A stretch of 63,970 nucleotides of DNA, filler included, from Dimargaris cristalligena (lineage: Eukaryota): the NCBI GenBank assembly GCA_003614675.1. It is 8 parts of 8 records of this genome, joined end to end, with 100 filler letters (N's around TTAATTAATTAA, not from the genome) between each part and the next. Parts side by side here need not be neighbours in the genome. Positions count along the whole stretch, not along the records: positions 16,059 to 23,977 come from ML003374.1; positions 24,078 to 31,985 come from ML003375.1; 6 more parts are not named here. One strand, given 5' to 3'. The translations under genes and the position numbers were made by a program. Positions 1-63,970 of the stretch are shown in pieces (position 1 is the stretch's first letter; each line of letters opens with the position of its first letter). The notes below the pieces were generated by a model that saw nothing but the letters and a program-made list of their open reading frames with translations, did no database searches and had not been told where the DNA came from.

Positions 1-122
1 AATAACGGAGTGACAGGATAAATCAAAGTAGGTAAAACACAATTTGGAATAAGGGTAGGCTTAGGGTGAGGGGCGTTCGGGAGACTGGCCGGGGGAGATG
101 CGACTCAGTAAGGTTGGCAGAA

Positions 123-688
123 TTACAATTTCATAGGCTGTGGCTGATTTTGCTTTTCCAACTCTGCCCGGAGCTGCTGAGAAAAATCATCCTCGATGTC
201 GTCGTCGTCCCAGTTATCATCCCAGAGGTTTTCGGCGTGCTCGTCCTCTTCAGCGGCATTCCAGTCTATTCGGGTAGAGGAGAGTGACATAATATATAGA
301 TATATATGGTCATCAAAGGGGTTAGTATACTGGAGCGGGGTAGTCAAGTTCTTCGCCCACAGTAACGGGCCGTTTGGAGTCGGAAGAATGGGGGGGGAGG
401 TGGAGTAGAAGCTAACCCATCCGAGCATGTCTGAAACAGGGTGGATATTGGGTGAAGTATAGCCTTGACAGTCCACTGGTAAAGAGTTCAGATGTATACA
501 ATAGTTGAAATTCCTCCTATACAAAGTCTGGTTAGGAGGACATGCGACATACCTTCGGCTTCGAATTCCTCGAATTCGTCATCTTCCTCCAGAATGCCCA
601 GCTGAGGGGTGGGATCGGTGGGCTTGTCGGTGGCCGCGGGCTGGCCATTGGTCGCGCTGGCAGGCTGTGCACTCTTGTTAGACGACAT
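123..688 (-). CDS. SEM1: SEM1/DSS1 proteasome lid subunit; exons 553-688 and 123-265
   Basis: [10 protein letters not shown] and [23 protein letters not shown] motifs; a GT-AG intron at 266-552 joins them in frame (EAE-D-W). Confidence 0.93.
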
Positions 689-1299
689 GTTCAATTGAAT
701 CGGCGTTGTAGATGAAGAGAGGAGGGGAAAGATGGAAGGAATGGGTCTATGCTGCGGAGCAGTGGGATGAGGAAGGGAAAGGAAGTGAAGAAGAAGCGAT
801 GGTTCCAGGTGTTAGGGTGTGGAATCGATAGGAAAGGGTGGGAGGGAGAGAGAGTACTACTATCACAACCACCAGTCGGAAGAGGAATTGGAAGGAGGGG
901 GGAGATCTCGCTCTAAACTTGGTTCGCCCACGCGTATAATTGCACCAGTCTTCTAGTAAGCGGCGCCAGCCTATTCTTCCCGGCCTATGGGGAACTCTCT
1001 CCAGACTTGGTGGTATGGACCGCTATCGCTTTGAAAAGAGAGAGCATGCCATGGGCACTCTTTATTTAATTCCCTTTTAGTTATCTAACCCTTTGCTTCG
1101 TTATTCTCATTCCAGTCCACACTCCACTTTTTCCTAAAGCCCCGGCAAACCTTTTTAAAAGTTCATTTCGCTGTTGGTCTCAATACCTCATTCGTCACTC
1201 ACCGTCTGTTCAATTGCCTGTAACCCGGCGGCCCGCGACTCTTCTACTGCCTACCACACCCACCTCCACTTTCACCCGGCCCCCCGGACCAGATACACC

Positions 1300-2849
1300 A
1301 TGGGTAAAAGTGAGTTCATGTCCCCCAAGGACATTGCCAACCGTATGAAGGTAAGTTTCTTGTTCTAGGAGAAAAATAAAACAGGCGACCTACACCCGTA
1401 CATAAAACATGTAATTGTGAATGTGAAGTGCCAAATCCATGTATTTGTATATATTCTAAAAACCGTTACTCATGGAGTTCATGCAGCCGGTTTACTTACC
1501 ACTATGTCTATTATCTCATGCCTATGGTTCGACCCATTCCCCAGGCTAAAGGTCTCCAAAAGTTACGCTTTTACTGCCAAATGTGCCAAAAGCAATGCCG
1601 GGACGCCAACGGCTTCAAATGCCATTGCCTATCCGAAAGCCATTTGCGGCAGATGTCCCTCTTTGCCGAAAACCCCACCAAGTACATGGAGAGCTTCTCG
1701 GACGAATTCCTCCAAGAATACGTGGCCCTACTCTCCCGGCGGTACAATACGATGCGGGTATCCGCTAACCAAATCTACCAGGAACTCATTGCTGACCGGA
1801 ATCACCTCCACATGAATGCTACTCAATGGGATACCCTAACCGACTTTGTCAAGCACCTCGGGCGAAACGGTATTGCCCATGTGGATGAAACTCCCCGGGG
1901 TTGGTTCGTGGCCTGGATCGATAATAGCCCCGAGGCCCTGGAGCGGCAGGTAAGCCTTTTTTAAAATTTATTTTTGAAATAGGTCATTGCCCAACTAATT
2001 TCGGCGTTTAAGAACTCTGGAGCTACATTGTTGGGGCGGAGGAGGCCCTGCTTTATAAGCCCAACTATTGGTGAAAGTTGTTACTATTCGACTGATTTAT
2101 TTGACTGGCTAGCCGACTAACTTAGTATCTATTGATGACCCCCCCCAACTCGATCCACTAGGCGGCCATCCAAAAAAAGGAGCGAAGCACCATGGATGAC
2201 GAGCAGCGGGAGCAAAAGCGAATCCAAGAGCAAATTGTCCGCGCCCAGTCACAAACGGCGGGATCCGAGAAGTCAGAGGTAAGCGATGATTGCATAGTAC
2301 TATCGAATTGATTTGTATCCCAGTGTTACGACGAATCCAAGTATTTGATATAGCGTATTGATATCGCCTAACTCACCCACATTTGTGTTTGTCTATTTTG
2401 ACCTACTGCCAATTTTCACCCTATACCAGGTATTTACTGAACTCAAACGTACCAACCCCGAGGAGAAGGTCAAGCTCAATATCACATTAACAGGACCTAC
2501 CGCCTCCTCGGATAGTTTAGCTGGCCCTAAAAGCGAATCCACTCCACCCAAATCAACGGAGAGCCCGAATCCCGAGGATGCCAGTTCCACTTCTACCCCT
2601 ACTGTTACACCTGCCACCAAATTTTCATTTGGTAGCGCCGGTAAGGGTAAACCACTGAAGAAGGCCACCCTCGGCAAAAATGGTTTCAAAGCCCTTATTA
2701 ACAGTGCCCAGGGCGCTAAGCTGGCCTCCGAAACCAAGCCACCCACGAAACCGGTTGCTGGATTCGGCGGGGCCTCGAAACGAACCAGTGCGATGGCCAA
2801 TATTATGCAAACCGAATTGGCCCGGAAAGCGGCCAAAAATTCCGAGTAG
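1300..2849 (+). CDS. KIN17: KIN17/Rts2 zinc-finger DNA/RNA-binding protein; exons 1300-1350, 1545-1949, 2162-2278, 2430-2849
   Basis: MGKSEFMSPKDIANRMK-AKGLQKLRFYCQMCQKQCRDANGFKCH and HMNATQW motifs; canonical GT-AG introns. Confidence 0.92.
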
Positions 2850-3306
2850 AGACTATAGAACCGACTCTTTAAAACCAGGTGCCCTGACCAGTCCAAGTAT
2901 TTTATCGACATTGGTGTGGTTACAACTGCTTAGAGATTGGCAAATTCACACACCGCCTCGCTATATACCGACTGGGTTGTATCCGGTGAGACGAGGGAGT
3001 GTGTGTGCATAATAGTGACGTTCGTATTCCATGTATAAAATTGATGTGAAAAAGTGGGTTCATTTAGTATCATGATAAGTGAGTAAACCATACGATAATA
3101 ATAATTTAAAAAAAATCCGCCTAGCAGATCGAGCTAAATGATAATAAGTTTATTTAAAACATAAAAGAGGAGTGGCCATTAAAAACCCCATAGTGGATAA
3201 ACACATTTTTTCTTTTAAAGGGGGGGATGGTGCGTATTAGTCGAACCGATGGGTAATCATGGCTATAGGAAATAAAGGGGCGCACGTGGGATATAAAGCC
3301 GGCGAC

Positions 3307-4450
3307 TCAGTTTAATTTGGCCAGGATGGACTCAATATAGGCCCGCTTTTCCGTGTCCCCGTGGGTGGTGCAAGCCTCCTGGAATTTCAGGGCGGTTTCC
3401 CGATCGATCATGGGGGTAGCGAAGCTCACGGCCTCGGATACGGTAGCGGCCGCTCGGCGGAAGGCCTCCTTACTGGGACCTTCGCAGCAGTACTTGACTA
3501 AGGTGGAGTACGATTCCACGTTCGGTTCCAGTTCGTAGTACTCGAAGAGGGCAAACGTACGGAACATATTATCGAGGGCGGCGAAATACGCGTCGGGCTG
3601 GAAGGGTTCGGCCCGGGAAATGGCGACGGCCTGTTCTCCAAAGGCCCGCATCAGATGGTGGAGGTAATTGGCCGTGGGCCGCTGGCCGTACATGGCCCGG
3701 TCCTGCAAAAGGGTGAGTGCCACTTTGGGCGCCCCAACTTGGGCACAGCGGAAAATGAGCGTGTTGGTGGTGTACGGCGTGATGGGCAGGCCTTCGGCCC
3801 GCCAGGTCCGGACCAGAGCAGGGAGACGCGCGGCCGCGGCGGCGTCGGGTACGAAATTTACCAGGTTGTTCAGGCGGCTGTGAGGGGGGTGCGTGTGCGG
3901 GGTGACCTGGGCAAGCACTTCGGTGAGGTCAGTAATCGCCTTATTGAAATGCTCGACGCACTGTTCTTTGGGTAATTTTTCGGGGAACGTGGGTGCGACG
4001 GACTTGGCTTCGGCCACGGCCGCGTCATGGGAAACAGACCACTGCCGAAAGGTGCGGACTGTGGGGAGGGGAATTATACCAATTGAATCAAGTTAGATCA
4101 TATTTGGGTAGGAAATGAGTTAAATTGATCGATTCATGCGAAATATATTGTCCACATTTAGGGCTAAATACATGTATTAGATATGCAGTAAATGAGAGTG
4201 ACCCCTAACGGCATTGTTAAATTTGAAAATGCCTTAAATATCAACCAGTATATCCCTCAGGAAAGACACGCCTCTAGACCGTCAATTCACCAAGTGCTTT
4301 CCACGGCCGGTAAAACTATAGGCGATCGACTAACTTACCTAGGGCAAAGGAAGTGGGTGAGAGGTTCGAATTTAAGGCCGCGGTACTGAGGTTGGACATA
4401 CGCCACGCCTGGGGGAGATTGGTCCGACTAAGAAAGAGACGGGCCGACAT
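3307..4450 (-). CDS. Putative mitochondrial PPR-like helical repeat protein; exons 4339-4450 and 3307-4058
   Basis: Arg/Ser/Leu-rich presequence-like N-terminus (MSARLFLSRTNL); PPR-like segments PYTTNTLIFRCAQVG and PNVESYSTLVKYCC; GT-AG intron. Confidence 0.6.
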
Positions 4451-7400
4451 GATTGTATGTGGAATTAAAATGAGTTGGACGAGTCTACGTTGACTGGAGA
4501 ATTCAGAGGAGAGGGCTGATCTAGGAAACTGGCGGATAACGAATCGGGGAGATCTGACTAGTATAAGACACCAACTCTAAGTATATAAATATCGAACAAA
4601 AGGAGCGTCAAAGGATAGACTGATCAATGATTGAATGGGGAGGGGGATCTAGGCTGTATGGGATTTTATAAGTACGCTTAGTCGCAGGCCTGAATCCAGC
4701 TCAGGCACCCCGCCACCGGCTAATGTGGTATGGGGGGGGGGAATCTATACCACAGCCTCTCCCAACTTAACCAGTGGCTATAGGATAATTCAACCAAGGA
4801 CATCTACCGCACAAATTTACCAGACAACGCCTTTGCCACGTATATATCATATACAAGCCAACATCTTAGTTGAGTTACACGGTAAGCTATGCGGTAATCC
4901 TGTTTACCCGTGGCTGGGCATTTAATCAATCCCAGCGAGGCCAAACAATACATACGAGAAGCTGAAAGGACACTACTAAGAGCAGATGCAAACCGGGCTG
5001 GATCAGATTATACATATATCTCTCTATATATATGAGTGAAATTCGGCCCAGTTGTATAGGTATTTAAATGGTATACGTATAGGAAGCTAGGCGGGAGATT
5101 CATTTTTAACCAGTATATTTGCCCCATCTAATGGATTTTTGGCTATGAGGCCTGGTTAAACTTCTCCCACACCTGCTATTTAGTACCATGATATGAAGTT
5201 GACATTAAATGAGTTGTGGTGATGAACACCGGCATAAATCGATATGCCTTAACCATTTAGGTATCCCGAGTAATTAAATTATGATCAAAGCAGTTTATTA
5301 TTTCCACCTTGAGCCTGACAGTCCAACCCGAATGGCAGCGGAATATATAAAATGATATCCAAATCCAGCAATAGAGGTAATATCGTTGGTTAGGCAGAAA
5401 AAACAACAACTACCTACTCACGTTTTAGCTAATGAGATACCCCCTTTTACTAACTTCTCTGATACACCAGGATAATTATCAGTTTGCACTTGGCTGTGTA
5501 GTTTCATTATATACAATAATACATTGACCAGGAGCTCCCATGGCTCTAAGCCTCCCTCCGACCTTAGCCTGGGGAGTATATTTTCTCATTTGTGTAAGCC
5601 AGGGCCGACTATATCAAATCCGGAACCATATTACTGGGCACAGACAGAGGGCATTGGATATCACATCCACTGATAGTATTAACGAAATTTTGAAATATGA
5701 CCAGCACCACAGCTATTAATAATCGAGTATTGACGATGTAGCCCCCCTGCCGAAGATCGCAGCGTAATTACAGCTATCCCAACCGTTTAGATCCGGCCCC
5801 GTTCACTGGTCAGTCCCCCTTAAAACAAGCAGTTTTCTGAAAACCCAATAACATCAATAATCCTCAGCATAACCACTTTGGAACCAATATGCTATTATGT
5901 TGGCATAGGCACAGTATTTCATTAAAAGAATGTGGAATTGGCTCTAACTGTGACGACAACACCAGGGGAGTGCGGCGGAGAAGTTGGAGTGTTATAAATC
6001 TATCCCAACGAGTCCTAATCTGTGGTGATGATAAAAACAGTGGACCAAAAGCCTTCCCCGCAATTATAAAAAAAGCTGGCGTGACATCTAAGGGTTCTCA
6101 CCACAGCAAGAAAGCTAGAGATGGTCGAGGTAACCCATGCCTACAGAGGAGGCTGCCACCCTCTTGTGGGGAATACTCCGTGTCTGTATGTAGGTGTAGC
6201 AGCCTCAAGTCAACCTTGACCTCAAAATGACGGATGTGATCTGAGCAAAGGTGTAAAGGGGGAAAGGGTCATCCTCTGCTGATAAATAGAGTCTGGCAAG
6301 AAAAAGGGGGACACAGATATTTCCAACAGGGCTATTCGCCATGGATTTGACTATACTAGTTGGTATGTTGATAGTATAAAGGTTTCCACTAAATGGCTTA
6401 GATGAGCCAGTTCAGGGAACTCAGGCAGGGCAACATAAAATGGCCATCCACTCGCAATTTGTATTAGATTGGGTTTGGTATTAGCTGTAGGTTACCAAGC
6501 AGGCTCATCAAAATGGGATGAGTATATTAGTCCAAAATAGACAGCCAGATCTTGAAAGAATGCACCTGACAGTACCCCTTCAGCTAGTCTACTTCACATG
6601 AATCCAGATATACTGGTTGTATTTATGATCCCTTATCTATTAGAATACTAAGGACATAAAGAAAATAAAACTGGAAGTAAGGAAAGAAAGCAGCTAGAGG
6701 ACAGTGGGTGCTTCTAGGTAGTTAGTTTTATTGAACTGTAATTTTGATGGGATGAAATATAAGTGGCTAACATAAATGATCTCATGATAGCAGGATAAAC
6801 TAACATAATTAGGTGAAACAGGATAGGATGAAAAACACATTGGAACATATTCTTTAATATTTACACACTTAGGGTTTAGCTGAGTAATTATATCTATGCT
6901 ATTCTATGCCCAATTCAGTTAATTTAATAACTAGAACTTCAAAGGACATCGGTAGTTAGGGTATTGAAATGACCCTGGCTTTACTGTATTTTCTGGTTTC
7001 ATTTGAAGTACCAGGGCCATTAGTAACCAAAGTGTGTGGGGGCAGGCCATATTCTATAGGTATATGTGTGGATCTTTCTTTTTGGGACAAGGGAACTCAA
7101 TGAAAAAACTCCTCTAGCCAATGATGGGATGCTTCTATTTTGCCTTAGGTATTGTTAGAATAGCAAATGGTATAGGCGTTTTTATTAGAAAGAGGAACTA
7201 GTAGTAAGAACTTTAATGATGTCAATGTGAGCACTAGTAAACTAAAGAATCAGGGTGCATCACCCGTACACTTTGATATGACCTATAACTACCATCAAAG
7301 GGCATTGAGAGGGCTGGGAAGAACTATATCAAACTTCCAAGAATAATGCATGCATGAGCTGGTCATTAACTGGCTATAGTAATAGTGAAAGGTTTTAGTA

Positions 7401-7935
7401 AGAAGTCCTTGGTCAGGTCAAGGGTGGCTGTAAGACTCTCGGGTTATCTGGCATAGTGGCTGGGGCTATAGTCCCAGCTGTGCTGGTGGACTCCAATGGA
7501 GTTCGGTCACTTTAGTGACTGGAGTCAAGCCTAGCCATGACTGTGGATGTAACAGACGTGAAGTAAATTAAATCGAGTCACAACATACCTTGTTTTTTGG
7601 GTGATTGCATCCCTATGGTTAGTTATACTAGCTATATCTCTGGTAATAGCTTACACCCAATATAGGCAGGGATATGTTTAACCGTATAGGGTTTAGATTG
7701 TAATAGTTATGTTAAAGTAAATGGGATTTTTTAATATACAATAAAACTACATCTACCCAATATACTGAAAGACAAAGGGCCATCATTAAGTAATTTTCCA
7801 TTGACAAAATTAGATGGCTACATGAGAAAATAATAACCACTGGTTGGAGCTAAGCTGTTGACAGTATAATGTACATACCATGGTATAAACTGGTTGATGG
7901 TGGAAGATATCAGTAAAGAAACCATGGCAGTCAGT

Positions 7936-8035
7936 NNNNNNNNNNNNNNNNNNNNNNNNNNNNNNNNNNNNNNNNNNNNTTAATTAATTAANNNNNNNNN
8001 NNNNNNNNNNNNNNNNNNNNNNNNNNNNNNNNNNN
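7936..8035. other. Artificial contig linker (N run-TTAATTAATTAA-N run). Same linker at 15959-16058, 23978-24077, 31986-32085, 39988-40087, 47985-48084 and 55983-56082
   Basis: Identical 100-bp spacers carrying stops in all six frames, spaced about 8 kb apart. Confidence 0.98.
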
Positions 8036-9320
8036 TTCTCTGCCATTGTCCTGTGGGTCTTCCTCCCTCAGATAGGAGGTACTGTGGGAGAGATCGGCCT
8101 CCATCCTATGGGGGGGGAGAGGCCTCTTCTGGTTGCAATATTAAACCCGCCAGAGTGGCGAATTTACAACCATATATCCATGACATTAATTAATAAATTG
8201 ATACATGTAGCGTTATGGATATGATACAAACTACACTGCAACTAATCCTGGTGTCCGGGCCCCAGTGTACGCTAAACTACCTGGTTTTCCAGAGATATAG
8301 ACTTGCCATACCCCCACCCTAGCCAGTTTGGAATCCATTAAGCATGGTTAGCGATCCATTTAGCTAGCCAGGCTCAATTACCGAGCAAGGCCAATCCCCC
8401 TCCCTCTCCACACGTACTTTAGCCTTATTTGCATACCCCACCCCATCCCTTTCTGAGGCATTCAGTGCCAACACTCACACTTCCCTGTGGACTCACTATG
8501 GATTTCCCTAGCACGTCTCTCCACTAATTAGGTTGGTATTGTGATTTACCAGGCAGGAAATAGGTAGAGTTTTTTGGTGGGGAAGTTATTTAGGTGGGAG
8601 GTTCTGAATCTGCCGCATGTGGTTTTTATTGACAAGCTGAGATACTAAGAAAAAGGGAGCTCGGGGAGCCCTGGACAGCCCTCACCCCTCCACCTTGCCT
8701 ACTTGGCGAACCAGACTGGGTACAATTGCATTTAGAAACCGCGGCGATCCTTCATTGCCATATTCCATCCTCCCCACTTAGTAATATGGGAGAGATCCCT
8801 GTCTTTTCTGGCTATAATCCGCTTTTACATTACTCAGTGTGGTAGTGGTAGTGGTGATATTGGAACAGACGCCCACTGATAATATTTATGCAGGGCCTCA
8901 GGGCCATCCCAACCCGCCTTTGGCATTTGTTCAACTGGCCTAGTGTGAGAGGAAAGGGGGACGGGTACAGTCTCCCTGGTCCTTGTTCAATGTGGTGGGA
9001 GCCGTCGATCTCATGTTTCTAAGTCTCGACAGTCAGTTACAATGTGCTGTGGGGCTATCAAAATGGAATGGATGGCCCAGGTTTAATAGTGTGTACAAAA
9101 ATTAAAGCCATTAGTGCCGTTTAGTTTGATATTACGGACCTCTTGGGTCTTAGTGCTCAATAGGAGGTGGGGATGTATAAAGTGTAACATGTTCCTCGCG
9201 AATAATTAGGGAAGCACTCCACAATACCCACTTTCCTCTTCCCATTGACCTGGTTTGGTTCCTAGTTAATATCTACATACTACACTGTTATATACGAGTG
9301 GACTTATAATAATATTCACC

Positions 9321-10640
9321 ATGCGATTCACTTTCACTTTGGCTAGCCTTGCTCAGCTGAGCTTGGTCCTTACCAACATGAGCACCACCTCAGCCGTAGC
9401 CGAACCGCTTTGCTCCATGTACTGTGGACCGGGCGCTACTCTGATTCAATACGAGACCACCACCAGCTACGTGGACACCACGACCACTCTGACCTACACC
9501 ACGACCACTGGCAAACCCTTCGCCGCCACTACCCAGTATAGTACCACGACGTATTGGACGGCCTTCTGGAATGGCGCCACCCTCACCACGACGGTGGGGG
9601 GCGGACCGACCACCACCACCACCAAAACGGTGACACCCACCGTTACCACCACAGCTACCGCGACGGCCCAGGCTACCGTAACCAGCACATCCACGGCCTT
9701 CTCCACCCAAACTGTTGCGAAAACGGTGACTTCCACATTCAACGCAACCACCCAGACTACCAAGACAGTGACGGTGACCGGTGCCCCTTCTACAATCACC
9801 AAAACGGCAACTAAGATCGTGACTATGACCCCCATTACAACTACTTCGACTACTCCGGCTGTGACGACCACCCCGATCAGCGCGACTTCGACTACGCCGG
9901 TTGTAATTACCACAAGCACCACTTCGATCACCCCGGTCCCAACTACCACTAGTACCACTTCGGTTACTCCAGTCGCAACTACTACTAGCACGACCCCGGC
10001 TGTGCCTACCACCAGCACTACTTCGACTACTCCGACCGTAACTATCACTAGTACTACCCCGGCTGTGACCACCTCTAGCACCACCTCAGTCACCCCAGTC
10101 GTAAGCATCACTAGCACCACTCCAGCTGTGACTACCACCAGCACTACCTCGACCACCCCAGTCGTGACTACCACTAGTACCACCCCGGCTGTGACTACCA
10201 CCAGCATTACTTCGATCACTCCGGTTGACAGCACCACCAGTACTACCTCTATTACCCCCGTTGATACCACCACAAGCACCACTTCGACCACCCCGGCCGA
10301 AACCACCACCAGTGCCACCTCGACTACTCCGGTAGACTCCACCACCAGTATGACCGCAACCACCACCTCGGCAGCCCCTTCGGCCACCTGGACCAATGAT
10401 TTCCACCAGGTGTATATTGTCCAATTTGACGGCCAATACGGTACCACCCAGGGCACGACTTCCCGCAACAATTTCTTCAATACCATCAAGAATTGGGACA
10501 TTTACTACAGCGTGACGACCAACTACACCGTCCTGATCAACGGCGTGGCCATTGATTTCTACGATGACTACTATGGCCCGGCGTCCATGATTACCGGTGT
10601 CACTAAAATGACCCCCGAAATGACCGGTGGAGTATCTTAG
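9321..10640 (+). CDS. Secreted Thr-rich mucin-like protein with a C-terminal peptidase inhibitor I9-like domain
   Basis: Signal peptide; TTSTTP(V/A)V repeats; C-terminal YIVQF...Y..LINGVAI...GVTKMTP resembles subtilisin propeptides. Confidence 0.7.
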   Translation: MRFTFTLASLAQLSLVLTNMSTTSAVAEPLCSMYCGPGATLIQYETTTSYVDTTTTLTYTTTTGKPFAATTQYSTTTYWTAFWNGATLTTTVGGGPTTTTTKTVTPTVTTTATATAQATVTSTSTAFSTQTVAKTVTSTFNATTQTTKTVTVTGAPSTITKTATKIVTMTPITTTSTTPAVTTTPISATSTTPVVITTSTTSITPVPTTTSTTSVTPVATTTSTTPAVPTTSTTSTTPTVTITSTTPAVTTSSTTSVTPVVSITSTTPAVTTTSTTSTTPVVTTTSTTPAVTTTSITSITPVDSTTSTTSITPVDTTTSTTSTTPAETTTSATSTTPVDSTTSMTATTTSAAPSATWTNDFHQVYIVQFDGQYGTTQGTTSRNNFFNTIKNWDIYYSVTTNYTVLINGVAIDFYDDYYGPASMITGVTKMTPEMTGGVS

Positions 10641-11963
10641 GTTGATATTACTTGAGGACATCATATGATGGTCCTATTTCGATGGAATAGGCGATCTTAC
10701 GAAATTTGGAGGGAGAGGAGAGGCAGAGCGTGGAAGAGAGAAAAAGAGGTTTCCCACTCATCCGTATCCCGCTTTGTTATCCGAATACCTCTAAATTCCG
10801 ACTGTCGTGTACCAATAGGTTGGTACGAAGATAGTGCGCCCATTGCGACTTCTATTTGTTAATTATTTGTCTTTATTAATTATTGGTGATATCTTATATA
10901 TTAAATGGGTATTATTATTATTATTATTATACATTAAAAAAAGCCTCTTTTGTGGCCATTTTTCCTGTTCTGTAATACCCTTCTAGTCGATATACATAAA
11001 AAAATAGTGACAGGCCAATGGCATGCCAATTGCCGTGACATATCCTTTCACCTAACCCACAATAAATAATCAGTATCATCAAAGTGAATATGGGCCAATT
11101 TTAAGTCCTGATTGTATTGTATTGGTTTCGAAAGGAATACAGGTCTGGCTAATATCTGAACGAAGGATTCGGCTTGGATAAACACTCCTCGTGGGTGGAT
11201 TGAACTATAATAATAGTCCATTTAGAATATTACCTGGTCAGCTTTCACCCAACCCTTGCTGCAATCACCTGAACTGAGCCATCACCCAACCGAAATACCT
11301 GGGGTATCAGTTAGCTTAGCATACACTATTCGATAGTCTTCACCCTACATTTAAAGCAGCGATCCTGGCGGGGTTCCAAAAGTTTCCTTAATTCCAATCC
11401 CCCGTAGTATTATGATATCCTTTCATTGTAGAACAGCATAGCCAGGGGGGATGAGGACTAGATAATAGACATAGGTCCCAGGCTCTCCCATTTTTCTAGG
11501 GGGGCCTACACGGATTTGCGAATAGGCAATATATGTTTATGTGTATATTCATATGTAAACATGAGTGTAATAAAATGTATGAAAAAGCAGGAAGCTGACT
11601 CTCAAAGTAGTGAAGTTCGGACTATGCTTGGGTAAAGGAGATACACCATGCCAAATAAAGGGAAACTCGATCATATCCCAATGATTGAATATAGTAATAG
11701 TACCGATAATAATTATAATAATAATATGGGTCAGACCTCATATTCCCCTTTAAGTGGTCATGAATATTACCGAAACTTTTATAGATCATCCACAAAAGGA
11801 CCTCCTCCACATAATACGCCTGGTAATCCACAGAGAGAAGCACTGGCAAAAGTGGAGGCGGATAAGAATAAAAAAACAGGAAATGAAAAATAATGGGAGC
11901 GGAGGGGGGGGCGAAACCAAGAGAAAAAACAGGGGAGTGTGGGGAATGCTGAAATAAAGACAC

Positions 11964-14242
11964 TTAAAGGACGGAAGCGGTCACAATAGCGGTTGACACG
12001 GGAACAGTGGGACCAGTGGTGGCTTTAGCATCCGCCAATTTCGACGCGATTTTAGCCGCCGACGAACTAGCGGCCTTGGAGTTCTGCAGGTTGACCATGA
12101 TATCGTCAAGTTTGTTGATGTTACGGATGAACCAGTCGGCGTAACGACGGCCCACCTTACTTTCGGCGATGTGAATCATGTCCTGGCGCAGGTAGAAGTC
12201 CAGATCCGACGAGGGGGCGTACTCGCCCTCCAGAAGGGTACCTTCCACCCACTTCTTCTGCCGCGAACGGAGCTTGAAGAGCAACATCTGGTGACGCAGG
12301 TGCTGCACATCCTCGATTTCCAAAAAGGCGGCCAGCTTCTCCATACCCATGGCCGAGTACATCTTCAGGTACGAGCGCAGGGTGGGGATCAGGATCTGGT
12401 ACCGGGCTTCACTCAAGAAGACGGTGGCCTGGAATTGCGAGGGCTCGGCCACAGCGGGGAGAACCAGCTCGGCGTTGGCGTCCGCGAGGTCTTCGGAGTC
12501 GGACTCGTCCTCGGATCCGACGTTGCTTTCCTCTTGGTCGGCGTCGATGGCGGCCTTCTGGGCCTGCTTGCTTTGCAGGTAAGTGATGAAGTCATCGTAA
12601 TTGGGCGGGTTCACCGTGATAAACTTGGGGCAGGCGTACAGGAACAGGTCCTCGAAAGTACGCAGGGCCTCCTCGCCGCCGCGGTGCATCTTGTGCTGCT
12701 GCTCACCGTACTTCTCGCGCAGATGGTTATGGATGTTCTCGTCCAGGCGGGTGGGGCAGAGCGAGACGCACAGGGCGAGAAGGGCGTACATCTTGGCGCT
12801 GGTCTTGGTCAGCATCTGGTAGTGGTAGGCCCGGGAGTGGTACTGCTTGGTTCGGGACACAAAGACCAAAATGTGGGAGAAGGTGCGGATGGCATCGGCG
12901 TACCGGCGCATCATCATGTAGGCGAAACCAACGTAGTAGTAGGTAGTGACGTAGCAGGCCGTGACCCGGGTGTAGATGGCCTTGCTGTTCATTTCGATGT
13001 TGTCCATCATCTTGAGGGCCATGGTGTAGTCACCCAGCAGACAGTGCACCCGCAGCAGACCGATGATGCTGAAGTAACCCAGCATCTTGTAGGTGGGACG
13101 GGAACCGTAGTCACCGGCGGCCGCGACGAGGTCACCGCCGTTCTTGGCAACCAGGAGCTGCTCGGTGATGTTGGACTTCTGGATCAGGGAGTAGAGCACG
13201 TTGAGCACGCTGTAGCAGCTCCACATTTGCGGGTTTTCCTTGAGCAGGTACAGCTCAGCCTCGTGCTTCCGCTTGTACTGGTTGCGGTAGGTGCAGAAGG
13301 CCTGGAACTGGTAAATGAACTCGTCCACGATATCCCAGAGCCACTGGTTGGGCAGGTCCAGGTCGACGGGTCCCTCCGAGTTCAGGATATAGTTGAACAA
13401 ATCGCAGTAGTTCTCGTACGAGTGAAACCGGTCCTCCACGGTGGGGTTAAGCCGGGCGTAGATGTGACGGTAGTAGAGTTCCCGGTAAAGGGTCAGGAAG
13501 ATACCATCGTCGTTCAGGATGGAACCCACGTAGATTGGGTCGGGCCACGACTGCTTGGCGTAGAAGCGGTCGGTCAGGCGGTTGAACTGGGACTCGTAGA
13601 TTTGGTGCAGCTCGTAGGCGTTGTTCTCGCGAACGTGACGCTGGAAGTTGGACAAGAAGTTGCGGATCTGGTCGGGAATGTGGATTTCGATGGTCTGAGA
13701 TTCGTTGTCATCGAAGTATTCTTCGCTGTCGACGTTGGATTGAACTGTTTGTCGATAAGCATAACGAATAGCAGGGGTGGATATTTAAAATCCGACACAA
13801 TATATAAAAGGGTGGGTTAGCTACACAGAATCGATGTGATATGAGACCGCTTAAAACAGTTAGCAGTAGGCACTTTCCAGTTGGGTAACCGGGAAGGCCG
13901 GTCTGCTGCGTAGGCAAGTAGTACTCGGGCATGGTTAAACAAGAGAGGCCCGGATCCGCTGCCATCTTCCAATCCGAGCAATACCCCTAGTCTGTACTAC
14001 ATCTCGAAGCTATAGGCACTTAATCCCGGGCATATGGGCTCGGAGGGAATGGGGCGAAATGACTGAACCGAAGCCAAGGTAATTGGGATTTACCCGACTC
14101 CCGTGCCAACAAGAACCGGGAGTAAGGAAACTAGGCAGGACTAATCTGAAGAAGGGGGGTATTTACCGTCATCAGCCTCCTCGTTTTGGTATGGAGTCTC
14201 GTTGACGGGGGCGTCGCCCACGGCTTTAGGATCTTTGTACAT
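11964..14242 (-). CDS. EIF3L: Eukaryotic translation initiation factor 3 subunit L; exons 14167-14242 and 11964-13744
   Basis: LYRELYYRHIYA, LPNQWLWDIVDEFIYQFQ, LGYFSIIGLLRVHCLLGDY and ACPKFI motifs; in-frame GT-AG intron. Confidence 0.95.
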
Positions 14243-15111
14243 GGTGAGATGAGGGCTTATTAGGAGGGGTGGGCTTAAGGTGAATCGAGGGTTCGAAAAC
14301 GGAAAGGAAATGCACAGAAAAGGGGGAGACGCAGGTAGCGAATGAAACACAAGAACAAGGCAAGGAAGATGAACACCACAAGTAAGAATCCGATCAAGCA
14401 AAAGGCCAGTGGGATCACAATATGACGATGAAAGTATTCTGGCAGAGGGTTGGAGAAAGTCTGGGTTTTTCGGTCGGAACGATTATGTGTGGAGGGCATG
14501 TATACTACTATACTACACTATACTAAACCAGACCGCCCTTGCTAACTATGTGTGGGTGTGAGATTATTTTCTACCCATACAACCCCCCTAACCATAACTA
14601 ACAAGTCCCTCCCCTCGTCTCTCCCTCATTCAATTTCCTCTCTCCAGCTCTCCACCCATATTCTCCGCTATTACGAAAAAAGACCCGGTGGAGTGCTATC
14701 TACTCACGTGATCATTTCTCCAGACGCGTGACTATTTGCCTGAGTCAAATGACTCCAATCATCAACAACCCGCCATGGTTAGCGGGCACTATATAACATA
14801 CTAGCTTTGCGTAACTAGCTAATTACTTACGAACCGTCGGAATTAATGCGAATGACACAAATGAAAGAGCTATTCAATACCCAACATCATTGAAAGATCA
14901 TTTATTGGCTTTTTTATATATATATATTGGAACGAGAACTAGCTGGAAAGAAAATACCCAAGCAAATCGCCAATGCCAGTAAAAAAAATCGGAATACGCT
15001 CAGGAAACGCGAGTAATAGTTTGCATAAGTGACCAGAGTCGACCACCAAAGCCCCACACGCTATTAAGGAGTTAAAACATATACGTACAATAAGAGCACT
15101 ATCGGGTTCAT

Positions 15112-15663
15112 CTAGGCCTGGGTGGGCTTGGACTGTGGGTTATAATCAGAACATTCAAAATGCGGTAGTTTGCATGGTATGCCAAGCGATATGACCGCCG
15201 CGAATCCGACCCGGGCGAAGGTGGAGTAAATAATACAGAGTATTTGAGATCCAAAATGCATAAATAACCATAGAAACAAGTTAATACAGGCCCATATAGG
15301 TCGATTGTAGAGTGGATGGTGAGCCGCAAAAATTGAACAGTATAGAAGAACCACCATTACCGACTATTAAAGGTCTTGTCAACTATATATATATAGGAAT
15401 CTACTTACGTTTGCATTGGCATTCGAGGCCAGGCCAAAGCGTTCCGCTCGCTTACGCCGCTTTTCCTCCTCTTCGGGATCTACTGGCTCAGGAGCGGAAT
15501 TCTTTTCGGGCTGCTTGCTGGGTAAAGCAAAGCGGTCGGCTCGTTTGCGCAGTTTCTCGGCTTCGGCCGAAGCGACCGGAGCAGGGGATGGAAGCATGGT
15601 CGACTTGGCCACGGAAATTCCGAAGCGTTCCGCACGTCTCTTGAGCGTTGCTTCGTCAGTACC
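15112..15663 (-). CDS. 3' part of a Tho1/SARNP(CIP29)-like mRNA export protein; exons 15409-15663 and 15112-15132; 5' end missing at the contig end
   Basis: Three repeated KRAERFG/RADRF motifs typical of the Tho1/MOS11 C-terminus; splice sites present. Confidence 0.7.
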
Positions 15664-16214
15664 CTATGCAGGTAAAAATAGTATATATACCCAGGCGGCC
15701 GCGAAATAGGAAAAATAATATAGTATCACATTAGTTAGGGAATCGATAATATATACGTGGGAATTACCCCAGAGGAGCATTACGGCACAATAAATATGGG
15801 GCCTGGACCATCAAATATCACCGGATAGAGTAGTGTATTAAACGAATCTACGCCTAGTCGGCCCAGCACTTGAGTAAGAACATGCTCCAAAGGACCGTTC
15901 GGAGTTTGAACCTCGGGGGGGGGGGGGGGGGGTTAACTCCCCTATTGCGGCACTATAANNNNNNNNNNNNNNNNNNNNNNNNNNNNNNNNNNNNNNNNNN
16001 NNTTAATTAATTAANNNNNNNNNNNNNNNNNNNNNNNNNNNNNNNNNNNNNNNNNNNNTCTTTTTATTTAGGCTTCCTCTTTTGAGTATAAATACTCCCC
16101 CTTACTGCCACCTTTTGGAACAGCAAGTTTATCATCACCTTTCCTTTCTTATCATCTAGTTTTTTAAATAAAGTTCAGTTTTCAAGGATTTGATTTCAGT
16201 TCTTTACAGTCCAT

Positions 16215-16730
16215 TAAGAGTCCTGTGGGTAGGCTTCTAATGGTAGGTAGGGTTTAGGCTTAGCTAAGTAATCACTAGCATCAGGTACTAGGTATAGTAC
16301 TAACTAATAAAGGCTAGAGGTAGGTATATATAAGGGATATACAGGGAGTACACTTACTAGTTAGTATAAGGGGGATAAGTATATATAGAGTTTATTAAAT
16401 AAATAAGGGGTAAGTATAAGTTAAGGAATCTAACTAGTTCTAATGGGGCCTAGTTATATATATATATGGGGATAGCTGTAGAGGGGGGTCCTAAGAGAGA
16501 GAGAGAATACTACTAAGATTATAGGATAAGAATAGGCCAGCTGGATAGTTACTAGTAACTGGAAGACTTAGATAGTAATTGGAAGAGACTTTAGATCAGT
16601 ACACCAGTGATTAGTACAAAGATGCAGAGTCTGGGTAGGGGAAATATTTTATATAATGTAGGATAACCCCATGGTCCTAGATGTGGCCATGGGAAAGCTA
16701 ATATGATGTAATAAGTGTTATACCAAGGCC
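16215..16730 (-). repeat. Degenerate interspersed repeat, probably a solo LTR, homologous to 38787-39313
   Basis: Collinear shared blocks (aggcttctaatggtaggt, tactaactaataaaggcta, gtacacttactagt, tatatagagtttatt, ggaagactt) on two different contigs. Confidence 0.7.
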
Positions 16731-17688
16731 TAGTGGACCAGTTGGGTCAGAGATTATGTCATTGGAGGGAGAAGTTAAGGAACTCAGCAGGAGGTTTGAA
16801 TCACTCAAAGGGACGTCATTATTGGCAGGTCATAGCAGAATCAGCAATGGAGTTGTAGAGGTGCTTTGCAGTGAGAAAGGCATTGTGGTTTTTTATAAAT
16901 TTATTTACTGAAAAGAGTAGAGTAATATGAAAATAATAGACTAAGTGAAATATAAGAGAATTGAAAATAATGTGTGAGGAAAATTGGCTAATTTGGGGTT
17001 TATAAGAAATGAGAAATATATATAAAACTATAAACAGCTGGCTGGAGTATAACTTACTTCATTACACTTTACTTGAACTTGGCTTATTCTCCTCCTCAGT
17101 TCAGTCAGGACTCACGGTTTAAATACTTGAGGAAAAAAAAGGAGTCACAGTGGTTTTGGGGAGGTATACAGCAGTCACTCGGTTGGGGTTAGAACAATCA
17201 TTGATGGTGATAAAATTCATTCATAGGAATTAGAACACCAATATATGTAAGTCAACCGGTGACAATCGGAGCTAGGAGACAATATATATATATAAAATGA
17301 TGAAATACCTAAGTAAATGGTGATATAGATCATTGGTAATCATTTCAACCACATAATAAATTGACTGAATTTATCGCCGTTTGATTGATGGATATTTAAA
17401 AATAGTGCAAAGAATTTGATAAAGGAACACAGGATATGATAGTTGTTTTACGTGTTTAAATGGGAGTATTTGACTGATTAAACTGCGGTTTACAGAGATA
17501 AATGGTTTGCAGCTGGTAAAGGAATCAGTCAATCAATTAACCTTTTCAGTTACCTGCACTCTGCAGCACCACAGTCTCGGGGGCTTAAACTAAAAACACG
17601 GGGTATTCTATAAAAGTAATAGGTAAAAAAAATATGAATGCTGTGAATAGTTCAGCAAATATAAATGTAGACTAAAATAGTTAAAGTT

Positions 17689-19479
17689 TTACATAGTGGG
17701 GACAATTGGTTTAAAGTAAAGACGTAAATGAACTCCGGTGATAGGATTGACATAATGTGCTCCATCGAGTCCATTGATGACATAAACATTGGGGTAGGGT
17801 TTTTCGCTGACTGTGTAGGGTCCAATCCAATGGTCATGGAGCTTTCCCTCAACTTTGGTTTGTCAAAAATTGCGCAACAAAACCATGTCACCAACGTCAA
17901 TGGTAGTTTTGGGGATGAAGTAATGCTGATCAAAATAGCGACGATTCTTTTCGCAAGATCTGTCTAAATCCAGGCCAGCTTTCTCATGAACCCAAGAATT
18001 CTGGATTAATTGGATGGTACGACAGGCTAAGAGATCGGCGGTAGATATGTTCTGTGACCAGGGCAGGGATACCCAGGTTTTATCCTGAATATCGAGTGGC
18101 AGAACACAGTCCTGTCCATAGATGAGCTGGTATGGACTCTGACCAGTTGTCGACTTAATGGTGATACGGTCGGCCCATAATGTGGCATGCAATAATTCGG
18201 GCCATACTTCCGCTTGGTTATGGACTAATTTACGCAAACAACTGATTAGATCACGATGACCACGCTCAATCATGCCATTCAGCTGGGGGTGGTTTGTGGT
18301 GGTGAAGACTAGGGGAATACGATCAGCCTTGGCAGCTTGACGAGCAACCTTGGCCCATAACTCACCGTGATTGGCGATAATTTCACGTGGAATACCAAAA
18401 CGAGTAATGATATCTTGGTACAAGAATCGGTACACGTCGATGCTGTACTTGGAGCATAGGGCACGAGCTTCAACCCATCCGCTAAGGTCGTCACGCGCAA
18501 CAATAAGATAATGAAATCGGCTGGCACTAATCGGTAATTCCGTCAGGTCAATACCAATTCAACTGAACAACATGGATCTGATATATGGCTTAAGTGGAAC
18601 ATGAGATCCGCGATAAGGATTACGCTGGCATGTGTCACAAGTTTGAATAACTCGTTCAATATCTTGATACATATTGGGCCAGAATAGACGATTGGAGCAA
18701 AGGCGGTAAGTCGCTGTCACTCCTCAATGGGCTTCTGGGTGTCCGGCGTGTACAGCTATTGTGAGTCTTAGCTGCTAGTTAGGGTCAGAGATTACATGGT
18801 GGGGTATATCAGGCGATGAGGAACGTTGATACAAGAGTCCATCTGCGACTAGGTATTTTTGGGCATCATTTTTGATCTGAAGACACTTATTTTCTGCGGA
18901 AGACTCGGGAAAACGTGCATATTGAAGATAATTAAATATGTCGGTAAACTCACCAGTATCCTGGTTGGATGCTTACTGGACTGCCTCATATCCATGATGG
19001 GAGTAATTATCACGGACGGGGACTACAGCTGTGATTGGAATATCTGAGCTTCCGAATCCTTGATCACGTCGTTCACCTTGAATCTCACTGGATGATACCT
19101 CAACTACCTGGGAAAATGCAACTCTTTCGGGGATTAACTAAGCTATTTTTTCACCGGCCTTGATCTCGAGGGGTCGTTTCGAAAGATTACTGGTAATTAC
19201 CATGATATCACCAGTGTACTCGGGATCGATGACTCCTCCGGCGACGTTTAAGCCTCGCAATGCCCATTTGCTGCGCTCAACGAGACGGAGATAAGTGCCG
19301 GCGGGTGGGGTGCAATGAAGACCGGTAGGTAGACGAACTACATCACCGGGATCAATAATAACATCGGACCAAATGGCAACGTCGAATCCAACGTCGGATG
19401 GATGAGCTTTGGTCGGAATGGGAATTCCAGGCTTCGTACTAACATACATAACACATCCTCGGTTTTGATGAATTTCCAT
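17689..19479 (-). pseudogene. dUTPase-integrase fusion (~596 codons) with six in-frame nonsense codons
   Basis: One frame reads: dUTPase (GFDV, RS, GVIDPEYTG, A*LI, RDQGFGSS), HHCC zinc finger (H...H...FWPNMYQD...CDTC), rve core (IGIDL, ARDDLSGWVEA, RFGIP, HPQLNGMIER), GPY/F region (KL..HWIGPY). Stops at 19138, 18973, 18775, 18724, 18559 and 17863. Confidence 0.9.
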
Positions 19480-19641
19480 CTTTCGGGTCGTTGTTTCTTA
19501 GGGAGTAGTCGATCGTTCCTCCCTCTCTACTTCTACGAAGTTTTTAAAAACCTCGCGATCCCCAGATTCTAAATTAGACGACGGAAATCACTCTCGAGGT
19601 TTTGAAAAGGGCGCGGAGCGACCGGACCCCTCGGGGGTAGG

Positions 19642-19983
19642 TCAACGCGTCTGGGGGTGGATGGTAGTTTTATCGGCCTTAATAGTGTTGATTAGGGAAT
19701 GTAGTCTCTTGACACATAGTTCCATTTCGTCGCGGCTGTATGGTGTATAACCCGTCTGAATCTCGTTTGCATCCAATACGACAAGACCGTCTTTACAGTA
19801 GATGGTTATAGGAGCGATCCGTTGAGTGGGTTCAGATACGCCGCACGCGACTATAGGGAGTTCCTTGTACGTATAGGTGATTCGATGGGGTGCGGGGATT
19901 ATATCGCAGTGAGGTTCGAGTATTCGGGGTAGAGTAATACATATTTTACGAACTATATTCTCATCTATGTCGTCTTGTTCCAT
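19642..19983 (-). CDS. Hypothetical cargo protein (~113 aa)
   Basis: Intact intronless ORF from ATG 19983, divergent from the next ORF across a ~65-bp TATA-rich spacer. Confidence 0.5.
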   Translation of the reverse strand: MEQDDIDENIVRKICITLPRILEPHCDIIPAPHRITYTYKELPIVACGVSEPTQRIAPITIYCKDGLVVLDANEIQTGYTPYSRDEMELCVKRLHSLINTIKADKTTIHPQTR

Positions 19984-20053
19984 CTTTCGCGACAACCACT
20001 GCGGGATATATATCTTTATTTTAGTGTAAATATCAATTGATTATTCCAGATGA

Positions 20054-20972
20054 AATGTCATTCAACAATAGAACCTACACTACACAAGAACAAGCTGATA
20101 ACGACGACCATGCGGGTAGTATTTTCGATACCAGTCCTACGCCTTTGGAACGTCGATACCCTGTACAATACGGATCTCTGGCATCTAATGCGTCACAGGG
20201 TGATTTACATAGGGATGCACGAGGTGTAATGAATATGTATCGACGGGTATTACGAAATAATGACGAGCGGGTGATTAGTGAGGGACCGTATAACGAACAA
20301 ATAGGAGCACTGATGCATATAACATATGAAGACCCGGACAACCAAATGAGTGTGATTGGTAATAGATCTTTAATTCATGTTTCCAGTCAAAGGCGTCCTG
20401 ATTGGAGAGCATACGATAATCAAACACAAGTGGTGGTTGCCGTTGCCGAAAGTAAATCGGGTGCAGAGGATATACGTAGATCCACTACTCAGAGACAATT
20501 GGAGGATTATATGAGTTTGAGTCTACATAATAACAGAGACGCCAATGATAGTGGACGTAGCTCTCCAGTTGCTGGGATATATAACCATGGAAATAACCTA
20601 TATCTATCCGCATTACGCGACGATGGAGATGGTTCTATAGTTCGAAGCGTGAGTTATACGTCGTGGGATATGCGTAATGATGACAATATTGATTCTCTAG
20701 CCCACCAAATGCGATCAGTCAATACGGAGAATATGGCATTATCCAGATAATGTAACCGATGTGAGGATCCTGTATATGGCAATTATGATTATTGTCTTGT
20801 CCATCTATGCCGCCATTCCGATTGTACCAGTGGGACGTATCACAGTGACGGGGAAACCTTTGTATAAATCTATTGTTCTACTCACGGATGCAATAGACAG
20901 CGTTGTAATGACCCTCGGAATGATACATATGGCTCGTACTGTTCAGAAGACTGTTACGAACAATGCCAATGA
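20054..20972 (+). pseudogene. PD-(D/E)xK nuclease-like domain followed by a Cys/His-rich zinc-finger-like tail, interrupted by two TAA codons
   Basis: RRPDW...VVVAVAESK motif. The same frame continues past TAA at 20748 as CNRCEDPVYGNYDYCLVHLCRHSDC...*IYCSTHGCNRQRC...YCSEDC. Confidence 0.55.
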
Positions 20973-21244
20973 GAAATTACTCCTTCGGAGTCGTTTTAAA
21001 ACAGCTCGAGATGCTCTGTACGTCGACGTTCCATAAAATGCAGCGTCAATCATTCGCATCACTCTCGTCTAGGGTGGCTGTAGCCCGTTCAAGAGTCATA
21101 AGAATCTCGAGCAATTTACACAGCCACCGATATGTAAGATGTATTCGGGGTGAACGATTTCCGGAATATCCATAACACCACCATGGAACCGAATCGATAA
21201 GTGGAAATCAAGGACGGAGTCCGCATCAATTGCGACTTTATAAA

Positions 21245-21731
21245 ATGGACTCCTTCGACGTAACCGAATTCACCGGAGATCTAGGTATAGTGCACTACAA
21301 AGTTCTATCATCGTCGCCTGGTCATGTAGTAATCCGATGGTTAGACAAAACAATTAAAATCAAGGCTGCATCCTTACTAAACGAATACATGGGACTGTGC
21401 TACCTGGAGACAGAAAACTTTAGATATTCACCCAGATCCATTTGACATAGTACATGGAAAGCACCCTATTCCTACATTATAATGTCGTATATCGATGGCA
21501 CTCCCTTGAACAAATTGTTGTTAGACCAACCCGATATTCAACAATCTACAGAACCTATTGGATTGTTCTAAACAGCGAATCCGGTTTTTGCACGGGGACC
21601 TATGGCCAGGAAATGTAATGATTAACGACGATCTGGAAGTAATAGGGATTATTGATTGGGAATATGCTGGTCACTACCCCATCAAGTCGGAACTGGTCCC
21701 CTGCCTTACCAGGCCCATGCCTTCCTCATAG
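21245..21731 (+). pseudogene. APH/choline-kinase-like phosphotransferase, disrupted; may extend to about 22031
   Basis: K..NE and IIMSYIDGTPL, then after a frameshift FLHGDLWPGNVMINDDLEVIGIIDWEYAGHYP; TGA at 21443. Confidence 0.8.
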
Positions 21732-23456
21732 ACATTTTACTTTACGGGAGAACGAACTTGCTATCGAACACAATAACGTCACATCACCTTTAGTGGTAAA
21801 GGACAATATCTCTCTATTCCCACATTGTGGGGTTGTACGGAATGGTACTTTTGTCGGTATGGAATATACTGAAGAATATACCCCGCCACCACCGAGGATA
21901 TTATCGAGTCGGGTCGTACAATGGCTACCAACTGGATGTCTAATCTATGCTCTTACTGTTAATTACGCTCAACATTCACTTCGTTCATTCTTTCTAAAAC
22001 GGACTCCGGAGTCGTGACCCCTGCGGGGTAATAGAAATCATGAGAAATATCAGTAGAGACAGTGCATTTCTGGGAGATTACCCACGCTTTCTAGGTCTGC
22101 CCCGTGGGGGCTTATAAAACCTCGAGAGTGATTTCTCGATCGGGCGTCGTTTGCACTTCTCCCTCCTCGGGCAGTATGGAAATGGCCATGATATTGCTGC
22201 TCCCCGAATCAGGGAGGAAAAAAGGTGGGTTTAAATAAAACATTCGGATATAAAGAGTTCTCGGAATATCACTCGAATAGCAACGTCCGTAAATGGATCG
22301 TTCGCCATTAGTAGCCCGTCGGAATCCACCACCGGGTAGGCTACCGTGACCTTGTAGACCGAGTTTGTCAGTATTAGTTACTCTCGGACCTCCCCCTCTA
22401 GTAGAAGATAACAGCGAAGGGGCGCTGGATAAGCTAGGTCTTGACCTAATCGACGATACAGAAACGACTCTCCGGATAGTAGCACGGTCATTCTAGGGTT
22501 CGAAAAATGCTATCCTCTAAATAAGTCAATGAAATCGAGACATACAAGATTCTTCGTAATCATCCTCATCACAATAGACGTAAAATCGTCAGTGGGATAA
22601 AAGCAGCTATAAATCATATTGATCGATTTCGATAGTGTTGGAGATAATAACCCTAAACAAGTAACACGCCAAGTGGTGATCGAGGGTGAGATAGATTGGA
22701 TTTTTAAAATGACTCCCTAAACCCGGAGAGGTATCCTCGCGGTCGCGGTCACTCTGTACCTCGGACTCCGAAGGAGTGCCCATTTAATCCTCCGGATTCG
22801 ATTTCAATGGAATGGCTAGTGGTTCAAAACCTTAAGATTGTTGATCAGGTCATTTGTTGAATCCAGATAGTAAGCTCTTTGACTCGGGGGTACTAGTCCG
22901 TTTTAGAGGCAGTGGAGGGTGTCGTTCCAAGTAGTCGTCGCTGTCATGCTTAATAATCCATAGGATTAAAGCCGACTAACTATGAAGGACTAGGCACCAT
23001 CATCGCCTAGTTCTATCAATGAGGCGCGGGAATTCGGCCTTGTTGAAGGATCAGTGTCCTTCAGCCATTCTTGCCACTCGATTCACATATTCCATATATC
23101 CCCTTCATTATATACCCGTCTATTATTAGTTATCATTTATATTACTATCTAGTAGCATCTTCCAGCATCTTCTATGCTGGTTCGACGTCTTTATCATAAG
23201 TCTGCTCGGCTATATAAAGCTGAGCCAATTCCTATAGTTATTCTTTAGTTAGTTACCATTTATTTCTTACCCCCTTTTCATAGTTAACTCGATCTATTTT
23301 GATATCTCCTCTATTATGATCTATAAAGCGCCCCTCGCATCAATTGCTTGTGTGTTATCTCTTTTAAATTCGTCCAAGGCGTAGCTATTAATTACATCAT
23401 AAATTATTGACTACGACAGTCGCCTCGTCAGAATCAAAGCGTTTTAAATAGCAACG

Positions 23457-23876
23457 ATGTGCACCAACTATATAGTAGTTCATATATGCGGGTATAGCAA
23501 TGCGCGACTAGATTATTGTCCTGAATCTAAATTGGACAGTGACGGAAATCGGACTGCTTGTGTACCAGTAAATGAGAATCGCAGATCTACCGGGGTAGTA
23601 TGTTCTAGAGAAGGCTGTGACCACGCCCCGCATCATAATCGCGGAGAACACACAGGAACATCCCCGGAACTTACGCGAGCCATTGGTAGTTATTGGGGTA
23701 AAAGTGGTAGCCATACTACTATATTACGCAGCGACTCGGGTACTACATGCTCTGGGAGTGTAGATAGTCAAGGAAATATGTATTGCTTTGGATGCAACGT
23801 CTGGCATATTGGGTGCAATGCGTGTGATAAATGTAAAGGCCTGAAGACGTATTGCGGCCACGATGGCTACCCGTGA
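23457..23876 (+). CDS. Cys/His-rich small protein, putative zinc-binding cargo
   Basis: Intact 139-aa ORF with an MC...H.CG start and C-terminal CxxC pairs; ends 10 bp before the right TIR. Confidence 0.6.
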   Translation: MCTNYIVVHICGYSNARLDYCPESKLDSDGNRTACVPVNENRRSTGVVCSREGCDHAPHHNRGEHTGTSPELTRAIGSYWGKSGSHTTILRSDSGTTCSGSVDSQGNMYCFGCNVWHIGCNACDKCKGLKTYCGHDGYP

Positions 23877-25244
23877 TCACGCGCATCTGTACTGCTGCAT
23901 AGTGCAGGATTAAGGGAAGCTTATTTTTATCAATTTCTTTATCGGTTTTATCAAGACCGGATCATTACTATATATAGNNNNNNNNNNNNNNNNNNNNNNN
24001 NNNNNNNNNNNNNNNNNNNNNTTAATTAATTAANNNNNNNNNNNNNNNNNNNNNNNNNNNNNNNNNNNNNNNNNNNNTAAACAGCTTGCCTTTATTACTA
24101 TTTGTTATTTTCCTTAGTGCTACGATTATGTAATAAACTGCCCTCGTAAATAAAGAATGAATAGTTGAATAAGTGTAGAGTAGCTTCATTAGTAAATGGA
24201 TGACCCGAATTAAAGAACCCTTACTGTATGTAGCGGGCTCTACCAGCCACAGCTCCATCTAGTGGCATTGTGCCCTGCCAGCCCGGGTTCTCCATATATC
24301 TTACTGTATTAACAGGGCGTATAGGGAGGCCATGAGATGGTTTATAGAAACGAATTGGCTTTTATTAAAGGAATGATCCGGGGGCCCAGGGGACTCCAGT
24401 AATTGCAGTAAACCAAGGGTGGGGATTGTATTAGGCCCTTAAGAGGAGTATATATATAAATATAGAAGGTACCTGTCTCACAATATGCCAAGTGGTAATT
24501 GAAAAGGTATCCATCTGCCCTAGTTAGACCGTCCCATAGCCTAAGCCAGACCTGAAAATCACATTGCCATTGGTTTTAGATTTATCTGGTTATTACCGGA
24601 AATAATAATCTTTATTTGTTTTGAATACATGGGTACTGTAATCTACCTCTAGAAATTACTCTGACCAAGTTTCAGATTAATTGGAGTACTTTAAATGCTG
24701 TTTTTACTACCTTAAAGTGAACTTTATGCATGCATGTGTGTTTTCAGCTTTTGCACCCTCTGAAAAAAGGTAAAGAGTGCCGCAATTGCAATTCTAATCA
24801 CGTAGACCCCCCCAAAACCCCCCCTAATAAACCCAAAAAAGTGGTTTTTATTGCCATCAGACTAGTTTTTTTTGTTTTATCAAAATCCCTGTACCTACTG
24901 TGATTCTGATCAATCTTGATATCAATTTGACTATACTTACATGGTTATAGCCTAATTGAGATAATGGGATAGAAATCCATGGTATTGTATATATTTAATG
25001 TATTGGTTCACATTGATCCTAGAAACATCAAATAATGACCCACAAAATGGCTGCAGACCTTTTTCGGCTGAACCGACCTTTTTAACCATGAGAAGGGGGG
25101 TCTGAAGGAGGGGGGGGTATGTATAGGTAACTATATAGGCCCCTCTTCACTGTAGGGCCACCGGGCTGCCTCGGAGGTTGCCTGGGAGGGGAGTGGGTGG
25201 GTGTGCTCACTTGGAGGGGATGGCTTAGGGGGGTCACCAGGGAG

Positions 25245-25312
25245 GAGGGGAGAAGGGTATGGAGGTCCCTATGAGGGGAGAAGGGTATGGAGGTCCCTAT
25301 GAGGGGAGAAGG
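25245..25312. repeat. 28-bp tandem repeat (~2.4 copies)
   Basis: Unit gaggggagaagggtatggaggtccctat repeated. Confidence 0.8.
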
Positions 25313-25606
25313 CCTAGGGAGGTCAGTTGGGAGGGGGCAGCCTGGGGAGGTTGTTAGGGAAGGGGATGGCCTGGGGGCCTTAAGCCTAAGCCTGGTGAGG
25401 CTACAATACATGGACCCGGGTATGTCCTTAAACTGCCTTCCTGATGGGCTGGGATGCCCTTAGGGAGAGCTTGAGGCAGCAAGCTAAGCAGTGGCCATTG
25501 AGCTAGTCACTCATTAGGCCACAGCCTAGGGGGGGGATACACACTCCTACCCCCAAGCCAAGGGCCCTGTAGGGCATGAAGAGAGATAGCTGAGGCAGCA
25601 GCTAGT

Positions 25607-26400
25607 TAGGTGGTCTTGGTATAGTAGTGGAGTACTGCCTGAAGTACTATAGTCTTGGAAGGGGGGGATGCATACCCTCTAACCATGTGCTATAGTACTC
25701 CAGGTAGTAGTCCACCTATACTGGGGCTACTTACATAGTAGAGAGGAAGGGATATAGTGTAGGTGGTCTTGGTATAGTAGTGGAGTACTGCCTGGAGTAC
25801 TATAGTTTTGGGAGGGGGGGATGCATACCCTCTAACCATGTACTATAGTAATCCAGGTAGTAGTCTACCTATACTGGGGCTACTTACATAGTAGAGAGGA
25901 AGGGAGATAGTGTAGGTGGTCTTGGTATAGTAGTAGAGTACTGCCTGGAGTAGTATAGTCTTGGGAGGGGGGGATGCATACCCTCTAACCATGTGCTATA
26001 GTACTCTGGGATAGTAGTCTACCTATTCTAGGTCCATTTGCATAGTAGAGAGGAAATATAGTGTGGGGGGTATTAGTATAGTAGGGAATTGCTACTTAGT
26101 AGACCATGACAATGGGAGGGGGGGATGCATACCCTCTAACCATGTGCCGTAGTATACTGAGATAGTAATTCTCTTATACTAGTGCCACCTATATAGTATG
26201 AAGTAAGGGATATTGTTAGGCTCTGAGCTGGTCACTCAGTAGGCTAAATAGATGGGGAGATAGGTGGACTCTCCTCACTATTGCTAGACTACTATGTAGT
26301 AGCAGTCTAGTATAAGGGCAATTGCCAAGTAGGGCAGTTGGTGAGATGGTAAAGTACAACTTAGGGAGGGGGGGATGCATACCCTCTTTCCTATGGCTAG
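25607..26400. repeat. 153-bp tandem repeat: three well-conserved copies plus diverged and partial copies
   Basis: Anchor gatgcataccctct at 25667, 25820, 25973, 26124 and 26374. Confidence 0.88.
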
Positions 26401-27239
26401 GTCAACTATGAGACTACAGCAGTATTTTGTAAAGACATAACCTAGTATGAGCCCTCTCAGTAGGTAGGGGGGCTCTGTAGTATAGATGGTGAATGTGGGG
26501 TCTTTGATAGTAGTAATAATAGAGCCAATAGATTTGGGACACATAGTGGTGGTGGCTGTGAACCCATAGTTAGTAGTGGTGGTAAAGGGCTCAGTGTAAT
26601 TGGAAGTATTGGTTTTAATACTACAGGGAAGGGCAGCTGTGGCTGCAGTTACAGCAGTTATAGTAGATGAAGGATATTTAGTATGGATAGATAGTAGGAT
26701 GAGTATAATAATAGAACAAAATGGAGAAGTAGGGGTAAATATAGTGGGCTAATGATTTAAGGCCATGGTTATAGTAGAGGCTGGAATAAGGGCAGATACC
26801 AGGTAATAGTTAGTAATATTATGAGAGGATACACAATATATGAAGGCAAACCTAGTAAAGTATTTAAAGAGAATGGGGGACTAGGTGGATTTTATAGTTA
26901 TCCGTATAGACCCACTTAGAAGATGGTTCTCTATTATGGGCTTTCCTTTGAATTTTCAATGGCTAATAAAGGGAGAAGATCATCCCAAAGGCTTCTGCAA
27001 ATTATAATTTTATACTAAATATAATATTTACTAAAGTTAGGGAATGGGAAATTGTTTATATATGTATATAGTGAGGGGAAGTAAGAAGGCTATCAGTTGA
27101 AAGAGAGTAAAGACTAGAAGGAAGGAATGGGGATGGTACCCCTTCTTTGGCATAGCCTACTCTTTTGGTGGACTAGTACTGCCTTAATACCCAGGTGCTC
27201 GCTAGTCCCCCAGTGTGGCTATAAAAGGTATATATAGTT

Positions 27240-27913
27240 CAGAACACTTACTAACCCCTATGCCTTTATGTGTATTGCTATACTATATATTTCCCCTAAC
27301 TATAGAATCTGAAGCTAATATTACTTTAACAAGGTAGGTATCTATAGCTATACAATTTCTCCATGACAGTCTGATACATGGTTCAGAATAGTTACTAACT
27401 AACTAACCCTCTATATATTTTCCCTCTCAATAGAATCCCGAGCCACCAACCCTTTACTAAAGTAGGTACTTATAATTATAGGCTGTTACCATGACAGCCT
27501 GGTAGGTTATTGTGAATAGCTACTAACTCCTAACTCTCAATGTCTATTGCTTTAATGTACATTTTCCCTCTCTATAGATTCCCAAGCCAGCAGCCCTTTT
27601 ACCAAGGCAAGTTATTATAATTATAGACTATTATTATAATTACCTGTTATTACTATAACTATATGTACTAATGGGTTTGGATTAGACTAGCCTATTTAAC
27701 TGAATTTTACCCTTATTTTACCTTGTCCCTTAATAGAGTTACCCACCAGCACCATTTAACCAAGGTGAGTATCCATAGCTATTGGCTTGCTTGATTATGG
27801 AAATGACTATTACTATAAAATAGACTGTTATCACACTAGAATAGTATAGTATTAGTCAAGTGAGTTAGTTAATATTCTCTAATACTATACTTACCTGTAT
27901 TCCCTTTTTATAG
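27240..27913 (+). other. Array of four micro-exon-like units (27306-27333, 27434-27461, 27578-27606, 27737-27764) upstream of LINE ORF1
   Basis: Each is preceded by a pyrimidine tract and TAG (TACTAAC at ~27249, 27393 and 27521) and followed by GTAGGT, GCAAGT or GTGAGT. The final TAG abuts ATG 27914. Confidence 0.6.
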
Positions 27914-29764
27914 ATGTCCAAGTCCAACAACCCTTCCAAGTCCACCAAAAAGGCCAGTGGCAAGCCCAAGACCATGTCAGAGGCTGAGTTCATTAAGCTG
28001 ACCCTCATTAAGGCCTGGGTCATGGAAAACAAGCCTACTATCATGTGCCTGAGATGTAATATTATGGGGCATATTACTAACCATGGCGGCAAACGGTTTA
28101 ACTGCACCAGCTGCAACCAGCGCTACCGCAAGGTTGACCTGTGTGCTAGTCGTAATCCAGAGTTATTTCTGGAGCTGGAGGCCAAGTACCCAGATCCCAA
28201 AGGTACCACCAGACAAGCTCCCCCTGCCCAGCCTGCCCCTTTGTTTGCCTTGTCCACAGCAACCAGTCTTGGGGAAGCCCATACTATGGAGGCAGCTTCT
28301 ACCAGGACTGTGTCTACTGAAGTTGTTACCCCTGCCACCCAGTCCCCTGAGCCTCCCACCATGACCACCTCCATTACCCAGGGCAAGCGTCCCCACCTGG
28401 CCTCTCCTGTGCATGCTAGCAAGAGGCATTGTTCCATGCTCAGTCGTCCAGCCATTCCCAACAAGGCAACTTATGCAGAGGTAGTTAGACGTCTGGGGCT
28501 AAAGGGCAAGGACCAGCAGAAGTGTGGCCTATTGGCCTTGCAAAAGCTGCATGCCAAACCCAAGCCTCCCCAGTTTGTCTATGTCCGTGGCATCTCCCGC
28601 ATGCGAATCCGGGAACTCAAGGATATCTTCCGCTCCTTAGGGTTCTACTTACCATCCATTCTCAACATCAGCTTCCTGGGGACTGAGACAGTTGAGTTCC
28701 TGGTGGCTGCATCCTATGCAGTTGTCTTCAAGGGCAAGATTAAGGATGTGGAGCTCACTCTGCAGCCCAACTTTAGCACTGCTGGTACTATGGACCCTGA
28801 TGCCTCCCCGGCCATGAGGGATAGGGTCCAGAAGGCCTTTGTCAAACGGGCCCACAAGATCATTGCTGGCACTAGAAATCCCCTTGTGGCCCAGACCTTT
28901 AGGGATATTCTGGTTAAGAAGAAGCTCTACCACTTCACAGCTCCCCCCCTCCTCTCAGCCCAGGCCATCCCCGCAGCCAGCACCACTGGTCAACCCCCCA
29001 TGTTGTCTGTGGCTATAGCCCAACCAGTCAGTGTGCCTCCCCCCACTCTCTTGCAGCCCCACCAGGACACAGGCATCCCACTGCAGTGTAGTGTGCATAC
29101 CATGTCCCCCTGTGCTTGTAGCCTGCCATCCAATCTACCCAGTGTCCCCCTTGACACTATCCATGAGCCCGAGCTGTCCATGGATATCCCTGGCAGTCCC
29201 TCCAACTCCCCTGGCTCCCCCAGTCCCTACTTTGAGTCCACCAGAGGCCACTCTGAGCCCCCTCACTGGCAAGAACAGGTCATTAGCCCCCTCTGTGGAT
29301 CTGACTCAACCTCAGATATAGCCAGCTCAGATAATTTTATCATGGACTACCTTGCCAACTCCTGCCCTCTCCCAACTCACCAGGCCCAGTTAACCCAGCC
29401 ATCAAGTCCCCCTCTCCCCTGGGGTGATGCTGAGTTGCCCTCAGCTGACTATGATAATTACATGGGTGAGGTGATGGCTACTCCCTCCCCTTTGGTAGCC
29501 CCGGCAAGTCTGACCCAACAGCCAGCTGTACCTGAGCAGGTGTGGCGTATCTGGGATAAGACTAACCATGTTTTTGTCCACCACACTATGAAAGATGTTG
29601 AGATGTGTCATAATGTTTTACAGTATTCCAACCCTCTTAATGGCCAGCCTGTTCCCACTCTTTCTAAACTAATGGCTAATCTAGATAGGCAGGAGACTCA
29701 GGGTGAGATTGAGTATATTAGGTGGATTTGTAGTCAACAAGATGCCCCCCAGTCTCCCCAATGA
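27914..29764 (+). CDS. Non-LTR retrotransposon ORF1
   Basis: 616-aa ORF with CxxC...CxxC and an RRM-like segment (FVYVRGI...), directly upstream of and overlapping the APE-RT ORF. Confidence 0.75.
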   Translation: MSKSNNPSKSTKKASGKPKTMSEAEFIKLTLIKAWVMENKPTIMCLRCNIMGHITNHGGKRFNCTSCNQRYRKVDLCASRNPELFLELEAKYPDPKGTTRQAPPAQPAPLFALSTATSLGEAHTMEAASTRTVSTEVVTPATQSPEPPTMTTSITQGKRPHLASPVHASKRHCSMLSRPAIPNKATYAEVVRRLGLKGKDQQKCGLLALQKLHAKPKPPQFVYVRGISRMRIRELKDIFRSLGFYLPSILNISFLGTETVEFLVAASYAVVFKGKIKDVELTLQPNFSTAGTMDPDASPAMRDRVQKAFVKRAHKIIAGTRNPLVAQTFRDILVKKKLYHFTAPPLLSAQAIPAASTTGQPPMLSVAIAQPVSVPPPTLLQPHQDTGIPLQCSVHTMSPCACSLPSNLPSVPLDTIHEPELSMDIPGSPSNSPGSPSPYFESTRGHSEPPHWQEQVISPLCGSDSTSDIASSDNFIMDYLANSCPLPTHQAQLTQPSSPPLPWGDAELPSADYDNYMGEVMATPSPLVAPASLTQQPAVPEQVWRIWDKTNHVFVHHTMKDVEMCHNVLQYSNPLNGQPVPTLSKLMANLDRQETQGEIEYIRWICSQQDAPQSPQ

Positions 29765-31985
29765 TTCCGTCTACTTTGTCCCTTGCTTACTTTAATGCCC
29801 GTGGTCTTCCCTACTACCAACTTGAGGCCTTTATCCAGTACTACCCAACCCGGTACCATATTATTTTTTTTGCTGAAACCTGGCACTGTGACCGTGAGGC
29901 TGTCCTTCAACACCCCTGGACAGTCTGTTATCCTACTTATGATCCTTCTTCTGTCCCTACCATTGGCCGACTCCCCCATGGTATTCTTTGTATTGCACCT
30001 CCCTCCTTTCATTCTCATATTCAAATCCTGGCTTTTACACCCTTTACCATCTCTGCCCTTGTTTTTGGCCAGCCCATCCATGCTGTATATTTCCCTCCCT
30101 CCATGTCAACTGAGAAGGTGCAGTCTCTATTAGCTATGCCCAGGGGCTGCACCTGCTTACTGGGGGACCTTAATGTTTCAATAAAGCCTTCCAAGTCTGG
30201 CTGGGCTCCCCCTGCCCGTGCTGAAGTGCTCTCAGCTGCCCTGTCCCGTGAACACTTACGTTGGAAGGCCCCTCCCCCTTCCCCAATCTACCATCTTGAC
30301 CATGCCTTTATCCAGGCTGAGCTCGTAGGCCAGGCCCGGGTACACCTTGAGCAGTGCCTAGTCTCCTCTGACCACCCCCTCCTCAGTGTCCAACTCCCTA
30401 CCAAGTCCCCCATATCCCAACCACCTGGCTCTCTCCGGTTCCACATTCACCGTCTCCAACAACCAGTCTACCAACAGGAATTTCAGGCAGCGTACAAGGT
30501 CCTGTGTCCCACCATCTCTGAGGTGATACAGAAGGCCCACCAGGCTATTAAACACAGTGGTCTTGTGACCTTGTCTGAGATTATTGACTTCTTAGACTCT
30601 GTCATTATTGAGGCTATTCTGGCTGCTGCTTCTAGTAGTATTGGGGAGTATGATGCTGGCAAGGTGAGATCCCAGCCTGATCAGTCTATTAAGCACATGG
30701 TCAAGGCAGGGACTGCTGTGGATGCCATCCGGCTGATGAAGTCCCAGCAGCGGGGTATTGCCCAGGCCCCTCTTGCATCCCGGAGTGATATGTCTATTGT
30801 GGATGATGTGCTGGCCTTTTTCACAGAGATGTTTGCTACTCCCACTGCACTGGCCTTCCCCAATAATCTCTACCTAACTGGTACTAATCCACTGGGAATT
30901 CATGTCACGGCTAAGCTCATCCGGCAGCTGGTCCAGCAGTACCCCAAGCACAAGGCCTGTGGTGGTGATGCTATTCATACCCGAATGCTGTATACTTTGT
31001 TGAAGGGACCATTCCCCCACCACCTGGCTGACTTGTTCAACCTCTGCCTCAAGACTGGCTATACCCCTACTAGGTGGAATGAGTCAGTTATTAATCCAAT
31101 TGCCAAAAACCCCCAGGCCAAGCAGATCCATGAGTTCCGGCCCATTGCCCTGACTGTCATCTTTCGGCGGTTGTTTGAGAAGCTTCTCCTCCCAGCTCTT
31201 AAGAATCTTCCCCTGTCCAAGTTCCAGGCTGGTTTCCGGGACAGACAGAGCACTCTGGGCCATGTGTTAGTCTCCCATGACACAGCCCGTGAACCACTTT
31301 ACCATGCCTACTTAGACCTCAAGGCGGCATATGACACAGTACCTATTGAGGGAATGTTATCCAAGTTGGCTGGTAAGGGCTGTCCAAGTGGCCTATACTC
31401 TCTGGTGGTGTCTCTCTTTACCAACTGCCAGTCCCGGGTGGTAGTGAATGGTCAGCTGACACCCTCTATTAATAGGCATCGGGGCCTATTTCAAGGCTCT
31501 CTACTCTCCCCTATTCTTTTTAATATCTTTATTGATGACTTATCAGATGGTCTCCCTATACCTAGTAGGACAGGTGTCCCTCCTATACTGATGTTTGCGG
31601 ATGACTTGAAGCTGCAGTACTCATCAGCTGAACAACTCTCTGCTACTCTAGATAGCTGCCACAAGTGGGCTGAGGCTAACGGAATGCAGTTTAATCCAGC
31701 CAAGTGTGGTGTCCAGTTTCCTAAGGGGGAACCGGATCCGGAGCTCTCTTTGGGCCCAGTGGTATTACCTATTACTCCTACTTACAAGTACCTGGGCTTC
31801 CCCCATACTGGCCAGGGAGTAGACTGGGCTGCTCACCTTCAGAGTAATTTGGCCAAGGCTCAGGCAACCTTTAGGGCCATTAGGTACTCATCCATCCACT
31901 GGGGTCCTGTTATCCGGCTACATGTTCTGAAGCTGATTATTATGCCCCAGTTGGAGTATGGGTTACATTTAGTCATGTATGCCAG
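29761..31985 (+). CDS. Non-LTR retrotransposon ORF2 (APE endonuclease plus reverse transcriptase), 3'-truncated at the contig end
   Basis: APE motifs FNARGL, AETW, GDLN, LDH, SDH; RT motifs KACGGD, FRPIAL, QAGFR, LDLKAAYD, GLFQGSLLSP, FADD, YKYLG. Confidence 0.95.
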
Positions 31986-34398
31986 NNNNNNNNNNNNNNN
32001 NNNNNNNNNNNNNNNNNNNNNNNNNNNNNTTAATTAATTAANNNNNNNNNNNNNNNNNNNNNNNNNNNNNNNNNNNNNNNNNNNNATTGGCTAGGGCTAA
32101 AGTTATACCCATTGGTATAACAAAAACAAAGGTATAAAAGATATAAATGAACTTATAATAGGTTAAAGGAATAGCTGATACTTGTTAATAGAGTACAGCA
32201 AGGGTATAAATGTAATACTCAGAAAAATAATCCAATTAGAAATAAATGTATAATCATTGTATAACCATAACAACTTATAAAAGAGGAAAAATAAATAAGA
32301 CAATGGCAAATACTACTATAGCTGTTTGGCTATATCATAACAAAATGTGTTATGCAACAGCAGGAGAATAATTAAAATAAAAGTTTAAACAGTAATGAAC
32401 ATCTAGTAAAAATCGGCAAAAGAATCAGTTATCTCAAGGGCAAGAAATAGGGTATCAAAGTCTGGTTTATTAAAGATAGGTGATTACCCATTATTTATGT
32501 CAGGAAATAAATCAGGGGGTTAGGGTATTCAGTGGTGGCAGAAAGCAGTAGTTGGTCTTAAAACCATTGTTGGGATAACTACTGGTGGTCCTGGGTCACT
32601 TGATGTGGTTGGCTGGGAAAGTTGGGGATGTCAGTGGTGTCACTGGTTTTGATTGAGTTCTGAACAAGTTTGTTCTAATAAACTCGGTGGCTTAGTTGCT
32701 GGGGACATCATGGGAATATTCAGTACTTGCGGGTTGGGGATTCTTGCAGGAAGACTGGGGGAATCACTGGACCAGTCCTGAGGACGTCCTGGTGACCTGG
32801 GCCTGGGAATAGATGCCACTAAAGTTTGTGGTTCTTGGGGAGGCAGCACAACACCAGTGTTGTGGTGTGGCAGAGTGAGTATAATAGAAATAGCAATAAT
32901 AGGTGTGAATACCTTACAATTAAATTTAAAGATGTAGTAAAGTCAAACCTTAAGAATAACGAAGACAACTGTAGGTAAAACTGCCAGTACAGTTCAGAAG
33001 AATGAAAATAGAGATGCTTTATTAAGAGCTGTGATTCCTGAAGGTATTTATACTTATGAAGTGGTTGAAGTCCAACCTTACATAGTATTACTACTTGAAT
33101 TGATTAATAATAATGAGTTTACAAATATATCTGGCTAATAATGATATCAAATATAAATGTGAGTAGTATTTGATGTATCTCTCACTTGCTATGATATTGC
33201 CAGGCTATAAAATAATAAATCAGAACTTCACTGATAAAAGGATATAAAAATAGAATGCAATTAATAGGGGAATACTGTGGTTTACTATGAATGACTGTGG
33301 TCTCAGGTCCTACCACAATAGAAAAAATTTAAATCATATTATTTTTATTAGCTATTAATAAAAGTGACAGGAGGGCCATAGTTTAATTAGTTAGTTGGGA
33401 ACTAGAATATGTCCTAAAATTGGATATAATGGCCAGACTAACTACCCGCTCTAACCCAGCAAACCTGAGTGGTATTGACAGGTTGCTCGCTTATAATATG
33501 GGAGAGGTGCAGGGCAGCTACGCAATAAATGAAATCTGCTTGAATAGGTTGGGCTTATCAATTTAATATAATGCTCCGGTTTGTTGTATCCTTTTTAAAT
33601 CCCGTTTATAATCCTAACCATACCACACACGGGAATGAAGGAGCAATTACCATTGGAGGCTATCAATACTCACACCAGCAGGCTATATTTGAATCACTCA
33701 AAGGTTCAGGAGGATATTGTTACTCTCTGCTGCCCATTAATCAAATCCTTCGAATTGGACAACTATTTAAATAGCTGTATATCCCTGCACGAATTTATTT
33801 TAATTTTAGGACCGGAAAAGATGAGCTAGTATCCCCTCTACATTATATGCCTAGCTTATTCTTAATCCGCTAGTTATGGCCATCACCTTCATACCACATA
33901 GTGATCAATCAGGTAAAAATAAAAATGTAGTAGGCTTCCCATGCCTTTAATTCGGTAGGTGCTACAACTGTTCAGGTCAACCAGCCTGTATACTCCAAAA
34001 ATTCGAATTATTCGGTAAGTTGGCCTAACTATCGGCTATATGGAGGATAGTTTGTGAATGTGTGGACTGCACTGAGCAGGCCCTGTGAATGGATAAACAC
34101 CAGACTGCTGCCAAAGGGGAGTGGGATTGTGTAAAAGGGTCGAGACTAGGCAGAAAAACAACTATAAACGACCTACAGTTAGCAGAAGTACAGCTACCGC
34201 AGCTCTGTATCAAAAATGGGAGGGTTTGGACCCTGGGTCAAAAAGTGCAATGCACTTAGTCAAGATAAAGCACAATTCGGTATATTATAAGAACCCCGCA
34301 TTCATGCATTGGCCTATATCCACGCCCATGCTGACATCCAAGCCAACACCTGACCCCCCTCCGTCTTACTTGCATGTACACACGAACAGGTGACGCTT

Positions 34399-37055
34399 TT
34401 AGCGGCGGTTGTTCCACTGTTTCTTGAACAATGGGTGCTGCTCCGCCCCCGCCCCTGACCCACTTCCCATCTTATTATATTCGGCATATGCCATGCGATC
34501 CGCCCCGGACAGCGACTTCATCGACCCGGCCGTCCGCCGCGCCGTATTACTGAAGTCCCCGTTGTTGCGGCGGTTAGCCACCCGGCGATTCAGATCGTCT
34601 TCGTCGGGGGCCAGGTCATCGCCCAGGTTGGCGTCCGTATCGGATGCCAGTAGCACGCTGTTGAGCAGCTCCATTTGCTGGGCGCGGGACCGGTACACCA
34701 ACCCCGGGAATTCGTCCATGCCGTCAAGGCGGGTGATGACTTTGAAGGCGTACCCCTGGTCGATGAGGAATTGCTGGCGTTTGGTAGAGTAGTACATTTC
34801 CTGTGTGTCCTTCGAAACGAGGGAGTAGAAGAAGGCGTTAAACCCCTCGTCGTTACGCCGTTTGGCCCGCAGAATTCGCCCCAGACGCTGGGCCTCTTGG
34901 CGACGTGAGCCGTAATGGGAGGAGACCTGGATGAGGCAGGTGGCCTCGGGCAAATCGATAGAGGTGTCCCCCACCTTGGACAGGAAAATGGTGTTCAAGT
35001 TGGGGTTGTGCTGGAACTGGTGCAGAATCCGCATCCGCTCCTGCTGCGGCGTGCCACCGTAGATGTAGGGCAGCCCCAGTTGTTTCCCGTAGGCGATGAG
35101 GGCATACACGTTATCTGCGAATACAATGATCTTGTCCCCGCGCTGTTCGTGGTAGCGAATCAAATATTGGCAGGCCTGGAACTTGATGGGGTTCATCACG
35201 TACAACAGCATTTTCTTGCGGGAGTTGACTTGCAGGTACTGCTCATAGAACTCGGGTGTCATGTCGCACCACACTTCCGCACACTGCACGGTAGCAATAT
35301 GGCCCTGGCTCGACAAGTCCATCCAATTAGCCTCGTACAATTTGGGTCCAATTAAGAAGTTAAGGTCGTCGATTTTCTCGTCTTCGCGCACCAAGGTGGC
35401 CGTCAGGCCGAGCTTGGCGTGGGCGGCAATGGTGGTGACCACCCGCCGGAACATGTTGGCTGGCACGACGTGCACTTCGTCCAGGAGGAGGAACCCCCAC
35501 TCCCGGCCATGCAGAAAGTCCATCATCTTCTGGGCCTCGTAAGATCGCTTACGGGTATTAGCCACCATACTGTAGGTGGAGATGACGATACCGGCCTCGC
35601 CCGCAAACCGTTCCTTTTGGTCCGAAGTAAACACAGCCACCTGGCGCTCGGGTAGATTGGACCAGTGTAAAAACTGCTGCTTCCACTGCATAACCGACAC
35701 GGATGAGGTGCACAGGCACAGTACTGATTTTTTGATGGTGCAGGCGGCCGTGATGCCGACTAACGTTTTCCCGGCCCCGCACGGCAGGACGATAATGCCC
35801 GACCGGGCGCGGCCATTACCAAACATCTTATTTAAGCTCTTCTCCTGGTAAGGGCGAATGGCGGTAATGGGTTTGAGGTCCATATCCAAATTGGGATTCA
35901 GCTGGTCGTTGCGGAAGTCGTATTCTTCCAACATGGGGTAGTCGAGCTGGTTACAGCGCTTCTTCACCTCTTCGACGCATTCCGACCGGATTTGGAAGGC
36001 ATGGACCCGGTCCCCGTCGTCGTCATCCTCGTCCACCTCCTGTTCGACGGTGACGACGGTGTTAAAGAGATCGTCCTCCACAGCGGTAGGGGCAGCCGTC
36101 TCGGCGCCGGCTTCAGGGTTCTCGTCGCCCCCCAAAATCAGTCTGTCGGGTTGGGACTCGGCAGCCGAACCGGGCTGGGCGGCCGGCTTCTTAAGTCCAG
36201 CAATGGTCAGGTCCTTCCCCGTGGGGGCCTTGGTGTTGATTAGAGAGCCGTTGACCCCAATAGTCTCGGTTGACTCGCCGTATTCAATGAAGCGGCTGTC
36301 TCGAATGACCGAATCCTTAAGCAGGCGCTGTAGGGTTTCCGGGTGGCTCGACTCAACGAAATATTTGTTGTGTTTTAAGACTAATTTCACCTTACCGTAG
36401 GATATGGTACATTGGCGAATGAAATCCTCGATAGGGCGGGGGATAGGTACTTTGGAAAGTCGGTCCAGGACGCTGATGATATTTTCGGTTTCGAGCCCCA
36501 CCGATACAGCGGCGTAGAGTGAGTAGGCCGTTAGTTTATATTCGTGAATGTGAGACGGTCGACTGATGGGCTCTCCGATGGCTGTGAGAAAGTCCTGGGC
36601 CTGGTCTGATATAGGGGAGAAGGCCTCCAGGATAATGACGCCGCTCTCAGGGCAGATCCAAAGAGGACGGGAAGCGTGGTCGCTCTTCAGCTTGAGGTAG
36701 GTGTAGTCGTTGGTGCCAAAAATGTAGGACACGGAGTCCTTTTTCCCTATAGTTGTAACAGGGGCGGCAGAATTCCCGTCTAGTGTAAGGGTTGCATTTT
36801 TGGGCACTAATGAGGAAGAGTTTGAACAAAAACACGATGGAAACAGTCATTAGAGGCGTGGTGAACTGTAAAGCAATATGAGGCAACTGTGACAAAATCG
36901 GGTAGATTAACGGGCCTTTAGTTGTATCCATAACTATACGTGATTTTCTTTATAAAAAAAGTGCTTACACATAGACCAGTCAGCGCCCTCGCCATCGTCG
37001 TCGTCGTCGTTATATTGATAGGTGGTCGGACTATCGGCTAGCCGTGCACGCTTGG
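34399..37055 (-). CDS. SSL2: TFIIH helicase/translocase XPB; exons 36969-37055 and 34399-36806; first exon(s) unresolved
   Basis: [36 protein letters not shown] and [10 protein letters not shown] motifs. Confidence 0.96.
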
Positions 37056-38786
37056 CTAGGTGAGGTGGAAAAGGGAATATGTAATATTAGGTAATATATG
37101 GTATAGGGGAATATCCCAGAACAAGGTGTTAGACCTCGCCGCTTTTATCAAAAGTGACGCTAGAAACTACAACTGCTACGACCAAAATACCTGAGTAGTG
37201 GCATATATCCCAGGAGTAGCCGTATCGTAGCGAAGGAACTCAGATAGCTCAGCTCGTAGGTACTGTGCATCCCAATATTGCCTCATCTTCATGCCCATGT
37301 ATTGCTTCGACTATAACCTACAACTTGGAGAAATCCCCGAAACGAACCCGCTACTAGCTAGTGGTCTTTATAAAACACATGCATATGAAGGCGAAGGAGC
37401 CGCCCGTGCTTGGAAACCTATGGCCAAAATCTCCAAGCCATATAGTTACATTAGACTCAGCAATTACCTTCCTCAGCCGCCAATTCTCCTCTGCGTTTAT
37501 CGACCATGGCGAACTAATGATACTCAAGGCCGGGGACAGGCTAAAGACAAGGGGAAGGAAGGGGTGTGTCGGATTCTTTAATAGAGTGCTGCTAGATGGT
37601 GCGCAGCAGCTAAAGTGCTTGAAATGGAGCACCTGAAGGAAGAGCTTTATAAAAGTGACAACAGTGGAATGAAAGGGACAAGCACGCACAAAAAGTAAAT
37701 GGGAAATAGCATTGAAGAAAAGGCTAATTGGTTGTTTTTTTAAAAAAAATATTAATGAGGTATTAAAAGAGAAGGAGGTTAGTGGGTGGTCGCCATTAAT
37801 AAGCGAAATGTAAGTGTGACCTCTCCTCCCTCCCACAACAGTAAAAGCGCGGAGGACAAGGGAAGGCTTACCATGTGATGTTCCGACCTGCAAATTGGAA
37901 GCTGGGCTAAATAAATAGGCTAAGCATATTTGCACATAGCCAAAAGACCTCACGTAACCCTCCATTTCCTATCACCCACCCATACGCCCAGGCAATGCAA
38001 CTTTCCACAAAACATTATCGTTAATTGATGCCGTCAATGTTTTGTTATTTATTGACGATACTTATTTTGCACAATGGATAGGTCCTCGGTCTATAATAAC
38101 TGAAAAATCGCCATGCATGTGTAAAGAACACGGCATATAATAATTATGGTTGTAAAAAATAGAATCAACTTAATAGGATCGGTTGGTAAAAAGTAATATA
38201 GGGAGAAAGATAGAGAACCAAATTTTTACATGTAATTATTTACATTCTACTTTGGGGAAAGTAATATTGTTACAGGTTTTTTATATTTACCCCCTATTAA
38301 CATAATGAATTTGTAAAAACCAATTCACTCCTCCACCTGAAGGTTGTCCCTTTATGCATCCAAACTTTAAGCCTCCCAATAGTAGGATTGCCCTCCTCCA
38401 CAATTCTCACTGGCCCCTTTCCCAGATGCCAATGTCCCAAGCCAGGCACTGATACATTGGCTATACCTCAGTCCATTTGGGAAAAGCCCACCCCTGCCCT
38501 AAATAGCCCATATCTGCACTTTGGCCCACATAGTCACCAAATATGGCTTCACATTTGTATTGACAGGGCCCAGGGATCTAAGAGGGTTCAGCATGGCCCT
38601 GCTGGATTGTGGAGAACCAGTCCATGATGGTAATGTCAGCCTAAATAACTAGTCCATAGGTGAGTAAGGCTGGGACAGTAACAGTAATAGAGACTGCTCC
38701 ATTGGTAATGTGATATGTAGATACTTTGAGCAAAACATTGTCAGAGGAATATAAATAACTATTACCTAGTTTAACTGCTCTTAGTC

Positions 38787-39313
38787 TGTCAAGAGTCCCA
38801 AGGATAGGCTTCTAATGGTAGGTGAGGCTTAGGCTCAACCAAATGGGCTACTAGTGTCAGGTACAGGGCACAGGTACTAACTAATAAAGGCTAATTACAA
38901 CAATATGTAAGGGGCATGCAGCAAGTACACTTACTAGTCAGTATAAGGGGGAGTGAGTGTATATAGAGTTTATTGGGGGTAAACTAAGGGGGTAAGAATA
39001 AGCTAAGGAATTGAACTGGTCCCAATGGGGGCCTGGTTATATATATGCAGGGATACCTCCAGAGGGAGGTCCCAAGGGAAATGCTACTAAGGCTAAGGAA
39101 TACTAAATAAGCTGACCAGATGGTTATGAGGGTCTGGAAGACTTGGGTGGTAACCAGAAGAGTTGTCAGGTCAGCACCAGAGTAAGTGGTGTGAACCTAA
39201 GAGTCCAGAAGGGGGATGGTTATATTGAATAGGGTAATCCCATAGTACTGGGGGTGACTATGGGAAGTTACATATGGCGCTATATGGCCTAGTCGGGATG
39301 GACGATCACTACA
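38787..39313 (-). repeat. Probable solo LTR, same family as 16215-16730
   Basis: Homologous to the contig-3 copy; minus strand reads TGTAG...TTGACA with internal TATATATA and AATAAA; no clear TSD. Confidence 0.6.
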
Positions 39314-40087
39314 CCTGGATTAAGTCAGATTAGAAGGGCCGATAAGGGGAATAGAAATAATAATATCCCCAGGTTTTACGGTAGTGGGCACTCCATCTGG
39401 ATCTACCATGGTAATTGTACGGGCCATTTCGTCTACTCCAATGACCTGGCCTTTGAACCACTCATCAAAGTTATTAGGAAAGGCATATTCGAAACATTCT
39501 AGCCATCCGTAATTATATTAAGGCCCGGGCCAGCGCGTAGTTTGATATTTATGTGTAAATACTTAGCAATGGTTAATATGGTATTAATACGCTCATTTAT
39601 CTCACCATGTTTAACCAGCCCGATCGAGTATAATGTGTAAATAGAGAAGGGCGGTAAAACTGACTGGGGGGAGGGGGGGGTTGTAGCTGGATAAAGTGGA
39701 TATGTCTTTCGAATGTAATGGCATAATCGGTAATGTGCATAAAAAATTGGAATTTTCTGTCTTACGGTCGATGGATGCGCGCTCCTTAGCACCGGCAATA
39801 TTCTCAAGGAACATGGTGCTTTGTGATACGGCCACGAATTTGATTGGTGAGCGACTGAGTGAGAGGGTGTAGTATTGAACTAAACCGGAAGATTCAGTTG
39901 AAGTGAGTCAAGAGTATTCGATTATTAAAGTAGTGAAGCGAAAGTGCAAGGTTGATAATCAACTTTGTTTTCTACGGGGCGGTGGTGNNNNNNNNNNNNN
40001 NNNNNNNNNNNNNNNNNNNNNNNNNNNNNNNTTAATTAATTAANNNNNNNNNNNNNNNNNNNNNNNNNNNNNNNNNNNNNNNNNNNN

Positions 40088-40090
40088 CCT

Positions 40091-40131
<41 letters not shown>

Positions 40132-40156
40132 TCGTGTTCAATCCACGAAGGGCGCA
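40088..40156 (+). tRNA. tRNA-Phe(GAA), intronless; first ~4 nt cut off by the contig start
   Basis: TAGCTCAGTTGGGAGAGC D-arm; TCAGA-CTGAAGA-TCTGA anticodon arm; GTTCAATCC T-loop. Confidence 0.92.
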
Positions 40157-40842
40157 CTTCTAATTTTATGTTTATTTACTGGATATTTTTATTGTTAACT
40201 AGAGTCAAGCGACTCCTCGTCGATTGTTAATTTCCTTATCCCCAACGGGCCATTATATTGCCCCAATAGGAATGAGACGTTCCCAGGGTACAGTCGTCAA
40301 CATAAATGGAGTTGGGGAATCTCAACATGAGTGGGACCTATGAACACTAGCGATCCCCACACGAACAGTTGATGAAATATAGTATTCCCCACAAAGATGG
40401 CTTACATATTGCTTCCATTTTAAATTAAACGCAGCTCTGTTCAATAATGGCTTGCCACCTAGTGTATTTTTTGACTGTCACATTAGTTAGGGGGTGGGGT
40501 TTGGAGAACTCTCCACTACTTATCGGGTAACTGTGGCTAACATGCATACTTCTCAAATTTTGTCAACTGAGTGTGAAGAGGATGTATTAGGTATACTTAA
40601 ATGGACTTAGCGAGTACAGACCACGCAGAACCGAAGTAAGTTCTTTAGGCAAGATAAGAAAAAAACGGGGGAAGTGATGGGGTTGAATGTTTATGAGTTG
40701 GGCGGGTTAATCGCCCAGGAAGAGAGAAGAAGGGGCGGAGGATAACTAAAAATGATAACGGGAGGGGACTAAAATTAAAGAGGAATATGTCGAGTCTGAG
40801 TGGAAAAGGGCACAGTCCGGATTGAGCGACTTGGGATATGGT

Positions 40843-42189
40843 TTACTCTTCGTGCTCGAGACCTTCTTCGTACTCGCCTTCGTAATCGACCTCTTCGTCG
40901 ACGGTGGCATCCTGGTACTGCTGGTACTCGGACACCAAGTCGTTCATGTTAGATTCGGCCTCAGTGAATTCCATCTCGTCCATACCCTCATCAGTGTACC
41001 AATGCAAGAAAGCCTTACGACGGAACATGGCGGTGAACTGCTCGTTGATGCGCTTGAAGAGTTCCTGGATGGCGGTGCTGTTACCGATGAAAGTGGAGGA
41101 CATGGGCAGACCGGCGGGGGGGATGTCGCACATGGCGGTCTTGACGTTATTGGGGATCCATTCAACGAAGAAGGAGCTGTTCTTGTTCTGGATTTGGACC
41201 ATCTGGTCCTCGACCTCCCGCTGGGAGATCTTACCCCGGTAGATGGCGGTGACGGCCAGGTAGCGGCCGTGGCGGGGGTCGCAGGCGGCCATCATGTTGC
41301 GGGAATCGAACATCTGCTGGGTCAGTTCGGCCACGGTGAGGTTGCGGAAGGACTGGGAGGAGCTAGCGCTCAGGGGAGCGGAACCGATCATGAAGAAGTG
41401 GAGACGGGGGAAGGGCACCAGGTTGACGGCCATCTTGCGGAGGTCAGCGTTGAGCTGACCGGGGAAGCGCAGACAGGTGGTGATACCGCTCATGACGGAA
41501 GTGACGAGCTGGTTGAGGTGGGAGTAAGTGGGGGAACTGATTTTGAGAGTGTTCATGCAGATATCGTACAGGGCCTGGTTGTCGATACAGAAGGTCTCGT
41601 CGGAGTTCTCGACCAGTTGGTGAACGGACAGGGTGGCGTTGTAGGGTTCGACCACGGTGTCGGACACCTTGGGCGAGGGCATGACGGAGAAGGTGGCCAT
41701 CATGCGGTCGGGGTATTCCTCGCGGATCTTGGAGATGAGCAGAGTACCCATACCGGAACCGGTACCACCACCCAGGGAGTGGGTGATCTGGAAACCCTGG
41801 AGGCTGTCGCAGTTCTCGACTTCCTTACGGACAACGTCCAAAACCTGGTCAACCAGCTCGGCACCTTCGGTGTAGTGACCCTTGGCCCAGTTGTTACCGG
41901 CACCGTTCTGGCCGTAGATGAAGTTGTCAGGGCGGAACAGCTTGCCGAGGGGACCGGACTTGACGGCGTCCATGGTACCGCACTCCAAGTCGACCAGGAC
42001 AGCACGGGGCACGTACTTGTTGCCGGCGGCTTCGTTGAAGTAGACGTCCAGACGGGACAGCTGGGTGTCGCTGTTGCCCTCATAGATACCATCGTTGTTC
42101 AGGCCATGCTCAGAGGAGATGGTTTCCCAGAACTTGTTACCGATCTGGTTACCGCACTGACCAGTCTGGAGGTGGACGATTTCTCTCAT
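40843..42189 (-). CDS. Beta-tubulin (intronless, divergent)
   Basis: [24 protein letters not shown] and [11 protein letters not shown] motifs; acidic tail. Confidence 0.97.
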
Positions 42190-44328
42190 TATGAAGGATG
42201 AAACTTAACTGAAGTGGGGAGGAGGGGGAAGTACGTAAAGTGCAAGTAGCGGAGCTGTTGTGAGGGGAGGGATCGTTAGGGAGGGAAGATGATGAAGGAG
42301 AAGCAAGGGACACCAACAAGGGCAAAGAACAGAAGACGAATAGCCAGTCCAAGCAAGGATAACAGAACAGTAGGATCGAAAGACAAGAAGCAGGCGGCGG
42401 GGGCTCCAGGGAGGGCGGCCTGATATAACGGCGGGGGGACGGTCCATTGATTTGATTTCCCGCTTTTTTCACCCGCCGCTGTCCCCCCTCCACAGCTGCA
42501 CCAATGACTAGGTGGGGTGGTTACTCCTTCCTGCCTCTCCCGATTAGTCCACTCCTCTACTGTGTCCCTCTTATCGCCCTCATTAATCTTCTCCTTTTGT
42601 CCCCAACGATACCTTGGCTTGGGTGCGTCTCCCTGGTCGGCTCTATCAGTGGGCCCCGGGGCGTCGTTACTTGGCAATGGCGCGGGGACTGCGTCGCCGT
42701 GAACCTACAACAACAGCAGCAGTAGCAATAGCAGTCGTCGACATAGTTTTGGGAGGGCACGGTGGCCGTAACCCCCCCCTCTTCCTTCATTACACCTAGA
42801 GAAGGGGGGAGTGGTGATGGTGGTCGTACCACCAATCGGCCAGGGCCAAGCGGAGAGGGGCGGAGCAGCTCCCGCATAAAGCCCCAGGGATGTGATAAAG
42901 GCCCCCCAATGCCACCAATCATCCCTTCCGGTTTGTTTTTCTTTTTAAACGCCCACCGACGATTGGTCGGGGGCATTTGGGGTCACCTGATGGGCCAATG
43001 TCTATGAAGAGGTCAATCTCTCATTGGTATCTCCCACCCTCCCTAAGCAGTGTACCACCACTAGTTCCCGTTAGTCTCTACACTAGCCGCAATGGAGGAC
43101 TTCTCCACTTCAAACCCCGCCGGATCCCAGTCTTCAAATGAAACCTCCTTGGGAGTAAAATAGTGCGTTAATCCTCCTGCATGCCGTGAGCAATGGTGCC
43201 AATGTAAAAATAGTGAACCAGAAACACTCCCCGGAGTGCCGTGACCCACTGTGATTAGTGCGAAAAGGAGTGCCATCGTCAATAGAATCCCATCCCTCTT
43301 CATTTAACCACTGAATTACACCGCAATGTGAATATGTTAACCTGCTAATGATTAAGCCATTCTATACACCACATTTACTAATCAAATTTAGGCCACAAGA
43401 GCTGCTCCCCACCCAGTAAGGTACAGCCTAATCCCAACATGGCCGGTGGTGCCATCCACCCCTCCCCCTTCTATGCTTTATCACAATTAGGGTGGTCAGG
43501 TTGATCGCTGACCCGCAGCATTACTAATCAGGGTGGGTTGTTATCCCCTTCCTCAGTTATAACCAGTGGGACATTCGACTCTTTAGTCCTTTAGGCCAGA
43601 GACAATATCCAAGAGGTACCCTCTATTTGTCTATTAATAGCTGCAGCCAGACCTGCCCACCGGATACCAGCTTCGTTTGGGACCTACACCTCAACCCGAC
43701 TCTCCACCCTTCGGCACATCCACACTAACCTAATCGTACAGCAATTACTCAGCCATACGTGCCTCCTAAAATTTGCCCCTTGAAAACGGCTCACCTCGTG
43801 TACCTGGTTGATAAATTCAGTATGGACAGTACTGCCACGTTGGCCCCCTCCCCCCTTTAAGTCCACCATTTGAGCCCCTGAACCCACCTTTAGTCTACTA
43901 AATCTGCTGAATCGACGTCAGGGTTGAATGTGGTTTTTATTAGCAGTTAACGATCTCGTTCCCTTATCGTGCTTAGGAACACGACCACGTAGACCCGAAA
44001 TCGGGGACAAAGCATAAATCGGTGGATATTCGGTTTGGCCTCCGTCTGGTCCTATACAAACCTTTTACATATAAAAATAATAATAGACATGGGTCGAGTG
44101 TTCCTGGTCAGTAGGATAATTCCATCGGATAAGGGAAATATTATCCGGCTGTAACTATAATTAGTTTATATCACAATTTATCCCGTAGCACGGGTATCCC
44201 TGACCGTTTACCAACCAACTACTCATGTACCAATGACCGAAGGGATACAAAGGTCCACAGTGATCGGAATATTTGATGCAAGGCGCATCTGTGCCACCGG
44301 AAAAGCAGTCACTAGGTCCACGTGTGAA

Positions 44329-47267
44329 TTATTGGGGTGGGGGAAGGTGCGTGCGCTGATGTCGTTGTCGGTGATTTGGGGGTCCGGTCTTACGCGGCTT
44401 ATCCGCCGATTCACCATCTTTAGCTCCCGGACCGGCTGCACGACCCCGCCCTCGACCCCGCCCTTGTCCTCGGCCGGAACCACCGCCACCCCCACCGGTA
44501 CTACCCCTACGACTGGACCCGGATCGACCTTCCCCTCTACCACGTGACGAATCGCCATCCCTCGGCCCGCTCCGCTGAAGGTGATTGTTGGCCCTAGGGT
44601 GGGTGCTTGAGGAGCCAGTTACTTGGCCTTGGGCTGGAACCGGTCTTGGGGCAGGAGACGATGGCCGGGTATCCTGATTACTAGTCGGCTCGGTATCGGA
44701 GGGTTCTGATTCGACCCCTTCGAGTGGGGTCTGGTAAATCTGAGGAATTGGGTCATCGTAGGTATCGTCGTGTTCATCGTCCTCGGCCAGCGTTGCAATG
44801 GCTCGGTCGATGATCCGCTGCTTGTAATCCGTATCCTGGCGCTGGGCACTCAACCAGTCATCACCACCCGTTACGGTGCTAGTTGATTGCACCGGATCGT
44901 CTTGCGCCTTGCGGTACACCCGGTTGGGGTCGGCCACCTGTCCATGCGTGAAAACATCAAATTCGTCATTGTCGAAAATATTCCGCCGGTGAAGCAGCGG
45001 GTCGTCCATATCGTCGTCGCTACTTTCGTCGCCACTATCACTCGTGGAAGCAGCAGGCGCCATGGAAGCGGAAGGGTTGGGTTCCGCGTACCCACCATTG
45101 TTCAATAGAGTAGTTATTTCCTCTCGCGTAATACCTCGCTCCAAATTTGCCAGTACTTCAGGTACCCGGTCTTCCAACAATTGCATAATGACTTCCTCTT
45201 GCTTGTAGCCATTAACAGCTAGGGAAGCCCATATGAAACCATCCCCCAGGTCGGGAAATACACCCCGGATAGCATCGATCGCCATCTGGAGGTCCTTGGT
45301 CTCCATATATTGGGACAGGTCTAGCGCCTGGATAATATCAGAGGAAAGCCGCGGCAATTGGTCGCGTACCGATAACTGATTCTGTTCAAGGGATAGTCCA
45401 GTACGACAAAGATTAATACCAATGGAGAGGGGTATACATAATGGAGTTTGGTTTAGTATATCAATATACACCATGGATGTGTCCGTAATATAGTCCAACC
45501 CTCGAGACAGGGAATAGACCAGTGAATCTAATATATAGTCAATAGTAAATTCGAGAGCGATTTAAGAAGTCGGTGGGTATGTAATCTCAATCCCAGCACT
45601 GGTCATATCCAGCATATTCAGCCTATATTAAACTTACCATTTGGCTATCAAGAACATCCGCTGCTTGGGCCTTTTCCAGCTGGTTGTCAAAAAACATCAG
45701 GGTGTACGTGATGGCTTCAGAGTCTAGTACATGTTAAAATTATTTGGATGGTCATCCCCCCAAAAAGTTGGGCAAAGTAAGCCACAATATAGTATAGAGG
45801 TTAGAATACCTAAACTCTGGAATAGGATTCGCCGGTTTAAACTAGTAATAGAGTCCCTGCCAAACGCAGGCGGTTTTCCTGAGATAAAATATTAAAATAT
45901 CATATTCCCTTACCATTGTTTCGTTGAACTTCCAGCAGCCAGGTGTATAGTTGGAAGCGCTGATTGAGAAGTATCCATAGAGACGGCTGATGACCCGTAG
46001 AGGCCGTTGGCTGACACTCCTGGGTGATTTCGATCAGGGCCATTAAAGAGCGGCTAAGGCGTTCCATCCGACCCGTGGCGAAGTCAGTATCTTCGACGAA
46101 TTGAGTCTGAAGATCGTCCAAAATCACCTGTAGGTTTGCAGGGTCGGCTGACGGTCCACCCCAGAGAGCGACCCAAGCCTCCAGAAAGGGCTCGCGGGGG
46201 AACCCATTTAGCACAATCAGGATGTAAACCAGAGACGCCAACGTCCACGGAAGCACTACACCCAGTAAGCGCTCGAGCGTTTGCCGAGTGGCAGTGGGTA
46301 GATCATTTAGCTGCTGAGACGAGTCCAGCCTCAATGTCCACTCGGTCAACCGGTAGAAAGCCGTTTGTGCTAAACCTAGAAGGGTCTCTTGTTCGGCAAA
46401 CTGGATCCAGGCGGCCCGGGGGTTAGCCCGGAGTAGGATCATGCATCGGGTGAGGCTTCGAATGGCCTGGGCTGTGGCAGCCAGTATCTTGTGCCACTCG
46501 GACTCGGACTCGGACTCGACCATGGGCTGGCCTGAGTCAGGATTCGTTAAATCGGGAAGGGCGCCCATCACTGCCCCGATTTCCCGATCAATATTTGATA
46601 CCATTTCGTGGCCCACCACTCGGAATCCGTGTGCTAGCAGTCGATTGGCGACCCAGCACTGCACGGCAATGTATTGTACTATATCAAAGGGTTTCAGGGC
46701 GGGCATACTCGTCGAGCCCACCGGGGTGGGTGGCCGGGCAAATTGATCGGCCCACCGGGACGAGAACACCAGGCCAAAGTGGTTCAGGGGGCCCGCGTTA
46801 AACCAGCCCATCTCGTGGGCCAACTTACCCAGCTGGGTTTGACCCTGGGCCGAAACCCTGGGTCCGGCCCCAATTGAACCGACGCCTCCCAGTAGGGAGG
46901 AGTAAATGCGCAGGACATAGTAGCTCATATGGCCCCAGGTGGAATGGTTAAGCGTGGGCAGGTTCAACAGTGACGTCCAACCGGCGGCGGATTCGGCATC
47001 ACCCAGGTGCAGGTCGTAACCCACAACGTACTGCGCTAATTCCTCGAGTAGAAATGGCACTCCATCGAGAGCTAATCGGTCGTTGGCCGTCAAGCCGTCG
47101 TTCTTGGCGCTGCGGAGGTAGGCCTCAAGAACCACGACAAGTTCCTCGGGACTCCGGCGGGCCACTGATTCCAGGCGCTTGGACCACGAGGCTACTAAGG
47201 CCGGACTGGTGTCCTTAAACAGGTCTCGAAAGGGAAGGAGTGGGTTGTTTTGTTTCTTGCCTACCAT
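44329..47267 (-). CDS. CUE-domain protein, ASCC2/Cue3-like; exons 45914-47267, 45638-45723 and 44329-45381
   Basis: CUE domain (VFPDLGDGFI...VIMQLLE), RRNIFDNDEFD and DDEHDDTYDD motifs, RG-rich tail; GT-AG introns. Confidence 0.75.
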
Positions 47268-47676
47268 GATGGAAGTGTGTCCGACAATACAAATGTAGGG
47301 TCCCAGTTTTCAGTGAAATGGGTGATTTACTGAACTGGAATTGGGCGGTTTAGCTACCGGTCGAAAGAGCTACGATGAAGGAAAATCCAATTCAATGTGA
47401 TTAACTATACAATTATAGAATAGTAGGTGTACAGGTTATGTTTGAATTCAACAACCGGGATTCTCTTCTCAAAAAGACTGCGGATTTGTATATCGTCAGC
47501 TGCTTCGTCATCCCTATAATATTATAGTCCGCAGTAAATAACTTAGCATAAAGAAACAATGCCCAACAAGGGACATTTGTTACAATTGTAAAGTAGTATT
47601 ATAATTTTGTGCGTGGCAAACGAAGTAGTCCCTCAAAAAAGCTACCAATAAAATATAGTTCCAGGCAAAAGAAAAA

Positions 47677-47758
47677 CGACAACAGCAGGATTTGAACCTG
47701 CGCGGGCGGAGCCCATATGATTTCTAGTCATACCCATTAACCACTCTGGCATATTGTC
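47677..47758 (-). tRNA. tRNA-Ser(AGA)
   Basis: GACAATA/TGTTGTC acceptor stem; TATGA-CTAGAAA-TCATA anticodon arm; long variable arm; GGTTCAAATCC; downstream T-run. Confidence 0.9.
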
Positions 47759-50315
47759 ACTTATGTGTGTTGTGACAGGTACTGAACACCCTTAAGCTTT
47801 GGTGATGTCACCGATGATGTACCTAACGTCCATTAATCAAATTACTACCGTTTTACTATATTTAGCTTAGTTTATCAATTGCAATGTCATATCATAGCTA
47901 TATCCATTTATCACCTTCTATATCATAGTTATATTTCGTTTATCACTTGCTGTTTTCATCTATCTCTTTATATATCATTAGTGCNNNNNNNNNNNNNNNN
48001 NNNNNNNNNNNNNNNNNNNNNNNNNNNNTTAATTAATTAANNNNNNNNNNNNNNNNNNNNNNNNNNNNNNNNNNNNNNNNNNNNAAAAACTTTATACTGT
48101 TGATTTTATTAATATTTTCATTTGAGTGACAAACCAGTTTGCCTGGAGAAGCCACCCTGCCCTTTTGATATATTTTTGTTGTTCATTTTAGTAGCCTGAC
48201 ACCACCACACTGTGACACTGGGGGTTCATCGTGTAGTTGCACTAGCAGTCCACCCCCAACCACACTGGCCAAGGCAGTAAACAATTGGTAAGCTGGTATT
48301 GTATTGCTAGAACAATCTTGCCATATGCTTGCCCATCCTCTCCTTTCCATGTGCAGAGACATTGTGGAGTGCCGGCATATCAGGGTATCTTAATTGCCAA
48401 GAGTTTGGCTGTGAAATTAGGTTGGTCTATAAAAATGAACTAGGAACAAAGGAATATCAGCTAGTTGGGTTGATCTATGTGATTATAAACAAACAGCTAG
48501 GATTTCCGCCAGTCAATTATTTAGCATACATCCCTTCTGCCCACTTTTCCATTTCAATAACTGTTCACAGTTAACCTACATGAAATGGGCACAAGTTGAC
48601 CTATTTTCATACATGTTGGCTTAGGCGACTAATCTTTTACTAGGTGCTTTGAGATTCCCATTATCAACCCCCTGCTCTATCGGGACCACAAAGTTAGCCC
48701 AAACCCCTTATTCCCCAAAATCTACCCCCTCTTGCCCCATCACCCAGTACACGGAGTGTTGAAACTGCTGATACCCTAGCCATTCCATTCACTTATGCCA
48801 GTTCTACATTTTCTGACCATACTATCTCTTTGCGACTCTGCCCTGCCAAATATGTGGCCTATTTATTTTGTTTTTTTTTGCTGGTAAGACATAGACTTAC
48901 TCCAAAAACTGCAGTTGCAAATGTGTAGTCCATGAAGGTATTGGTTGCCAGAATGCCAAGGCCGATTGGGATTTTGGGCCACCAAAACAGTATGGTCTAT
49001 TCCAAACCATATAGGCTAGCAAATAGGGGAAACACTGCCTTATAATATTGTCCACCTTGCTCCCTCTTATAAGTATTTGGTATTGACTTAGTACATGAAA
49101 ACAATGTGGGAAAATTGGATACCTCCCAACTGAGGCCACTCTCGTCCTACCCTTAATCACCTGATCATCCATCTGCAGTGCTAATAAACCGAACTGTCCG
49201 CGATTTAGCAAAGCAAAGAACACCCTCTACCTATTCTCTTTACAGCCACTATATTTCAATATCTGTTTAATATTGTCAGTAGCCCACAGTCTCTATTATA
49301 ATAATGTAATAATAAATCGAAGGGTAAATGTAAGTGCTATTTAATACACCTTAAAATAATTATAGAAGAGAAACCGAACTGTAAGTGACAAAGCTAGATG
49401 TCCGCGGTTGGTTTTATTGAGTTCGATAAAAGCTGTAACCAAGATAAAAAATGGTGAACTGAGTATGGGTCGACATATTCAGAGATATGGAATCAGTGGG
49501 ATGCGGAAAATGAATTTACAATATATATTCCCTTCCCCAATTGTCTTATAGCACTGCCACTGATCCTTATAACAGGCGCGAACCATTGGAAAGTGTAGGT
49601 TGACCATCTTGTGCTTATTCGTTATGATATAAAACTTCATTACCCAACTATTAGTATTTGAGTCGCTGAATTAATCCATCAATACAATATCCCTGATTAT
49701 TATACGTATGGTTTATAATCTAAAATTGGGGGTACTTATAAGGCACGCAGTCTCAAAATTAGCAAGTATAAGAAAGAAGAGTGCTTGATTCATGCACTGA
49801 TTAAACTAAAACGAAAGGATACAGAATTGGCATCCTGGATACGGAGGTTCTATCTGTTGATCGATGGCATCTGTGCAATCGGGATTAAACCATAATTCGA
49901 TTGACTGAAAACTTCATTAATCATATCAGTGCTCATTGGGCTATAGGCAAGGGTTAGTTTAGCGTAGGCATCCTCCTCTCCTATCGCACACTCTAGATTC
50001 CTATAATGCTATACAGCCTGAACATGAGACTGCCCGATTGTTTATAGGCAAATTATAGAGTAAATGAAAGAGTCCATTATTTTTCAATATTTTATATAAC
50101 TGGTCGGGGGATGGTCCCGGTTGAATCATATATACAATTTATGCCTAAACGTCAGTCCAGTGGCATTAGTTTTTAAAAAAAGTTTTCATGGAATGTTAGG
50201 AAACCCCGACTCTCAATATAGCCGAGTAAAAAATAAAAGCATGGCTAGATGGCTAGAGAACAGGAATAGAGGGACTGGGTATGTATGTACGTGAATGTGC
50301 ACTATCCGCATTTTT

Positions 50316-51539
50316 TTAATAGAAATTCGGGAACCCTCCGGCAAATTGAGCATTGGCATAGGGGACCCCGGGGTTTACGATGGGTGCATATTGGTTCCCA
50401 TTATCTTGGGAGTGTCCGGGTTGGCCATATGAAGCTACCTCGGGAGCGTATTCAGGGTTACCGTAGGGAGGCGCCTCGGGGGCATACTCGGGAGAACCGT
50501 AGGAAGGTTGCTGAAGTTCATAATCGGGCTGGCCACCATAGACAGGCTCTTGGGTGGGGTAGGCAGGCTGCTCAGATGAAGCGGCCGGGGTTTCGTACTT
50601 GGGAGCCTCGGAAGTAGGAGCGGGACTTTCATATTTGGGTGCCTCGGAAGTAGGGGCAGGACTCTCGTACTTGGTGGTAGATGAAGAAGGCTTCTCATAC
50701 TTAGGGGTCTCGGAGGTGGGGGAGGGTTTCTCGTATTTAGGGGCCTCGGAGGTTGAAGAAGGCTTCTCGTACTTGGGAGTCTCGGTGCTAGCGTAGGGTT
50801 TTTCATACTTGGATACCTGAGATGTAGGAGTTGAGTTTTGGTACTTGGGGGTTTCGGAGGTAGAGGTGGGCTTCCCGTACTTGGAAGACTGGGACGTATG
50901 GGATGGACTTTCGTATTTGGTAGTCTCAGAAGTCGAAGAGGGCTTCTCGTACTTGGAAGAGACAGAAGTCGAGGCCGGGCTTTCGTACTTGGGGGCTTCC
51001 GAAGTGGAAGAGGGTTGCTCATACTTGGGGGACTCTGATGTGGGGGCCGGGCTTTCATACTCGGGGGCCTCGGAGGTAGGTGCGGGCTTTTCGTAGACGG
51101 AAGACTCGTACGTTGGGGGGACGGGTTTTTGGTAGACGGGGGCCCCGTAGGTAGGGGGAGCAGGTCGTTGATAAACCGGGACTGCTGGGTAAATAGGCTG
51201 GCCCTTGGCCGGGTAGGCTGGATAGCCCGGGTATGCTGGGTATGATTGGTAGCCCGGGTAGACCAAATAGGCGGGGCCTGCATTCCCATAGGTGGGATTT
51301 GTCTTGGAAGGATAGGTGGGTTTCCCGTAGGTCGGAGGGGGAGAAGAGGGGGTGTTGTGGGCTGGTGCCTGCGTAGCGGTGGCTGTGGCTGTGGGGTGAA
51401 TAGTGGTAGTGGCCTGGTATTGGGTCTGAGTTACTGTCACAACCGCGCGGGCGTGTAGGTTGCCTGGGGGCATACCCAGAGCGGGGGCAGCGGCCACGGC
51501 AGCAGTCAGGACCAATAGTGAGGCAATTGATACGCGCAT
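50316..51539 (-). CDS. Secreted Pro/Ser/Thr/Tyr-rich protein with ~13-aa repeats (extensin-like wall protein)
   Basis: Signal peptide MRVSIASLLVLTAAVAA; about 14 repeats of PKYE(K/S)PxxTSE(A/T). Confidence 0.8.
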   Translation of the reverse strand: MRVSIASLLVLTAAVAAAPALGMPPGNLHARAVVTVTQTQYQATTTIHPTATATATQAPAHNTPSSPPPTYGKPTYPSKTNPTYGNAGPAYLVYPGYQSYPAYPGYPAYPAKGQPIYPAVPVYQRPAPPTYGAPVYQKPVPPTYESSVYEKPAPTSEAPEYESPAPTSESPKYEQPSSTSEAPKYESPASTSVSSKYEKPSSTSETTKYESPSHTSQSSKYGKPTSTSETPKYQNSTPTSQVSKYEKPYASTETPKYEKPSSTSEAPKYEKPSPTSETPKYEKPSSSTTKYESPAPTSEAPKYESPAPTSEAPKYETPAASSEQPAYPTQEPVYGGQPDYELQQPSYGSPEYAPEAPPYGNPEYAPEVASYGQPGHSQDNGNQYAPIVNPGVPYANAQFAGGFPNFY

Positions 51540-52631
51540 GATGGTTGATGGGACGTGTGATGTGAAGATGGGAGAGGGATGAACCAAAGATAAGTTAGAA
51601 TCGGCGATAAAAATGAGCCCGAGAGTAGGGAAGTACCTAAAATGCGTGCCAATGTATCGGAAATGAAATGCAATAGAATCGTGCTGACGATCAAGGGGCG
51701 CTGTGCGACTCTTTTATAAACCAATATATTGGCCAGGTCCAAATTAACTAGGCGACTGGGTCTCACTGAGTTGGGCCAAAGAGATCCTACGCTGATTATA
51801 GTATTTAAGGTTACCGAGAAGTAGCTGTGGGGACATCATGGTGACTCCGTGGCGTTACTTATGGACCCAGTTGGGCGCTGCTTAGTTTCGGTCAGATCTG
51901 CTTCACTCGGCATTCTATATTAGTAATCGCTGGCTTATATAGCGCAATATCAAATGTTTTGTTCAACAAAGTTCCTAGGATCCCCTGGGCGTAGAGATAG
52001 GGGTACAGCGGATTCTATAATATAATATTAGTATTATGGGTAAAACAGTATGCTAATCATCCCCATCCAACACGATCGACTGCGCCGAGGCGTCGCTATG
52101 TCTCTACTAAACTAACACAGTACGCCCAAACCAACTTTAAATGATGAATGTAATATCACCCGTTCCCCATGTACCTGGGACCAGGGGGCTGTTGGCTTAC
52201 CATGCCCCATATGTGCTGAGCGGTGCAATATCGTATGTTCGTCTCAGTTTGATTTGGGCGGGGCGGATTAAGATACAGGCACCAGTCATCTGGTCAATAG
52301 CGATAGCCCATGGAGTCATACTACATTTTCCCGCTTAAGCTTCTGGTATCCAAAGTGAAACCACCTTCAAGGACCGGCTCTATCAGGCAATTAACCCATC
52401 TTCCCCAAAACCAATATTTGAAACCGGATATTTATTCCTAGACAGGTAAGGCGATCCTACTTGCTTAGGCTTGCTCTAGGTTTGATGATGGAATAAAGAT
52501 AGCCTCATTATATGGGTGGTTGGGTGCCTAGTTTGCTGTTTGCGGGGTTTCCCCCCAGTCGGATTACCAGAGGGCTCCTCCACTTTTGTAACCGCCAACC
52601 AACTAACCCCACCATTCCAGGCCCTATTATA

Positions 52632-54276
52632 TTATCGCTGCCTGGGACTCGACCGGTCAAACCAATCCTCCAGAACCCATCGAGTAGCCTGAAGGGTATC
52701 AATAGCTCGGCGGAAATAATCCGAGATATTGCATTTTTGGTCCTTTTTATAGTTGTAGCAAACCAACTGACATTGGGATAAGGCGGTCACACTTTCGGTC
52801 TTGTGGGAGACAAGTACACAGTCGACCACACCCCGGCTTTGCCCCAGGTTGATAACCCGGGTACCAACAGAAATCTAAAATACAAAGTCAATAGCAATGG
52901 AATGGGTAAAAACAGCGAAACGTAGTCACAAAAATCCAAACTAGGTTGATGATTAGGTGGATTCGTTTGTGGGCCAATCAAGTAGGCGGGGAGGTCTCAG
53001 GCAAGGTTGTGGGGGATTAATATACCGGGAATATTGTTAAACAATTATATGCGGTGGCAATTGGGTGATATGCCGAGACCACCATTATTAGTATAGGTTA
53101 GTACTTACCGTGTCAGGGTATTCGACCACTTGCTTGTATTTACAGTCGATTGATTTCGCAATGACTCCGACACCCCGAGCGTAAAACATTTCCATAAATT
53201 CCTTTTCAGGAATATATTCACCGAGCCGAGCCAGGTAATCCATACGGCCTGTAGTGAATATGGTATTGGGATATTATATACCGTGGAGGTGCCAAGGGTT
53301 ATGGTATGGAAGTAATAGGGTACCCCGTATTAAGGCGCAGATATAAGAGATCCAAGGAGTTGGTGAGTTGGCAGGGTTAAGTCTATACAATGCTGGTAGT
53401 GATTGCTGGTGAGTAACGTACAACCCAAACTAGTTGACCTCACAATTGGGAAGGTCGCTAATTAGGTTCGAATAGAGTGAGAACTTACCTGATTCGGCAT
53501 ATCGGAGGTAAGACACATTGTTGAGATGGCCGAAGGCGTCCTAGATAATGATCACCGGAGGCACCCAGTTGAATGATATATATATAAGTATGATGAATGG
53601 GTGGGAAGGCTCACATTTAGAGCTAATAAAAGGTATATTATCACTACTATCCTATAGTTACTGGTTCCAAACAGAGGTTAATACGGAAGGATGACATACC
53701 TGTGCACCCCACTGAATGGGCAGGGTAATGATTGACGGATATTCTTGGAGCAGGGTCTGGACCGTTTTCGGTAACTGACTAAGGTTGCTAGTGTTACGTT
53801 TGGTCGAGGTGGACTAGTATTTAAGGGAGCCGAGTAGGGCATGAGGTTTTTAAGATATATATGATTATTTTATTAGAACATAAAGAACCCATGTTATGAC
53901 GAGTTAACCCTTATTTTATACTCTGGGCACGTTAGTATTGATGGTAAGTCTTGTAACTGTTTGCTCCCCACTTGGCGGTGCACTCTCACTGAGGGAGTCA
54001 GGAGACCCCTCTGGTTCAGGAGGACCGATTCCCTCTGATGGTTGCACTAGCTTTCACGACCCAGTCCTGGCGGAAAACGCTACTCAGGAAATCTTCCTTT
54101 TGACCGTGGGACAAATAGGAGCGGAGTTGGTTCGCTACTGCCTGGTGGGCCTGGGAGGTGGTTGGTTGGTTCCCCTTTCCTGTTACTGGCCGAGCAAGGT
54201 GGTGACCCGGTGTATTCAGAGAGGCCGAAACGGCGCCTAGGTGGCTGATGAGGGATTTCCAGAAGGGGGTGGTCAT
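52632..54276 (-). CDS. Hotdog-fold acyl-CoA thioesterase (4HBT/YbgC-like), multi-exon; first exon uncertain
   Basis: Spliced reading gives LPIQWGAQ|DAFGHLNNVSYLRYAES|GRMDY...IDCKYKQVVEYPDT...LVCYNYKKDQK. Confidence 0.75.
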
Positions 54277-56082
54277 GGTAGTTGGGCTGTCGCTCTAAGG
54301 GGCGTGGGTGGCGAGGGGGGTAGAGTAGGGTGATAAAGTTACAATGCTAAGGGACCAACGAACTCGTGGAATTGGAAAAGCTAATGTAAACGGTGACAGA
54401 GTTCTATTTAGTTAAACAAAGACGCTATAGTGCACGGGTGTGGTGGGGCTTTACAGCCGACAACTTTGCTAGGTGTGACTACGTAATGGCCTGGGGGAAC
54501 AGTAGGAATGGGCGACGACCTGGCCGCCGTGGTTTGATGATTCAGGGGTAAACATGTGACGCCCGAACCATTTTAATGAATTGAATTAGGCAGTCACTCT
54601 TCACTGGGAAATCTGTTCCAAAAAACCACTCAGTTATAAATTAAAATAAGCGGAGGTTGCTGGGTGTCTGAGGGGCTTGGCCTGACTGAATTAAGAAAAG
54701 GCCGTTTGAAAAGATGAGTATTATGGGCTAAGTATGCCTTTTGGCTTCCTTTTCATTTACAAGCCATTTAAAAGCTCGTTCAGTTACATACAACTAGACC
54801 CTTAAATAGAATGAGAGAGTAGCAGGACATACCCCATTTGTTAGGAATACGTTTCTAGTCAGCGGGTCTAATGGAAGGGCCTAACATAAACCCCATTTTA
54901 CAAATAGCTCGTAGGGCTAAAGCACAACATCCTCCCCCTAAAGATGCCTCAATATTCAGTGTACTACTAAAGAATATCCTTCTAAACGTAGAGTTATTTA
55001 CGACGGAGAATCGTAGCAAAAATATAATACCACTATAATTGCCTAGGAGTGCCCCCCCAACTAGTTTTACTGAGAAGTAGTCTTAAATTTAACTATGTTT
55101 AACAGCTCGTTTCCTTCCCCCAACCATAGAAGCAGGGCGTCGAGGGGGAAAATGTAATTTAAATTGTATCCTTCTTATTTAATACAGTCCAACGATAAAA
55201 TGCCGAAGAAGCAGGGGGGAAAATAGATGAAAGCAAAATAGGTATTTTTCTAGGGTCGCATGGTCTGAAAATATATTAATAGGCAGTTTCCCTAACCTAT
55301 ACTCGAGACGGTGGTTTGTAAACTGCCGGTGGTTGAGTGCCCCAGCCTTCCGCGGGGCCGGTGGTCTAGATGGGGGGCACTGTGGAAGAGAAACACAGAC
55401 CTATAATAGGGCTATGCCAAGTCCACGGGGGACTTGTTGTACATCCCTTGTCCTAGCCAGTTACCACCCAGAATATGGGTGAAATTCAGCCCAGCTATAT
55501 AAGGGTTTACATTATATATGTATGGGAGAATATATGGGAAATCTATTTTTAACTAGTAATATTGGCCGAATTTAATAGATTTTTCATTATACAGCTTGGA
55601 TGAACTTCTCCCATATGCTACTCCCAATCAAGAAAATGCCTCTACTGTTCCGTTTGCCAGCCCTTACGGTGATGAACTGCCAAGCAGCAAAGGGGAAGCA
55701 CCCAAGGATAGGACTCTTACCATGTGCCCACACATCGTTGGCTTGGACAAACTCTTCGCCCTATCTAAAGAACGTGAGGCATCCCCCACCCAAGTTGCCC
55801 AAAGGATTGCCGACGACTTTGACTGACTCAAGAAAGACGAAGTGCCGCTTAACTCCTGGTCCAAATACTTGGAGAGACCCAAAGAAAATAAAAGGGCTTT
55901 GCATGCATTCTACAAGAATTCATGCCAGTAGATGAAGCTCGTAAAATCCTGAGTGCACCCCCCCCCCCCCCCCCCCCCCCCCNNNNNNNNNNNNNNNNNN
56001 NNNNNNNNNNNNNNNNNNNNNNNNNNTTAATTAATTAANNNNNNNNNNNNNNNNNNNNNNNNNNNNNNNNNNNNNNNNNNNN

Positions 56083-56522
56083 GTAGAGAGGCACAGGCGC
56101 CAGATGAGAGACAGGACCATGGTCGCTAGCACTACTGGGTACAAAAAGGGGAAGATGGTGGTAGGGGTGTGGTTGGTGCTGAATTGAACTGCCCGACTGA
56201 ACCAAGCCCCCCATTCCGGTGTCGGTTACCAGGGAGAACGATAGAAGGGGCGATTTGGTACTGGCCATCGTTGCACCCGTAGGGGTACCGCCCTGGCGAA
56301 GATAATCAAGGGAAGGGAAATTCATTTCTAGTCGCCTTCCAGATTGACCAACCAGGGAGGGCTTGCGACTGAGGGGTTTGGAGCCTCCGGAATAATAGTG
56401 AGGGGAATTTAGCGAGTAGTTTAACGGGCAGTTAGCGACACCTGCCAGTGGGGCCGCTGCGAACGTCCCATTTGGCATGGGTGGAAGGGAAGTGTCCATC
56501 CGGAAACTAAAATTGCGGGGAA
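56083..56522 (-). CDS. Fragment of an unidentified Ser/Pro/Gly-rich coding region
   Basis: Open frame from the duplication junction to the contig end; low-complexity protein-like composition. Confidence 0.35.
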
Positions 56523-57524
56523 TGGCGTCCAGTAGAATAGAGGTTATCATTTGGATCTAATATCCGGATCAGCATATCAATACAATTTCATTTGTGTTTC
56601 GACATACTCTAGATTGGCCACTAACAGTCCCGGTAAAATCATAGAGAATCAATGGGCTATCCTACACCAAGTGCTAACTTACCTTCAACCGCTTTGAACG
56701 TTTTATTTTCGGAGTTCCAGATGCTAGAGTAGGGATAACAAATGGATACCATATTTTAACCAAACGGGGTTATCATTAAACAAAAAGAAATCTATATATA
56801 AATATATATAGATGTGTGTGTGTGTGTATATGTGTAGTTTAAAAGTCCTGGGTTAACTATGTAATAATTCAGAGGAAACTAATTATCGTCACCTCACTAA
56901 ATGGAACCAATAGCCTACCCTAAATCCGGGAGACCGCTCCTATTGTGTCGATAATCTCGGGCCAAGTTTCGACAGATCCCGACTAGGGCTTTGCCACCCA
57001 TGGCCTATTGGTAGATTTTGAGTTAATCCGCCTTAAAATTGGTTAGTTCTCACTGAAATCAGATAGATAAAAAAGGCGCTCCTGTAGATAATCCTTTGGG
57101 GAGAGAGAGAGGGGGGGGAGAAGAGGTTGTCGACCATGAGATTCGATAGAAGAGCTAGGATGTTAATTGGGTATAGATGTTGGGGTATTCTTACCTCCGC
57201 AATTTCTAATAAGTCCGACAGTTCAAAGGACCAGTCCACTCCAATACAGCGTGTGGCCCGGGGTTGCTCCGCGATCCAGACTCGTTGAATAAGATCCGTA
57301 TAGTCGGTTTCAATCACGGTGAGATGCGCCTCGATTTCTGTAGCACGATCTAAACGGGGGAGGCGAGGGGGGACATCCAATTAAATACGGTCGGGAGTGC
57401 ATTAATAAAGAAATGCTCCTGAAGGTATAGGTTAAGGGACTTTGTTCGTTGGAGGGGAATCTAGAATTGCATTAGATCTGTAGCCTACAGTGGTCTATAA
57501 TGGTGCAATGTCAGCGGTCTATAC
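56523..57524. repeat. ~1-kb near-identical direct copy of the FAN1 internal segment 58870-59871
   Basis: Identical 115-aa ORFs at 57033 and 59380; only one substitution noticed (ggatacc vs ggatatc). Confidence 0.93.
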
Positions 57525-58393
57525 TCCACACTACTACGACTACGACTACCACGACCACCAGTCCCGATGGCCAGCGACCCTCCACCTATAACGCCGGAAA
57601 TCGAGACGCAGAACACGCCGCACCTGTCCCACGTGCCAAATCAGTCGAAGGTCGACCGATGGTGGTTACCAGTGCCTGGAATGGCACGACTTCCATCACA
57701 AACCCCATTACCAAAGAAACGGTGCAATTCCACTTTCCCCGACGTATCCGCGCTTTTGCAGCGGGTCATTACGCCCTCGAGCGGAACCAAAACATACCCT
57801 GTTTCTTTTATATTGACTATAATGACAGCATCTACATGTATTACAACATCCGGGTGGGAAAGGGTCACCTGCCCACTTTAGCCGAGACCCTACAGCCCGA
57901 ACTCGCATTCCACACCGATGCCCTGGCCGAGGCCCTGCTGAGCCAGAACTTCCCCTTGCTCTCAAACCCCAGCATTCCTTCCGCGACAGGCTCTAAATCG
58001 ACGACACGGCCCACTACACCGGTACCGGTACCACCGGCAGCGGCAGGGACACCAGTCCCACCGTCTCTATCACGCTCTTCTTCGCATGCTTCGCCCCGGT
58101 CGGTTAAATCTGCCAAGTATCCACCTGTTCCTCCCATCGATACATCTGTATCCCGAACCCCGCAGTCGAATAATTCGCCACTAAACCCCCATTATATCGC
58201 CCAACATGTTAATGTAGCCGGCGGAAATACTGGGGGCGGGCCGTCATCAGTACAGCCTAGTAATAATACCCGGTCCAACCTTAGCTCATCCCACAATGAT
58301 AGTCGACCCAATTCCCCTCGTCTGGACCAGACCGCCCTGTCTTACTCGCAAATGGCCCTCGCTCTATACGAATGTTTACACCAGACTGCTTAA
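57525..58393 (+). CDS. ITFG2: 3' fragment of an ITFG2-like (KICSTOR subunit) gene; 5' part replaced by the duplicated segment
   Basis: VTSAWNGTT...VQFHF..RIRAFAAGHYA...PCFFYIDYNDSIYMY resembles the ITFG2 C-terminal region as I recall it. Confidence 0.65.
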
Positions 58394-58581
58394 TCCTAGC
58401 TGTTTGATATATCGGGTGCACTCTAATACTATGTGGCTGTTCAAAATGTTTCGATGGTACTTATTATCTGTGCATTTGGTAACAATGACCTAATACTAGA
58501 TTGCTCCAGCTATTTAATAAATAAATATTTCTGTCGATCTGTTCGATTGGTAGACGAGTCCGAATGACTTGGCTACGAAAT

Positions 58582-61500
58582 TTATTCCTGGGGTGGTGTG
58601 TCTTTAGCTGCTTTTACAATGCAGAGCTCCACGTCTAACCCTAGGGTCAACAAGATATCGATCCAAGTCTATAGTTCGGGATGCAATAGGGAGAGACACA
58701 TTTGAACTTGTTTAGTTATCATAGATGGATTCTTAAGATATCCAAGGAGCAGGCCAATCCATATTATGGCAATAAACGCTTTAGGGTAGGAATACAAACG
58801 GTATTAATCCTACCTTTTGTGTTTCCGATAACGTATCGCCCGGACCTTTAACTTAATACGGGATAAAATTGGCGTCCAGTAGAATAGAGGTTATCATTTG
58901 GATCTAATATCCGGATCAGCATATCAATACAATTTCATTTGTGTTTCGACATACTCTAGATTGGCCACTAACAGTCCCGGTAAAATCATAGAGAATCAAT
59001 GGGCTATCCTACACCAAGTGCTAACTTACCTTCAACCGCTTTGAACGTTTTATTTTCGGAGTTCCAGATGCTAGAGTAGGGATAACAAATGGATATCATA
59101 TTTTAACCAAACGGGGTTATCATTAAACAAAAAGAAATCTATATATAAATATATATAGATGTGTGTGTGTGTGTATATGTGTAGTTTAAAAGTCCTGGGT
59201 TAACTATGTAATAATTCAGAGGAAACTAATTATCGTCACCTCACTAAATGGAACCAATAGCCTACCCTAAATCCGGGAGACCGCTCCTATTGTGTCGATA
59301 ATCTCGGGCCAAGTTTCGACAGATCCCGACTAGGGCTTTGCCACCCATGGCCTATTGGTAGATTTTGAGTTAATCCGCCTTAAAATTGGTTAGTTCTCAC
59401 TGAAATCAGATAGATAAAAAAGGCGCTCCTGTAGATAATCCTTTGGGGAGAGAGAGAGGGGGGGGAGAAGAGGTTGTCGACCATGAGATTCGATAGAAGA
59501 GCTAGGATGTTAATTGGGTATAGATGTTGGGGTATTCTTACCTCCGCAATTTCTAATAAGTCCGACAGTTCAAAGGACCAGTCCACTCCAATACAGCGTG
59601 TGGCCCGGGGTTGCTCCGCGATCCAGACTCGTTGAATAAGATCCGTATAGTCGGTTTCAATCACGGTGAGATGCGCCTCGATTTCTGTAGCACGATCTAA
59701 ACGGGGGAGGCGAGGGGGGACATCCAATTAAATACGGTCGGGAGTGCATTAATAAAGAAATGCTCCTGAAGGTATAGGTTAAGGGACTTTGTTCGTTGGA
59801 GGGGAATCTAGAATTGCATTAGATCTGTAGCCTACAGTGGTCTATAATGGTGCAATGTCAGCGGTCTATACGTTACTTTTCCACTTACCTATATAGAAGG
59901 CATCGGTATTAAGATCTAACGGATGGGTCTGGTAGGGGGTTTCAAACATGCCGGGGTAAGGTGCAAACAAAATGTCCCAAAAGAGAAGGCCAAACTGTAG
60001 TTCCCGGTAGTGCAATCGAGTTGGATTAGCAATGTTGGCCATAATGATTAAAAATGGAATAAATATCAGCAGTTTGGGGATATCGCACCAGGCGTAAATG
60101 GCCTTGTAGAACGAAAAAAAACTAATGAAAAGGGACATACCAGGGTGGAGTAGAGCCCGTTTTCGGAGTGGAATCTGAATTGGCGAATTAAGAGATAAAC
60201 AAAGGATCGGACAACATTTACAATAAATAATAATATACAGAGTATTAAATAATAGTTTGGCATTCCTGAATCACTAAGTGCATATTAGTTGTCAAGTCGG
60301 ATAATAAATCGGGGTTGTTTAGATAAATCGATTGTAGTGTGCATTTACCCTCGATAACCTTGCCGCTGGTAATAATCCAAAGCCAGGAGTTCGACGGCGC
60401 ACACTTCTCCTGATTCCAACTCGTACACTGGTCGGTTTTTATGCGAGCCGCCTCTTACGCCTGCGGATAGAGGATCAATAGGATGTATAGTTAGAACAAT
60501 GTGAATTTTAGACAACAATAGCAGACTCTAGACTAACCACTAACTAGGAGCTCCTGTAAGTCGCTTAGTTCGCTTGCTGAAAAAAATTTATGCTGATCAG
60601 AATGAATTTCTACTACAGCTTACCTGTAATTGTAATGGTGGGTGCTTCTTTTAATTCATAACCGGGGCCTTGGTAGAGTTTATCGGGGAGGAGTTCCAAT
60701 CCTTTTTCGATCCGAATTAAGCGTTTGGCCAACCGGGACTTGACCGCTGAAAAGTATGAGTTCGAAAATAATGAAAGGGACATGTCAGCATAAAGAAGTG
60801 GGATCGAAAGTGATGTATATTTACGGTAATTACTAAGGTGACTTACAGTTAAATATATCTTCGCAATATTCAGTACAGCTTCACAGCCAAAATAATTCAT
60901 ATTTAATAATACATTGGGCATACCGATTTCGATTGGTCTATAGACTTACCTTGCCGAGAATGGGGATCCTGGAGGCCCTCTAAGCACGTTGTACGACAGG
61001 CCTGCCAGGCGACGGTCTTGCGCTCTGGGGGATCCCCCTTGTCCGCCAAATAATTGGTTTGAATTAAAGCGAGGCGCTCGTACCAAGGACCCCTTTTCCC
61101 CAAGCAGAATACTTGCTGATCCAGAAGCTGTCGGATAAGTTCGCATTCGCGTTGGTGGAGTTTGAGACCAGCGAGGACTTTTGTACCAAAATCCAGGATA
61201 CGCGTGTAGACCCAGCCCACCGTAAAACGGCGCTTGTAGTAGGCGAGGCGCGGTAGGGTAGGAGGAGTTCCGGGATTGAGGTCAGCCGCGGTGATGGAGG
61301 TGGCGCTGTTCGAAGGGTCTGGCGGGGTGGCGGTGGTTACCAGGGAGGCCTCGATCGCCACACAAATCTGCCATGACTCAAGGCAAGCCTGACAGGTCTC
61401 CCACACCTGGAGCAGTACCGCCGAGTTGGTCTTGTCGGATTCCACCAGGGCATATAAATCATGCTGGAGGTGGCTAAACTTTTCGTAGAGTAAATACGCA

Positions 61501-62435
61501 TTGCGGTCGGCGAACAGATCGTGCGACCGGGTGACTTCGTAGCGCGGATAATTCCAGCGCCCAATGGAAGCCATCACGGACGTGGTCATGCTATTGGAGT
61601 CAAAGGGCTCGATGCGTCGATGGTAGATGAAAACAATTCGTTTAAAGGCCTCTACCACAGCGGGGCTCAATCGAACCACCGGTCCTAGCAATTTCAATAC
61701 CTTGGCATGCCACGGCGACTGCCGATCCAGGGGGGTATCGGATGGCTGGGAGGCCGGGGAATTGGACGATGATGAGGTGGGCGAAGGGGACGGGGCTTTG
61801 CGGGGTTTGAAGAACGACAGGGTGCGCTGGGACCGACTTAGTTTGACGTATTGCTCAATGAGCCCACTGCGTGTTTTCGCCAGTTTGGTTTTCGTATCCG
61901 CGGGCTTACACACCGTCCGCAGTTCCTCAAGGGTCAGTAATTGCAGATGGGCTTCGAGACTGGTGATTTCGCACTCCCCACGAAGTAGTATGGGCAGGGT
62001 CGTTGAGCTTAGTTCCTCGACCACGGTGGCCATATCCGTGATTTCCGGGTAGTTGATCTGGCTTTGCCGGGTCCAGTCGGGTTTGCGCAGGAATAGACGC
62101 ACGGCGAGGTACTGGGCTGGGATAGATAGGCTATTGAAGAGCGAGCAGTAGGTCAATTCCGTCTCATTGAGAAGATACTGCTCCCCATCAAGCACCGTAT
62201 TTAAATTGGTTTGGAACGTGTCCAAGTAGTACTGTTTGAGGGCGGGGGGGTCGGTGGTACCACCAGTGGATATTGACGAGTCACTTCTGGTTAGTTTTTG
62301 TCGCTTGGCTATTGCAGTAGGCTCCTCGGACCTGGTCCTGGAAAGCGAAGGGGTAGAGGGACGCGGTTCTCTAACCGGAGACTCGGTCGATTGAGGTTCT
62401 TCGTCATCGCCAGTGAGGTCAATGACCAGGGACAT
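58582..62435 (-). CDS. FAN1: Fanconi-associated nuclease 1 (VRR-NUC), multi-exon
   Basis: LAVRLFLRK.DW and KRGPWYERLAL motifs; spliced C-terminus DYRHNRSGLPDL|IWN...AVE|VKGPGDTLSETQK|TWIDILLTLGLDVELCIV. Confidence 0.88.
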
Positions 62436-63103
62436 GGTAGGGCAGACGAGGGGGTTGTTGGAAAAGACGACCTAATTGGCATGTGAGGAGGCAAGGCATT
62501 CAAGACACTTTTTCCTGGTGTTTTTCGCTGTTAAGGAATGGGCCAGTATGGGCTATATAGTATTAGGGAAGCACATAACATAACACATAAATAGCGCAAG
62601 AAAAAGAACTGGTAGACTGCGGTAACTGGGTTGACTAGCCTAATAGAGGTTCTCCCCATTATTGGACTTACCAGATTAGGCAGGGGAAGGGGACTCAGGA
62701 AGTGGAGATATAACCGCTCTAGGTTTAGATCGCACAACTCTAGTTACGGCAGCAGCCATTAGTTTGGAGAGACGCTCGTCCATAAATAATTTGTTCACTC
62801 GTTATTTGGGCTATATCACAATCTAGCGGAGAAAACTACGGCGTCATTCAGGGGTTTAATCCGATTGAACTAAATCATTACATTCACCAGCCACCCGTAG
62901 ACTATATACTAATAGCACCTCTTCCTACCCAACCTAGACAGCTGTAGGCTTGATATAGAATATAGGATCATAATGTACCATTCGATTGACGGTTTATTTT
63001 GGATACTATTTAATAAAGTCGGCGAATGACGGATTCCTAGCAAGATGTACTGGTGTATCAATGGAATGCAAGATGTATTCCCCCATTAGGAGCAACTGTT
63101 ATT

Positions 63104-63535
63104 TTAGTGGGCTTTTTCGTAAATCACCTTGTTGAGGCCCAGTTGGTTCCGAGCGATTTCGACGCAGTAGAACTGGGTGCGCACCACGAACATGGTGTTG
63201 GCTTCAGTGTACCCCTGGTCATAGTGCTTACGAAGCAAACAGCCGAAGTTGTAGTCCTTTACCCGATTCTCGTACTTCTCGATAAACCCCCGCCAGGTGA
63301 TCTTGGCCGCGGGCGACTTGAAGTCATTCTCGTCCAATGCTTCGACGTTGATGTGCGGGAACGTGGTGCGGAAATCGGAGTACAGCTCGTTGTCGATGGG
63401 CGTGAGGCGGAGTTTGGTGCAGTCCACCTTCTCCAGCAACCCGTAGTAGGTCTCGGCGTGGTACATGGCCTTGACGGCCCACTGCTTCTCGATCTCCTCG
63501 AGCTGTTCCAAATCTTCGGCTTTGGGTAGGACCAT
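63104..63535 (-). CDS. PBDC1: Polysaccharide biosynthesis domain protein (PBDC1/YPL225W family)
   Basis: EIEKQWAVKA, LRLTPIDNELY..FR..FP, DYNFGCLLR and RTQFYCVEIARN motifs. Confidence 0.88.
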   Translation of the reverse strand: MVLPKAEDLEQLEEIEKQWAVKAMYHAETYYGLLEKVDCTKLRLTPIDNELYSDFRTTFPHINVEALDENDFKSPAAKITWRGFIEKYENRVKDYNFGCLLRKHYDQGYTEANTMFVVRTQFYCVEIARNQLGLNKVIYEKAH

Positions 63536-63970
63536 GGTGGCTGTGAATGAGGGGGGAAATTGGATAGACCGGGTAAGACTAAAGGCGAGGTTGGGGTGGT
63601 GAACGGGACAGGCTCGAAATAAAGAGCGACTGAAAATGGGGGAAAGAGCGAGGGGCCGTCGTCTGAGGAGAAGAAAAAAGGGATATAGGTTTAGGAGAGA
63701 ATGTCGAGATTCACTACAATCTACTCGGCGGGATATTGCTTCGGCAGCCAAACAGTTCTGTGAAAAAAATTGTGAGGGTGATCAAGCCTGAGATAAAGGC
63801 GCTTTAACAAGCCGTGGGGGGGTTGTACAACACATACAAAAACCAGTCATCAATAATCCCTGTGAATAAGAGAGGCCTACACATATCTAAAGCAATGGCC
63901 TTTATTCTTGCACCTTCAGAGTATAACCACAGAGGACTTAAATCTATCCCGGCCCACCGCCTGTCTTGGA

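Follow-up and report, generated by a model that had tools for sequence, protein, structure and literature searches.

Our preferred reading, to which we give a probability of about one half, is that the DNA between positions 17553 and 23908 holds a dead Gypsy-derived dUTPase-integrase remnant, which lies within a foreign-looking segment and has on either side a copy of a dispersed repeat, the two copies facing opposite ways. The window (the whole stretch of 63,970 nucleotides analysed here) consists of eight draft contigs of about 7.9 kb each, joined by N44-TTAATTAATTAA-N44 linkers. The locus lies in the contig at 16059-23977 (7919 bp), which is short, ends in repeats and stops 69 bp past the right arm of an inverted repeat. 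On the preferred reading, the interval would be a single-copy stretch in a fungus-like eukaryote, unlike the host in composition and placed close to where a draft contig of 7.9 kb ends. It would fall short of a demonstrated single transposon, its only recognisable mobile-element gene being the dead dUTPase-integrase.

The dUTPase-integrase pseudogene occupies one frame of the minus strand (17689-19497, with a Met at 19479) and contains six in-frame stops (TAG, TAA, TAG, TGA, TGA and TGA) and no frameshift. The fusion announced in an earlier note on this DNA was confirmed by Pfam. The dUTPase domain (19045-19425, minus strand), of the trimeric type, matched PF00692 at 7.6e-24, and all five of its motifs are recognisable, a Gln codon of motif 4 now being TAG; among PDB entries, 70 dUTPase sequences were matched, the best at 1.3e-19. 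The integrase (17776-18756, minus strand) comprises an H2C2 finger (18619-18756; Integrase_H2C2, 1.9e-14), a DDE core (18286-18552) and a GPY/SH3 Tf2-like C-terminal part (17776-17892) in which GPY is visible; the matches to rve (1.1e-3) and SH3_Tf2-1 (1e-2) are both below the Pfam cut-offs. The second catalytic Asp is replaced by Asn, ANHG being found where the related protein P0004 has ADRG. At four of these six stops the relatives have Q (where the stop is TAG) or R (where it is TGA), the pattern expected from single C>T changes; three are seen in the alignment with P0004, and the fourth, in dUTPase motif 4, faces a Q of the metagenome protein P0019. Stop X545 fits R loosely and stop X175 is unaligned. 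An alternative genetic code was considered and rejected, because these four stops fit C>T changes of CAG or CGA and because two neighbouring genes (ORF B and the APH gene, see below) are broken too, the APH gene by a frameshift. As the TpA observed/expected ratio of the dUTPase-integrase is not raised (0.80), there is no clear signature of classical RIP. In a live element, as the two protein families suggest, the dUTPase would keep uracil out of new element DNA and the integrase would insert this DNA; with six nonsense codons and the Asn substitution, the present copy is inactive.

The integrase shares its H2C2 finger, DDE core and GPY/Tf2-type SH3 part with Ty3/Gypsy elements (Metaviridae), and is 40-46% identical to integrases within RT-RNase H-integrase Gypsy polyproteins. 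The nearest proteins, P0003 (45%) and P0004 (40%), are of this kind; they cover 72-74% of the query and their alignment begins immediately after the dUTPase. Of 80 relatives of the integrase from metagenomes, 63 carry RT/RNase H on the same contig. The integrase would thus appear to descend from the pol genes of Ty3/Gypsy LTR retrotransposons. Compared with these elements, the contig lacks gag, protease, RT and RNase H, as had been claimed: none was detected in a six-frame Pfam scan, and tblastn with seven related proteins (six with RT, the seventh being P0019, a dUTPase-integrase) found the integrase only, plus the dUTPase for P0019. The complete lack of any RT or RNase H trace upstream of the dUTPase, within a contig of only 7.9 kb, counts against the remnant reading. 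The Met lies 18 codons ahead of the dUTPase fold, a stop precedes it by another six codons, and the spacer is palindromic and rich in motifs; this arrangement resembles a gene start rather than a random break.

The order of the two domains is a further difficulty for a remnant of this type. Some fungal Gypsy elements are known to carry dUTPase as an accessory domain, and the positions reported for it are the Pol N-terminus, the Pol C-terminus and between PR and RT (described in PMC2864245); at the present locus it stands directly before the integrase, outside the three positions reported there. The order RT-dUTPase-IN is described for some retroviruses (PMC5408684). When residues 1-330 of the dUTPase-integrase served to search for longer proteins, a plant protein containing a dUTPase was the sole result, with no RT-RH-dUTPase-IN parent, and a scan of IMG/VR gave no relatives. 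One metagenome lineage (P0019/L075) has dUTPase followed by a Gypsy-type integrase in a single protein, as at the locus; identity to it is only 30% over the integrase and 34% over the dUTPase, its linker is about 170 aa longer, and the L075 sequence is cut at the dUTPase end.

We then consider the 22-bp inverted repeat, whose coordinates and 19/22 match were found as described in the earlier note. The left arm, CCTGCACTCTGCAGCACCACAG, lies at 17553-17574 and its minus-strand reading starts (C)TGTGG; the right arm, CTGTACTGCTGCATAGTGCAGG, lies at 23887-23908 and its plus-strand reading starts (C)TGTAC. Block shuffles of the 7919-bp contig produced at least one inverted pair at 19/22 or better in 2 of 40 cases, and about 0.05 such pairs are expected per contig, hence about 0.4 over eight. 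For one contig the match exceeds chance by a modest margin; over eight scanned contigs it is weak. These expectations, together with a short and repeat-ended contig, would suit the view that there is no biological unit here, but decayed fragments brought together by chance, or a contig mis-joined at repeats, with a coincidental 22-bp match. We judge this very unlikely: contigs from the four public runs used for copy and depth data (X1, X2, X3 and X5, from two studies; records listed only) reproduce 16995-18477, 18451-22403, 22375-22969 and 23222-23917 with 0-2 differences, and since a third copy of the 22-mer exists, the match reflects homology.

This third copy, of the left arm, shows up in run X1 as a loose end at 17546. 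It carries three transitions within the 22-mer, is colinear from 17513, that is 40 bp past the outer edge, and differs at the three letters shown after 17574, inside the inner edge. Three of its four changes are of the CpA>TpA type. As the arm sequence recurs elsewhere in the genome, it belongs to a repeat family. Depth was raised in the bins that contain the arms, at 17379-17642 in the four runs and also at 23715-23977; for X5 it reached 1370 (compared with 198-217) and 4344 (compared with 172). Each of the main run contigs ends at 23917, and the joints 23928->16292 (three of four runs) and 17573->16681 connect the arm regions to other repeats, tying them to an unrelated high-copy repeat. The arms are best conserved towards their inner end and poorly so at the outer one, and the sole resemblance beyond the 22-mer is weak and directed outward. 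These observations suggest that the arms are the ends of two oppositely oriented dispersed-repeat copies extending outward from the interval. The left copy would start with TGTGG, 115 bp downstream of the integrase stop, at the place where a 3' LTR would start.

Against the remnant reading, no LTR pair, primer binding site or polypurine tract is visible, the last in agreement with the earlier note. The contig has no LTR pair or flanking direct repeats, although the 5' side may lie off the contig; no tRNA-complementary TGG... follows either arm; and no purine run precedes TGTGG or TGTAC, the 25 nt before the minus-strand TGTGG not being purine-rich. The outward extension itself depends on few run-contig records among those listed, and longer shared terminal inverted repeats (TIRs) would look alike. 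In the orientation used in the earlier note, the arms too start with TG and finish with CA. A scan of metagenomes for the degenerate 22-mer gave no matches, and small hairpins within the arms did not exceed those of shuffled sequence (z -0.7 and -0.1). We also considered and rejected a large inverted duplication, since decayed: when 17575-19720 was reversed and aligned with 21990-23900, only the region of a 20-nt motif matched.

The interior of the interval behaves differently from its arms. X5 depth was flat at 168.5 over 19491-21866, as for a single copy, and X1 and X3 showed near single-copy depth over 17115-22900, X2 being uneven. Extra X5 depth covered only 17907-19490, and a 672-nt record present in three of four runs differs from 17832-18477 at 68-69 positions. 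The dUTPase-integrase unit alone thus has one or two diverged paralogues in the genome, and the neighbouring orphan ORFs and broken APH gene have none. A moderately repeated, pyrimidine-rich stretch lies within the interval at 22923-23450 (run-contig depth and a joint 23051->23119), where 22947-23051 and 23119-23358 are common to other loci among the run-contig records listed. No set of copies sharing one pair of ends, with target-site duplications (TSDs) or empty sites, was found among these records.

We can now weigh the explanation nearest to that of the earlier note, in which a cut-and-paste element without RT, now dead, used a recently captured Gypsy integrase, fused to dUTPase, as transposase and moved cargo between TIRs of 22 bp or longer. 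Such an element would account for an inverted match flanking the ORFs and matched in only 2 of 40 shuffles, for arms made of genomically recurrent repeat-family sequence, for a contig devoid of RT and RNase H and for the Met just ahead of the dUTPase. Within the window, only the interval has the motif AAACCTCGMGA (three matches of three) and a nested second inverted repeat, and Ginger provides a precedent for Gypsy-like integrases driving TIR elements (described in PMC2836005). However, the interior is at single-copy depth, the third arm copy stays colinear 40 bp past the outer edge (few records listed), conservation peaks at the inner end of the arms rather than at the outer one, and the compositional domain described below runs past the left arm. 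No TSD (CCGG/CCGT or other) was found at the arm flanks (...TTCAGTTA before the left arm and ATTAAGGG... after the right), and the outer ends TGCAC (CCTGCAC) do not fit the TGTNR described for Ginger1, nor does a length of 22 bp fit its 40-270 bp (PMC2836005). Furthermore, an integrase 40-45% identical to RT-linked integrases implies that any capture was very recent, which we also counted against this explanation. We therefore consider it unlikely, and the claim that the 22-bp repeats bound one mobile unit found no support, given the single-copy interior, the multi-copy arm bins, the colinear third copy and the missing TSD.

Among known systems, the locus can be placed with neither Ginger nor Polinton elements, nor with intact LTR elements. 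In common with Ginger1/2, its integrase is Gypsy-like, has an H2C2 finger and lacks an RT in cis, and inverted repeats lie close to the gene; a GPY motif is shared with Ginger1. Ginger1 is described as having TIRs of 40-270 bp with TGTNR ends, a 4-bp TSD (CCGG or CCGT) and a C-terminal OTU or Ulp1 domain (PMC2836005); by that description the locus differs in its arms of 22 bp at 19/22, their TGCAC ends and the absent TSD, and it gave no Pfam match to OTU or Ulp1. Unlike Ginger1/2, its interior is at single-copy depth, and it carries a dUTPase, none being part of the description of Ginger in that source. With Polinton/Maverick elements the locus has in common a retroviral-type integrase in DNA with other genes and inverted repeats. 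It differs from them by the absence, in the six-frame Pfam scan, of a protein-primed DNA polymerase (PolB), capsid proteins, packaging ATPase and maturation protease, and its integrase belongs to the Gypsy type with H2C2 and Tf2-SH3.

The base composition of the interval is unlike that of host genes and unlike that of host transposons. GC3 was 0.33-0.46 for all interval ORFs, compared with 0.64-0.81 for six host genes and 0.53-0.59 for a host LINE. The CpG observed/expected ratio was about 1, i.e. not depleted, compared with 0.19-0.21 in host transposons. The left part of the contig (16059-17058) consists of host high-copy repeats with almost no CpG (ratio near 0), as judged from run contigs and composition, and within it 16208-16705 shows 71% identity with 38783-39276, which belongs to a different contig of the window. 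Composition becomes CpG-normal from about 17060-17260, so that this domain begins some 300-500 bp to the left of the left arm.

Beyond the dUTPase-integrase, the genes of the interval are orphans or broken, and they diverge outward from about 20040. ORF A (19642-19983, minus strand, 113 aa) lies in the same frame as the dUTPase-integrase, with three stops between them. ORF B (20055-20984, plus strand) has 231 intact codons (20055-20750) followed by a Cys-rich tail of the CxxC...YCxxHxC type, in frame across three stops. A pseudogene of an APH/choline-kinase-type kinase (21245-21731, plus strand) is spread over two frames with stops and at least one frameshift; its fragment at 21525-21731 matched PF01636 at 4.4e-12 over LHGDLWPGN...IDWE, which includes the catalytic loop HGDxxxxN and the downstream D motif. 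ORF D (23457-23876, plus strand, 139 aa) is Cys-rich in translation. The kinase, although broken, and both Cys-rich features were thus recovered as previously proposed. The picture of compact intronless ORFs enclosed by TIRs was overstated for a draft contig ending so close to the right arm.

Neither ORF A, ORF B nor ORF D matched a Pfam, PHROG or NCBIfam family, or had relatives in IMG/VR. The best ESM Atlas scores of ORF D (0.85) and ORF A (0.82) were within the range of shuffled proteins, leaving no lead for ORF A, whose single-sequence AlphaFold model had a pLDDT of 41.5. For ORF B, a word-index search scored 0 of 480 candidates and the only match among 1.84 billion representatives, all of them scanned, was a weak one to a 3816-aa repeat protein. 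With an unusable model as well (single sequence, pLDDT 31.5), its assignment as a PD-(D/E)xK-like nuclease found no support; its PDW...ESK string is not by itself evidence for a nuclease. The description of the cargo as virus-like likewise lacked support, no viral or other homologue being found with PHROG, IMG/VR or the 1.84 billion representatives, that one weak match aside.

A perfect 20-nt motif, AAAACCTCGAGAGTGATTTC, occurs at 19584-19603 (minus strand), beside a CCCCNNNGGGG hairpin and some 105 nt ahead of the ATG of the dUTPase-integrase. A second, inverted copy lies at 22116-22135 (plus strand), preceded by the APH pseudogene and two CCCCNNNGGGG hairpins. In two places a hairpin and the 20-nt motif form a module ahead of an ATG, and three of the four CCCCNNNGGGG sites of the window fall within the interval. 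Together with the outward gene divergence, the low GC3, the normal CpG and ORFs almost devoid of relatives, these modules would fit a contig that is part of a larger foreign insertion, virus-derived or horizontally acquired, whose ends lie outside the 22-mers or off the contig, and which brought its own dUTPase-integrase, orphan genes and promoter- or terminator-like modules. We nevertheless regard this as rather unlikely. No capsid, polymerase, packaging or other viral hallmark appeared in the six-frame Pfam scan, four proteins had no IMG/VR relatives and PHROG gave no matches. Moreover, the low GC3 could also stem from C>T decay of dead genes, and ORFs A and D are so short that they may be open by chance (we estimate 0.3-0.5 such frames per contig).

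Under the reading that we prefer, the most likely history would be that of a 5'-truncated or rearranged Gypsy-derived element lying beside unrelated foreign-looking DNA. We think it improbable that an early-diverging fungus-like genome harbours here a recently arrived foreign element that moves as DNA, with as sole recombinase a Gypsy-lineage integrase which lost RT and gained an N-terminal dUTPase, with orphan genes served by hairpin-plus-motif expression modules, and with tens of short non-autonomous copies sharing its terminal sequence. At present the locus amounts to a single dead copy within a fragmented draft genome, and its practical value is as a pointer to the paralogues and to the 22-mer repeat family. 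The opposition between CpG-free host transposons and a CpG-normal, low-GC3 segment is a useful marker for other foreign or recent DNA in this genome. If the dUTPase-integrase was ever expressed alone, without RT, it would be a fresh case of a retrotransposon integrase becoming the transposase of a DNA element, the step postulated for Ginger, and here the two would be only about 55-60% diverged. If the element did move as DNA, it would represent a new instance, still very young, of a Ginger-like passage from a retroelement to a DNA element or a virus-like one, in a fungus.

The interval between the two inverted 22-mers lies in the third of eight draft contigs that make up the window. These contigs (7,888-7,935 bp, in order of decreasing size) do not form one locus; they are joined by N44-TTAATTAATTAA-N44 linkers at 7936-8035, 15959-16058, 23978-24077, 31986-32085, 39988-40087, 47985-48084 and 55983-56082, and features spanning a linker, such as the repeat pairs I1-I3, are artefacts of joining. 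The contig of the interval occupies positions 16059-23977 and ends 69 bp to the right of the proposed right terminal inverted repeat (TIR); the sequence on either side of it is unrelated. The genes on the remaining contigs are ordinary for a eukaryote and fungus-like, their introns few or absent; they include those for an XPB-type helicase, beta-tubulin and an eIF3-like subunit. One non-LTR retrotransposon and two tRNA genes are also present there. The beta-tubulin gene (40843-42204, minus strand), which is intronless with a GC3 of 0.80, is a handy standard for codon usage in the host. Two long repetitive ORFs, one Thr/Ser-rich with TTSTTP-type repeats (9270-10640, plus strand) and one Pro/Ser/Tyr-rich with PKYE(S/K)P repeats (50316-51713, minus strand), look like secreted or cell-wall proteins. 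Repeats include a tandem array at 25599-26200 (a 153-bp unit in three to four copies, which contains an inverted repeat and has GGGGGGGATGCATACCCTCT as its conserved core) and a dispersed, purine-rich, CpG-free repeat at 16208-16705 and 38783-39276, 71% identical between its two contigs, which reaches roughly 100-fold depth in contigs from public sequencing runs and has many internal deletion variants there.

A single minus-strand frame (19497-17689), free of frameshifts and interrupted by six stops, codes for a complete dUTPase of the trimeric type (Pfam, 7.6e-24; 70 PDB dUTPases matched, best E-value 1.3e-19). A linker of ~90 residues separates it from an integrase made up of an H2C2 finger (1.9e-14), a DDE core and a GPY/Tf2-type SH3 part. 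Relatives have Gln (opposite TAG) or Arg (opposite TGA) at four of the six stop positions, as expected from single C>T changes; stop X545 fits Arg only loosely and the stretch around stop X175 is unaligned. In the integrase, Asn takes the place of the second catalytic Asp (ANHG versus ADRG). This copy is dead.

The closest database proteins are polyproteins combining reverse transcriptase (RT), RNase H and integrase, P0003 and P0004 (45% and 40% identity over 72-74% of the query). The alignment with P0004 starts at query residue 148, right after the dUTPase, and at P0004 residue 581, right after the RNase H part. RT or RNase H is likewise encoded at 63 of the 80 metagenome loci with integrase relatives. 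The integrase therefore belongs to the Ty3/Gypsy lineage, and its split from RT-linked members was fairly recent. The dUTPase-then-integrase order was shared with one other protein, P0019 (30% identical), which has close kin at one metagenome locus.

The feature inventory of the earlier note proved largely correct. Gag, protease, RT and RNase H are indeed missing: translated in all six frames, the entire contig gave Pfam matches to just dUTPase, integrase and an APH-type kinase. A tblastn search with seven related proteins, six with RT plus P0019, matched the integrase only, with the dUTPase in addition for P0019. A genuine RT-less integrase element would present such a gene content; we consider such an element quite unlikely. 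In an excerpt of PMC2864245, fungal Gypsy dUTPases are placed at the Pol N-terminus, at the Pol C-terminus or between PR and RT, and a passage of PMC5408684 speaks of retroviruses that have it between RT and IN. A dUTPase before the integrase lies outside the three fungal sites of that excerpt and is therefore an unusual variant for a fungal element. Membership of the Ginger transposons was rejected, as measured against the features listed in part of PMC2836005: the arms are too short, their ends are wrong, there is neither a target-site duplication nor an OTU/Ulp1 domain, and the locus is single-copy. Polinton membership was rejected since hallmark genes are absent, and an intact LTR element was also rejected as the identity of the locus.

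We then consider the presumed cargo. ORF A (19642-19983, minus strand), ORF B (20055-20750, plus strand, continuing over three stops into a Cys-rich tail) and the Cys-rich ORF D (23457-23876, plus strand) belong to no recognisable family, and the APH/choline-kinase type gene (21245-21731, plus strand) is broken and split over two frames. ORF A shares its frame with the dUTPase-integrase, with three stops between them, an arrangement that has a one-in-three chance of arising by coincidence. ORF B had no match among 480 word-sharing candidates, and a full scan of 1.84 billion representatives gave one weak match, a 3816-aa repeat protein (E 3e-7, 25% identity). Modelling ORF B and ORF A from single sequences yielded nothing usable (pLDDT 31.5 and 41.5), and Atlas scores for ORF D and ORF A were within noise. 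These results lend no support to the PD-(D/E)xK nuclease label that had been given to ORF B. The "virus-like" description of the cargo fared no better, as scans of IMG/VR with four proteins of the interval returned zero relatives and PHROGs zero matches for the orphan ORFs. Based on stop-codon frequency, ORF B (241 codons from stop to stop) is estimated to be too long for chance openness; ORF A and ORF D are estimated to be short enough for it, 0.3-0.5 such frames being expected per contig.

The composition of the segment differs from that of its host. GC3 is 0.64-0.81 in host genes of the window and 0.53-0.59 in the host LINE, whereas all ORFs of the interval fall at 0.33-0.46. CpG is almost absent from host transposons, with 0-1 CpG per 200 bp at 16059-17058 and an observed/expected ratio of 0.19 in the LINE-like element (27914-32037, plus strand; a 616-aa ORF1 and an endonuclease/RT ORF2 reaching the contig end), whereas this ratio is near 1 in the interval. 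In the LINE, TpG+CpA is raised at 1.30, which together with the CpG depletion suggests cytosine methylation of host repeats. The switch from CpG-free to CpG-normal DNA occurs at ~17060-17260, 300-500 bp to the left of the left arm, and CpG remains normal to the contig end. The segment therefore matches neither the genes nor the old repeats of the host, and its compositional edge does not lie at the proposed TIR. Nothing else speaks as strongly for a foreign or recent origin as composition does, and GC3 could also have been lowered by C>T changes as dead genes decayed. The same low GC3 and normal CpG, with an edge well outside the left arm, would fit part of a larger insertion of foreign or virus-like kind; we regard this as unlikely.

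Both 22-mers (17553-17574 and 23887-23908) were located as described, with an inverted match of 19/22. The only other inverted pair of at least 19/22 in the contig is the perfect 20-mer AAAACCTCGAGAGTGATTTC (19584-19603 and 22116-22135). At least one pair of that quality appeared in 2 of 40 shuffles keeping local composition, and the other seven contigs hold three (contigs 2, 4 and 8), low-complexity or part of a tandem array. The match is thus somewhat unlikely for a single contig and unremarkable across the eight scanned. Chance juxtaposition of the features would accommodate such a match; we hold it to be very unlikely. Beyond the 22-mers, the only further left-right resemblance in the contig is weak and extends outward, and no target-site duplication was present for either boundary choice. 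Read outward, the arms start with TGTGG (left) and TGTAC (right). On the integrase strand, the left arm begins 115 bp past the integrase stop, the place where a 3' LTR would start; neither a polypurine tract nor a primer-binding site was found near the arms.

Several small motifs were also recorded. Each arm holds a 5-bp stem, CTGCA/TGCAG, which reads CTGTA/TACAG in a third copy from run X1. Pairing is kept despite the two changes; both are of the CpA>TpA type on opposite strands, so that mutation bias can explain them without selection, and the stems folded no better than shuffles. A CCCCNNNGGGG hairpin precedes each AAAACCTCGAGAGTGATTTC copy, and ATGGAAAT lies within 40-105 nt after the copy. 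The window has three matches to a shorter form, AAACCTCGMGA, all of them inside the interval, a number reached by 0 of 100 shuffles; three of the window's four CCCCNNNGGGG sites fall in the interval, and four sites were reached by 27 of 100. These modules may be common expression signals or the product of a small duplication within the interval. GGGGGCTTA occurs twice, directly inside the left arm (17575-17600) and beside the right 20-nt copy (22100-22120), and may be there by chance, as 34 of 100 shuffles reached two matches.

The contig is present in five public runs from two studies, and assembled contigs of four were compared at at least 80% likeness. Run contigs match it with 0-2 differences over 16995-18477, 18451-22403, 22375-22969 and 23222-23917, and the locus is therefore real; no presence/absence polymorphism was seen among the four runs. 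Depth is most even in run X5 (main records at 132-172), where bins from 19491 to 21866 have a depth of exactly 168.5, indicating that the "cargo" has no second copy at that threshold. Depth is in excess over 17907-19490, and in three of the four runs a further record, of 672 nt, aligns to 17832-18477 with 68-69 differences; one or two diverged paralogues therefore exist for the dUTPase-integrase alone. The bins containing the arms are raised, 17379-17642 to 1370 (198-217 in adjacent bins) and 23715-23977 to 4344 (172).

Evidence on arm copies and joints comes from the records listed, a small part of ~5,000 run-contig records. Among these, an X1 contig aligns over 17513-17546 and continues as AATTACCTGTACTCTACAGTACCACAGAAG, by eye the left arm with three transitions after the same flank as outside the proposed TIR; the three letters shown past position 17574 are unlike the interior of the interval. 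All four main run records end at 23917, and past 23928 the sequence of the run contigs departs from that of the contig. Joints tie the arm regions to a high-copy repeat at the left end of the contig (23928 to 16292 in three of four runs, 17573 to 16681 in one). A family sharing longer TIRs and nothing else with the interval element would give similar records. Given the raised arm bins, the third copy, the joints, the outward resemblance and the missing target-site duplication, the arms look like the 22-nt end of a dispersed repeat, its best-conserved part, with copies pointing away from the interval.

Of the original observation, the 22-mers, the ORFs and the RT-less gene content thus stand, and the nuclease and virus-like labels do not. 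Reading it as a cargo-carrying transposon bounded by TIRs finds no support in the tests made here, the bins with the arms being multi-copy, arm copies continuing outward, the cargo single-copy and a target-site duplication absent. The best reading, to which we give a probability of about one half, is that the locus would be a dead, Gypsy-derived dUTPase-integrase remnant, with orphan and broken genes for neighbours in a segment of foreign composition, which two copies of a dispersed repeat would flank in opposite orientations.
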